A DNA stretch of 64,000 nt from Myxococcales bacterium (GTDB taxonomy: Bacteria; Myxococcota_A; Polyangia; Polyangiales; Ga0077539), in assembly GCA_016792845.1 (NCBI GenBank), contig JAEUKH010000018.1, positions 202,984-266,983 on the forward strand. The letters are read 5' to 3'. This document shows, piece after piece, positions 1 through 64,000 of the stretch; position 1 is the stretch's first letter; each line of letters opens with the position of its first letter. The position numbers and the translations under genes are program-made. Under the pieces are notes generated by a model. The model was not told the DNA's origin, did not search any database, and saw only the letters and a program-made list of their open reading frames with translations.

Positions 1-160
1 GCACACGAAAATGTCTCGACCTCAGCGGGCGCAACCCACCCTCTGTGCCGATGCGGGGCGGCATCCTACACGGTTTCGTGACTTTGCGTAGCCCCTGCGC
101 CACCCGAGCGTCGCCCGGGGTCGATTTCGTGATTCTGTACCGTTGACGTTCGGGCCCCGC

Positions 161-1255
161 TCAGCGCACCAGGCGGCCGCTCGCGTCGATTTCGTTGAGC
201 TCGACGCGGCGGTTGGCTTCGCGCCCCGCGGTGGTGGTGTTGGGCTCGATGGGCTGGCTCGGGCCGTACCCGCGCGCGGTGAGCCGCGAGGGCTCGATGC
301 CGTGGTTCATGAGGAAGGTGCGCACGGCCGTCGCGCGGGCGGCCGAGAGGCGCTCGTTGTGGCGCCGCGAGCCCTCGCTCGACGTGTGCCCGCCGACCTC
401 GTACCGCAGCTCGCGGTGCTGCGTCTGGTTGAGGAATTCGACCACCTCGTTGAGCGTCGCCTCGGCGCTCGGCCTGAGCCTGGCCGAGTCGAAGTCGAAC
501 TCGACCCTGAAGCGCACGCCGTGCTGGGTGATCTGGAGGTGCTGAAACTGCCGCGGGCAGCCGTTGTTGTCGACCGGGCCGGCCTCGTTCGGGCACTGGT
601 CTTGGAGGTCTGCGACGGTGTCTTGATCGTTGTCGTTGTCGGGGCAGCCGTCGGTGTCTTGAAACCCGTCGGGGTCTTCAGGCTCGTTGCGGCAGTTGTC
701 GACCGCGTCGAGCACGCCGTCGGCGTCGTTGTCGGCCTCGGGGCAGCCGTCGGTGTCTTGATACGCGTCACGGTCTTCGGGGTCGACCACGCACATGTCG
801 CGCGAGTCGACGATGCCGTCGCCGTCGGTGTCGGGGTCGTCGGGGCAGCCGTCGGTGTCTTGAAACCCGTTGAAGTTTTCGGGCACGTCGGGGCAGCTGT
901 CGTCGGGGTCGAGGATGCCGTCGCCGTCGCGATCGCCCGGGGCCTCGACCACCACCACGTTGCGCGGCGCGCAGCGCTCGGGCGGCGACAGACGCAGCGC
1001 GGCCCGGGCGTTGACGTCGGCCACCGAGAAGTGCCCCTCGGCGGCGCGGGCGTGGCCCTCGTCGAGCTCGCGCTCTGCGAAGGTGACGTGCGAGCGCCCC
1101 ATGGCCAGCTCGCGCGGCGCGCAGACGTACGCGCCGTTTTGATCGGCCTGGCGAAGGATGTCGCGGGTGGCCGTGAGCCGCCCCCGGAGCGCCACCGCGT
1201 CGGTGCAGCCCATCGCCAAGAACGCCGTCAACCAAAGCCCTCTACGATCAACGAC
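161..1255 (-). CDS. OmpA-family lipoprotein with thrombospondin type-3 (Ca-binding DxDxDG) repeats and a C-terminal OmpA/MotB peptidoglycan-binding domain
   Basis: Repeated DTDGCPD / DxDxDGxxD motifs in the translation. The C-terminus (...NERLSAARATAVRTFLMNHGIEPSRLTARGYG...NRRVEL) matches the OmpA_C fold. The likely start is a GTG giving the signal VDRRGLWLTAFLAMGC, a lipobox, just after the stop of the upstream gene. Confidence 0.75.
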   Translation of the reverse strand, partial: VVDRRGLWLTAFLAMGCTDAVALRGRLTATRDILRQADQNGAYVCAPRELAMGRSHVTFAERELDEGHARAAEGHFSVADVNARAALRLSPPERCAPRNVVVVEAPGDRDGDGILDPDDSCPDVPENFNGFQDTDGCPDDPDTDGDGIVDSRDMCVVDPEDRDAYQDTDGCPEADNDADGVLDAVDNCRNEPEDPDGFQDTDGCPDNDNDQDTVADLQDQCPNEAGPVDNNGCPRQFQHLQITQHGVRFRVEFDFDSARLRPSAEATLNEVVEFLNQTQHRELRYEVGGHTSSEGSRRHNERLSAARATAVRTFLMNHGIEPSRLTARGYGPSQPIEPNTTTAGREANRRVELNEIDASGRLVR

Positions 1256-1562
1256 CGCGCTCACGCTGGCGCCTCCGTGCGATGTCGCGGGCACGATTGC
1301 CGTACTCTTCTGCGATGGTGGCCATCTCATCTGCGGTCTGATACTCGGCCTCGTTGGCGAACTCTCGGGCCTGGTTCAAGTGCTCGACGGCGTAGTGATA
1401 CTCGTACGGCGCCGACTCTGCGGCCCCCGCCTGGCGCGCCTGCTCGACGGCCTCTGAGGCGCCCGCGACGCCCAACGAATACATCACCGGGCCGCACCCG
1501 ACGACGCCCGACAGCGCCCCCAGCGTGAGCACCCAGACAGCCTTCTTCAACCCTCGGAGCAC
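1248..1562 (-). CDS. small lipoprotein (DUF4398-like), of the kind usually found upstream of OmpA-family genes
   Basis: Signal and lipobox LTLGALSGVVGC, followed by a helical Ala/Glu-rich body. Its position immediately 5' of the OmpA-like gene is typical. Confidence 0.55.
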   Translation of the reverse strand: MLRGLKKAVWVLTLGALSGVVGCGPVMYSLGVAGASEAVEQARQAGAAESAPYEYHYAVEHLNQAREFANEAEYQTADEMATIAEEYGNRARDIARRRQRERGR

Positions 1563-1644
1563 GCCATCGCCCTCTCCGCAGGCGCCCTCTCACGAGCACC
1601 CGCCACACAGTACAACCGACGCTATCAGAGCGCCGCGCCGAGGG

Positions 1645-2187
1645 TCAACGCTCGCGTCGGAGCCACACCACCAGCGCGCCGGCCCCGGCCCCCGAGGCGA
1701 AGAGCGCCACCAGCACCGCCGCCGAGGCGCTCGACCCGAGCCAGGGCGCGAGGCCGAAGCCGCCGCGAAACTGGAGGTACGAGCCCACCACGCCGACGCG
1801 CTCGCGGGCCACGAGGAGCCCCAGCGCCGCGGCCGCCGCGATGGCCCCGGCGGCGACCCGGATGCGCCGCGGGTGATGCTCGCGAAACCACCGGGCGCCC
1901 ACGGCGAAGCCCGCGAGCCCGAGGGCGCCGTCGACGAGGCCGAGAAAGAGCGCCAAGGCAGAGGGGATCTTGGCCCCGTCGAAGAGGTACGACACCATCC
2001 AGTCGGGTTGGCGTTCGAGCAGCCAGAAGAGGCAGGGCGTCACCACCAGGGTCTCATGCATGGCCACCGCGGCGAAGCCCCGGAGCGCCATCACCGAGCG
2101 GGGCGACGCGCGGAGCTCTCGCGCCGCAGATTCTGCGAGGAGGAGCCCCACGACGATGTTCAAAAGCACAAGCGCGATGAGCGGCAT
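1645..2187 (-). CDS. hypothetical polytopic membrane protein
   Basis: Four to five hydrophobic helices in a 180-aa ORF, co-directional with the dap genes. No family recognised. Confidence 0.45.
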   Translation of the reverse strand: MPLIALVLLNIVVGLLLAESAARELRASPRSVMALRGFAAVAMHETLVVTPCLFWLLERQPDWMVSYLFDGAKIPSALALFLGLVDGALGLAGFAVGARWFREHHPRRIRVAAGAIAAAAALGLLVARERVGVVGSYLQFRGGFGLAPWLGSSASAAVLVALFASGAGAGALVVWLRRER

Positions 2188-2208
2188 CGTGGGGCCCTCG
2201 GGCGACGC

Positions 2209-3030
2209 TCAGCCGAGGTGCGCGAGGCCGAGCACGTCGGCCATGGTGTATTTGCCTGGCGGGCGACCCACGACCCAGCGCCCTGCCCTCAAGGCCCCCG
2301 CGGCGAAGACCGCGCGGCTGGTGGCCTTGTGGGTCAGCTCGATGCGCTCTCCGAGCCCGGCGAGGACGACGGTGTGGTCGCCGACGATGTCGCCGCCGCG
2401 CACGGCGTGGACGCCGACCTCGCGCGGTTTGCGCCGCGCGTCGCCGCCGCTGCGCCCGTGGGCCACGTCGTCGTGGGTGAGCCCGCGGGTGTCGAGGGCC
2501 ACCTGAACGAGCCGCAGCGCGGTGCCCGAGGGGGCGTCTTTTTTCTCGCGATGGTGGGCCTCGATCACCTCGACGTCGAACTCATCACCGAGGAGCCCGA
2601 GGGCTTCGCGCAGCACGTGGGCGAGCACCTGGACCCCGAGCGACATGTTCGGCGCGGCCACGACGGGCACCTTGAGGGCGGCCTCGTCGAGGGCGGCCCG
2701 GGCTCCCTCGCTGAGCCCGGTGGTGCCCACCACGCACGCCACACCAAGCTCGGCGGCGGCGCGGACGACCCCTTCGGTGGCCGTCGGTGACGAGAAATCG
2801 ATCACCACCTCGGCGCCCGCGAGGGCCTTCTTCGGGTCGCCGACGATGCGAACCCCGGTTGGGCGGCCCACGAGGGCCCCGACGTCGGTGCCGATCTCGG
2901 GGCTCCGCGGGTGTTCGAGCGCGCCGGCGAGGCGCACATCGTCAGAGATGAGAATCTGCTCGACCAGCAGTCGGCCCATGCGGCCCGACGCGCCGGCCAC
3001 GGCCATCTGCACCATGCGCTCGGTCGACAT
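2209..3030 (-). CDS. dapB: 4-hydroxy-tetrahydrodipicolinate reductase
   Basis: N-terminal MAVAGASGRMGR NAD(P)-binding motif and DapB-like body (EAHHREKKDAPSGTA..., C-terminal HKATSR). Confidence 0.9.
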   Translation of the reverse strand: MSTERMVQMAVAGASGRMGRLLVEQILISDDVRLAGALEHPRSPEIGTDVGALVGRPTGVRIVGDPKKALAGAEVVIDFSSPTATEGVVRAAAELGVACVVGTTGLSEGARAALDEAALKVPVVAAPNMSLGVQVLAHVLREALGLLGDEFDVEVIEAHHREKKDAPSGTALRLVQVALDTRGLTHDDVAHGRSGGDARRKPREVGVHAVRGGDIVGDHTVVLAGLGERIELTHKATSRAVFAAGALRAGRWVVGRPPGKYTMADVLGLAHLG

Positions 3031-3033
3031 GGC

Positions 3034-3933
3034 TCAGCCCTCGCCTTTGCGCCACGCGGCGATCGCCGCGAGGGTCTTGTCGACGTTGCTCTGCGCGGGC
3101 CACGCGAGGGGCAGGCGCACCTCGGCGGCGATGCGCCCCTCGGCCGCGAGCACGCCCTTCACGGGGCCCGGGTTGGTCTCGGTGAACATCGCATCGTGCA
3201 CCGGAACCAGCTTCAAATGCAGCCTCCGCGCGGTCGCCCAGTCGCCCCCGAGGGCCGCCGCCACCACGGCCTGGACGGCCCCCGGCAGCGCGTTGCTCGT
3301 GACCGAGATCACCCCGCGGGCCCCGCAGGCCATCATGCCCAGGGTGAGCGCGTCGTCGCCCGAGAGCACCGCGAGGCGGTCGCCGAGGCGGCGCATCACC
3401 TCTTGGGCGCGCACGATGTTGCCCGTGGCCTCTTTGAGCGCCACCACCCGCGGGCAGTGCTTCGCCATCTCGACGACGGTCTCGGGCAAGAGGTCGGCGG
3501 TGCCGCGGGTGGGCACGTTGTAGAGCACCAAGGGCAGGTCGGTGGCGTCGTGCACGGCCCGGACGTGGGCGAGCAGCCCCGCCTGGCTGGGCTTGTTGTA
3601 GTAGGGCATCACCACCATCGCGGCGTCGACCCCGAGGGCCTTGACGGCGCGGGTGCGGGCGATGGTGTCTGCGGTGTTGTTGCTCCCGGTGCCGGCGATC
3701 ACGGGCACGCGGCCGCGGGCTGTCTTGACGACGGTCTCGACGATGGCGCGATGCTCGTCGGCGGTGAGCGTCGGCGACTCGCCGGTGGTGCCGCAGGGCA
3801 CGAGCCCCGCGATGCCATCGGTCACCTGAAACTCAGTCAAAGCCGCGAGGGCGGCGAGGTCAACCTCACCCTGCTTGAAGGGGGTCACGAGGGCGGTGAA
3901 GGCACCTTCGAACGTCAGGCTCATGGCGGTCAT
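3034..3933 (-). CDS. dapA: 4-hydroxy-tetrahydrodipicolinate synthase
   Basis: DapA hallmarks: TALVTPF, GTTGES, YNVP, catalytic-Lys region ALKEATG. The start is taken at MTAMSLTF. Confidence 0.9.
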   Translation of the reverse strand: MTAMSLTFEGAFTALVTPFKQGEVDLAALAALTEFQVTDGIAGLVPCGTTGESPTLTADEHRAIVETVVKTARGRVPVIAGTGSNNTADTIARTRAVKALGVDAAMVVMPYYNKPSQAGLLAHVRAVHDATDLPLVLYNVPTRGTADLLPETVVEMAKHCPRVVALKEATGNIVRAQEVMRRLGDRLAVLSGDDALTLGMMACGARGVISVTSNALPGAVQAVVAAALGGDWATARRLHLKLVPVHDAMFTETNPGPVKGVLAAEGRIAAEVRLPLAWPAQSNVDKTLAAIAAWRKGEG

Positions 3934-5387
3934 CTCCGTCGCAGCGCCGAGAGCAGCGCCACCACCTGGTCGCGCTGCGCGGCGAAGCGCCGTCTCGCAT
4001 AGTGCGGAGCCGCCCCTTCGCGCAACAAGAACGGCCAATCGCTCGCCGCGAGGCGCACCGTCGCCGCCACCATTTCGTCTCGGGCGGGGGCCTCAAGGCC
4101 GCGATCGAGGGCCCTGCGCACCTCGGCCGCGAGGCGCCACACCTCGGCCGTCATCGCTCCGGCCTCTCCGGTGAGCCATCGGGCGCCGAAGCTCCCTTCG
4201 CCCCAACTCGACGGGCCCGGCATCACCGTCTCGCGCGCCGCGTCGCCGAGGGCCGAGGCCGTCGCGACGGGTTGGCCGAGGTCTTCGAGGGCGTCGAGGG
4301 CGTGGTCGAGCCAGTCGACGCCTTCGGCCCACCAGTGCCCGAAGAGCTCTGCGTCGAAGGCTGCCACCACCACGGCGTCGCGGCCCACGGTCTCGCCCAT
4401 GGCCCTGACCTTCTCAGCGAAATCATAAGCGTCTCTCTGTACTTGGAGAGACCCTAGGGAGGCCTCATAGCGGGGCCGCGAGGGCGCACCGCGAGGGCCC
4501 ACGGCCCAGAGCTTGAGCCCGCTCGGGAGCGGCGCGCCGGCGCGGTCTTCGAAGCACCCGCGGCGCCCGGGCGGCACGCGCTGCGCCAGGTCGGCGTAGA
4601 AATCGCGATAGTGGGGGTGGCCGGGGTATCCGTCGTGGCGATCCCACACGAGGCGGGCCGTGATCGGGTCGCGGGGCAAGACCGTGAGCCCGCCGGGGGT
4701 CTTCACCGGGCGCCTCAGGCCCTCTCTCGGAGGCGGCGCGGCGCCGAGGACGCCGTTGGCTTCGAGCACCGTCGCGGTGACGCCCGCGCGGGCGAGGCGC
4801 GGGTCGAGCCAGGGGGCCCAACCGCACTCGGGCAACCAGAGCCCCTCGGGGCGCCCCGCGCGGGTGTGCGCGGCGTGCTCGGCGAGGCCGAGTTCGAGGG
4901 CGGCGTCGATGAGCCAGGGGTGGGCCGCGTAGGCGGGGGCGAAGGGGTGCGCCGCGAGGGTGCTCCAGCGCGCGCCGCGGGCGTCTCGGAGGGCCTCGGC
5001 CCAAGCGACGGCGAGCCCGTGGGGGAGCGCTTCGAGGGTCGCGAGGCGTTGCGCGCGGGCGGCGAGGAGCGCGTCGAGGGCGGGCCCGAGGCTCGGGTCG
5101 ACCGTGCGCCCCGCGTCGGCGAGGTCGCGCTGTGCGGCGAGGTACTGGCGCATGCCGGGGGCGAAGCGCGGGTCGCTCCACATCGCGGTGAGCGAGGGCG
5201 AGAGCGAGACCGTGAGGGGCGTCGCGCGGCCGCGGGCGTGCCGTCGCACGAGCATGGCCAGGAGCGGGAGGTGAGACTCGAACGCGGCTTCGAAGACCCA
5301 ACGGGCTTCGAGCGCGCCGTCGGCCGCGTCGGGGGCGGTGAGCACCCACGGGAGGTGGGCGTGAAGGACGAAGACAACCGTGGGCAT
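3930..5387 (-). CDS. glycoside hydrolase family 57 protein (1,4-alpha-glucan branching enzyme-like)
   Basis: N-terminus MPTVVFVLHAHLPWV is the GH57 signature, with a long alpha-helical C-terminal region. Overlaps dapA by 4 bp. Confidence 0.7.
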   Translation of the reverse strand: MPTVVFVLHAHLPWVLTAPDAADGALEARWVFEAAFESHLPLLAMLVRRHARGRATPLTVSLSPSLTAMWSDPRFAPGMRQYLAAQRDLADAGRTVDPSLGPALDALLAARAQRLATLEALPHGLAVAWAEALRDARGARWSTLAAHPFAPAYAAHPWLIDAALELGLAEHAAHTRAGRPEGLWLPECGWAPWLDPRLARAGVTATVLEANGVLGAAPPPREGLRRPVKTPGGLTVLPRDPITARLVWDRHDGYPGHPHYRDFYADLAQRVPPGRRGCFEDRAGAPLPSGLKLWAVGPRGAPSRPRYEASLGSLQVQRDAYDFAEKVRAMGETVGRDAVVVAAFDAELFGHWWAEGVDWLDHALDALEDLGQPVATASALGDAARETVMPGPSSWGEGSFGARWLTGEAGAMTAEVWRLAAEVRRALDRGLEAPARDEMVAATVRLAASDWPFLLREGAAPHYARRRFAAQRDQVVALLSALRRR

Positions 5388-5557
5388 CGCGAGGCTCGGC
5401 GCGAGGGTGCCACGGGGCCGTCGGGGGCGACGGTCAGATCGGCGCGGGGTGCCCCTGGCGACCGTTCGCCCCGGCGTGGTGACCGTTCGCCGAGAGAAAC
5501 TCAACCCGGTCGGCCGGAGAATGGCTTGACGTCGCCGCGGCTCGACCACTAGAAGCC

Positions 5558-6877
5558 GTGACCTTGGCGAGGCTTATGGCAGGCACGACACCGCCGATTA
5601 CGATTTTGGGGGCTGGTTTGACGGGTCTCTCGGCGGCCCATCATCTCGGCGACGACTTTCAGCTGCTTGAGCGGCTGGGGCATGTGGGCGGCCACGCCAT
5701 CACCCTCGCCGAGGGGGGCTACCGTTTCGATCGGACGGGGCACCTCTTGCACCTCCGCGACCCGGGCATCAAAGCCTGGATGGCCGAGGTCTTTGACGAG
5801 GGCTACCTGCTCAAGGTTCAGCGCAAGAGCGAGGTCTTCTCGCACGGGCGCTACACCCGGTATCCGTACCAGGCCAACACCTTCGGGCTGCCCCCGGAGG
5901 TGGCGTACGAGTGCCTCCAGGGGTACCTCGCGACCCGCCTGCGCACCGAGCCCGTCGCCCCGCCGACGAACTTCGAAGAGTTCTGCCTTCAAAACTTCGG
6001 CGAGGGCTTCTCGAAGCACTTCATGATCCCCTACAACAGCCGGCTGTGGGGGGTTCACCCGAGCGAGATCACGGCGGCGTGGTGCTCGCGGTTTGTGCCG
6101 CTCCCGAAGCTCGACGACGTGATCGCGGGGGCGGTGGGGCTCAACGACCGCGAGCTCGGGTACAACACCAACTTCTTGTACCCGCCGACGGGCATCCACG
6201 CGCTGCCCGAGCGCATCGCCGAGCGGGTGAAGGCGCCGCGGTTTCACACCGCGCCGACCGCCATCGATTGGCGCCGTCGCGAGATGGTGTTTGAAGACAA
6301 TCACCGCGAGCCGTACCGGGCGCTGATCACTACGGCGCCGCTCAAGAGCCTCGTCGCCTCGCTCGTCGACGCCCCCGAGGCGGTGCGGGTGGCGGGCGAG
6401 AAGCTGCGGTGCACGAAGCTCTGGTACCTCGACGTCGCGGCCCGGGCGCCCTGCCGACGCGACATCCATTGGGCCTATGTGCCCGAAGAGAAGTACCCCT
6501 TCTACCGGGTGGGCGTGTATTCACACTTCTCGCCGCAGATGGCACCCCCGGGGGGCTCTTCGTACTATGTCGAGCTGGCCTCGCGCGAGGCGCCCGACCT
6601 TGAGACCCTCGGGCCCGAGGTGGCCAGGGGCATGGTCGAGATGGGGCTCGTCGCCTCGGTCGATGAGATCGAATTCATGCGGGCGCGCTGCATCGAGTAC
6701 GCGTACGTGATCTTCGATCACAACTTCTACAGCAGCCTTGAGATCATCAGACCGTTCTTGCAAGAACAGGGCATCATCTCGGCAGGCCGCTACGGCGGGT
6801 GGAACTACTCTGCCATGGAAGACGCCTTGATCTTCGGTCGCGCCGCCGCCCAAGAGGCCCGGGAGATTGTCAAGTGA
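5558..6877 (+). CDS. FAD/NAD(P)-binding oxidoreductase, amine-oxidase / UDP-galactopyranose-mutase-like fold
   Basis: N-terminal Rossmann ILGAGLTGLSAA...ERLGHVGGH, a pattern resembling UGM/protoporphyrinogen-oxidase-family flavoenzymes. Followed directly by a GT2 gene. Confidence 0.8.
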   Translation: MTLARLMAGTTPPITILGAGLTGLSAAHHLGDDFQLLERLGHVGGHAITLAEGGYRFDRTGHLLHLRDPGIKAWMAEVFDEGYLLKVQRKSEVFSHGRYTRYPYQANTFGLPPEVAYECLQGYLATRLRTEPVAPPTNFEEFCLQNFGEGFSKHFMIPYNSRLWGVHPSEITAAWCSRFVPLPKLDDVIAGAVGLNDRELGYNTNFLYPPTGIHALPERIAERVKAPRFHTAPTAIDWRRREMVFEDNHREPYRALITTAPLKSLVASLVDAPEAVRVAGEKLRCTKLWYLDVAARAPCRRDIHWAYVPEEKYPFYRVGVYSHFSPQMAPPGGSSYYVELASREAPDLETLGPEVARGMVEMGLVASVDEIEFMRARCIEYAYVIFDHNFYSSLEIIRPFLQEQGIISAGRYGGWNYSAMEDALIFGRAAAQEAREIVK

Positions 6878-7611
6878 GCCAAGAGTCGAACGCTGATTCG
6901 CGCCCCACGCCGCGCATCTCGATTGTCATCCCTGTTTACAATGAAGAGGCCATCCTTCACGCCGCGGTGGTCGACCTCCGCGAGCAGCTCGAAGACATGG
7001 GCTGGCCTTACGAGATCATCCTCGCCGAGAACGGCTCTCGCGACGGCACCGTGCCCATCGCCACCGCCCTCGCCGAGAAGTACAGCGACGTGAACTTCTT
7101 CTCGCTCGGCGAGCCGAACTACGGCAAGGCCTTGCGCGAGGGCATCTTGCGGGCCCGGGGCGAGTTCGTGGTGTGCGACGAGATCGACCTCTGCCTCGTC
7201 GATTTCTACCGCCGCTCGCTCGACATCCTTGAGCGCAACGAGGCTGACTTCGTGGTGGGCTCGAAGACCCTCGCCGGGGCCAGCGACGAGCGGCCGCTCA
7301 TTCGCCACGCGGCGACGATGATCTTCAACGGGCTCCTGCGGGTGACCCTCGGGTTCAAGGGCAGCGACACCCACGGCATCAAGGCCTTTCGCCGGGTCGC
7401 GGTGCTCGACGTGGTGCGGGCCTGCCTCGTCGACAAAGACGTCTTCGCGAGCGAGCTGGTGATCCGGGCCGAGCGCGGCGGCATTCGTATCAAAGAGATC
7501 CCCGTGCGCATTCTTGAGAAGCGCCCCCCGAGCATCAACCTCTTCAAGCGCGTGCCGAACGTGCTGAAGAACGTGGGCAAGCTCTTCGTGGCGATCCGCA
7601 TCCGGGGCTAG
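6874..7611 (+). CDS. family 2 glycosyltransferase (polyprenyl-phosphate sugar synthase-like, DPM1-like)
   Basis: ISIVIPVYNEE, AENGSRDGT and DxD-type motifs. GTG start overlaps the upstream stop (GTGA). Confidence 0.85.
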   Translation: MSQESNADSRPTPRISIVIPVYNEEAILHAAVVDLREQLEDMGWPYEIILAENGSRDGTVPIATALAEKYSDVNFFSLGEPNYGKALREGILRARGEFVVCDEIDLCLVDFYRRSLDILERNEADFVVGSKTLAGASDERPLIRHAATMIFNGLLRVTLGFKGSDTHGIKAFRRVAVLDVVRACLVDKDVFASELVIRAERGGIRIKEIPVRILEKRPPSINLFKRVPNVLKNVGKLFVAIRIRG

Positions 7612-7697
7612 CGTCGCCGTCGCCTCGGCGCGCGGCCACTGAAAAGATGACCAGTGCCCGCGAAGGGTGCTAAGTCAGGGCCGAGAGGCACCGAGAG

Positions 7698-8453
7698 ATG
7701 GCCACCCCGCGCCTTGAGGCATTCGACGCTGACCTTGATTTTCAAGGCTTCTCACACGACCCGCCGGTCGACCTTCCGGCCGACGATTTCGCGACGGGCT
7801 TCGCCCCGAGCGAGCCCGAGGCTGAGTTCGCGCCGTCTCAGGCCAAGCGCGCGCGACGCGGCTTCGCCCCCCAACGCGGCGTCGAACCGGCGCCCCCGGG
7901 CCCGCTGCCCCTGAGGGTGTGCCTGGTGTGCGGAGCCGAGCCCGGCGGGCCCTCAGAGTGCCCCCACGACGAGGTGCTCTCGACGGCCGCGGCGAGCCCG
8001 GCGATGCTCGCCGCGGCGCTCAAGTTGGCACATCTCGCCCAAGAGCGGCGGAGCCAAGAGCGGGCCCTCCGGCGGCTGGCGGGCGAGGCCGTGGCGGCGG
8101 GCGAGGCCGTGGTCGCGCTGCGGCCGGCGGTGGCGCCCGAGGCTCCGCGGCCGGCGCCGGTGCCGATCGACCCGACGGTCGCGTGTCCGCGCTGCGGGAT
8201 GCACCCTGAGATGGGCCTACGGGCCACAGGGCGGGCGAGCCGTCGCGGGGCGGCCGCGGCGCAGCAGGGCCTCTTCGCCTTTGCAGCGTGCGCGCCCGAG
8301 GCGCCCGGGGTTGCGGCCGCGGCCGAGCCCGAGGGTCAGCCGCCGAGGGGTGACCGTGGCGCGGCGCCCGAGCCTGGGGAGGGCGAGGGCGACGCGGGGG
8401 CGGCTCCGAAGCGTCGGCGGCGGGCGCGACAAGCGGTTGCGTCAGACCCGTAA
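7698..8453 (+). CDS. hypothetical protein with two CxxC pairs (possible zinc ribbon), Ala/Pro-rich
   Basis: The ORF fills an otherwise empty 870-bp gap and has CLVCG...CPHDE and CPRCGMHPE motifs. Low-complexity composition makes it uncertain. Confidence 0.35.
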   Translation: MATPRLEAFDADLDFQGFSHDPPVDLPADDFATGFAPSEPEAEFAPSQAKRARRGFAPQRGVEPAPPGPLPLRVCLVCGAEPGGPSECPHDEVLSTAAASPAMLAAALKLAHLAQERRSQERALRRLAGEAVAAGEAVVALRPAVAPEAPRPAPVPIDPTVACPRCGMHPEMGLRATGRASRRGAAAAQQGLFAFAACAPEAPGVAAAAEPEGQPPRGDRGAAPEPGEGEGDAGAAPKRRRRARQAVASDP

Positions 8454-8488
8454 CACACGCTACGACGCGGCTCCTTTTCGTACCCCTT

Positions 8489-11191
8489 GTGTCGATGACT
8501 GAGCCGAACCAAGAGACAGCGCCCTCGGCGACCGCGCGCCCCCTCACCCGCGGCCTCGGGCTCGTCGCGGGCGTCGCGAGCTTCGGCGTCGCGGGCTTCG
8601 CCGACGGGGTGATTTCGCTCGCGCGGATGAGCCCCGGCTCGCTCGCACCGCATCTCTCGGTGCTGGTGCTCTTGCACTGCACGGCGGTGCTCTTGACCTT
8701 CGGCATCGGCCTGGGGCTCTTCGAAGAGCTGTGCCTGAGCTCGCTCCGCCGGGTGCCCTTCCTCGCGCGCTTTGCCCGCTGGTCGGTGCAAGGGCCGCGG
8801 CGCTGGTACGCCCGCGACCCCGAGGCGGCGGGCTCGCTGCTCGCGGTGTCGCTCGGGGCCGGGGTCGCCTTCGGGCCGATGTACCCCATCGCCTACTCGG
8901 TGATTCGCTCGTTTCACTCGAAGCCCCTGGCCGCGCTGGCGATTTTTTTGGCACAACTTGGCCTCACCCTTCTGGGCGCCGCGGTGGGCGTGGTGGCGCT
9001 GACGCCGCTGCGGGCGCTCGGTCGGCGTTTGGGGCCGCTGGGCTCGCCCGGCATGGTGATCACCGCGGTGGGCCTCGGGGTCATCGCGCAGAGCGTTCGG
9101 TTCTTTTACATCAACTGGCAGGCCTTTCACGCGCTGGAGTACGGCGCGGCGGCGCTCGGCGCGGCGCTCCTGGTGGGCAACGTGGTGGCGCTGCTCGCGC
9201 TCGGCGCGCGGGTGACGCGTGCGGGGGCGGCCCTCGATCGCCGCACGCCCCTTTTTGCGATGGGCGTCGCCGTCGTGGCCTTTTTGCTCTCGGCGATGAC
9301 CTTCGGCGCGCGGCAGACCGTGGCGGCCACCATCTCGAATCGCTCGGTGTTGACGCAGCGGGTGGCGCGCACCCTTCAGGTGACCCTCGACTTCGACCGC
9401 GACGGGTTCTCACCGGTGTTCAACGGCGGAGACTGCAACGACCGCGACCCGAGCATCAACCCGCGGGCGCATGACATCCCCGGCAACGGCCGCGATGAGA
9501 ATTGCTCGGGGCGCGACGCGGTGGTCGAGCAACAAGAGAGCGACGGGCACCTCGCGACGCTGCCCCCGGCCCTCGCCAACGCCCGCCCGAGCATCGTGTT
9601 CCTCTCGATTGATGCGATGCGGCCCGATCATATGGGCTGTTACGGCTACCGCCGCGCGACGACCCCGAACATCGACCGCTTCGCGCAAGAGGCCGCGCGG
9701 TTTACCAGCGTGTACTGCGCCGCCCCGCGCTCGCTGCGCTCTTTCGGGAGCATCTTCACAGGGCTCTACGCGTCGAGCGTCGCTTGGGGCGACGACGTGC
9801 AATTCCCCCCGCTCGAGCTCTCGAACACCACCCTCGCCGAGCAGCTCCTCGCGGCGGGGTATCACACCGCGTCGTTCAACGGCACGAGCTACTTCTCGCA
9901 CACGGCGAACTTCTTTCAGGGCTTTCAGACCGTGCGCGAAGAGTACGGCTTCAAGCAAGACGCGCAGACCACCGCCAACGCCATCGTCGATTTTCTGCGG
10001 CTCCGCGACAGCGACCCGCAGCCCTTCTTCTTGTGGTCGCACCTCATGGAGCCCCACGACCCGTATCGCGATCTGAACAACCCGCGCGATTTCGGGAGCC
10101 GCGCCATCGACCTCTACGACGAAGAGATCGCCCACGCCGACGCGGCCTTCGGCACCGTGCTCACGGCCCTCCACGACATGGCCTCGCGGCGCCCGCTCTA
10201 CGTCTTCGTCTTCGCAGACCACGGCGAGGGCTTCGGCGAGCACGGGGTCTTTCATCACAGCTTCGACCTCCACGAAGAGGCCCTGCGGGTGCCGCTGCTC
10301 GTGCGCGGGCCCGAGGTGCGGGCCGGCGTCAGAAACCGCTTGAGCTCGCTCATGGATCTCAACCCCACGGTGCTCAACCTCGCGGGCCTGAGGCCCGAGC
10401 GCCCCATCGCCGGGTGGAGCCTCGTGCCCGCCCTCTTTGACCCCGCGCCGGGCGGTCTGACGCCCCCCGGCTGGCGTCAACACCTCTACGCCGAGGTCAC
10501 ACCCGACGGCGTCTTCTCGGCAGAGTCGAAGGCCCTCATCGCGCCGCCGTTCAAGCTGCTCTACGACATCCGGCACAACGTTTGGGAGCTCTTCGACCTC
10601 TCGCGCGACCCCGGCGAGCGGCGCAACCTCTTCGACGATCGCCCTGACATCGTGGGCCCCATGCGCGAGCGGCTCCTCACATGGACCGAGCACTCGGCGC
10701 TCCAGAGCAACCGCTCGACGGAGCTCATCGCGCGCTCTCGGCTGCGTTCGGTGCCGCGCACGATCCAGCACCCGATGCGCGTGCGCTTCGGCGACATCAT
10801 GGAGTTTCTCGGGTACGACCTCCCCCTCGACAGCGTGCGCATCAACGAGACCTTTCGGGCGGTGCTTTATTATCGCGTGCTGCGTCGCACCCGGGTGCCG
10901 GCGATGCCCACGGTGAGCTTCGACCCCGTCGACGGGCAGCCCATCTGGGGCATGTTCATCGCGCGGCATCACCCGATCTACGGGCGGTATCCGACCACCG
11001 AGTGGAGCCCGGGTGAGATCCTCCGCGATGAGGTGACCTTGCGCATCGACCCCGAGATGCGCCCGGTGCGGCTCCGCAGCTTCTTCTCGTTGGAGATCGA
11101 GTCGACCAACGAGCGCATCGCGCCGCAGAACGTGCCCAGCGGCGACAACCGCATCGAGCTGAGCCCCATCGAGATTTTGCCCGCTCAGTAG
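8489..11191 (+). CDS. sulfatase-like hydrolase/transferase with an N-terminal multi-pass membrane domain and a thrombospondin type-3 repeat
   Basis: About 300 aa of TM helices, then DFDRDGFSPVFNGGDCNDRD (TSP3-like), then an alkaline-phosphatase/sulfatase core (IVFLSIDAMRPDHMGCYGY...TPNIDRFA...YCAAPRS...; FADHGEGFGEHG). Confidence 0.8.
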   Translation: MSMTEPNQETAPSATARPLTRGLGLVAGVASFGVAGFADGVISLARMSPGSLAPHLSVLVLLHCTAVLLTFGIGLGLFEELCLSSLRRVPFLARFARWSVQGPRRWYARDPEAAGSLLAVSLGAGVAFGPMYPIAYSVIRSFHSKPLAALAIFLAQLGLTLLGAAVGVVALTPLRALGRRLGPLGSPGMVITAVGLGVIAQSVRFFYINWQAFHALEYGAAALGAALLVGNVVALLALGARVTRAGAALDRRTPLFAMGVAVVAFLLSAMTFGARQTVAATISNRSVLTQRVARTLQVTLDFDRDGFSPVFNGGDCNDRDPSINPRAHDIPGNGRDENCSGRDAVVEQQESDGHLATLPPALANARPSIVFLSIDAMRPDHMGCYGYRRATTPNIDRFAQEAARFTSVYCAAPRSLRSFGSIFTGLYASSVAWGDDVQFPPLELSNTTLAEQLLAAGYHTASFNGTSYFSHTANFFQGFQTVREEYGFKQDAQTTANAIVDFLRLRDSDPQPFFLWSHLMEPHDPYRDLNNPRDFGSRAIDLYDEEIAHADAAFGTVLTALHDMASRRPLYVFVFADHGEGFGEHGVFHHSFDLHEEALRVPLLVRGPEVRAGVRNRLSSLMDLNPTVLNLAGLRPERPIAGWSLVPALFDPAPGGLTPPGWRQHLYAEVTPDGVFSAESKALIAPPFKLLYDIRHNVWELFDLSRDPGERRNLFDDRPDIVGPMRERLLTWTEHSALQSNRSTELIARSRLRSVPRTIQHPMRVRFGDIMEFLGYDLPLDSVRINETFRAVLYYRVLRRTRVPAMPTVSFDPVDGQPIWGMFIARHHPIYGRYPTTEWSPGEILRDEVTLRIDPEMRPVRLRSFFSLEIESTNERIAPQNVPSGDNRIELSPIEILPAQ

Positions 11192-11763
11192 GGTCGCACG
11201 TCGACCACCACGAGGGTCGCGTCGGCGCCCGCGAGGCCGCACAGGCCCCCCGCGACGTGGGCGAGCTCACCGGCTTCGAGGTGCTGCGACTGATCGGCGA
11301 GGGTGAGGGTCGCGGCGCCGCGGGCGAGCCACACCAGCACCTCGCCTTCGGACGCGTCGAGGGTCAGCGTCGCGCTCGCCTCGGGGCCGTACACCGTGAG
11401 GGTGCCGCGGCGCGCGTGGCGACGCAGCATGAGGTTCAGGTCGCGGGCGGTGCCCGTGACGGTGGCCGCGGTCTCAAGCTCGCCGGCGAAGGCGTAGGGG
11501 CGCAGCGGCGCGAGGGTGTGCGACGCGCCGCCGGGGTGTTCGAGGGTCATCGGCGGCCCGTCGAGCTGAACGATCACCCGGTCGACGCCCTCGAAGCGCG
11601 AGAAGGGCCCCGAGGCGGCCACCGTGGCGATCGAGACGCGCCAGAGAAACTGGTCAAAGTCAGCGCCTTCGGGCGAGACCCAAAGCTCGGTGGTGACGCC
11701 GCCGCCGTTGCGCCAAGGGCGAACCGTGAGCTCGGCGGGGGTGCGCCTGGTCAGAGTTGGCAT
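11185..11763 (-). CDS. hutD: HutD/Ves-family cupin protein
   Basis: MPTLTRRTPAELTVRPWRNGGGVTTELW matches the HutD N-terminal motif. Convergent with the sulfatase gene. Confidence 0.65.
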   Translation of the reverse strand: MPTLTRRTPAELTVRPWRNGGGVTTELWVSPEGADFDQFLWRVSIATVAASGPFSRFEGVDRVIVQLDGPPMTLEHPGGASHTLAPLRPYAFAGELETAATVTGTARDLNLMLRRHARRGTLTVYGPEASATLTLDASEGEVLVWLARGAATLTLADQSQHLEAGELAHVAGGLCGLAGADATLVVVDVRPY

Positions 11764-11921
11764 GGCCCGAGAGGGTATCGCACCGCGGCGGTGAGAGGTT
11801 CGGTTCATTTTGCTTCACGCGGCGCCGAAGAACAGCAACGTAGAGGGCTGTCAGAAATGCACGGGGCCGGGCGTCGAGGTGGGGTGCGGGCCTTCAGACA
11901 GGCCGCGGTCGAGGAGTTGGC

Positions 11922-14900
11922 ATGGTGGCTCGGTTTGCGTTGAGTCCGTCGCGGATTGCGCGCTTCTTCTTTCACGAGTGCGAGCGGCATTTGCGCTTCT
12001 CTGCGACGCCCAAGGCCCGTCGCGGCGTTGAGGGCGTGCCCGAGGTGGCCCTCGACGAGAGCCCGGTGACGGCCTCGCTCCTCGAAGGCGGCTACCAATG
12101 GGAGGAGCGGGTCGTCGAACGTCACCTCGCCGGTCGAGTGAGGGTGAGCCCCGGGCCGGGCGCGCTTCGCACGCGGGTCTTCGAGGCCGAGGCGACCCTC
12201 GAAGCCCTCGCGACGCTTCAGCCGGGCGAGTACCTCTACCAGCCCACGCTGATCGCGCCGCCAGGCTTCTTGGCGCGCTACAAGCTCGACCCCGCGTGGG
12301 TGTCGTTCGCCCCGTGTCGCCCCGACCTCATCGCGTGTGTGGCCACGCCCGAGGGGCCGCGGCTCCGCGTGGTCGACGTGAAGGCGAGCGACACCCTCAA
12401 GGCCAGCCACCGCGTTCAAGTGACGCTCTACGCGCTGATGTTGCGCGAGATCGTGCGCGACGCGGGGCTCGCGCTGGAGGTCGACCTCGAGCACGCCGCG
12501 ATCTGGCTCTTCGAGGCGCCGCAGCCCGAGCTCGTGGCGCTGCGGTTGACCCTCGGCGTGGTCGAGAGCTTTCTCTCAGATCGTGTCGCGTCGGTGCTCG
12601 AGGGCAAGGCCAGCGAGGCCGCGTGGCACCTCCATTACCGCTGCGAATGGTGCGAATATTACGACCACTGCCGGGCCGAAGCCGAAGCCACCCGCTCGGT
12701 CTCGCTGGTGCCGTACCTCACCGTGGGCGGCAGGGTCCACCTCCGGCAGCTCCGGCCCGACGCCCCGCCCGTCGAGACCCTCGACCAGCTCGCGGCCGCC
12801 CTTGACGACGACCCTGAGGGGCGCAGCCTCGACCCGTGCGGTTCGCTCCGCGGCAAGCGCGATCGCCTCGTCAACGCCGTCGAGGCCTTGCGGCGAGGCG
12901 AGCCGATGGCGCACGGCGGCAGCTCGATCAAGATGCCCGTCGGCGAGCACGTCCTCCTGGCCGTCACGGTGCATCGCGAGCCCCTCGGCGGGCGGCTCTA
13001 CGCCGCGGGCTTTCTGCGCATCAAGGGTAAGCGATACTTCGGCACGGGCTCGCAGCTCGAGTGCTTCGTGGCCGAGCGCCCCGACGAGGTGGTGACGCTC
13101 CGCCGCGCGTTCGTGCGCGCGCTCTACAGCGCCCTGAGCGAGCTCGACGGCGTCAACCGCGGCCTGAGCTGGCGCGATCAAGCGACGCTCCAGACCTACG
13201 TCTACGACAGCTTCGAGGCCGACGGTCTGCACGACCTCTTGTACGACACCCTCAACGACGACGAGGTCGGCCCCGAGGCCCTCGCGCTGATGTTTCACTT
13301 TCAGAGCGAGGGCGTGCTGCGGGCGGAGCGCCAGCCGGGGGTCGAGGTGCCCTACCCCGTGGTGACGCTGAGCGAGGTGCTGAGAGACCTGATCGCGCTG
13401 CCGACCCCGGTGGCCTACCACCTCGCCGAGGTGAGCGCCGCGCTGCCCAACCCGCAGTTCAGCTTCACCTACTCGCGCAGCAAATTCTTTGATTTCGCGC
13501 TCTCGAACCAGCTCAAGAGCGACGCCATCATGATGCTCTGGCGCGGCGATCGCCCAGACGCCGCCGGGTGGATCGAGCGTCGCCTCGCGGAGCGCCTCAG
13601 AGCCGTGAACAACCTCGTGAGCGGCCTCCGTGAGCGGCTCGCGGCCCGGCTCTTCGCGTGGCCTCCGAAGTTCTTCCTCCCTGTCGCGCTGGCCTTTGTT
13701 CACCCCGCGCTGTCGCGGATCGCGTTCGTGACGCGGTACGAGGCCCTGGTGACCTGCCTCGCCTCGCGCACGGCCCGCGCGCGGCCGCAGGGCGAGCGAG
13801 AGCGCGAGGGCGCCCGCATCAGGCTCCAGCACGAGGCCGACGACCGATGGCGCGTGCTGAACCCGCTCGACGACGCCCTGGTCGAGCTCGACGGCTACTG
13901 GGATCGCCTCGTCACCAGCGACTCTGACGAGGGTGAGCGCGCGCAGCTCGCCTTTGATGATTTTCTGCGACGAAAGCACATCCGCAGCCTCACCCGTGAG
14001 GACATCGAGTTGGGGCGCATCGTCGAGAAGACCGTCGACCCGAGACTCGGCCTCGTCACCCACCTCACCCTCGAACGCGGCGGCGTTGACGGGCTCGCGG
14101 CCCCGCCACCCCCCGGCGCGCGGCGGGCCCTGCACCCGCGGGTGACCGACTTCAACACCGACAAGATCTGCGCCCGCTTGCAGGCCATCGACGGCGACCC
14201 GGGGCACGATTTTCTCGCACTCCTTCGCGACCCCAACGCCTTCTCGTGCCCGGTCGCGCAGCCCCCCGCGGTGGCCCGCGCGTTGGAGGCCGAGCGCACC
14301 CGGGCGGGCCTCACGCCGAGCCAGGGCCGGGCCTTCGAGCACCTCGTGCGGCGCCGGCTCACCCTCGTCTGGGGCCCTCCGGGGACGGGCAAGACGCACT
14401 TTCTCGTCGCGTCGATCGTGCGCCTCGCGCGGGCCCACGCCGCCGCGTCGGAGGTCTTCCGGGTCGCCGTCTGCGCCTTCACCCACGCCGCGGTCGAGAA
14501 CCTCCTGTCGAGCCTCGCGGCGCAGCTCGCCCGAGAGCCCGAGGCGCCTTCGATCGCGGTGCGAAAGCTCGACAGCGTGCGCACGCCGCGCGGGCTCGAC
14601 CTTGAGGCGCTCTCCGTCGCCGAGAGCGCCGCGTTCAACGAACACCCTTTGGTCTTGGGCGGCACCGTGCACGGGCTCTCGAAGGCCATCGAGCGCTCAG
14701 GCTGCGCGCCCTTCTCGCTGCTCATCATCGATGAGGCTTCGCAGATGAAATTCGGCGAGCTGGCCCTCGCCTCGTCGGCGCTCGGGGCCGGCGCGCGGCT
14801 CGTCTTGGCGGGCGATGATCTGCAGCTGCCGCCCATCCTAAAGGGCCGCTACCCGAGCCCCGACGACGGCCTCCCGGGGCTGCAAGACTCGGTGTTCGCG

Positions 14901-15725
14901 TGGCTCCGCGCGCGGCAGTCGCCGACCGCGCCCTTCACCTGTCAGCTCGAAGAGAACTGGCGCATGCACGAGACCCTCTCGCGCTTCTCGGCCGAGACCC
15001 TCTATTCGCTGCGGTACCGCCCGGCCACCGCGGCCATCGCCGCACAGCGCATCGCCATGCGCGGCCCGAGCGCGCGCCCGGGCACGCCGCTTGAGCGCCT
15101 CATCGAGGCCCTCGTTGACCCCGAAAAGCCTTGGAGTCTCGCGGTGATCGATGGCCTCAAGGCCAGCACCGAGAACCGCGCCGAGGCCGAGCTGACGGCC
15201 CGGGTGGCGGTGGCGCTCCGCACCCGGATGCTCAGCCCCGGAGGCGAGCCCTACCCCGACACGCCCGAGGGCGACGCAGACTTTTGGCGTCACGGCCTCT
15301 TCGTGGTGAGCCCGCACCGCGCGCAGATTCGAGCGATTCGGAGCGCCTTGGCGCAGCACCGCCCTTGGGCCTACGCGCCCTTCGTCGACACCGTCGACAA
15401 GATGCAGGGCCAAGAGGCCCTCGCGGTGGTGGTGAGCTACGGCGTGAGCGACGCCGAGACCGCCGCGCTCGAAGCCGAGTTCATCTACTCGTTGCCGCGC
15501 TTGAACGTGTCGGTGAGCCGCGCCCGCGCGCGCTGCGTGGTGTTTCTGTCGCGCGCCCTGCTCGGACCGAGCTTCGACCTCCTCAGCAACCCCGAGGCCG
15601 CGCGGGGCATCGCCCACATGCACGACCTCTTGGCCTTTGTGCGCAGCGGCGGCCCGTCGAGCACCTTCGCCCTCGACGAGCTGGTCGACGGCCAGGGCGC
15701 GACGCTCACGCTCTACCGCCGCTGA
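11922..15725 (+). CDS. large nuclease-helicase: N-terminal Cas4/RecB-type PD-(D/E)xK nuclease with a Cys cluster, fused to a C-terminal Upf1/Dna2-like SF1B helicase (AAA_11/AAA_12)
   Basis: Nuclease motifs VVDVKAS...QVTLYALML and Cys residues (CRPDLIAC...CEWCEYYDHC). Helicase Walker A LVWGPPGTGKTH, IIDEASQM, motifs VVSPHRAQ, DKMQGQE, NVSVSRAR. Confidence 0.85.
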   Translation: MVARFALSPSRIARFFFHECERHLRFSATPKARRGVEGVPEVALDESPVTASLLEGGYQWEERVVERHLAGRVRVSPGPGALRTRVFEAEATLEALATLQPGEYLYQPTLIAPPGFLARYKLDPAWVSFAPCRPDLIACVATPEGPRLRVVDVKASDTLKASHRVQVTLYALMLREIVRDAGLALEVDLEHAAIWLFEAPQPELVALRLTLGVVESFLSDRVASVLEGKASEAAWHLHYRCEWCEYYDHCRAEAEATRSVSLVPYLTVGGRVHLRQLRPDAPPVETLDQLAAALDDDPEGRSLDPCGSLRGKRDRLVNAVEALRRGEPMAHGGSSIKMPVGEHVLLAVTVHREPLGGRLYAAGFLRIKGKRYFGTGSQLECFVAERPDEVVTLRRAFVRALYSALSELDGVNRGLSWRDQATLQTYVYDSFEADGLHDLLYDTLNDDEVGPEALALMFHFQSEGVLRAERQPGVEVPYPVVTLSEVLRDLIALPTPVAYHLAEVSAALPNPQFSFTYSRSKFFDFALSNQLKSDAIMMLWRGDRPDAAGWIERRLAERLRAVNNLVSGLRERLAARLFAWPPKFFLPVALAFVHPALSRIAFVTRYEALVTCLASRTARARPQGEREREGARIRLQHEADDRWRVLNPLDDALVELDGYWDRLVTSDSDEGERAQLAFDDFLRRKHIRSLTREDIELGRIVEKTVDPRLGLVTHLTLERGGVDGLAAPPPPGARRALHPRVTDFNTDKICARLQAIDGDPGHDFLALLRDPNAFSCPVAQPPAVARALEAERTRAGLTPSQGRAFEHLVRRRLTLVWGPPGTGKTHFLVASIVRLARAHAAASEVFRVAVCAFTHAAVENLLSSLAAQLAREPEAPSIAVRKLDSVRTPRGLDLEALSVAESAAFNEHPLVLGGTVHGLSKAIERSGCAPFSLLIIDEASQMKFGELALASSALGAGARLVLAGDDLQLPPILKGRYPSPDDGLPGLQDSVFAWLRARQSPTAPFTCQLEENWRMHETLSRFSAETLYSLRYRPATAAIAAQRIAMRGPSARPGTPLERLIEALVDPEKPWSLAVIDGLKASTENRAEAELTARVAVALRTRMLSPGGEPYPDTPEGDADFWRHGLFVVSPHRAQIRAIRSALAQHRPWAYAPFVDTVDKMQGQEALAVVVSYGVSDAETAALEAEFIYSLPRLNVSVSRARARCVVFLSRALLGPSFDLLSNPEAARGIAHMHDLLAFVRSGGPSSTFALDELVDGQGATLTLYRR

Positions 15726-17311
15726 CGACGCCGACGCCAGAGTAGCAACGCCGCCAGAAAGGCCCACCCCTGACGCCGGGCCGGGGGCCGCGCCGTGCAC
15801 GCGCACTGCCCGTCGATCACCGCGGGGCCCGGAGCCTCGGCGCTCGCGTCGGGCGCCCCCGCGGCGGGTCTGTCGTCGTCAGAGGGCGCGTCGACCGTAG
15901 GGCTCGTGTCGACCGTGGGGCTCGCGTCGACCGTGGGGCTCGCGTCGACCGTGGTGACATCGGCGGCGCTGGCGTCGGGCTGCGGCGCTGCGGCGTCGCG
16001 GTCGCCGGGAGCGTCGGGGTCTTCTGGGCCTGCGGTCATCGACTGCGAGCATTGGGCGCTCGCGCCAGACGCCATGCAGCGCGCGCCAGACCCGCAGGCG
16101 GTCACCGAGACGACGTTGCCGTTGTAGCAACGGGCGACGGTCTCGGCGTTGAGGCACACGGTGCGGTCGTCGGCGGGCGCCCCCGCGGCGGGCACGGGGC
16201 ACTGCGGCAGGGGCGCGACGCAGGTCGCCACGCCCGAGGCCATCGAGCACACCTGGCCCGCGGCGCAGGCGATCTCGCGGGCGCTGCCGTCGGCGTTGCA
16301 TTGCAGCTGCCGCCCCGCGTTGATCGAGCACGCGAGGTGGGCCACGGGCACCGCGCTCGGCCCCGCGACGCAGAGCGAGAAGACGCAGCGCGCGGCGGTG
16401 GGGCCGACCCCCGCGGTCGAACAGAACGCGCCGTACGCGCCGCACTCGCCGGCGCTCATTACCACGCCGTTGTTGCAGTGGATGATCTGCGATTGGTTGC
16501 CGCAAATGGTGGCCGTACCCGTGCGCGGACACCCCGGCGTGCCGCAGCGGGGGTTAGGGTCGGCGATGCACGTCGTGCCGTAGGCCGCGCAGTCGCCGCT
16601 CGCGCAGTCGGCCAACACGATGCGGGTGCCCTCGCAGCGGGCGGTGCAGCTCGCGCCGCCGCCCACCGCGCCCGAAGTGAAGAAGGGCGTGCGGCGGTTG
16701 GCGCCGTCGAGGTTCAGCTCCATGTGAATGTGATCGATGTGCGGGATGGGCCCCGTGTACGGCTGGAGCTTGGTGCCCGCAGGGCGCTCGGCGCGCCACG
16801 AGCTGCGATCCCAGATCACGATCTGGACGCCGATCTCCTGCGCGTGCTCGACGAGCCAGTTGGCCACCGCGTCGCCCGCCGTGTTGTCAGCGTCGCCGCC
16901 CGTCGTGGCGATCATCAGGTCGAGCGCGCGGCCGATGCTGTGAACGCTCAAGTAAGCGGTATTCCCTGTGTTTTGCCGACAGCAGTCGAAGCCCCCGGCG
17001 GAGCGAATCTGCGGAAAGCGGCGCCGCAGAAACTGTGCGAACTCGATCGTCCCCGGGAGCCCGCGGCTGCACGCCGGGTGGGTGCAGCTGCACGCGAAGG
17101 CATTGGTGCTCGTGCAGCGCCCGCCGTCGGCGATGCGCGGAGAGCCGTTGTAGAGCACATACTGTCGGTCGCCCACGGCGCGGGTCGACGCGGGCAAGAC
17201 CCACGGCCCGGGCACCGCGACGGCCTGTGCGTGCTGGGCCTCATCTGGCGCGGCCAGGCACCCTGCGGCCAGCGTCGCTCCGACAATCAACCAACAACGC
17301 GTGGGCAGCAT
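15713..17311 (-). CDS. secreted Cys-rich protein with an N-terminal LAS/peptidase-M15-like (VanY/Hedgehog-type zinc hydrolase) domain and a MYXO-CTERM sorting tail
   Basis: Signal peptide. SVHSIGRALDL ... IDHIHMEL match the H-x6-D / HxH zinc ligand pattern. Many Cys-containing repeats, a SPTVDASPTVD tandem, and the C-terminus GQCAC + hydrophobic segment + RRRRQRR. Confidence 0.7.
   Translation of the reverse strand: MLPTRCWLIVGATLAAGCLAAPDEAQHAQAVAVPGPWVLPASTRAVGDRQYVLYNGSPRIADGGRCTSTNAFACSCTHPACSRGLPGTIEFAQFLRRRFPQIRSAGGFDCCRQNTGNTAYLSVHSIGRALDLMIATTGGDADNTAGDAVANWLVEHAQEIGVQIVIWDRSSWRAERPAGTKLQPYTGPIPHIDHIHMELNLDGANRRTPFFTSGAVGGGASCTARCEGTRIVLADCASGDCAAYGTTCIADPNPRCGTPGCPRTGTATICGNQSQIIHCNNGVVMSAGECGAYGAFCSTAGVGPTAARCVFSLCVAGPSAVPVAHLACSINAGRQLQCNADGSAREIACAAGQVCSMASGVATCVAPLPQCPVPAAGAPADDRTVCLNAETVARCYNGNVVSVTACGSGARCMASGASAQCSQSMTAGPEDPDAPGDRDAAAPQPDASAADVTTVDASPTVDASPTVDTSPTVDAPSDDDRPAAGAPDASAEAPGPAVIDGQCACTARPPARRQGWAFLAALLLWRRRRQRR
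15891..15962. repeat. 18-bp tandem repeat (TCGACCGTGGGGCTCGCG)x3.5 encoding (DASPTV)n in the MYXO-CTERM protein
   Basis: Seen directly in the sequence. Confidence 0.8.
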
Positions 17312-17444
17312 GGCACCTCCGAGGTGTCGCGAAGTGTATCAAGCCTCTGCGAATTCAACGGGCGCCGATCGCAGGCCGAGAACTTTGTTAAACTGCGGTG
17401 GTCACAGCGCAAATGGGCCAAGCGCTGCACGGGGCGAGGGTGTG

Positions 17445-17732
17445 ATGCGACGACCGCAGGCGAGTGTGCATCGGTGTGCCGTTCCGACCTTGGCGGCGGC
17501 GAGCTTGATGGGCTTGGTGGTCGAGGGGTGTCACACGGGTCAGGCGGCATCGCAGCCGTCGGCGCCGGTGGCGACGGCGCCCTTGCCCGAGTTCGTGTCG
17601 GCGCAGCGGCGCGACCCGCATCAGCCGTTGGTGCCGCGGGTCGAGCGCGCGGTCGACGAGTCGATGTCGGTGGGGGGCGCGATCGCGGCGGTTCGCCCAG
17701 TCGGGGCGCCGCGACGATGGCCTGCGTTCTGA
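17445..17732 (+). CDS. small putative lipoprotein
   Basis: MRRPQASVHRCAVPTLAAASLMGLVVEGC gives a signal plus lipobox. It fills the gap between convergent genes. The short ORF is uncertain. Confidence 0.3.
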   Translation: MRRPQASVHRCAVPTLAAASLMGLVVEGCHTGQAASQPSAPVATAPLPEFVSAQRRDPHQPLVPRVERAVDESMSVGGAIAAVRPVGAPRRWPAF

Positions 17733-17743
17733 AGGGTCTTCGC

Positions 17744-19558
17744 TCAGCGAACCCGCGCGAACTGGTAGCGCGGGGTGATGGTGACGCCGCTGGTGTTCTG
17801 GCCGCGAATGCCCACGATGAGCTCGTCGCCGTTGACCTGGTAGACCAGCGAACCGGGCACGCCGCTGCCGCCCGGGGGGCAGGTCGCTTGCAGCGTCAGG
17901 GTGTTGCCCATCGCCGTAATATTGCCCGCGAACGAGAGCGGGATCTCGCGCGCCACGCGGATGCCCGCGCCGATCACCAGGGTGAGGCCCGTGTTGAGGT
18001 CGACCCTGAGGCTGTTGTCGGTGGTCCACACCTGGCCGCGGCCGTTGATGCCCGACTCGGCGAGGTTGATCATCCCGGCGCCGGTGTTGGCCGTGTCGAG
18101 GTAGTAGGTGACCCGGCGAAGCTCCCAGCGACCCGCCGGCAAGGGGCCGCCGGTCAGCGCAGGGGGGTCGCCCACCACGATCTGGCCGCTGCCGAGGGCG
18201 AGGTTGCCCATCGCGCCCGTCTCAGCGCACGCGCCCGGCGTGTAGGGCGTCTCGGGGCCTACGTTGATGGCCTCATCGCAGTACCGCGTGCTCGGCGGCG
18301 GCGTCACGTACGCGAAGTTGAAGCACATCTCGTCGGCGGTGCGAGAGCCCGAGCGCACGGGGCTCGCGGTGGGGTTGTTGAAGTTGCACCGGGTGATGAT
18401 CCGGTCGCCCTCGTTGAAGGTGTACGGGAGCTCGTAAAAGAGCTGCGACTCGAACTGCCACCCTTGGAGCGCCACCATGGGCTCGGTGCTGCCGCTGCGG
18501 CGCCGGATGGTCTCTTCGAAGGTCGTCCCGACGACGTGCATGTGCGGCATGCCCGCGAGCATGCGAGAGCCCGCGCGCAGGGTGCAGGCGCTCTCGGCGC
18601 GGGCCGTCGAGCGGGCCGGGATGGTGAAGCCCACAGGCCCGATGGCCACCATGCCGTACTCCGTCCCCGTGGCGGGGGCGTGGTAGAGCCGCACGCCCGA
18701 GTTGTCAGAGATGCCCTCGCGCATCGTGCCGTTGTTGTAGTGAATCTGCATCACGAGGCGCTGCCCCGGCGTCACCCGCAGCCCGCCTTCGGGAAACTGA
18801 AGCGCGTTCTCGCCGGGCGCCCACGCGTAGAGGTACTGGCTCCCCTCGGGCATGTCGTTGCAGCGGAAGGGCTGCGTCGGCGCGTTCTGCTCGGGGTCGC
18901 GCAAGAGCACCACGTGGTGCAACACCTCGCTGCGGTCGATGATCATCTCGAAGCGACGGATGAAGCGGTCTTGCGTCACCGGCACGGTGAAGGTGAAGCA
19001 CTGGTAGAGGTCTCGGTCGTTGACCCCGACGGCCCAGTTGTTGGCGCGAATGTCGAACGACTCGAGCCCCGCAGGCGGCGCTTCGGGTGAGCGGAAGCGC
19101 GGCGCCGACGCGCGGAGCCCCATGCCCGGCGCGGGGGTCTGGGCGCCGCAGCTCGCCCACTGAACGATCGACGCGGCCACGTCGTCGGTCGGCGCGGGGG
19201 TGCCCGCGGGCGGCATCGTGTGCGCCATCATGCGGGCCACCATCCGGTCGACCCGGCGCGAACCCGCCGCCCCGGCGACGTTGGCGTCGTAGTCGAGGAG
19301 CGAGTGCGGGGCGCCGAACTGCGGGCTCGCCGCGTGACAGTTGCCGCACTGCCGCTGCACCTGCGCGCGCACCGTGGCCTCCCATGCGGCGCGGTCGGGC
19401 ACGCACACCCCCGGCCCCGCGTCGACCGCCCCGTCGCGGGCCGCGTCGCTCACCGCCGCGTCGTTCGAGGCCGCCGGAGGCGTCGACGCACCACACCCCG
19501 CCAGCGTCGCGGCGATCACCCATGCCCGAGGCCCAAGCACCTTTGTCATGGGCGGCAC
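17744..19558 (-). CDS. lipoprotein with a c-type heme motif (CxxCH) and a copper type-II monooxygenase-like (PHM/DBH) domain
   Basis: Lipobox ATLAGCGAS, then QCGNCH. The pairs HHVVL...HYNNG and HMHVVG...EMCFNFAY match the CuH (HH..H) and CuM (HxH..M) ligand spacing of PHM/DBH. Confidence 0.75.
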   Translation of the reverse strand: MPPMTKVLGPRAWVIAATLAGCGASTPPAASNDAAVSDAARDGAVDAGPGVCVPDRAAWEATVRAQVQRQCGNCHAASPQFGAPHSLLDYDANVAGAAGSRRVDRMVARMMAHTMPPAGTPAPTDDVAASIVQWASCGAQTPAPGMGLRASAPRFRSPEAPPAGLESFDIRANNWAVGVNDRDLYQCFTFTVPVTQDRFIRRFEMIIDRSEVLHHVVLLRDPEQNAPTQPFRCNDMPEGSQYLYAWAPGENALQFPEGGLRVTPGQRLVMQIHYNNGTMREGISDNSGVRLYHAPATGTEYGMVAIGPVGFTIPARSTARAESACTLRAGSRMLAGMPHMHVVGTTFEETIRRRSGSTEPMVALQGWQFESQLFYELPYTFNEGDRIITRCNFNNPTASPVRSGSRTADEMCFNFAYVTPPPSTRYCDEAINVGPETPYTPGACAETGAMGNLALGSGQIVVGDPPALTGGPLPAGRWELRRVTYYLDTANTGAGMINLAESGINGRGQVWTTDNSLRVDLNTGLTLVIGAGIRVAREIPLSFAGNITAMGNTLTLQATCPPGGSGVPGSLVYQVNGDELIVGIRGQNTSGVTITPRYQFARVR

Positions 19559-19606
19559 TGTACCAGATCGTCGCAGCGCCGCCGCACGCCGCGATGCACG
19601 AAAATC

Positions 19607-20427
19607 TCAGCGAATCTCGACGCGACCGAGGTTCAACATCGTGGGGCGCTGAACCCGCAGGCGCACATACCGCACCGCGACGCCCTGGGCCTCGCAGCGG
19701 TAGAAATAGAAGGCCTCGCGGCGCTCGCAGAAGGTCTGCCAGCTGCGCCCATCGCGCGAGCCCTCGACGGTGAGCGGTACGGCCCAGTCTTGGTGATCGT
19801 CGAGGCGGTTCTGCACCCAGACCGTCGAGACCGGCCGGAGAACCCCGAGGTCGAAGCGCAGCCAGGGCTCTGACTCGATGGCCGTCTGGAAGAAGATGTT
19901 GGGACGCCCTTCGAGGGGGTGAAACCCGCGGCCCTCGGCGAGGTACGGCGCCGTGGCCGAGCTCGCGCGCCACGCCGCCGCGGCGGCCAGCTCGGGCCTC
20001 AGCGCGGCGCGCACACGCTTCGCGGTCAGCCCGACGCCCGCCGCCACCAGCGCCACCAGCGCCACCCGGAGGCCGCGATGAAAGGCCCTCAACCCTGGGC
20101 CCCCGAGCGCCTCGGTGCCCGCCTCGACCAAGGCCTGCGCGTGCTCGAAGCGCGCCGACGCGAGCGCCTCGGGCCCCGGGTCGCGCAAAGGCGCAGGCGC
20201 GGCGCGGCTCTCGTCGAGGGCCGCGAAGGTCGCGTCGAGGGCGGCGTGGGCGGCCGCGTTCGCGGTGTCAGCGTGCCAGCCTTCGCCCCACCGCGTGGCC
20301 ACCGGGTCGAGGGCCACGGCCGCCTCGGCGAGGTAGGCCCGGGCCGCTTCGAGCGCGCGGGCGTGGTCGGCGGTGGCCCCCTCGGGGCGCGCCGGACCGA
20401 GGAGCCAGCGCTTCAAATCACGGGCGA
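19607..20427 (-). CDS. F5/8 type C (discoidin) domain protein; the start is uncertain
   Basis: The C-terminal 150 aa (GRPNIFFQTAIESEPWLRFDLG...WAVPLTVEGSRDGRSWQ...VRYVRLRV) fit the discoidin fold. Only the part not overlapping the + strand GT-C gene is kept. GTG start is provisional. Confidence 0.5.
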
Positions 20428-20515
20428 AGGTCACCACAACGGCGCCGACCGTACACGATCCGGGGAGCCTTGACAGCAAGACCGCGATGATGGTCGATCG
20501 CGCGCCGGAGCGTGC

Positions 20516-22426
20516 ATGGGTTGGGTCGTCTGGGTTGTCGAATCGTTGTTGTGTCTTGCGGCGTCGTACACGGCGGCGGTGGCCCTCTACCGCGACCGGG
20601 GCACCCTTGATCGCGCGGTGACGGCGGGGGTGTTGGGCACCTTCTTGCCGTTGCTGCTGATGCATCTGACGGCGTTTGCGCACCGGCTTGAGCCTGTGAC
20701 CTTGGGCCTCGCGTCGACGGCGGTGTTCGGCGCCACGGCGGCCCTCGCGGTGCGTTCGCTCGGGGGGCGGGTCGAGGGCGTCGCGCGGTTGAGAGAGACC
20801 GCGCGGCACGACCTTGGGGGCTTCGGGCGGCTCGTCCGCGAGGCGCTGCAGGCGCGTGAGGTGGCGGTGTTCGCCGCGGTGCCTGCGCTCCTCGCGGCGG
20901 GCACCGTGATGCTGATGTGCTGGTACTACCGCTCGTGGACGTGGGACCCGGTCTGGTACCATGTGCCGAAGACCTCGTACGCGATCCAAGAGCGCTCGTT
21001 CGACTGGCTCTCGACCCCGAACATTTGGACGCAGGGCAACCCCCACAACGTCGAGATTTTGTCGGTGTGGCACTGCATCTGGCAGCGCGACAACCGCCTC
21101 GACGACGCCGCCCAGGTGCCCTTTCTGTTCTTCGGTTGGGCCGTCATCGCAGCCTGGGCGCGGCGCATCGGCGCGTCGCGGAGCCTCGCCTTCGCGGCCG
21201 GCGCGGTCTGGGTGGCCATGCCGCCGGTGTACCTCCAGGCCCACTCGACCCACGCCGATGTGGTGTGGAACAGCCTCTTCACCGCGGCCATTTACTTCAC
21301 CCTCGGCGCCCCCGAGCGGCGCGACCGCTGGATGGGCTTTCTCTGCTGGGGGCTCTTCCTCGGCACCAAGTACACGGGGCTCTTTCACCTCGCGCTTTGG
21401 GGCCCGTGGCTCCTCGGGCGCGCCGTGTACGAGGTCTGGCACCTACCCGGGCGGCGCCTCGCGCGGAGCCTCGACGTGGCCGCCTCGGGGCTCTTCGCGC
21501 TGGTCTTGGGCTGCTTCAAGTACCTCCAGAATCTGAAGCACACGGGCAACTTCATGTTCCCCTTCGAGGTGCAGATCCGATCGATCGGGTTGCACCTTCC
21601 GGGGCCCTCGAACCCGAGCCAAGAGTACGGCTCCGCGCCGGGTGAGAGCCCGACCTTCTTCGGCGCCCCCAACGCCCTCCAAGAGCTGGTGAGCAGCTGG
21701 TACAACGACCGACCGTTCTACTGCCCCGACGTGCGCTCGGGCGGCTTCGGGCCTGTGTTCCGCTGGCTGCTGCTTTTCGCCGTGATCGCGGTGACCCTCG
21801 ACATGCTTCGGGGCCGCAACTGGCGCCGCGGCTTGCTCCCGCTGGCGCTCTTCGTCGAAGCGCTGCAGGTGCCCGTGCCGTACATGACCCGCTTCATCCT
21901 CTCTGCGGGTTGCGCGTCGCTGGTGTTGTTCTGCGTGATGCACCGCGAGCTGAGCTACCGGCCGCTTCGCTTCGCGGTCTCGCTCGCGCTGGTGGCGCTC
22001 ACCTGGCACGGATACGACGAGGGCTACCGCGGCTTCATCGTGCACCCGCGGTATTTCGCAGAGGCCCGCGGGTTGGGCCCCGCCGACCGCGCCGCGATGC
22101 AGATCGACACCTTTCTCTGGCCCTCGAACTGGTCGCGCGCCAAAGAGCGCGAGCTCGGCCCCGGCGACGTGCTCGCGTACGACGAGGGCGTTCACTTTCT
22201 GGCCGAGCTCTGGTCACACGATTACGACCACCGGGTCGAGTTCGTGTCGAGCCAGGGCGACCCGCAGCGGTACCTCGCGCGGCTGCGAGGGATGCGTGCC
22301 AAATGGGTGGGCGTCACCGTCGGCACGCCCGCCGAGGCCGCGCTCCGTGAGGCCGGGGCGACGTGGTTGTTTCACACCCCCGACTCGCCCATGGCCATGT
22401 ACCGAATGCCAAGCCCCCCGCGGTGA
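20516..22426 (+). CDS. GT-C fold membrane glycosyltransferase (PMT/ArnT-like, polyprenyl-phosphate-sugar dependent)
   Basis: More than 10 TM helices with Trp/Tyr-rich periplasmic loops and a C-terminal soluble domain. First of three tandem paralogs. Confidence 0.7.
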   Translation: MGWVVWVVESLLCLAASYTAAVALYRDRGTLDRAVTAGVLGTFLPLLLMHLTAFAHRLEPVTLGLASTAVFGATAALAVRSLGGRVEGVARLRETARHDLGGFGRLVREALQAREVAVFAAVPALLAAGTVMLMCWYYRSWTWDPVWYHVPKTSYAIQERSFDWLSTPNIWTQGNPHNVEILSVWHCIWQRDNRLDDAAQVPFLFFGWAVIAAWARRIGASRSLAFAAGAVWVAMPPVYLQAHSTHADVVWNSLFTAAIYFTLGAPERRDRWMGFLCWGLFLGTKYTGLFHLALWGPWLLGRAVYEVWHLPGRRLARSLDVAASGLFALVLGCFKYLQNLKHTGNFMFPFEVQIRSIGLHLPGPSNPSQEYGSAPGESPTFFGAPNALQELVSSWYNDRPFYCPDVRSGGFGPVFRWLLLFAVIAVTLDMLRGRNWRRGLLPLALFVEALQVPVPYMTRFILSAGCASLVLFCVMHRELSYRPLRFAVSLALVALTWHGYDEGYRGFIVHPRYFAEARGLGPADRAAMQIDTFLWPSNWSRAKERELGPGDVLAYDEGVHFLAELWSHDYDHRVEFVSSQGDPQRYLARLRGMRAKWVGVTVGTPAEAALREAGATWLFHTPDSPMAMYRMPSPPR

Positions 22427-23565
22427 GACCGTGGCTCCGCGGCCCCCTCGCCGCGCTCGTCGTCACCCGCGCGCTGCTCTTCGCCGCCGCCTGGGTATCC
22501 CCTCGATGGGACGGCTTCTTCTACCTCCGCTTCGCCGCGCGCCTCGCCGCGGGCCTCGGCTACGTCGACCTCGCGCGCAGCGCCGTGCCCACGGCCTTCT
22601 ACCCGGTCGGGTTTGTGGCCGCGTGGTCGTGGGCGCTGCGCCTCGTCGGCACCCCGCGCGGGTCGCTCTTTTTGCTCCACCTCGCGGCCTCGGCGGCGGG
22701 CTGCGCGGCGGTGATGGTCGGCACCCGGCGGCTCCGCGACGAGGCCACGGCGAGGCGCGCGGGGTGGTGCTTCGTGCTGCACCCGGGCTTCGCGCTGTGG
22801 TCGCTCGCAGCGATGAGCGAGACCCTCACGGCGAGCCTCCTCGCGGTGGCCTTCGCGGCGCACGCGACGCGGCGCTGGTGGCTCCTCGGGCTCAGCGTGG
22901 GGCTCGCGACCCTCGTGCGCCCGCCGTCGGTGTGGGTGCTGGCCGTGGCGCTCTGCGCGGCGGGGCCCCTGCGCGCGCGGTTGAAGCGCCTCGCCTGCGC
23001 GGGCCTCGTGGCGGCGGCGGTGCTCGCGCCCTGGGCCGCGCGAAACTGTGTCACCCTCGACCGCTGCGCGATGGTAAGCACCAACGCCGGCATCAACCTC
23101 TACATCGGCGCCCTCGACGAGGCCCACGGCGGATACATCTTGCCCGCGCCGCGGGTCGAGTGTGAGCGCGCCGCGGGTGAGGTCGCCCGCGACCGTTGTT
23201 ACCTCGCCGCGGCCCGCGACCGCATCGCCGCGAGGCCCTGGGCGTGGGCGCTTCGAGGCGCCGAGAAGCTGGCGGTGACCTTCGGCGTCGAGCACGACCC
23301 GGTCGCGTACCTCCGTGCGCCGCGGCCGCTCTCTCGCGACCCCTGGGGCCTCGCGCTGACGGCCCTCTGCACCCTCGGCTGGTGGGCGACCCTCGGCGCG
23401 ACCCTCGCCTCGCTCTGGCGCCAGCGCACCCACGACGCGGCCCGCGCGGCGGCCCTGGTGCTCGGCCTCACGGCCCTCACCCACGCGGTCTTTCTCGGCG
23501 CCGATCGGTACCACCTGGTGCTCTTGGGGTGGTGCGCGCCGTGGGCCGTTCAGAGGCGACCGTGA
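22423..23565 (+). CDS. GT-C fold membrane glycosyltransferase (ArnT/PMT-like)
   Basis: The motifs YPVGF, AARNCV, NAGINLYIGAL and GADRYH are shared with the next paralog. GTG start overlaps the upstream stop by 4 nt. Confidence 0.75.
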   Translation: MRPWLRGPLAALVVTRALLFAAAWVSPRWDGFFYLRFAARLAAGLGYVDLARSAVPTAFYPVGFVAAWSWALRLVGTPRGSLFLLHLAASAAGCAAVMVGTRRLRDEATARRAGWCFVLHPGFALWSLAAMSETLTASLLAVAFAAHATRRWWLLGLSVGLATLVRPPSVWVLAVALCAAGPLRARLKRLACAGLVAAAVLAPWAARNCVTLDRCAMVSTNAGINLYIGALDEAHGGYILPAPRVECERAAGEVARDRCYLAAARDRIAARPWAWALRGAEKLAVTFGVEHDPVAYLRAPRPLSRDPWGLALTALCTLGWWATLGATLASLWRQRTHDAARAAALVLGLTALTHAVFLGADRYHLVLLGWCAPWAVQRRP

Positions 23566-24827
23566 CGCGGGCGAGCGCGTACTGGGCGCTCGTCGCGGCC
23601 GCGCTGCGCTTCGGCGTCGCGCGGGGCCTCGACCTGCGCCCCGCATGGGACGCCACCCTCTACCTCCGCGCCGCCGAGGGCCTCGCCCGCGGTGAGGGCT
23701 ACCACTGCGGCATGTTCGGCCCCGCGGCCGACCCGTCGGTGCCGACGGCCTTCTACCCCGTCGGGCTCCCGGCCTGGCTGGCGCTGTTCTTCGCCCTCCT
23801 CGGGGCCCACCCGTGGGTCTGGCAGCTCGCAGGCGCCCTCGCAGGGGCCCTCTCGGTGGGTCTGACGCACCACCTCACCCACACGCTCGGATCGCCCAGA
23901 CGGGCCCACCTCGCGGCGGCGTTGGCGTGCTTCGCCCCGGGCGCGGTGGTCTGGTCGGGCGCGCCCATGACCGAGACGGTGTGGGGCGCGTCGCTCTTGG
24001 CGATGGTGGCGCTCGGTCGAGGCCCGGGCGGCCCTCGGTGGCGGGCCTTCGGCGCGGGCACGCTCCTGGCGGCGGCGAGCTATTTGCGCCCCAATGCGTT
24101 GGCGCTGGGCGCCGTGGTGGCCGCGGCGGGCGACGGCACGCGGCGCGCGCGGGCGCACCTCGCGGTGGCCAGCACCGTGGTCGCCCTCGCATGGATCGCC
24201 CCATGGACCGCGCGCAACTGCGTCTCGGTCGACGGGTGCCTCTTGCTGAGCGCCAACGGGGGCAGCAACCTCGCCATCGGCGCCCTCCCGCGCGGCGAGG
24301 GCACTTACTTTCAGCTGAGGCCGAGCGAGGGGTGCCCGCTCACGGTGGTGGGCGACGCGGCCCGCGACGCGTGCTGGCGACGGGTGGCGCGTCGGGCCAT
24401 CGCGCGCGACCCCGCGGGGTGGCTCCGGCGGATGCCCGGCAAGCTCGCGCACACGCTCGAATACGAGCGATTCGTGACGAGCTACGCGGAAGAGGGCGCG
24501 CCCGGTCGGTGGAGCCCCGCGGCGCGGGCCTGGGCCGACCGATGGCTCTTTACGGGCGCCTGGCGCGCGCTCCTGGTCTTGGCGCTCTTGGGCCTCGCGA
24601 CGGGCGGCCGCCCCCCGGGGGTGATTCGGCAGAGCCTCGCGGTGATCGCGGCGGTGCTCGGCACCCACGCGGTGTTCTTCGGCGGAGACCGCTACCATGT
24701 GCCGCTCGTGCCCTTCTTCGCGATGCTGGCCTCGCGCGCTTTTCTTGCCATCGAGACGCCGTGGAATCGGGGCCCCGGCGCCCCCGACGGCACGCCCCGG
24801 GCGGCGCCTCGGGAGCTCTCCGGGTGA
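23562..24827 (+). CDS. GT-C fold membrane glycosyltransferase (ArnT/PMT-like), paralog of the preceding gene
   Basis: FYPVGLPAW, TARNCVSVDGCLLLSANGGSNLAIGAL and GGDRYHVPL match the preceding gene. GTG start overlaps the upstream stop by 4 nt. Confidence 0.75.
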   Translation: MTRASAYWALVAAALRFGVARGLDLRPAWDATLYLRAAEGLARGEGYHCGMFGPAADPSVPTAFYPVGLPAWLALFFALLGAHPWVWQLAGALAGALSVGLTHHLTHTLGSPRRAHLAAALACFAPGAVVWSGAPMTETVWGASLLAMVALGRGPGGPRWRAFGAGTLLAAASYLRPNALALGAVVAAAGDGTRRARAHLAVASTVVALAWIAPWTARNCVSVDGCLLLSANGGSNLAIGALPRGEGTYFQLRPSEGCPLTVVGDAARDACWRRVARRAIARDPAGWLRRMPGKLAHTLEYERFVTSYAEEGAPGRWSPAARAWADRWLFTGAWRALLVLALLGLATGGRPPGVIRQSLAVIAAVLGTHAVFFGGDRYHVPLVPFFAMLASRAFLAIETPWNRGPGAPDGTPRAAPRELSG

Positions 24828-25110
24828 GCCTCCGGCGCGCCCAAACCGCGGGCGTTTTCGCGGAGTCGACGAAATCACTTCTCTCGCTGAAAAGTTCGCG
24901 CTCGGTGAGAGTGTCCGTAGAGTCTCACCACTGCCGCGACGCCGCGGCCAGAGCACACGCCACGCGGTGTCGACGTGGGTGCGCGAGGCAACACGCTCCC
25001 TCACCGGAGCCGTGACCGGCCCCGCGCGCCACGTAGGTGACCTCGCATGTGGAGGGTTCGTGGGGGCTCCTGGTCGTCGGCGCTCGTTTCCCGCGGCACC
25101 GTAGGGACGC

Positions 25111-27438
25111 ATGGCCGTTTTCGACCTCCACCTGCAACTTCGTACGAACCTCGCCTCGGGCGCCCAAGCGGCCCTCCGCGGCGCCGCCGCGACGCTCCGA
25201 AGCGCCGAGGTCGGCCCCTCGGTCTCGACGAGCCTCACCCTCGAACTTGCCGGCGAGCGCTGCGACGCAGCGAACCGTCTCGACCACGCGGCCTGCCTCC
25301 TCCGCGACCTCGCCGAGGCCGCCCTCGCCTTGGCCGACGGCCGCGCCCACCGCAAGACTGTGCGCGCCTACGACACCGCCTGGGAGCTCAGCCTCTCGCT
25401 CACGGCGGGCGCCTTCCTCGCGAGCCTGTACCGCACCGGCGCGGCCCCCGAGGTGCGGGCCGTCGACGTGCGCCTCGCGCCGCCCCTCCTCGTGAGCGCC
25501 CTCCGCGCGAGCCTCGACCGCCTCGGCAAGCTCCTCGACCCGACCTTCGTCACGGGCCTCGACGCGCTCATCACCCGCCTCGACGCCGTCGACCCGCGCG
25601 CGCTCGAAGCCCCGGCGCGCCACGACGACGCGCGCATCCAATGGCAGAGCGGCGCCACCCGGCGCGGCGAGCTCGCCCTCTCGTTCGACGCGGTGACCCC
25701 TGGGGCGTACCTCGAAACCCGCCGCGAGGCCCCCCAGAGCGACCTCGGCGCCCTCTTGATGAAGGGCAAGGTGGCCATGCATTTTCGCGGGCACCGCGCC
25801 GATCTGGGTACGGGTCATGTATTTCTGCACGTCGAGCGCCTGGTCGCCCTCTGCCGCCCGCTCATCGAGGCGTGGGCCGCGCGGCGCGCGTTTCACCTCC
25901 GCGCCCACGTCGGGAGCTGCACCGTGGGGGTGCGCCTCTCGGCCGACGAGCGCCTCGCGGTGTCGGTCTCGCGGAGCGTCGACGGCGGCATCACGGTGCC
26001 CTCGCTGAGCCTCCGGGCCTTCGTCGACCCGATCCTCGACGCGGCGCTGGCGCTCTGCACGGCGGTGGTGCAGTCAGACCGGGCGCTCTCGCGCAACCTC
26101 AGGCTCCGCGCGCTGCGCAGCGAGGCCCGCGATCTTCGGCATTGGCTCCGCACCCTCGACCGCGCCGACGGCAAGGTGAACGACGACCCCTCGCGGTACC
26201 AGGTTTCGCCCGTCGCGGCCGACCTCCGCGCGAAGAACGAGCCCGACCTCACGCAGTCGACCCGGCTCCGATACGCGGCGCGCTGGCGGGCTGAGATCGA
26301 AGGGCTCGACCTCGCCGGTACGCTCCTCTGCGGCGACAAGCTCGTGGTGCCGGGCACCCGCGAGCTGCACGCCCTCGACCGCGCGACGGGCAACGCCGTG
26401 TGGTCGGTGGCCGCGCCGAAGGCCAGCACCACCCTCGCGGGAGAAGACATCCTGCGCGTCTCGGGCCGCGGCGAGGTCGAGCTCCGCGCCGTCTCGACGG
26501 GCGAGGTCGTGTGGAGCACCCGCCTCGCGCCCCGGGTCGGCGCCCCCATCCTCGCGCACGCGGTGACCGCGCCGGGCCTGCCGCGGGTGGTGGTCGTCGC
26601 CGAGGGAGAGCGCAAGCTCGTCGCCCTCGATTTGCGCACCGGCGAGGCCCGATGGACCTTCGTCGCGCGGCACGGCAACACCTTTCGGCTGCGCCGCGCC
26701 GGGCGGCTCCTGGTGGTGACCTCGGGCGACGCCTCGGTGACGGCCATCGACCTCGCGAGCGGCGAGGTGGTGTGGCGCTACGCCGACCGGGTGGCCTTTC
26801 ACGCCTCGGCCCTGGTGCACCGCGAGATGGTCTTCGCCCTCGGCGGCGAGAGCACCCGGGGCCCCGCGCGCATCTACGCCCTCGGCGCCTTCACCGGCGC
26901 CCACGCGTGGACCCTCGAAGCGAGCGACCCCGCGTGCGGCCTGCCCTGCGCGACCGGCGACACCGTGGCCTTGCCGCTGAGCACCCGCGACGGCATCGTG
27001 CTCGCGGGCTACGACGTCGGCACGGGCGACGAGCGCTTTCGCACCCCCCTCGGCATCGCGGGCTTCGGCGGCGCGCGCCCCGCGGTGACGGCCTTCGACG
27101 ACCTGGTGGTCGCGAACCTCCCGACGGGTCGCGTGGTGGCCCTCGACGCCGCCACCGGCGCCACCCGGTGGACGCAGTCGTTCCGCGCGCCGGTGGCAGA
27201 CGACGTGCCGCGACGTCTCGACGTTCAGCTCCGGGCGGGCGCGCTCTTTGTGCCGCAGAGCAGCCTCGCGGTCTTGCGGCCCCGCGACGGCGCCGTCCTC
27301 GCCGAGGTCGACGCGTGCGATCTCGTGCCCGACCTCGTGCGCGTCGACGAGCACTGCGCCCTCTACGTCGCCGAAGAGAGCGGCCACCTCGGCTGCTTCG
27401 AGCTCGGCGCGCGGCTCCGGGTCATCCGCCCTGTCTGA
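25111..27438 (+). CDS. PQQ-like beta-propeller repeat protein (BamB-like) with a 400-aa N-terminal domain of unknown function
   Basis: The C-terminal half has at least six repeats of the G-x-x-W-[ST] type (GNAVWSVAA, GEVVWSTRL, GEARWTF, GEVVWRYA, GAHAWTL, GATRWTQ). The N-terminal half has no recognisable match. Confidence 0.7.
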   Translation: MAVFDLHLQLRTNLASGAQAALRGAAATLRSAEVGPSVSTSLTLELAGERCDAANRLDHAACLLRDLAEAALALADGRAHRKTVRAYDTAWELSLSLTAGAFLASLYRTGAAPEVRAVDVRLAPPLLVSALRASLDRLGKLLDPTFVTGLDALITRLDAVDPRALEAPARHDDARIQWQSGATRRGELALSFDAVTPGAYLETRREAPQSDLGALLMKGKVAMHFRGHRADLGTGHVFLHVERLVALCRPLIEAWAARRAFHLRAHVGSCTVGVRLSADERLAVSVSRSVDGGITVPSLSLRAFVDPILDAALALCTAVVQSDRALSRNLRLRALRSEARDLRHWLRTLDRADGKVNDDPSRYQVSPVAADLRAKNEPDLTQSTRLRYAARWRAEIEGLDLAGTLLCGDKLVVPGTRELHALDRATGNAVWSVAAPKASTTLAGEDILRVSGRGEVELRAVSTGEVVWSTRLAPRVGAPILAHAVTAPGLPRVVVVAEGERKLVALDLRTGEARWTFVARHGNTFRLRRAGRLLVVTSGDASVTAIDLASGEVVWRYADRVAFHASALVHREMVFALGGESTRGPARIYALGAFTGAHAWTLEASDPACGLPCATGDTVALPLSTRDGIVLAGYDVGTGDERFRTPLGIAGFGGARPAVTAFDDLVVANLPTGRVVALDAATGATRWTQSFRAPVADDVPRRLDVQLRAGALFVPQSSLAVLRPRDGAVLAEVDACDLVPDLVRVDEHCALYVAEESGHLGCFELGARLRVIRPV

Positions 27439-27477
27439 GCCCGCGGGTGCGCGGTGAGGCCCCCGACTCCGACCACT

Positions 27478-27551
27478 GAAACGGAGGAGGATTTGAACCC
27501 CCTACCCTCTGGTCTCTCACCAAATGCTCTACCAGGATGAGCTATCTGCTT
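27478..27551 (-). tRNA. tRNA-like element (cloverleaf with canonical D- and T-arms; non-canonical anticodon loop, identity unclear)
   Basis: Reverse complement reads AAGCAGA-TA-GCTCATCCTGGTAGAGC-A-TTTGG-TGAGAGA-CCAGA-GGGTA-GGGGGTTCAAATCCTCC-TCCGTTT. The acceptor stem pairs at 6 of 7 positions with one A:C mismatch. Position 33 is G rather than U. Confidence 0.45.
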
Positions 27552-45043: not shown

Positions 45044-45934
45044 TCAGGGGCTCCGCTCGCGGTTTCGGCCAGGCGTCGCGGTCGAGCGGCACCCCGGTCG
45101 GTCGGTCTGCGCCGTGGCCACCACCAGCACCTCGGAGAGCCGAGAGAAGTTCACCGCGGGGGCGAACTCGACCTCTTGGTACACCCCGAATTCGCGGCGG
45201 GTCACCGAGGCCACGCGCCCCACCAGAATGCCCGCGGGGAAGCGGCACCCGAGCCCCGAGGTCACCACCGCGTCGCCCACCCGCACGTCGTCGGTGCGCT
45301 GGAGGTACTCGATACGCCCGGCGTAGCGGTCGCGCTCGCCGGTGCCCCGCACGATGCCGCGGGCCCCCGAGCGCTCGACCATCACGTCGATGGCGCTGCG
45401 CGAATCGACCGACAAGAGCACATCGGCGAACTCGCCGATCACCCGCGAGACCTGCCCCACCAGCCCCTCGTCGACCACCACGGGCATGCCCGGGCGGATG
45501 CGCGAGCGGTCTTCGCTCATGATCGCGAGCCGCGTCACGCGAAAGAAGGGCGAAGTGTCTTTAATGACAACCTGCGCGGCGAAGACCTCGCCCCCCATCT
45601 CGGTGCGAAGCTGGAGGAGCCGACGGAGCCTGCGGTTCTCTTCAAACTCGGCGCGATGCCGGGCGGCCTCGGCGCGCAGCCGCGCGGCCTCAGCACCGAG
45701 GCGGTCGTTGTCGCGCTTGACGTGAACGAGGTAGATGTAATCAGACCACAGGTCGGCGGCGCCCATCGCCACGGGGTTGACCACCCACTCGATCTTCGCG
45801 ATGGCCCGCGCCACCACGCGGTCGAGCTCGTCGTAGCGCGCCGGGTCGCGGGTGTTGGTACGGAGAATCAAGAAGGGCACGCTGAGCAGCACCACGCTCA
45901 GCAAGATGTCGCGGTACCGTGACCAGGGGCTCAT
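45044..45934 (-). CDS. mreC: rod shape-determining protein MreC
   Basis: N-terminal TM and coiled coil (ENRRLRRLLQL), then a beta-rich periplasmic domain. Conserved position after mreB. Confidence 0.85.
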   Translation of the reverse strand: MSPWSRYRDILLSVVLLSVPFLILRTNTRDPARYDELDRVVARAIAKIEWVVNPVAMGAADLWSDYIYLVHVKRDNDRLGAEAARLRAEAARHRAEFEENRRLRRLLQLRTEMGGEVFAAQVVIKDTSPFFRVTRLAIMSEDRSRIRPGMPVVVDEGLVGQVSRVIGEFADVLLSVDSRSAIDVMVERSGARGIVRGTGERDRYAGRIEYLQRTDDVRVGDAVVTSGLGCRFPAGILVGRVASVTRREFGVYQEVEFAPAVNFSRLSEVLVVATAQTDRPGCRSTATPGRNRERSP

Positions 45935-45940
45935 GGCCCA

Positions 45941-47065
<1,125 letters not shown>

Positions 47066-47133
47066 CTATAGCACAGCCTTGTTACGGTTGTCGCACACCC
47101 CCACCCACAGGGTGCTGATACCCTTGACATTCT

Positions 47134-48372
47134 GTGAACCCTTCTGCCGCAGCTCTGACGGCCCGGCGCCGGGTCTGGGCCCTCACCTGGCTCGGCTACG
47201 CGTCGCTCTATCTCGCCCGCAAAAACTGGAGCGTCGTGAAGCCAAGGGTGCGCGACGCCCTCGGGCTCGGGCTCGGCGATCTGGCCTTCATCGACACGGC
47301 GTACCTGCTCACCTACGCGCTCGGGCAGTTCGTCGCCGGGCTCATCGGAGACCGCATCGGTGCGCGGCGCTTGATGGGCCTCGGCGCGCTCGGGGTTGCC
47401 GTCGCCACGGCGTGCTTCGGCGCCTCGTCGGGGCTCACCTTCTTCGCGCTGAGCTTCGCCCTCAACGGCCTCGCCCAGGCCTCCGGCTGGCCCGGAGCGA
47501 CCCGCGCCATGGCCGCCGCCACCGACCCCGCGCACCGCGGCGCCGTGATGGGCTGGTGGGCGACCTGCTACCAGGCCGGCGGCATCGCCTCGACGTCGTT
47601 GGCCGCGTGGCTCCTCGGGCGCTACGGCTGGCGCAGCGCCTTCACGGTGCCCGCGGCGCTCATCGCGGTGATGGGCGTGGCGCTGTTGGTGGCGATGCCC
47701 GACCTCGACCGCGGAGGGGCGAATTCGACCGCGGGCGGAGCTCCGCCTGAGGGCCCCGAGGCCTTGCGCGCGGCCCGTCGCGCGGTGCTCGGCAACCCCC
47801 TCGTGTGGCGCTACGGCGCGGCCTACGCGGCCATCAAGCTCATTCGCTACAGCCTCTTGTTCTGGCTGCCGTTCTATCTCCGCGAGGGGCTCCGCTTCGA
47901 CGAGACCGTGGCGGGCTACCTGTCGAACAGCTTCGAGCTCGGCGGCGTCGTTGGCACCATCGCCTTCGGCGCCCTCACCGACCGCGTCCGCGTGCTGAGC
48001 CGCGCGCAATGGTCGGCCCTCTCGCTCGCGGCCCTCGGCCTCGCGCTGGTGCTCTACGCCCAGGTGTCTTCGCTCGGCGTCGCGGCCAATTTCGCGGCCA
48101 TGGCCCTGGTCGGCGCGCTGCTCTTCGGCCCCGACACGGTGCTCTCTGGGTGCGCCGCCCAAGACCTCGGAGGCCCTCTCGCCGCCGCCACCGCGGCCGG
48201 ATTCGTCAACGGAATGGGCTCCCTCGGCGCCATCGCCCAGGGGCTCTTCACGGTGAAGCTCCGCGCCGCCTACGGCTGGCAAGGCGTCTTCGTGGGCTTC
48301 GTCGTGCTGAGCCTCGTCGGCGCGGGGTGCCTCCTCGTGGGCCCCCGCAACGGGCCCGCCCCGAAGACCTAG
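47134..48372 (+). CDS. MFS transporter (organophosphate:phosphate antiporter family, GlpT/UhpC-like)
   Basis: Twelve TM helices. The N-terminal YASLYLARKNWSVVKP motif is typical of OPA-family MFS transporters. Confidence 0.8.
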   Translation: MNPSAAALTARRRVWALTWLGYASLYLARKNWSVVKPRVRDALGLGLGDLAFIDTAYLLTYALGQFVAGLIGDRIGARRLMGLGALGVAVATACFGASSGLTFFALSFALNGLAQASGWPGATRAMAAATDPAHRGAVMGWWATCYQAGGIASTSLAAWLLGRYGWRSAFTVPAALIAVMGVALLVAMPDLDRGGANSTAGGAPPEGPEALRAARRAVLGNPLVWRYGAAYAAIKLIRYSLLFWLPFYLREGLRFDETVAGYLSNSFELGGVVGTIAFGALTDRVRVLSRAQWSALSLAALGLALVLYAQVSSLGVAANFAAMALVGALLFGPDTVLSGCAAQDLGGPLAAATAAGFVNGMGSLGAIAQGLFTVKLRAAYGWQGVFVGFVVLSLVGAGCLLVGPRNGPAPKT

Positions 48373-48531
48373 CGAATCAACACAAACCATTGAAACAAGT
48401 TCATTTTTTCACCCCACCGCACCCGAGCTGCGGGCGCCCGCGGCATCACCCGAGGCGCGGGTGTGCAGGCGACGGGCGGGTGTGACAGGGGCCCCGTCGC
48501 GGGTGTGAAGCGGGTGTGTTATGAACGGGCG

Positions 48532-48963
48532 ATGTATCCGCAGCAGCCTCCGCCTCCGGGCGGTTTTGGTCCTCCGGGGGGGTACGGCCCGCCGGGTGGG
48601 GGGGGTGGGTTCGGGCCGCCGGGTGGTGGCTTTGGCCCGCCGGGTGGCTTTGGGCCTCCGAGTGACGGCTTCGGCCCGCCGGGCCCTGGGCCTGAGGCGC
48701 ACCAGTTGAAGCAAGAGGCCACCACCTGGCTGGTCATCTCGCTCGCGCTGTTCTTCTTCGGCTTGGGCTTCATCACCGGCCCCTTGGCATGGTGGAAGGG
48801 CGCCCAACTCTCGCCCCGCTTCGACGCCAACCGCATGAATCCGAACCTGGGCCAGTACCTCAAGGTCTCGGGCATCGTCTTGACGGTGCTGAACCTCTTG
48901 GGCTTCCTCGCGGTGGTGCTGGTCGTGGTGGGCATCTGGGCGTCGGGCTCTCGCGGCTACTGA
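48532..48963 (+). CDS. small membrane protein with a Pro/Gly-rich (GGFGPP)n N-terminus and two C-terminal TM helices (DUF4190-like)
   Basis: MYPQQPPPPGGFGPPGGYGPPGGGGGFGPPGG… then two hydrophobic helices. Confidence 0.5.
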   Translation: MYPQQPPPPGGFGPPGGYGPPGGGGGFGPPGGGFGPPGGFGPPSDGFGPPGPGPEAHQLKQEATTWLVISLALFFFGLGFITGPLAWWKGAQLSPRFDANRMNPNLGQYLKVSGIVLTVLNLLGFLAVVLVVVGIWASGSRGY

Positions 48964-50465
48964 TGCCGCGGTGGTGCGGGTTGCTCGCGACCGCGTTGTG
49001 GGCCTCGGCCTGCGGCGGGGCCGCGACGCTTGAGCCTCCGACGACGCGAACGCGGGTCTTCGACGCACAGCCCGTTGGGGCCTTCACGCTCGGGCTGAGG
49101 GTGACCGCCGAGAGCCGCGCGCTTGAGGTCGTGCGAGGCAACGTCCGTTCGGGACTCCGCGCAGGCCGGCCCGGCAGAGTCTGGCGTATTGAAGCCTCGC
49201 TCGAAGCCACCCACGGCAGCGCGCGACGCACCCTCGGCACCGTCTACCGCTGCGCCTTCGAGACCCACTCGCACGTCACCGCAGACCTTGAAGCGACCCT
49301 CGCGAGCCTCGAAGCGCGCATCGCCAGCGACGCCGAGGGCCGCGCCGTCGTGGGCCTCACGAGCCCGCGGTGGAGCCTCCCCTGCACCGGCCCCGCGCGC
49401 CGTTGGGCCGCGGCCTACGTCGCCCCCGAAGTCGCCGCCCTCAGCGCGCAGCCCCTCATCGCAGACACCGCCGCGGCGGCCCTCGCGCGCGCCCCATCGC
49501 CTGCGGTCTGGCTCGCCCAGGCCCTCAGCGGCAACGCCGTCGACGCGGGCACGGCCACCGAGCCCGCGGGTTGCTTCGTCGTGGGTCAAACGATGCAACG
49601 TGAGAGCCGCCCCGACCCCGCCCTCGCGGCCTACCAGTTCGCGGCCTTCTCGGGCATCGCCGCCGCCGAGGCGCTTCGGCTCAGCATCACCACCCCCATC
49701 GCCGGGCGCGCGCCGTCCGCCGATGCGCGGCTCCTCGCCCGGCTCGCGTCGGGTGACCCCGCGCTCCGCAGGGTCGCGCTTGAGCACCTCGGCGCAAGAC
49801 CGCACCCACCCCTCGACGCCGCGCGGGTCGCCTGGGCGCGCGCCCTCATCGATCACCTCGCCGCGCCCGAGACCCTCACCGCTCGCTTCGACGAGGCCGT
49901 CGCATCGTGCACGGCGCCGACCACGGCGGCCCGCTGCGGCGCCTTCCAGGTCGCAGCGCTGCGTCGCCTGGCCGAGCGGAGCCAGCGCACCGACGCCCTC
50001 GCCTCAGTGGCCACCATGGCCGCCGCGCTGCCCGTCGACACCTACGCCGGCGCGCCCCGGGTCGAGGCGCGACGCGAGGCCCTCGCCATCGCCCGCGACC
50101 TCCGCGACCCCGCGCTCTTGCGCAACGTCGCCCTGCAAATCCTCAGCTTGCCCGACGAAGACCCGATGACGCCCAACCGCTGCCTCGGGCCGCGCGAGAG
50201 CCTCGTCGCGCAGTGCGACGACCCGCGGGCGCTCGCCAGCGAGGCCCTCTACGGCACCTGCGACGACGCCGTCAACCGCGCCGCCGCGCGCGCCCTCGGC
50301 GCCGTACGACACGGCGCGCGCATCGCAGGCGCGTGCCTCCTCAGCGCATGCTTCGACCGCGCCGAGGTCGCCCGCCGGGTGGCCGCCGCGCAGCCGCGAA
50401 ATCCGCTCAACGCCCAAGTCGTCGCGATGCTCCCGCGATGGTGCGAGGCGCGCCCCGCACGGTGA
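48963..50465 (+). CDS. hypothetical lipoprotein
   Basis: MPRWCGLLATALWASACGG lipobox. An Ala-rich, likely helical-repeat body. Start abuts the upstream stop. Confidence 0.5.
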   Translation: MPRWCGLLATALWASACGGAATLEPPTTRTRVFDAQPVGAFTLGLRVTAESRALEVVRGNVRSGLRAGRPGRVWRIEASLEATHGSARRTLGTVYRCAFETHSHVTADLEATLASLEARIASDAEGRAVVGLTSPRWSLPCTGPARRWAAAYVAPEVAALSAQPLIADTAAAALARAPSPAVWLAQALSGNAVDAGTATEPAGCFVVGQTMQRESRPDPALAAYQFAAFSGIAAAEALRLSITTPIAGRAPSADARLLARLASGDPALRRVALEHLGARPHPPLDAARVAWARALIDHLAAPETLTARFDEAVASCTAPTTAARCGAFQVAALRRLAERSQRTDALASVATMAAALPVDTYAGAPRVEARREALAIARDLRDPALLRNVALQILSLPDEDPMTPNRCLGPRESLVAQCDDPRALASEALYGTCDDAVNRAAARALGAVRHGARIAGACLLSACFDRAEVARRVAAAQPRNPLNAQVVAMLPRWCEARPAR

Positions 50466-50496
50466 GCGCGGCGCTCAATGTTGACACTGTGAACAT

Positions 50497-51399
50497 TCAC
50501 CCGAGCCGCGCGGCCAGCGTCGCCGCGAGCCGTTCGCCGAGGGCGCGGGCGTCTTCGAGCGACCGGGCGGGGCCTTCGAGCTCGGCGCGCACCGACGCGC
50601 TGCCGTCGTCGCGGGCGTAAAAACCTTCGACGCGAAGAGCATCACCCACGCGTCGGGCGTAGGCCCCCATGGGCACCGTGCAGCTCGCGCCGAGGGCGGC
50701 CATCACGGCGCGCTCGGCGCTCACTTCGAGGCGCGTCTGCGGGTCATCGAGGCGGCCCACCCACGCGCAGGCGTCGGCGTCATCGGCGCGGCACTCGAGG
50801 GCCAAGACCCCTTGCGCGACCGAGGGCGTGAGCACCCCTTCGAGGCGCACCCCCGGGGGCGCGAGGCCCAGCCGTTCGAGCCCCGCCTCGGCCAACACGA
50901 TGGCGTCGTACTGCCCCTCTTCGAGCTTGCGGAGCCGCGTGTCGACGTTGCCTCGCAGGAGGGTGATGTTGAGGTCGGGCCGCACCGCCCGCAATTGCAG
51001 CGCGCGACGCTGCGAGCTCGTGCCCACCGTCGCGCCGTCAGAGAGGGCTCCGAGGGCCCGGCCGTCGCGGGTGACGAGGAGATCCCACGGGCTCGCGCGG
51101 CGCGGCGTCGCGGCGATGACGAGGCCCGGCGCGAGCGACACCGGCAGGTCTTTCATCGAGTGCACGGCGAGCCGCGCGCGCCCGTCGAGCAGGGCCTCTT
51201 CGATCTCTTTGACGAAGAGCCCTTTGCCGCCGATCGCCGCGAGGGGGCGGTCTTGCACCCGGTCGCCTTCGGTCACAACGTGAAGCTCTTGCACCGCGAG
51301 CCCGGGCACCGCGGCTTCGAGGGCGCGGGCCATGCGCCGCGACTGGGCCAGCGCGAGGGCGCTGCGTCGGGTCGCGAGAACAAAACCGGGGTCAGTCAT
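50497..51399 (-). CDS. hemC: hydroxymethylbilane synthase (porphobilinogen deaminase)
   Basis: …ALAQSRRMARALEAAVPGLAVQELHVVTEGD… and AVHSMKDLP are HemC hallmarks. Confidence 0.85.
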   Translation of the reverse strand: MTDPGFVLATRRSALALAQSRRMARALEAAVPGLAVQELHVVTEGDRVQDRPLAAIGGKGLFVKEIEEALLDGRARLAVHSMKDLPVSLAPGLVIAATPRRASPWDLLVTRDGRALGALSDGATVGTSSQRRALQLRAVRPDLNITLLRGNVDTRLRKLEEGQYDAIVLAEAGLERLGLAPPGVRLEGVLTPSVAQGVLALECRADDADACAWVGRLDDPQTRLEVSAERAVMAALGASCTVPMGAYARRVGDALRVEGFYARDDGSASVRAELEGPARSLEDARALGERLAATLAARLG

Positions 51400-52687
51400 C
51401 GTCGTCTTCTTGGGGGCGCGAGGGCGGCTCAAGGTCGAGCTCAAAGAGCCGCTGGAGGGCCGCGCGCTCGACGGCCCCGTCGTGGCTCGCGGAGCCTTGC
51501 TTGAGCCGCACCGTGGGGTGATGCAGGAGCTTGCTGAGGGTGGCATCGAGCATGGCCTCGACGGCCTTGCGATCGTCGGCGCCGAGGTGCTTGAGCCGGT
51601 GGCCGAACGAGCGCTCGAGCTCGCCCTGCGCGGTGGCGTGAAACTTCTGCCTGAGCGCCGCGATGGTGGGCCCGGGGCCCTCGACCACGCGCTGCTCGGC
51701 CTCGAAGGCCCGCAGCTCTTCTTCGAGCAGGCGCTCGGCCTCGCGGGTCGCCCCCTCGCGGCGCTGGGCCCCGTCGACGACGATCTGTTCGAGGTCGTCG
51801 ACGTTGTAGAGGTACACGTTGTCGAGGTCGCCGACCCGCGGGTCGACGTTGCGCGGCACGGTGATGTCGATGAGAAAGAGGCTGCGACCGCGGCGGCCCT
51901 TCATCGCGCTCGCCACGTCGTCTCGGGTGAGCACGAAGCGCGTCGCCGCCGTCGAGCACACCACCACGTCGCTGTGCTGCAAGAGCATCGCGAGGTCGGT
52001 CAGCGGGTGCGCCGACGCCTCGTGCTCTTTGGCGAGGCTCGCGGCGCGCTCGTACGAGCGGTTGGCGATGGCCAGCGAGGCCCCGTGTCGCGCGAGGCTC
52101 CGGGCCGCCCCGAGGGCCATCTTGCCCGCGCCGAGCACCAGCACCCTGCGGCCCTGGAGCTCGCCGAAGATGCCCCGCGCGAGGTCGACCGCCACGCTCG
52201 CGACGCTCACCTGCCCTGAGGCGATGGCGGTCTCGCTCCGCACGCGCTTGGCCGCGTGAAAGGCGCGGCCCATCAGCCGAGAGAGGAAGCCTCCCACCCC
52301 GCCCGCGGTGCGCGCCACATGAAAGGCCTCTTTCACCTGCCCCAAGATCTGCGGCTCGCCCACCACCAACGAGTCGAGGCTCGCGCAGACCCGAAACGCG
52401 TGCCGAACGGCCTCGCCGTCGTGGTGCTCGTACAAGATCGCGTCGACCGGCGCCCGGGTGCCGAACCACCCCCGCAGCGACGCGCTCGCGGCCCGCTGAT
52501 CGGCCGCGGCGACGTACACCTCGACCCGGTTGCAGGTCGCGAGCACGAAGGCCTCGTCGACCGAGGGCAGCGCCCGCACCTCACGGACCACCGCGTCGAG
52601 GGTCTCAGGCGCCACCGCGAGCCGCTCGCGGGTCTCGATGGGCGCGGCGCGATGGTTGACACCCACCACCAGAAAGGGCGCGCTCAC
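51392..52687 (-). CDS. hemA: glutamyl-tRNA reductase
   Basis: LVVGVNHRAAPIETRERLA, ATCNRVEVYV and the NADPH Rossmann VLVLGAGKMA. GTG start inferred. Confidence 0.9.
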   Translation of the reverse strand: MSAPFLVVGVNHRAAPIETRERLAVAPETLDAVVREVRALPSVDEAFVLATCNRVEVYVAAADQRAASASLRGWFGTRAPVDAILYEHHDGEAVRHAFRVCASLDSLVVGEPQILGQVKEAFHVARTAGGVGGFLSRLMGRAFHAAKRVRSETAIASGQVSVASVAVDLARGIFGELQGRRVLVLGAGKMALGAARSLARHGASLAIANRSYERAASLAKEHEASAHPLTDLAMLLQHSDVVVCSTAATRFVLTRDDVASAMKGRRGRSLFLIDITVPRNVDPRVGDLDNVYLYNVDDLEQIVVDGAQRREGATREAERLLEEELRAFEAEQRVVEGPGPTIAALRQKFHATAQGELERSFGHRLKHLGADDRKAVEAMLDATLSKLLHHPTVRLKQGSASHDGAVERAALQRLFELDLEPPSRPQEDDDD

Positions 52688-53484
52688 GCGTGGAGCCCTC
52701 GGAGGTAGTATCCGACCAGCACCGCGATGACGCCGGCGTACCCGAGCACCGTGCCGATGGCAGGCCGACGCCCGCGCCACCCCGCCACGATGCGCAGGCC
52801 CAACACCCCCGCGAAGAGCACCCACACCGCCAGGCCCACGGTGCGCTGCCAGGTCTCGAACGACGCCGCCCGGGCCGCCGTGCGCGCGATCACCATGAGC
52901 CCCGTGACCACGCCGAGGGTCAGCACCGGCAGCCCCACGGCCACAAAGCGAAAGCCCACCTCGTCGAGCACGTCGAGCGGCGGGAGCCTCTGAAACAAGC
53001 CCCGCAAGCGCTTCTGCTTCACCTGCCGCTCTTGCAGGAGGTACGCGAGGGCCACCGCGAAGGCCACGGTGAAGGCGCCGGTGCCGATGATCACCGAGGC
53101 GACGTGCAGCACCGTCAGCGCGCCGAGCGGCGCCGCGGTGGTGTCATTCGAGTGGCGCGAGGCGAGCAGCATGAACAACGCGAGCGGCGCGACGAAGGCC
53201 CCCACCACGTCGAAGCGAGGGCGCGCCTGGCGCAGCGCGAAGTAACCGCCCGCCCCGAGAAGCGCAAGGGTCGAGAGCGACGGCCTGATGCCCGCGAAGG
53301 GCCCGCCGCCGGGGGTCAGCCAGTAGCGCACGTCGAGCCCGAGGTGCACCGCCGCGGCGGCGAGCAAGACCCACGGGCCGAGCCGCGTCACCGCGATGGT
53401 CGGGCCGCGCGCGAGCTGCAAGAGGAGCATCACGCCCGACACCGCGTAGAGCGTGGCCGCAAGGCCGAAGGCCGCGTCGTACAT
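52684..53484 (-). CDS. cytochrome c assembly family membrane protein (CcsA/HemX-like), of the kind commonly found upstream of hemA
   Basis: Eight TM helices with a W-rich motif, conserved synteny with hemA, 4-bp overlap. Confidence 0.65.
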   Translation of the reverse strand: MYDAAFGLAATLYAVSGVMLLLQLARGPTIAVTRLGPWVLLAAAAVHLGLDVRYWLTPGGGPFAGIRPSLSTLALLGAGGYFALRQARPRFDVVGAFVAPLALFMLLASRHSNDTTAAPLGALTVLHVASVIIGTGAFTVAFAVALAYLLQERQVKQKRLRGLFQRLPPLDVLDEVGFRFVAVGLPVLTLGVVTGLMVIARTAARAASFETWQRTVGLAVWVLFAGVLGLRIVAGWRGRRPAIGTVLGYAGVIAVLVGYYLRGLHA

Positions 53485-53492
53485 CGCGAAGA

Positions 53493-53939
53493 CTATTTCA
53501 CGTTGTTGAGAAAGAAGTTCTGAAGGGCCACGATGGTCTGGCGGGCGCCCGCGGTCTGCCCCTCCATCTCGGCCTTGGTGGGCACCTTCATCGGCGCAGG
53601 GGGCCGCTCGGTGATGGCATGGGCCACCTCGTCGAAGGCCAAGAGCGGACGCCCCACAAAGCCCGTCTGCACCTGGTAGGCGTTTTCGCCGAGGAGCACC
53701 GAGTCGGCCATGTGCTCGCCCCCGAGCGACACCAACGCTTCGAGCTCTTTGACCTTGCCGACGAGCCCATGCAAATCAGCCTGCCCCGTGACCTCAGCGA
53801 GGAAGCGCACCCCCTCGCGGAGCTCAAACTGGTGCCCGTTCTGATGATCGGTCAGCTTGTCGCCGTTGATGCTCGCGCGCTCGGCACCAACCCATTGATC
53901 AAGCGCTTCGTGAGAGAGAAAGAGACGGCAGGGGTTCAC
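53493..53939 (-). CDS. hypothetical protein
   Basis: A 148-aa ORF between the CcsA-like gene and the PDH E2 gene. No motif recognised. Confidence 0.45.
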   Translation of the reverse strand: MNPCRLFLSHEALDQWVGAERASINGDKLTDHQNGHQFELREGVRFLAEVTGQADLHGLVGKVKELEALVSLGGEHMADSVLLGENAYQVQTGFVGRPLLAFDEVAHAITERPPAPMKVPTKAEMEGQTAGARQTIVALQNFFLNNVK

Positions 53940-53996
53940 GCCAGAGCCTCCACGTTGACCAGCGCCGACGAGGGTACCCCCGACGGCGCCGCGGCG

Positions 53997-55277
53997 CTAC
54001 CGCAGGATGCGCATCGGCGCCTCGACCAAGGCCCGCAGCTTCTGGAGAAAGCGCGCGCCGAGGGCGCCATCGACCACCCGGTGGTCACACGAGAGCGTCA
54101 CCGCGAGGCGCTTGCCCGGCACCACCGCGCCGTCACGCACCACCGCGACGTCACGCACCGCCCCCACCGCGAGGATCATCCCCTCGGGGGGGTTGATCAC
54201 CGCCGAGAAGCGGTCGATCCCGAACATGCCGAGGTTCGAGATGCTGAAGGTGCCGCCGGTCATCTCTTCGGGCTTGAGCTTGCGCGCCTTGGCCCTGGCC
54301 GCGAGGTCTTTGACCGCCCGCGAGATGGCCCCCACCGAGAGCGCGTCGGCGTGACGCACCACCGGCGTAAGCAGCCCGTCGTCGATGGCCACGGCCACCG
54401 AGACGTCGACGCGCCCGTAGCGCACGATCTTGCCGTCGACCCAGCTCGCGTTCGACTCTGGCACCTCGCGGAGGCTCAGCGCGCAGGCCCGAATCATGAG
54501 GTCATTGAAGCTGATCTTCTCGTCGGGCGAGGCCGCCGCCGCGTTCAGCTGTTCGCGCAGCGCCGCGAGCGCTTCGACCGCGAGGTCGGCCTCAAGGTAG
54601 AAGTGCGGCACGCTTTGCTTGGCCTCGGTCAGCCGCCGCGCGATGGTGCGGCGCATCGGTGAGGCGTCGAGCACCGTGTCGCCCGGTCGCAGCAGCGCCT
54701 CAAGGCTCGGCCCAGGCGCCGCGTGTGCGGCCTTCGGCGCCGCGAGGTCGCCCTCGGTGATGCGACCGTGCTCGCCCGAGCCGCGCAGCCCGTCGAGATC
54801 GACCGCGCGCTCTCTCGCGATGCGGCGAACCCGGGGCGACGAGGGCGCGAGGATCACCCCCGCGAGCCCCCGCTCGCCCGGCATCGCCGCGAGGGCCTGG
54901 GCGCCCGCCCGCGGCATCTCGGGCGGCGGCACGGTCTTCTTCTCGTCGCGCGCCTCGGGCGCCCTCGCAGGCGCTTCTGGCGCGGCCGCGGGCGGTGCGG
55001 GCGGCGCGCCCCCGCCGATGAGCGCGGCGATGTCTTCGCCCGGCGCACCGAGCACCGCGACGGGCTGCCCGAGCCGCGCCACGGCCCCTTCGGCGATGAG
55101 CTTCTTCAAGAGCGTGCCCTTGTCGAAGCTGCGAAACTCCATCGTGGCCTTGTCGGTCTCGACTTCGGCCAAGAGGTCGTCAATGTTGATGGTGTCGCCC
55201 TCGTTCTTGACCCAACGGACGAGGGTCCCTTCTTCCATGGTGGGCGAGAGCTTGGGGAGTTCGATGATCTTTGCCAC
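53997..55277 (-). CDS. pdhC: pyruvate dehydrogenase complex dihydrolipoamide acetyltransferase (E2)
   Basis: Lipoyl domain (ETDKATME), an Ala/Pro linker, the E3-binding domain, and the catalytic domain with DHRVVDG. GTG start verified against the sequence. Confidence 0.9.
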   Translation of the reverse strand: MAKIIELPKLSPTMEEGTLVRWVKNEGDTINIDDLLAEVETDKATMEFRSFDKGTLLKKLIAEGAVARLGQPVAVLGAPGEDIAALIGGGAPPAPPAAAPEAPARAPEARDEKKTVPPPEMPRAGAQALAAMPGERGLAGVILAPSSPRVRRIARERAVDLDGLRGSGEHGRITEGDLAAPKAAHAAPGPSLEALLRPGDTVLDASPMRRTIARRLTEAKQSVPHFYLEADLAVEALAALREQLNAAAASPDEKISFNDLMIRACALSLREVPESNASWVDGKIVRYGRVDVSVAVAIDDGLLTPVVRHADALSVGAISRAVKDLAARAKARKLKPEEMTGGTFSISNLGMFGIDRFSAVINPPEGMILAVGAVRDVAVVRDGAVVPGKRLAVTLSCDHRVVDGALGARFLQKLRALVEAPMRILR

Positions 55278-55300
55278 GTTCGCGCTCGGGGTTGAGAAGG

Positions 55301-56278
55301 TCAGTAAGCGAGCACGGCGCGCACACCGCGCACCACCGTCTCGGCCGAAGGGATGGAAAGGTCTTCGAGGTGCTTGTTGTAGGGCATCGACGCGTCGCGC
55401 CCGGTCACCCGCAGCACCGGCGCCCTGAGCTGCGCGAAGCACTCGCGCTGGAGCCGGTCGACCACCTCGGCCCCGACGCCGCCGTAGGGCCACCCCTCTT
55501 GCACCACCAAGGCCCGCCCCGTCTCTGCCACGCTGGCGTACACCGGCGCGAGGTCGAGGGGTCTGAGCGAGCGCAGATCGATCACCGCGCACTCGACCCC
55601 CTCGCGGCCCAGGGTCTCTGCCGCGGCCAGCACCGCGGGCAACATCTTGCCCCAGGTCACCACCGTGGCCGTGGCCCCTTGGCGCACGAGGTTTGACACC
55701 CCGATCGGCACGAGGTGCTCGCCGTCGGGCACCTCGCCGGTGACGCCGTAGAGCCGCTCATCTTCGAGAAAGATCACCGGGTTCTCATCGCGAATGGCGC
55801 TCTTGAGGAGCCCCTTCGCGTCGGCCGGAGTCGCCGGCGCCACCACCTTCACGCCGGGGATGTACGCGTAGATCGCGTCGAAGCTCTGCGAGTGCTGCGC
55901 GCCGGTCTGTCGCGCGACGCCGTTGGGCCCGCGAAACACGATGGGGCAGGTGAACTGCCCGCCCGACATCTGCCGCACCTTGGCGGCGTTGTTGAGAATC
56001 TGGTCGAAGGCGACGGCCGAGAAGTTCCACGTCATGAACTCGATGATGGGGCGCAGGCCCACCATCGCGGCGCCGATGCCGAGCCCTGCGAAGCCCGACT
56101 CCGCGATCGGCGCGTCGACCACGCGCTCGGCCCCGAAGCGCTCTAGGAGCCCCTCGGTGACCTTGTACGCGCCCTGGTAGTACCCCACCTCTTCGCCCAT
56201 CAAGAAGACGTTGGGGTCACGCTCCATCTCCTCCGCGATGGCCTCACGGAGCGCCTCGCGATACCGAAGTTTACGCAT
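55301..56278 (-). CDS. pdhB: pyruvate dehydrogenase E1 component beta subunit
   Basis: …FLMGEEVGYYQGAYKVTEGL…, transketolase-like fold. Confidence 0.9.
   Translation of the reverse strand: MRKLRYREALREAIAEEMERDPNVFLMGEEVGYYQGAYKVTEGLLERFGAERVVDAPIAESGFAGLGIGAAMVGLRPIIEFMTWNFSAVAFDQILNNAAKVRQMSGGQFTCPIVFRGPNGVARQTGAQHSQSFDAIYAYIPGVKVVAPATPADAKGLLKSAIRDENPVIFLEDERLYGVTGEVPDGEHLVPIGVSNLVRQGATATVVTWGKMLPAVLAAAETLGREGVECAVIDLRSLRPLDLAPVYASVAETGRALVVQEGWPYGGVGAEVVDRLQRECFAQLRAPVLRVTGRDASMPYNKHLEDLSIPSAETVVRGVRAVLAY

Positions 56279-64000: not shown

Follow-up and report, generated by a model that had tools for sequence, protein, structure and literature searches.

A Solo Gene of the Bad Helicase-Nuclease Family, with a Predicted Degenerate Exonuclease-Like Domain, in a Myxococcales Bacterium

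RESULTS

A solo bad gene between two minus-strand genes

The window, that is, the whole 64-kb stretch of Myxococcales DNA analyzed here, carries on its plus strand an open reading frame (ORF) at 11922..15725. It starts with ATG and encodes 1267 aa followed by a stop codon, and the ORF call and BLASTP identified this entire coding sequence as a Bad-family helicase-nuclease gene, referred to below as bad. The product is identical to an NCBI-annotated protein (P0001) from a Myxococcales MAG. A ribosome-binding site, GAGGAG, was read directly in the sequence at 11911..11916 (plus strand), 5 nt before the ATG, and the GC3 of 0.91 is similar to that of the neighboring genes. The preliminary description had called the same frame, and this reading was confirmed.

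Both flanking genes lie on the minus strand. Upstream, a HutD-like gene (11185-11808) is divergent from bad with a gap of 113 bp; downstream, a gene whose Cys-rich secreted product has a MYXO-CTERM-like tail (15713-17311) is convergent and overlaps bad by 13 bp. The absence of operonic partners, as first described, is correct. No defense gene, methyltransferase, integrase, or composition anomaly was found in the 64-kb window, and it contains neither defense nor repair neighbors. The setting of bad is one of chromosomal housekeeping genes with native composition.

The protein has the three-part plan of Bad

A Dna2-like architecture, in which an Fe-S RecB/Cas4 nuclease precedes an SF1B helicase, had been proposed for this protein and was upheld. 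Judged from the sequence, this architecture is already known: it is that of the published Bad family rather than an undescribed one. BLASTP gave 46% identity over aa 4 to 1266 (992 bits) with a Methanoculleus protein (WP_011844558.1, P0138) and 33% identity over aa 7 to 1266 (740 bits) with the Anoxybacillus Bad, whose 90% cluster includes ACJ33552.1/WP_041638261.1. Since WP_011844558.1 and ACJ33552.1 are both in the Bad family alignment (Wilkinson et al. 2020, PMC7430649), the homology to proteins assigned to the family by its authors extends over the full length. The Bad protein of Geobacillus stearothermophilus (WP_053413574; PMC7430649), with 1245 aa versus 1267 aa here, shares the same plan: at the N terminus, a RecB-family nuclease with motifs 1 to 3, Q-x3-Y, and four flanking Cys residues (iron staple); a conserved intervening domain, which eukaryotic DNA2 lacks; and a C-terminal SF1B helicase with motifs I to VI. 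The catalytic D and K are at equivalent positions, D152 corresponding to D150 of the published D150A mutant and K824 aligning with position 815 of the Anoxybacillus Bad (published K815A numbering). The activity of the window protein would follow by homology, at 33% identity to the clade of the characterized enzyme. We estimate at roughly 0.8 the probability that the gene encodes an intact solo Bad (bacterial DNA2-like) helicase-nuclease acting by the Bad biochemical mechanism, a joint figure that excludes the cellular role.

The window gene belongs to a mostly solo branch, together with genes of Methanomicrobiales and Competibacter, and not to the Bacillaceae branch. In the latter, bad stands at the end of a cassette that also encodes a UvrD-nuclease, a Type III-like methyltransferase, and a ResIII-TnsA-like protein. 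Such partners are lacking here: no UvrD-nuclease or ResIII-TnsA homolog was found within the 64-kb window, nor was the neighboring Type III-like DNA methyltransferase reported in Geobacilli, which does not define the family.

The nuclease and helicase motifs are intact

The iron-staple RecB/Cas4-type PD-(D/E)xK nuclease domain occupies aa 1 to 258 (11922..12695, plus strand). Its motifs are complete, with C20, D135, D152-V-K154, Q166-x3-Y170, and C241-E-W-C244-EYYDH-C250, and are invariant or nearly so among 53 homologs; the D-x-K and Q-x3-Y motifs and the Cys cluster noted earlier are therefore real, and the catalytic residues are retained. Pfam PDDEXK_1 matched aa 133 to 251 above its cutoff (E value of 8e-5). 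The match to Pfam Cas_Cas4 was weak, with a score of 18.5 versus a cutoff of 22.7. A CRISPR-associated Cas4 was rejected because of this low score, because the domain lies inside a 1267-aa protein, and because there is no repeat array in the window and no cas gene among the neighbors.

The SF1B (Upf1/DNA2-like) helicase core, comprising domains 1A and 2A, was delimited by Pfam, a PDB profile search, and Foldseek to aa ~791 to 1215 (14292..15566, plus strand). Pfam AAA_11 and AAA_12 span aa 798 to 1208, and all SF1 motifs, including GPPGTGKT (818 to 825, with the Walker A K824), DEASQ (937 to 941), and motifs III to VI, are invariant in the 53 homologs, as expected from the Upf1-like helicase initially described. 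The best PDB match was mouse DNA2, by both sequence profile (E value of 4e-39) and fold. The helicase core is also structurally near Upf1, Sen1, and IGHMBP2, which could point to an enzyme acting on RNA rather than DNA. Such a role is very improbable, since DNA2 is the best match in both structure and sequence, the characterized family member is a DNA enzyme, and the nuclease belongs to the DNA-specific Cas4/AddB iron-staple type. From their conserved residues, an Fe-S cluster, an ssDNA-dependent ATPase, a 5'-3' helicase, and an ssDNA endonuclease are predicted to be intact. The AF2 model places a small conserved C-terminal domain of one helix and a beta-hairpin at aa 1216 to 1267 (15567..15722, plus strand), in which G1229, M1233, and L1236 are conserved.

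The central region is a folded module with a predicted pseudo-exonuclease

The region between nuclease and helicase had been taken for a linker of about 450 aa. This view was not sustained: aa ~260 to 790 match the rest of the protein in conservation and form a folded module with an AF2 pLDDT of >90. The region could be aligned with the Methanoculleus and Anoxybacillus Bad proteins without large gaps and with conserved columns throughout. It begins with a putative helical connector (aa 259 to 335; 12696..12926, plus strand), which appears helix-hairpin-like in the AF2 secondary structure and which hhalign to P0113 found collinear with the segment after the Cas4-like domain in a sister family (see below).

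The connector is followed by a degenerate DEDD/DnaQ-like exonuclease-like domain (aa ~336 to 575; 12927..13646, plus strand), modeled with a pLDDT of 92.7. It has the RNase-H-like fold of a DEDD (DnaQ-like) 3'-5' exonuclease. By profile alignment, the ExoI motif D-x-E is replaced by T349-x-H351; among 53 homologs, T is found in 49 and Q at the second site in 50, so the window protein, with H at 351, differs from most Bad members. The acidic residue of ExoII is retained as E432, and no ExoIII motif (Y-x3-D) was placed in the central domain. An active exonuclease of this class was rejected since the set of four carboxylates is incomplete. The published D150A mutant of Bad, in which DNA was unwound but not degraded, fits with the second nuclease domain being inactive. 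The conserved acidic residues E342, E353, D429, and E432 leave a small chance that the domain has residual or altered catalysis.

According to AF2 models and Foldseek, a pair of long stalk helices is predicted, with a beta-barrel, to lead into the helicase (aa ~576 to 790; 13647..14291, plus strand). The Foldseek alignment of aa 500 to 1267 with mouse DNA2 (5EAN) covered 711 columns (E value of 2e-27), and the extent of barrel and stalk was deduced from that length. A new point, on these models, is the predicted nature of Bad's central "unknown" domain: a DEDD-exonuclease fold that is catalytically degenerate, and after it a stalk and barrel like those of DNA2/Upf1.

The sister family (P0111 to P0113) combines a TM0106-type RecB-like nuclease, RNase_H_2 (PF13482), and an SF1B helicase, and is collinear with Bad: a Cas4-like nuclease with C-x2-C-x5-C, a helical connector, an RNase-H-fold domain, and the helicase follow one another in this order. 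At the matching position it has an intact PF13482 domain with an intact D-x-E (FFDMEGDP), versus T-x-Q/H in Bad, and its similarity to the window protein is marginal outside the helicase. TIGR03491, the model for the TM0106 family RecB-like nuclease, matched aa 150 to 399 at model positions 113 to 342 of 462, with 29 bits versus a cutoff of 97.45; with a partial match so far under the cutoff, membership was rejected, and only a related module is indicated.

Comparison with known helicase-nuclease systems

Eukaryotic DNA2 (mouse, PDB 5EAN/5EAW/5EAX) resembles Bad in carrying an Fe-S RecB-type nuclease on the N-terminal side of an SF1B helicase that has a stalk and beta-barrel. The DEDD-like domain of ~240 aa in the center of Bad is missing from DNA2 (Wilkinson et al. 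2020, PMC7430649). DNA2 is also ubiquitous, essential, and RPA dependent, whereas Bad is rare and extrudes an ssDNA loop.

The staphylococcal Nhi (SERP2475), to which the protein had been compared, is likewise stand-alone and patchily distributed, and it too joins a PD-(D/E)xK nuclease at the N terminus to an SF1B helicase in one polypeptide. According to a preprint, however, the nuclease of Nhi is of the HsdR type and has no Fe-S staple, its helicase is of the DUF2075/Dda type, and a glyoxalase-like domain lies at its C terminus. The window protein has a Cas4-type nuclease, AAA_11/AAA_12, and a pseudo-exonuclease; Pfam found Cas4/PDDEXK_1 and AAA_11/AAA_12 but no DUF2075 or glyoxalase domain. 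The comparison thus fails at the level of domains, and the resemblance is solely functional.

A PADLOC search, suggested in the preliminary description, returned no model covering more than the helicase part. The PADLOC-DB v2 systems matched (DpdJ, MkoA/MkoC, PDC-S37/S68, GajB, Hhe, ProA, and PLuB) were rejected because the helicase core alone was matched and the partner genes are missing; examples are DpdJ (positions 6 to 474 of 2112), the C terminus of MkoA, and PLuB_AAA (103 bits versus a cutoff of 999). No Nhi model was among the hits, and PADLOC v2 may not contain one.

RecBCD, AddAB, and AdnAB unite two motors, SF1B (5'-3') and SF1A (3'-5'), with an (iron-staple) RecB nuclease, as do Bad-UvrD fusions and bad-uvrD pairs. 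The window bad, in contrast, is solo and has no Chi-scanning subunit. Unlike in those complexes, the nuclease of Bad is N-terminal to the motor and therefore would cut ahead of it.

Proposed mechanism

The steps of the mechanism come from homology to the characterized Geobacillus enzyme, whose biochemistry is DNA2-like in its preference for 5' flaps, threading, and a nuclease ahead of the motor (Wilkinson et al. 2020, PMC7430649), and they are extended to the window protein conditionally. The protein would act as a monomer, with a 4Fe-4S cluster held by C20, C241, C244, and C250. It would load on a free 5' ssDNA tail, which is probably threaded through the nuclease domain. The SF1B motor (K824) would then move 5'->3' and unwind duplex DNA, while the tracked strand would be cut endonucleolytically ahead of the motor by D135, D152, and K154. 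As pure conjecture, the dead exonuclease domain might provide a second DNA-binding site for the nontranslocated strand or the ss/ds junction; such an anchor would account for two features that set Bad apart from eukaryotic DNA2, junction recognition and ssDNA-loop extrusion. At the cellular level, Bad would be an accessory, horizontally spread enzyme acting on DNA with exposed 5' tails, and in some lineages it may work with a UvrD-type 3'-5' helicase, in a RecBCD-like logic.

Distribution, genomic context, and candidate roles

The Bad family is rare, with 160 matches at an E value of <=1e-30 among 1.84 billion representatives, and patchy over many bacterial phyla and archaea (Methanomicrobiales). 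None of the six neighbors on either side of bad in the window recurs beside any other family member, and each Pfam family is present in at most 3 of 102 flanking genes. The accessory role first suggested for the gene agrees with these results. The same results argue against orthology to a Dna2/AddB/RecB end-processing gene with a core housekeeping function in Myxococcota, which we consider highly unlikely even though the domain types are common to DNA2 and AddB and some source databases label relatives "Dna2." Homologs from other Myxococcota (39 to 47% identity) are as distant as the archaeal ones, the central domain is missing from DNA2, the nuclease is N-terminal, and no AddA, RecC, or RecD partner lies nearby. 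A eukaryotic/archaeal Dna2 ortholog was rejected for the extra DEDD-like domain, the rarity of the family, and the lack of synteny.

The biochemistry of Bad is described, and the window gene adds a member to a family with two candidate roles, foreign-DNA defense and DNA repair. The context across relatives is split between the two. On one side are defense and mobile-element settings (Tiamat, GmrSD, IS elements, and the methyltransferase cassette), and on the other are repair genes (UvdE, glycosylases, and UvrD fusions). By our estimate, solo Bad may act against foreign DNA, at somewhat short of even odds; repair or recombination is also a real possibility, held a little more tentatively, and other roles take up the rest.

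As a dedicated single-gene anti-phage/anti-plasmid protein, Bad would shred the replication and recombination intermediates of invaders that have free 5' tails, like Nhi or the anti-phage side of RecBCD. Its rarity and its patchy spread across bacteria and archaea without synteny are consistent with this role. So are several loci of relatives: L001 (59% identity) contains PDDEXK_7, SIR2_2, and a transposase; L002 contains BrxC/D-like and Cas3-like genes, transposases, and a WYL regulator; L052 (Myxococcales) contains IS481, SNIPE/T5orf172, GmrSD, and SNF2; and L054 contains giant DEAD/MZB helicases and SNF2. Tiamat TmtA lies at most two genes from bad in three loci, with a gap of 3 nt in L081. 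The authors of Bad also proposed a novel restriction enzyme (Wilkinson et al. 2020, PMC7430649). Against immunity, no defense phenotype for Bad is reported in the searchable literature, no PADLOC or NCBIfam defense model matched beyond the helicase core, and no close family member was found in PLSDB plasmids or phage collections. The majority of the 102 flanking genes are ordinary metabolic genes; the lack of defense genes, methyltransferase, integrase, and composition anomaly in the window points the same way. Within Methanoculleus, moreover, bad is conserved and syntenic, adjoining UvdE and an HhH-GPD glycosylase (L053).

These archaeal neighbors instead suggest an accessory repair or recombination enzyme, a functional analog of DNA2 that would process 5' flaps or resect ends at breaks and stalled forks, either by itself or together with a UvrD/RecQ-type helicase. 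In the archaeal loci L007 and L005, UvrABC near bad and UDG, respectively, support this role, as do the DNA2-like biochemistry and the native composition and housekeeping setting in the window. Locus L003 encodes RecQ, a UvrD-nuclease, and NERD-UvrD; UvrD-family genes adjoin bad there and in L079, L086, L095, and L133, and Bad also occurs fused to UvrD, in either order (P0099, P0105, and P0179; P0185 and P0203). PafBC-like HTH-WYL-WCX regulators adjoin bad in L002, L003, L006, and L097, and two NucS_C neighbors were found. However, WYL regulators and UvrD/NERD helicases are typical of defense loci as well, and no repair partner is conserved among the loci compared. A repair enzyme of general use would be neither so rare nor so patchy, and the authors of Bad argued that bacteria already have AddAB/RecBCD and RNase H for the roles of DNA2 (PMC7430649).

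A more specific form of the defense role is doubtful. In it, solo Bad would be an unlisted single-gene anti-mobile-element system whose dead DEDD domain senses or anchors a 3' end or ss/ds junction and so licenses the Fe-S nuclease/5'-3' motor to shred foreign DNA that is invading or replicating, and in Bacillaceae, Bad would serve as effector in an undescribed methylation-dependent restriction cassette of four genes (UvrD-nuclease, Type III-like methyltransferase, ResIII-TnsA-like, and Bad). In Anoxybacillus, an IS-flanked cassette that includes a Type III-like methyltransferase was confirmed to end with bad, an arrangement that also favors immunity in general.

Identification of the nuclease-helicase gene

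The gene at 11922-15725 (+) is a single long ORF that starts with ATG and encodes 1267 aa, with a ribosome-binding site (GAGGAG) located 5 nt 5' of the ATG. Its GC3 of 0.91 was similar to that of the neighboring genes, and its translation was a 100% match to P0001, a protein of a Myxococcales MAG that NCBI annotates as "AAA family ATPase". The nuclease-helicase architecture proposed in the preliminary description was confirmed. All the motifs listed there were present, including D152-V-K154, Q166-x3-Y170, and C241-EW-C244-EYYDH-C250 in the nuclease, and a Pfam search gave a match above the cutoff for PDDEXK_1 (residues 133 to 251), a weak one for Cas_Cas4, and AAA_11/AAA_12 over residues 798 to 1208. 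C20 and D135, which had not been mentioned before, were also found, so that the full Cas4/AddB/DNA2 "iron-staple" pattern is present. Across 53 aligned full-length homologues, every nuclease residue and SF1 motif was invariant, as were three of the four cysteines; the remaining one, C20, was kept in at least 90% of the sequences. A CRISPR-associated Cas4 was rejected because of the weak Cas_Cas4 match and because no repeat array was found within the window.

The flanks were as previously described, with a divergent HutD-like gene upstream and a convergent gene on the 3' side, at 15713-17311 (-), for a secreted protein that is rich in cysteine and has a MYXO-CTERM-like tail. No Pfam match was obtained for the latter. 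An 18-bp tandem repeat (3.8 copies, 15887-15954) lies inside this convergent gene and encodes DASPTV repeats.

About 108 full-length relatives of the nuclease-helicase were recovered, with 36 to 62% identity and lengths of about 1230 to 1330 aa. They came from bacteria (Myxococcota, Competibacteraceae, Desulfobacterales, Anaerolineales, Gemmata, Actinomycetota, and Symbiobacteriaceae) and archaea (Methanosphaerula, Methanofollis, and Methanosarcinaceae). When residues 1 to 800 were used as a phmmer query against 1.84 billion representatives, 160 proteins matched at an E value of ≤1e-30 and 406 at ≤1e-10, many of them fragments. No close members were found in PLSDB plasmids, GenBank phages, or IMG/VR, where only relatives with about 30% identity occurred. 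A pattern scan of genome contigs gave three true members amid generic Walker-A matches and is unsuitable as a taxonomic census.

A family of bacterial DNA2-like helicase-nucleases, named Bad, was defined by Wilkinson et al. in 2020 (PMC7430649). The monomeric Bad protein (1245 aa) combines a RecB nuclease of the Fe-S type with a conserved central domain and an SF1B helicase; its nuclease activity is abolished by D150A and its ATPase activity by K815A (PMC7430649). The family alignment in that paper holds accessions from Geobacillus, Anoxybacillus, Methanoculleus, Methanosphaerula, Methanofollis, Methanospirillum, and Competibacter, and we tied the window protein to Bad through the accessions in our homologue clusters (P0138 is WP_011844558.1, and the cluster of P0191 includes ACJ33552.1). 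A repeat search with the family profile found nothing further, and the Geobacillus protein was not among the matches. By BLASTP, the window protein was 46% identical to Methanoculleus WP_011844558.1 (residues 4 to 1266 against 3 to 1255) and 33% identical to the Anoxybacillus protein (7 to 1266 against 4 to 1242). In the latter alignment, D152 corresponded to residue 150 and K824 to residue 815, the positions of the published mutants. Because of these end-to-end alignments and the match to the mutant positions, membership of the window protein in the Bad family is well supported. The earlier, hedged interpretation was partly right, but the protein falls in a family that had been described before, as Bad. 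The comparison with Nhi failed on architecture: Nhi has another type of nuclease, its helicase belongs to a different family (DUF2075), and a glyoxalase-like domain is found at its C terminus. Nhi membership was therefore rejected, and Nhi would be at most a functional analogue. With the window gene, the rare Bad family, whose biochemistry serves as a model for DNA2-type motors, gains a solo, high-GC member from a myxobacterium.

The central region of Bad as a predicted pseudo-exonuclease

The central domain of Bad was said by its authors to be "of completely unknown structure and function" (PMC7430649), and in the window protein the corresponding region had been taken for a linker of about 450 aa. 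However, residues 260 to 790 were as conserved as the catalytic domains in the 53-homologue alignment. AlphaFold2 models made in two pieces, residues 1 to 800 and 500 to 1267, had mean pLDDT values of 92.7 and 92.1, respectively, indicating a confidently folded region rather than a linker. The nuclease domain gave the expected matches (Cas4, DNA2, AdnAB, and MGME1). Residues 150 to 399 were matched by NCBIfam TIGR03491, the model of the TM0106 RecB-like nuclease family, whose proteins have an exonuclease-fold domain. Moreover, a sister family (P0111 to P0113) has a bona fide RNase_H_2 domain (PF13482) at the position collinear with the central domain of Bad, preceded by a Cas4-like C-x2-C-x5-C nuclease and followed by an SF1B helicase, in the same order as in Bad. 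These two results agree with a DEDD-exonuclease fold.

When whole proteins were compared with P0113 using hhalign, only the helicase was aligned; the N-terminal halves were therefore aligned separately. This profile alignment placed L-T-L-Q-x-E-P of Bad on F-D-M-E-G-D-P of the sister family, so that the ExoI D-x-E position corresponded to T349-x-Q/H351. The first residue was T in 49 of the 53 homologues and the last was Q in 50 of them, the window protein having H351. At ExoII, E432 was retained, and the ExoIII Y-x3-D motif was absent from the central domain of Bad. Since ExoI is lost, ExoIII is absent, and only E432 is kept at ExoII, the central domain is predicted to be a pseudo-exonuclease, i.e., a catalytically degenerate DEDD-exonuclease fold. 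An inactive second exonuclease domain fits the published observation that DNA is unwound but not degraded by the D150A mutant. A literature search of limited scope, which does not prove novelty, found no paper assigning a DEDD fold to this domain. Among the relatives, P0045 has an RNase_T exonuclease of the active DEDDh type fused N-terminally to Bad.

After the pseudo-exonuclease domain, the AlphaFold2 model showed two long helices and a beta-barrel. Because the model of residues 500 to 1267 aligned over about 711 columns to mouse DNA2 (E value of 2e-27), followed by Sen1, Upf1, and IGHMBP2, these elements are predicted to correspond to the stalk and barrel found in helicases of the DNA2/Upf1 type. 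An RNA function of the window protein is nevertheless unlikely.

Loading of Bad requires a 5' tail, and single-strand/double-strand junctions are bound; the enzyme translocates and unwinds 5' to 3', cuts 5' tails endonucleolytically ahead of the motor, and extrudes the non-translocated strand as a loop, for which a second DNA contact on that strand is needed (PMC7430649). The residues required for Fe-S cluster binding and for nuclease and ATPase activity were all intact in the window protein according to the 53-homologue alignment. By analogy with the characterized family, we have high confidence that the window protein would share this mechanism: loading on a 5' tail, a 5'-to-3' motor with cleavage in front of it, recognition of junctions, and loop extrusion. 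Eukaryotic DNA2 has no DEDD domain and extrudes no loops, whereas Bad has both features, which suggests that the dead DEDD domain could be the second DNA-binding site. The assignment thus offers a concrete candidate for the site through which junctions would be recognized and loops extruded.

Gene neighborhoods and possible cellular role

About 65 bad loci were gathered, and their neighboring genes were clustered. No recurrent partner was present in more than 5 loci, no Pfam family in more than 3 of the 102 genes within ±2 positions of bad, and no homologue of the ±6 neighbors in the window beside any other bad gene. Synteny of bad was seen only within Methanoculleus, and the window gene is unlikely to be an orthologue of a core Dna2/AddB gene. 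UvrD-PD-(D/E)xK or NERD-UvrD genes adjoined bad in five loci (L003, L079, L086, L095, and L133), and a UvrD-family gene lay five genes from bad in L077. Five fusions of a full UvrD helicase to Bad were also found, C-terminal in P0099, P0105, and P0179 and N-terminal in P0185 and P0203. This recurrent fusion or adjacency suggests a RecBCD-like two-motor logic.

In Anoxybacillus flavithermus WK1 (L133, CP000922.1), whose Bad belongs to the clade of the characterized enzyme, bad closes a four-gene cassette at 2574-13747, in which all genes lie on one strand. It follows genes for a UvrD plus PD-(D/E)xK/Cas4 nuclease, a Type III-like N6/N4 methyltransferase, and a ResIII helicase plus TnsA-like endonuclease, with IS66 and IS3-type transposases on either side of the cassette. 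It was also found at L057, L058, L061, L063, L013, and L066/L076. The first three genes were kept in order, with 47 to 59% identity, in Bacillaceae, a gammaproteobacterial MAG, and several IMG/VR contigs. The fourth gene in most of the non-Anoxybacillus loci encodes a much more distant Bad-like protein, swapped between distant relatives. The ResIII-TnsA gene has no PADLOC model, and no system name came from NCBIfam. The cassette may be an undescribed restriction-like system, and its methyltransferase and flanking insertion sequences sharpen the restriction-enzyme hypothesis of the Bad authors.

Defense or mobile-element neighbors were present at several loci of relatives. A Tiamat TmtA-like gene (SACS/HATPase plus NOV_C) was found at most two genes from bad in three metagenomic loci (L081:9183-13670, L084:2584-7194, and L092:72-842); it was directly beside bad in L081 and L092, and in L081 it was on the same strand with a 3-nt gap. 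GmrSD, SNIPE, and IS481 were near bad in a Myxococcales relative, and a 59%-identical relative was flanked by SIR2_2, PDDEXK_7, and a transposase. Further loci had BrxC/D-like and Cas3-like genes, DISARM-like helicases, or toxin-antitoxin pairs. As a separate association, HTH-WYL-WCX regulators were near bad in four loci. The defense neighbors, taken as raw counts, the rarity of the family, and inter-domain transfer favor a conflict or accessory function, and we estimate a probability of about 0.4 that the window protein acts against foreign DNA. However, conservation and repair neighbors in Methanomicrobiales point to genome maintenance. UvdE and an HhH-GPD glycosylase adjoined bad in Methanoculleus, UvrABC was near bad in Methanofollis, and UDG was found in L005, likewise an archaeal locus; neither class of neighbor occurred in the window. 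Since the links to UvrD and RecQ and the plain chromosomal location of the window gene point the same way, a function in repair or recombination is a possibility we rank just behind action against foreign DNA. As the neighborhood evidence is split, we commit to the biochemical mechanism and leave the role between these two. In two unrelated loci, an ARPP-1 (PF20208) gene lay no more than 10 kb from bad (L001:21802-21973 and L003:18380-19372); in L003 it was accompanied by WYL/WCX regulators and DUF2779.

Other features of the window

The locus itself is not exceptional; its interest lies in the function of the Bad family and in the central-domain assignment. The genes around the nuclease-helicase gene are ordinary ones (sulfatase, HutD, copper monooxygenase-like, dapA/dapB, and others). 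Neither an integrase nor a compositional break was found around it within the window, and no UvrD-nuclease, methyltransferase, or ResIII-TnsA partner of the Anoxybacillus type was present in the 64 kb. A cluster of tRNA-Ser(AGA), tRNA-Thr(CGT), and tRNA-Arg(TCT) genes lies 12 kb downstream, at 27477-28653 (-); a genomic island at this site was rejected because both an integrase and a composition shift were absent. At 20516-23565 (+), two ORFs of 636 and 400 aa had a strong coding signal (GC3 of 0.91 to 0.92) and no Pfam match. The gene at 30630-33377 (-) encodes 915 aa with matches to MVP_shoulder (E value of 2e-9), Vault_3 (1e-7), and Vault_4 (3e-4), and from these Major Vault Protein domains it is predicted to be a bacterial vault-protein-like gene.

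What the first reader, a model, noticed from the sequence alone, without database searches (positions are those of the whole stretch)
17744..19558. Lipoprotein combining a CxxCH heme-binding motif with a PHM/DBH-like copper monooxygenase domain
The spacing HH…H and HxH…M(C) (HHVVL, HYNNG, HMHVVG, EMCFNFAY) reproduces the CuH/CuM sites of peptidylglycine alpha-hydroxylating monooxygenase and dopamine beta-hydroxylase. The same polypeptide also carries QCGNCH, which would tether a c-type heme as a built-in electron donor. It would be a periplasmic copper monooxygenase with its own redox partner, and the substrate is unknown. It is adjacent to a discoidin-domain protein.
Basis: partly seen in the sequence, partly recalled or inferred. 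Interest (0 to 1): 0.55.

Follow-up and report, generated by a model that had tools for sequence, protein, structure and literature searches.

The report
Heme-fused PHM/DBH-like copper monooxygenase lipoprotein
This gene encodes a bacterial (myxobacterial) membrane-anchored enzyme that joins a small heme protein to a copper hydroxylase of the type animals use to make noradrenaline and amidated hormones. It probably gets its electrons from the cell's own cytochromes instead of vitamin C, but what it acts on is unknown.

Summary

CxxCH (71-75) and a distal-Met motif, MPP (115-117), lie in a confidently modelled helical domain, not in a disordered linker. They are conserved in at least 119 of 121 full-length homologs. 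All 22 N-domains tested match the class I cytochrome c model PF13442. Some relatives carry 3-4 tandem copies of this heme module.

- A C-terminal lipocalin-like beta-barrel (about residues 445-604).
- PHM's peptide-anchoring residues R240/N316/Y318 are M/F/F here, so this is not a peptidylglycine hydroxylase.
- The protein belongs to a large family whose named members are all Myxococcota. It has 2870 clusters at E<=1e-30, mostly the two-domain cytochrome c + copper core form, with several paralogs per genome.

The discoidin neighbour is conserved only among the closest orthologs.

Best reading: an ascorbate-independent copper monooxygenase with a tethered heme c electron donor. The substrate is unknown and possibly hydrophobic. 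I found no paper on it. It is a new variant of a known kind.

The parts
17744..19558 (-). Whole CDS of the heme-copper monooxygenase lipoprotein. It is 604 aa from GTG 19558 and more likely 601 aa from ATG 19549. The stop codon is 17744-17746.
   Evidence: ORF list. 100% identical to P0001, 601 aa, from a Myxococcales MAG. Sequence around the start.
19493..19558 (-). Lipoprotein signal peptide with lipobox L-A-G-C (residues 19-22). C22 would be the lipidated first residue of the mature protein.
   Evidence: Read directly from the sequence. C22 is conserved in 118/121 homologs. The signal-peptidase II consensus is from general knowledge.
19412..19492 (-). Low-complexity Ala/Asp/Ser-rich tether (residues 23-49). 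It is poorly conserved and predicted disordered.
   Evidence: pLDDT is below 50 for residues 1-49. Length and sequence vary in alignment A1.
19139..19411 (-). Class I c-type cytochrome domain (residues about 50-140). It contains CxxCH at 71-75 (19334-19348), the distal-Met motif MPP at 115-117 (19208-19216), and the probable disulfide C52-C137.
   Evidence: PF13442 gives E 0.01 on the full protein and E 5e-4 on the isolated domain. 22/22 homolog N-domains hit PF13442, best E 8.3e-7. A profile search of PDB sequences gives weak hits to CcoP and cytochromes c5/c6. Predicted helices are 56-75, 90-94, 102-111 and 125-135. Invariance is shown.
19064..19138 (-). Conserved linker (residues 141-165, consensus GxGLRxSAPxFxxPxxxPAGL). 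It is modelled with high confidence, which suggests the heme domain is docked on the core and not free to swing.
   Evidence: Consensus line of A1. Block pLDDT is 86-95 for residues 141-170. The docking itself is an inference.
18659..19063 (-). N-terminal jelly-roll of the PHM/DBH core, the CuH domain (residues about 166-300). Ligands are H214 and H215 (18914-18919) and H273 (18740-18742).
18254..18658 (-). C-terminal jelly-roll of the PHM/DBH core, the CuM domain (residues about 301-435). Ligands are H339 (18542-18544), H341 (18536-18538) and M411 (18326-18328). The PHM substrate-anchor positions are M337, F413 and F415.
   Evidence: PF03712 covers residues 312-432 at 43.9 bits. Alignment to the PHM motifs R-V-H-T-H and D-E-M-C-N-L-Y. 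Conservation.
17747..18253 (-). C-terminal domain (residues 436-604): an up-and-down beta-barrel with lipocalin/calycin-like topology and an invariant Cys pair C444/C560. No Pfam family matches it.
19607..20470 (-). Upstream same-strand neighbour: a membrane-anchored protein with a C-terminal F5/8 type C (discoidin) domain at about 19646-19912. Its start codon was not determined. A 48-57 nt gap separates it from the monooxygenase gene.
   Evidence: Pfam PF22633 and PF00754. Found beside the monooxygenase in 12 of 85 loci, 11 of 82 without duplicates, all at 52-65% identity.

Best explanation
The gene encodes a Sec-exported, lipid-anchored periplasmic protein with three domains: a monoheme class I cytochrome c, a two-copper PHM/DBH-type monooxygenase core, and a lipocalin-like beta-barrel.

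Proposed mechanism:
1. The covalently bound heme c (His75/Met115 ligation) accepts single electrons from the periplasmic respiratory pool, for example a soluble or membrane cytochrome c.
2. The heme passes them to CuH (H214, H215, H273). It thereby replaces the ascorbate used by the eukaryotic enzymes.
3. CuH relays an electron to CuM (H339, H341, M411), where O2 is activated.
4. A C-H bond of the bound substrate is hydroxylated.

The substrate is not a glycine-extended peptide. The hydrophobic replacements at the PHM carboxylate-anchor positions, the lipid anchor and the lipocalin-like barrel suggest a hydrophobic or envelope-associated molecule.

What is shown: domain identities, ligand conservation, fold, export signal and family distribution. 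What is inferred: heme attachment, the direction of electron flow, catalysis and the class of substrate.
For: Copper core:
- Both Pfam models are above their cut-offs.
- DBH (E 1.5e-14) and PHM (E 1e-11) align with all six ligands in register.
- The ligands are invariant in 121 homologs.

Heme domain:
- CxxCH and MPP are invariant.
- 22/22 N-domains hit PF13442 and 12/22 hit PSCyt1. A PDB profile search finds CcoP and cytochromes c5/c6.
- CxxCH sits at the end of the first helix of a four-helix domain.

Electron-relay role:
- 140 of 144 further family representatives carry CxxCH.
- Relatives P0188 and P0315 have 4 and 3 tandem copies of the same heme module in front of a single copper core.
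- No partner gene is conserved across 82 loci, which fits a self-contained unit.
- The heme-to-core linker is conserved and confidently modelled.

Precedent: copper nitrite reductases with a tethered cytochrome c donor (PMC7201279, PMC6038957).

Substrate: PHM R240, the salt bridge to the peptide carboxylate (PMC12164859), aligns to M337, and N316/Y318 align to F413/F415. The C-terminal barrel resembles lipocalins.
Against: - No experiment shows heme or copper in any family member.
- The cytochrome c Pfam score for this protein is below the curated cut-off.
- I could not read model coordinates, so the heme-to-CuH distance was not measured.
- The lipocalin similarity is moderate (Z no higher than 7.6) and such barrels have many functions. 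Most family members (116 of 144 representatives) lack the barrel, so it cannot be essential to the chemistry.
- The conserved neighbours of the closest orthologs (a discoidin protein and GT-C-like membrane proteins) point towards glycan or protein targets more than lipids.
Confidence: 0.6

Rival explanations
1. It is a heme-powered hydroxylase that modifies a peptide, protein or glycoconjugate of the cell envelope. In this orthologous group it would work together with the adjacent discoidin-domain membrane protein and the divergently transcribed GT-C-like membrane proteins.
For: - The characterised PHM acts on peptides, and the core fold is shared with PNGase F (PMC8812541).
- The discoidin gene lies 48-57 nt upstream on the same strand.
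- The block of discoidin protein, 636-aa membrane protein and PMT_2-like proteins is retained beside the monooxygenase in about 10 distinct loci at 52-65% identity. The PQQ beta-propeller gene that extends the block was seen only in the window and in L002.
Against: - The PHM residues that hold the peptide C-terminus are replaced by M/F/F.
- The synteny is limited to the closest orthologs: 12 of 85 loci, 11 of 82 without duplicates. More distant members (L003, L004, L005) sit in unrelated contexts, so common descent could explain it.
Confidence: 0.2
2. It is not a substrate-hydroxylating enzyme. Instead it is a periplasmic redox or copper-handling protein, for example an oxidase that passes electrons from the copper sites to heme and on to the respiratory chain, or a Cu(I) oxidase or buffer.
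For: It is a periplasmic lipoprotein with His/Met copper sites and a tethered cytochrome. The direction of electron flow has not been tested. No substrate is known.
Against: - The full, strictly conserved ligand sets of both the electron-transfer and the catalytic site of PHM/DBH are kept over wide divergence.
- No copper-resistance or copper-trafficking genes recur next to it.
- Several paralogs per genome fit substrate diversification better than a housekeeping role.
Confidence: 0.08
3. The CxxCH is not a heme c attachment site. It would be a redox-active or metal-binding dithiol in a helical domain, and the enzyme would use a diffusible reductant.
For: The Pfam cytochrome c score is below the gathering cut-off for this protein. 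PDB sequence hits are weak, with the best E 0.012.
Against: - H75 and M115-P116-P117 are as invariant as the two cysteines, which a dithiol motif would not need.
- Every homolog N-domain tested hits cytochrome c families and little else consistently.
- The helix layout matches class I cytochromes c.
- Some relatives repeat the module in tandem, as in multi-heme electron wires.
Confidence: 0.05

Closest known systems
Peptidylglycine alpha-hydroxylating monooxygenase (PHM, catalytic core of PAM; PDB 1phm/1opm/1sdw)
   Same: - Both Pfam domains match.
- CuH His-His...His and CuM His-x-His...Met ligands are in register.
- Cysteines align to three PHM disulfides (C81-C126, C227-C334, C293-C315). 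The pairings are from my memory of the PHM literature.
   Different: - Bacterial and lipid-anchored.
- A cytochrome c domain is fused in front and a lipocalin-like barrel behind. There is no PAL (lyase) partner domain.
- The substrate anchors R240/N316/Y318 are M337/F413/F415.
- About 23% identity.
- Ascorbate is unlikely to be the donor.
Dopamine beta-hydroxylase / tyramine beta-monooxygenase / MOXD1 (PDB 4zel)
   Different: The N-terminal domain of DBH is a DOMON domain, whereas here it is a c-type cytochrome with no PF03351 hit. There is no DBH-type C-terminal dimerisation domain. The protein is bacterial and periplasmic.
Copper nitrite reductases with a tethered cytochrome c domain (e.g. 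Ralstonia pickettii RpNiR)
   Same: Functional analogy only. A periplasmic copper enzyme carries its class I cytochrome c electron donor on the same polypeptide (PMC7201279, PMC6038957).
   Different: The copper fold (cupredoxin), the copper centres (type 1 and type 2) and the chemistry (nitrite reduction) are unrelated. The cytochrome is C-terminal there and N-terminal here.
Cellobiose dehydrogenase cytochrome domain donating to lytic polysaccharide monooxygenases
   Same: Functional analogy only. A heme domain delivers single electrons to a copper monooxygenase in place of a small-molecule reductant (general knowledge; see PMC11725913 on electron delivery to PMOs).
   Different: Heme b, not heme c. 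The two are separate proteins. The mono-copper histidine-brace active site is unrelated to the two-copper PHM/DBH core.

Membership tests
Copper type II (PHM/DBH) monooxygenase superfamily | Both Pfam domains (PF01082 N-terminal, PF03712 C-terminal) score above their gathering cut-offs | tested here: met
   43.9 bits against 30, and 43.9 bits against 23.
Copper type II (PHM/DBH) monooxygenase superfamily | CuH site: His-His pair plus a third His (PHM H107, H108, H172) | tested here: met
   H214, H215 and H273 align to them and are 121/121 conserved. Ligand identities are from PMC6123673.
Copper type II (PHM/DBH) monooxygenase superfamily | CuM site: His-x-His plus Met (PHM H242, H244, M314) | tested here: met
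   H339, H341 and M411 align to them and are 121/121 conserved.
Copper type II (PHM/DBH) monooxygenase superfamily | Double jelly-roll catalytic core fold | tested here: met
   [not shown]
Copper type II (PHM/DBH) monooxygenase superfamily | Binds two coppers and carries out O2-dependent C-H hydroxylation with an external one-electron donor (ascorbate in the eukaryotic enzymes) | not testable with these tools
   Needs purified protein, metal analysis and an activity assay.
PHM in the strict sense (peptidylglycine hydroxylase, EC 1.14.17.3) | Arg240 salt bridge to the substrate C-terminal carboxylate, with Asn316 and Tyr318 contacts | tested here: not met
   These positions align to M337, F413 and F415. 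F413 and F415 are invariant in A1. The role of R240 is from PMC12164859. The roles of N316 and Y318 are from memory of the PHM-substrate structure.
PHM in the strict sense (peptidylglycine hydroxylase, EC 1.14.17.3) | Associated PAL (lyase) domain or partner that completes amidation | tested here: not met
   No such domain in the protein, and no recurrent neighbour across 82 loci.
DBH / TBM / MOXD1 group | N-terminal DOMON domain (PF03351) | tested here: not met
   No DOMON hit even at E up to 10. A cytochrome c domain occupies that place.
Class I c-type cytochrome | CxxCH heme attachment motif plus a distal Met ligand | tested here: met
   C71-x-x-C74-H75 and M115 (in MPP). Each residue is conserved in at least 119/121 homologs.
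Class I c-type cytochrome | Profile match to a cytochrome c family at the curated threshold | tested here: inconclusive
   PF13442 scores 16.6 bits on the full protein and 20.8 bits on the isolated domain, against a cut-off of 27. However, 22/22 homolog N-domains match it, with the best E 8.3e-7. PDB profile hits are to CcoP and cytochromes c5/c6 at E 0.01-0.5.
Class I c-type cytochrome | Helical fold with CxxCH at the end of the N-terminal helix, and export to the periplasm for heme attachment | tested here: met
   Predicted helices are 56-75, 90-94, 102-111 and 125-135. The lipoprotein signal peptide is read from the sequence. Actual heme attachment cannot be tested here.
Bacterial lipoprotein | Signal peptide ending in a lipobox [LVI][ASTVI][GAS]C | tested here: met
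   The N-terminus reads ...AWVIAATLAGC with a K/R-containing n-region. The Cys is conserved in 118/121 homologs. The consensus is from general knowledge.
Lipocalin / calycin-like barrel | Eight-stranded antiparallel up-and-down barrel that encloses a ligand pocket | tested here: inconclusive
   [not shown]

The most novel reading that the evidence does not exclude
This would be the founding example of a large prokaryotic branch of the PHM/DBH family that is independent of ascorbate. It would be wired to the respiratory chain through one or more tethered c-type hemes, and would hydroxylate envelope lipids or other hydrophobic metabolites at the membrane surface, with the lipocalin-like barrel presenting the substrate. 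That would be a new physiological role for this copper chemistry. It would also give a natural single-polypeptide system in which electron delivery to CuH can be triggered and followed optically.
Probability: 0.3. Interest if true: 0.7.

Novelty: new variant of a known kind. Interest (0 to 1): 0.55.

Why it matters
PHM and DBH have been studied for decades. Two questions remain debated (see PMC12164859, PMC9064607): how reducing equivalents reach CuH, and how the electron then crosses to CuM.

A natural enzyme whose donor is a covalently tethered heme c has a built-in optical reporter and a defined entry point for electrons. That would make these steps directly measurable.

It would also show how bacteria run this chemistry, assuming as I do from general knowledge that most do not make ascorbate. 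It would open a family of thousands of sequence clusters with no known substrate. The family is expanded into several paralogs per genome in myxobacteria, which are rich in unusual lipids and secondary metabolites.

Tried and rejected
- NCBIfam scan of the protein: no family.
- Foldseek against AFDB50: the library was not available, so I have no UniProt-level view of annotated relatives.
- Context look-up for the Sandaracinus amylolyticus homolog P0075: not on record. P0082 from a second Sandaracinus genome was used instead.
- Eight literature searches, seven of them for a characterised bacterial PHM/DBH homolog or a cytochrome c fusion and one for the nitrite reductase precedent. None of the seven found a paper on this family. 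The library does not cover most subscription journals, so this absence is not proof.
- Unbiased clustering of flanking ORFs in 82 loci. It is noisy because of spurious high-GC ORFs, but no neighbour recurred in more than 11 loci, so I rejected the idea of an obligate partner gene.
- Promoter and terminator scan of 15500-20700: nothing above the shuffle expectation.
- A second copy of the gene in the window: none.
- Two eukaryotic proteins (a chytrid and an oyster) scored about 1e-95 to 1e-103 against the profile. I considered that they might be unusually close relatives. I rejected this because they carry two tandem PHM-like cores at only 26-27% identity and have no CxxCH, so the score is inflated by the duplication.

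Full report
**Observation**

The window is about 70% G+C. The ORF at 17744..19558 on the minus strand encodes 604 residues from a GTG. An identical protein in NCBI (P0001, "hypothetical protein JNK72_06565", Myxococcales MAG) is 601 residues. It therefore starts at the ATG at 19549. Residue numbers below count from the GTG.

- The lipobox LAGC, ending at C22.
- QCGNCH (C71, C74, H75).
- HHVVL (H214, H215).
- HYNNG (H273).
- HMHVVG (H339, H341).
- EMCFNFAY (M411).

**The copper core**

Pfam places Cu2_monooxygen (PF01082) on residues 168-278 and Cu2_monoox_C (PF03712) on residues 312-432. Each scores 43.9 bits, above the curated cut-offs of 30 and 23.

Against the sequences of solved structures, the best matches are human dopamine beta-hydroxylase (E 1.5e-14) and rat PHM (E 1e-11). 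The printed alignments match the two proteins as follows:
- HH214/215 to PHM H107/H108.
- H273 to H172.
- H339-x-H341 to H242-x-H244.
- M411 to M314.

The ligand identities are those given in PMC6123673 and PMC12164859.

**The heme domain**

On this protein alone the cytochrome c evidence is weak. PF13442 gives E 0.01 and 16.6 bits, against a cut-off of 27. The comparative evidence is strong.

- In 23 diverse homologs (40-65% identity), C71, C74, H75 and M115-P116-P117 are invariant.
- In 121 full-length homologs, each of these residues is present in at least 119.
- All 22 isolated N-terminal domains hit PF13442, with the best E 8.3e-7. Twelve also hit the planctomycete cytochrome c family PSCyt1.
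- A profile of the domain finds CcoP and cytochromes c5 and c6 among solved structures, at E 0.01-0.5.
- In the model, CxxCH ends the first helix (56-75) of a four-helix domain, and the MPP lies in a loop before the last helix. This is the layout of class I cytochromes c (general knowledge).

The 25-residue stretch that joins the heme domain to the copper core is conserved and confidently modelled, with block pLDDT 86-95. This suggests a fixed docking.

1. Residues 436-604 form a separate domain. Modelled alone it has pLDDT 95.5 and pTM 0.90.
   - Its best structural neighbours are lipocalins and bacterial lipocalin-like barrels: Bla g 4, a Bacteroides lipocalin-like protein, Tp0751, RBP4, YceI and VtrC/ToxS. 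Z runs from 7.6 down to about 6.
   - It has no Pfam or PDB sequence match.
2. The PHM residues that hold the peptide C-terminus are not conserved.
   - R240, the salt bridge to the substrate carboxylate (PMC12164859), aligns to M337.
   - N316 and Y318 align to F413 and F415, which are invariant.
   - The protein therefore fails the test for PHM in the strict sense.
   - It also lacks the DOMON domain of the DBH group.
3. The protein is not unique.
   - The word-indexed search returned 259 homologs, most about 590 residues long with the same three domains.
   - An exhaustive profile search of 1.84 billion representatives found 2870 clusters at E<=1e-30, 10,183 at E<=1e-10 and 20,820 at E<=0.001.
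   - Of 144 new top representatives, 140 carry CxxCH. 116 end shortly after the EMC motif, so they are the two-domain cytochrome c + copper core form. 26 have the long C-terminal tail.
   - Two relatives have three (P0315) and four (P0188) tandem copies of the same heme module in front of one copper core. This is what one would expect of an electron-relay module.
   - Nearly all named sources are Myxococcota: Polyangiales, Sandaracinaceae including cultured Sandaracinus amylolyticus, Bradymonadia and Nannocystaceae. Single genomes hold several paralogs.

**Genomic context**

The discoidin-domain gene ends 48-57 nt upstream on the same strand. Beyond it, transcribed divergently, lie three polytopic membrane proteins (20516-24827) and a PQQ-type beta-propeller protein (25111-27438).

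- In the ortholog locus L002 (54-56% identity), the corresponding membrane proteins carry PMT_2 (GT-C glycosyltransferase) hits.
- The discoidin gene accompanies the monooxygenase in 12 of 85 loci (11 of 82 without duplicates), and the 636-aa membrane protein in 10. All of these loci are at 52-65% identity.
- More distant members sit in unrelated neighbourhoods.
- No neighbour recurs in more than 11 of 82 loci.

I read this as synteny within one orthologous group. It may or may not reflect a functional link. The family as a whole is self-contained.

**Mechanism**

The steps I consider shown at the sequence and model level:
- A lipoprotein export signal.
- A c-type cytochrome module.
- Complete electron-transfer (CuH) and catalytic (CuM) copper sites on a PHM/DBH fold.
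- An accessory barrel.

The steps I infer:
- Heme is attached in the periplasm.
- It takes electrons from the respiratory cytochrome pool and reduces CuH, replacing the ascorbate of the eukaryotic enzymes. I do not expect ascorbate to be available in the bacterial periplasm (general knowledge).
- CuM activates O2 and hydroxylates a C-H bond.

Tethered cytochrome c donors are an established solution in another periplasmic copper enzyme, nitrite reductase (PMC7201279, PMC6038957).

The substrate is unknown. Three features favour a hydrophobic or envelope-bound molecule:
- The hydrophobic residues at the PHM anchor positions.
- The lipid anchor.
- The lipocalin-like barrel.

The discoidin and GT-C neighbourhood of this particular ortholog group favours a glycan or protein target. 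I put about 0.6 on the overall tethered-heme monooxygenase model. Within it, only about 0.3 goes to the hydrophobic-substrate reading.

**Rivals**

- A peptide-, protein- or glycoconjugate-modifying role linked to the neighbouring genes (0.2).
- A non-hydroxylating redox or copper-handling role (0.08).
- A CxxCH that does not bind heme (0.05).

The evidence for and against each is given in the Rival explanations section.

**Novelty and score**

The sequences are already public, but only as "hypothetical protein", "cytochrome c domain-containing protein" or "monooxygenase". Seven full-text searches found no paper on a bacterial PHM/DBH homolog or on this fusion. The library is incomplete, so this is not proof of absence.

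Both the chemistry and the idea of a tethered heme donor are known. Their combination in this family, and the existence of a large prokaryotic branch, appear uncharacterised. I rate it a new variant of a known kind, with interest 0.55.

It needs three additions: the third domain, the loss of the peptidylglycine anchor, and the family context.

Noticed in passing
P0188 (728 aa) and P0315 (628 aa), relatives found: These relatives carry four and three tandem copies of the same cytochrome c module (CxxCH at 45/138/230/325 and at 35/130/225) in front of a single PHM-like copper core, like a short heme wire.
   Followed up: partly
window 15713..17311 (-): The gene immediately downstream encodes a 532-aa Cys-rich secreted protein. 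It has weak Extensin-like_C and Peptidase_M15_4 similarity (E 0.016 and 0.23) and a C-terminal run of PTVD(A/T)S repeats. It is shared (68% identity) only with the closest related locus, L001, where its counterpart carries PF26571.
   Followed up: partly
window 20516..24827 (+) and 25111..27438 (+): Three large polytopic membrane proteins have no Pfam hit here, but their counterparts in L002 carry PMT_2 (GT-C glycosyltransferase-like) hits. They are followed by a 775-aa PQQ_2 beta-propeller protein. The membrane proteins are syntenic in about 10 ortholog loci; the propeller gene was seen only in the window and L002.
   Followed up: partly
window 11922..15725 (+): A 1267-aa protein combines an N-terminal PD-(D/E)XK / Cas4-like nuclease domain with an AAA_11/AAA_12 (Upf1-like SF1) helicase. 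It is not found next to any homolog of the monooxygenase.
   Followed up: no
loci L006-L085: Single Myxococcota MAGs carry several paralogs of the heme-copper monooxygenase on different contigs. For example, JBPOHC and JBDHVF each have three. This suggests diversification of substrates.
   Followed up: no
P0265 (chytrid Blyttiomyces, 1340 aa) and P0323 (oyster Ostrea edulis, 1134 aa): These eukaryotic proteins have two tandem PHM-like cores and no CxxCH. They score very high against the bacterial profile only because of the duplication, and identity to the window protein is 26-27%.
   Followed up: yes
window 19549 vs 19558: The mechanical ORF starts at a GTG, but the deposited identical protein starts three codons later at an ATG. 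No clear Shine-Dalgarno sequence precedes either codon.
   Followed up: partly
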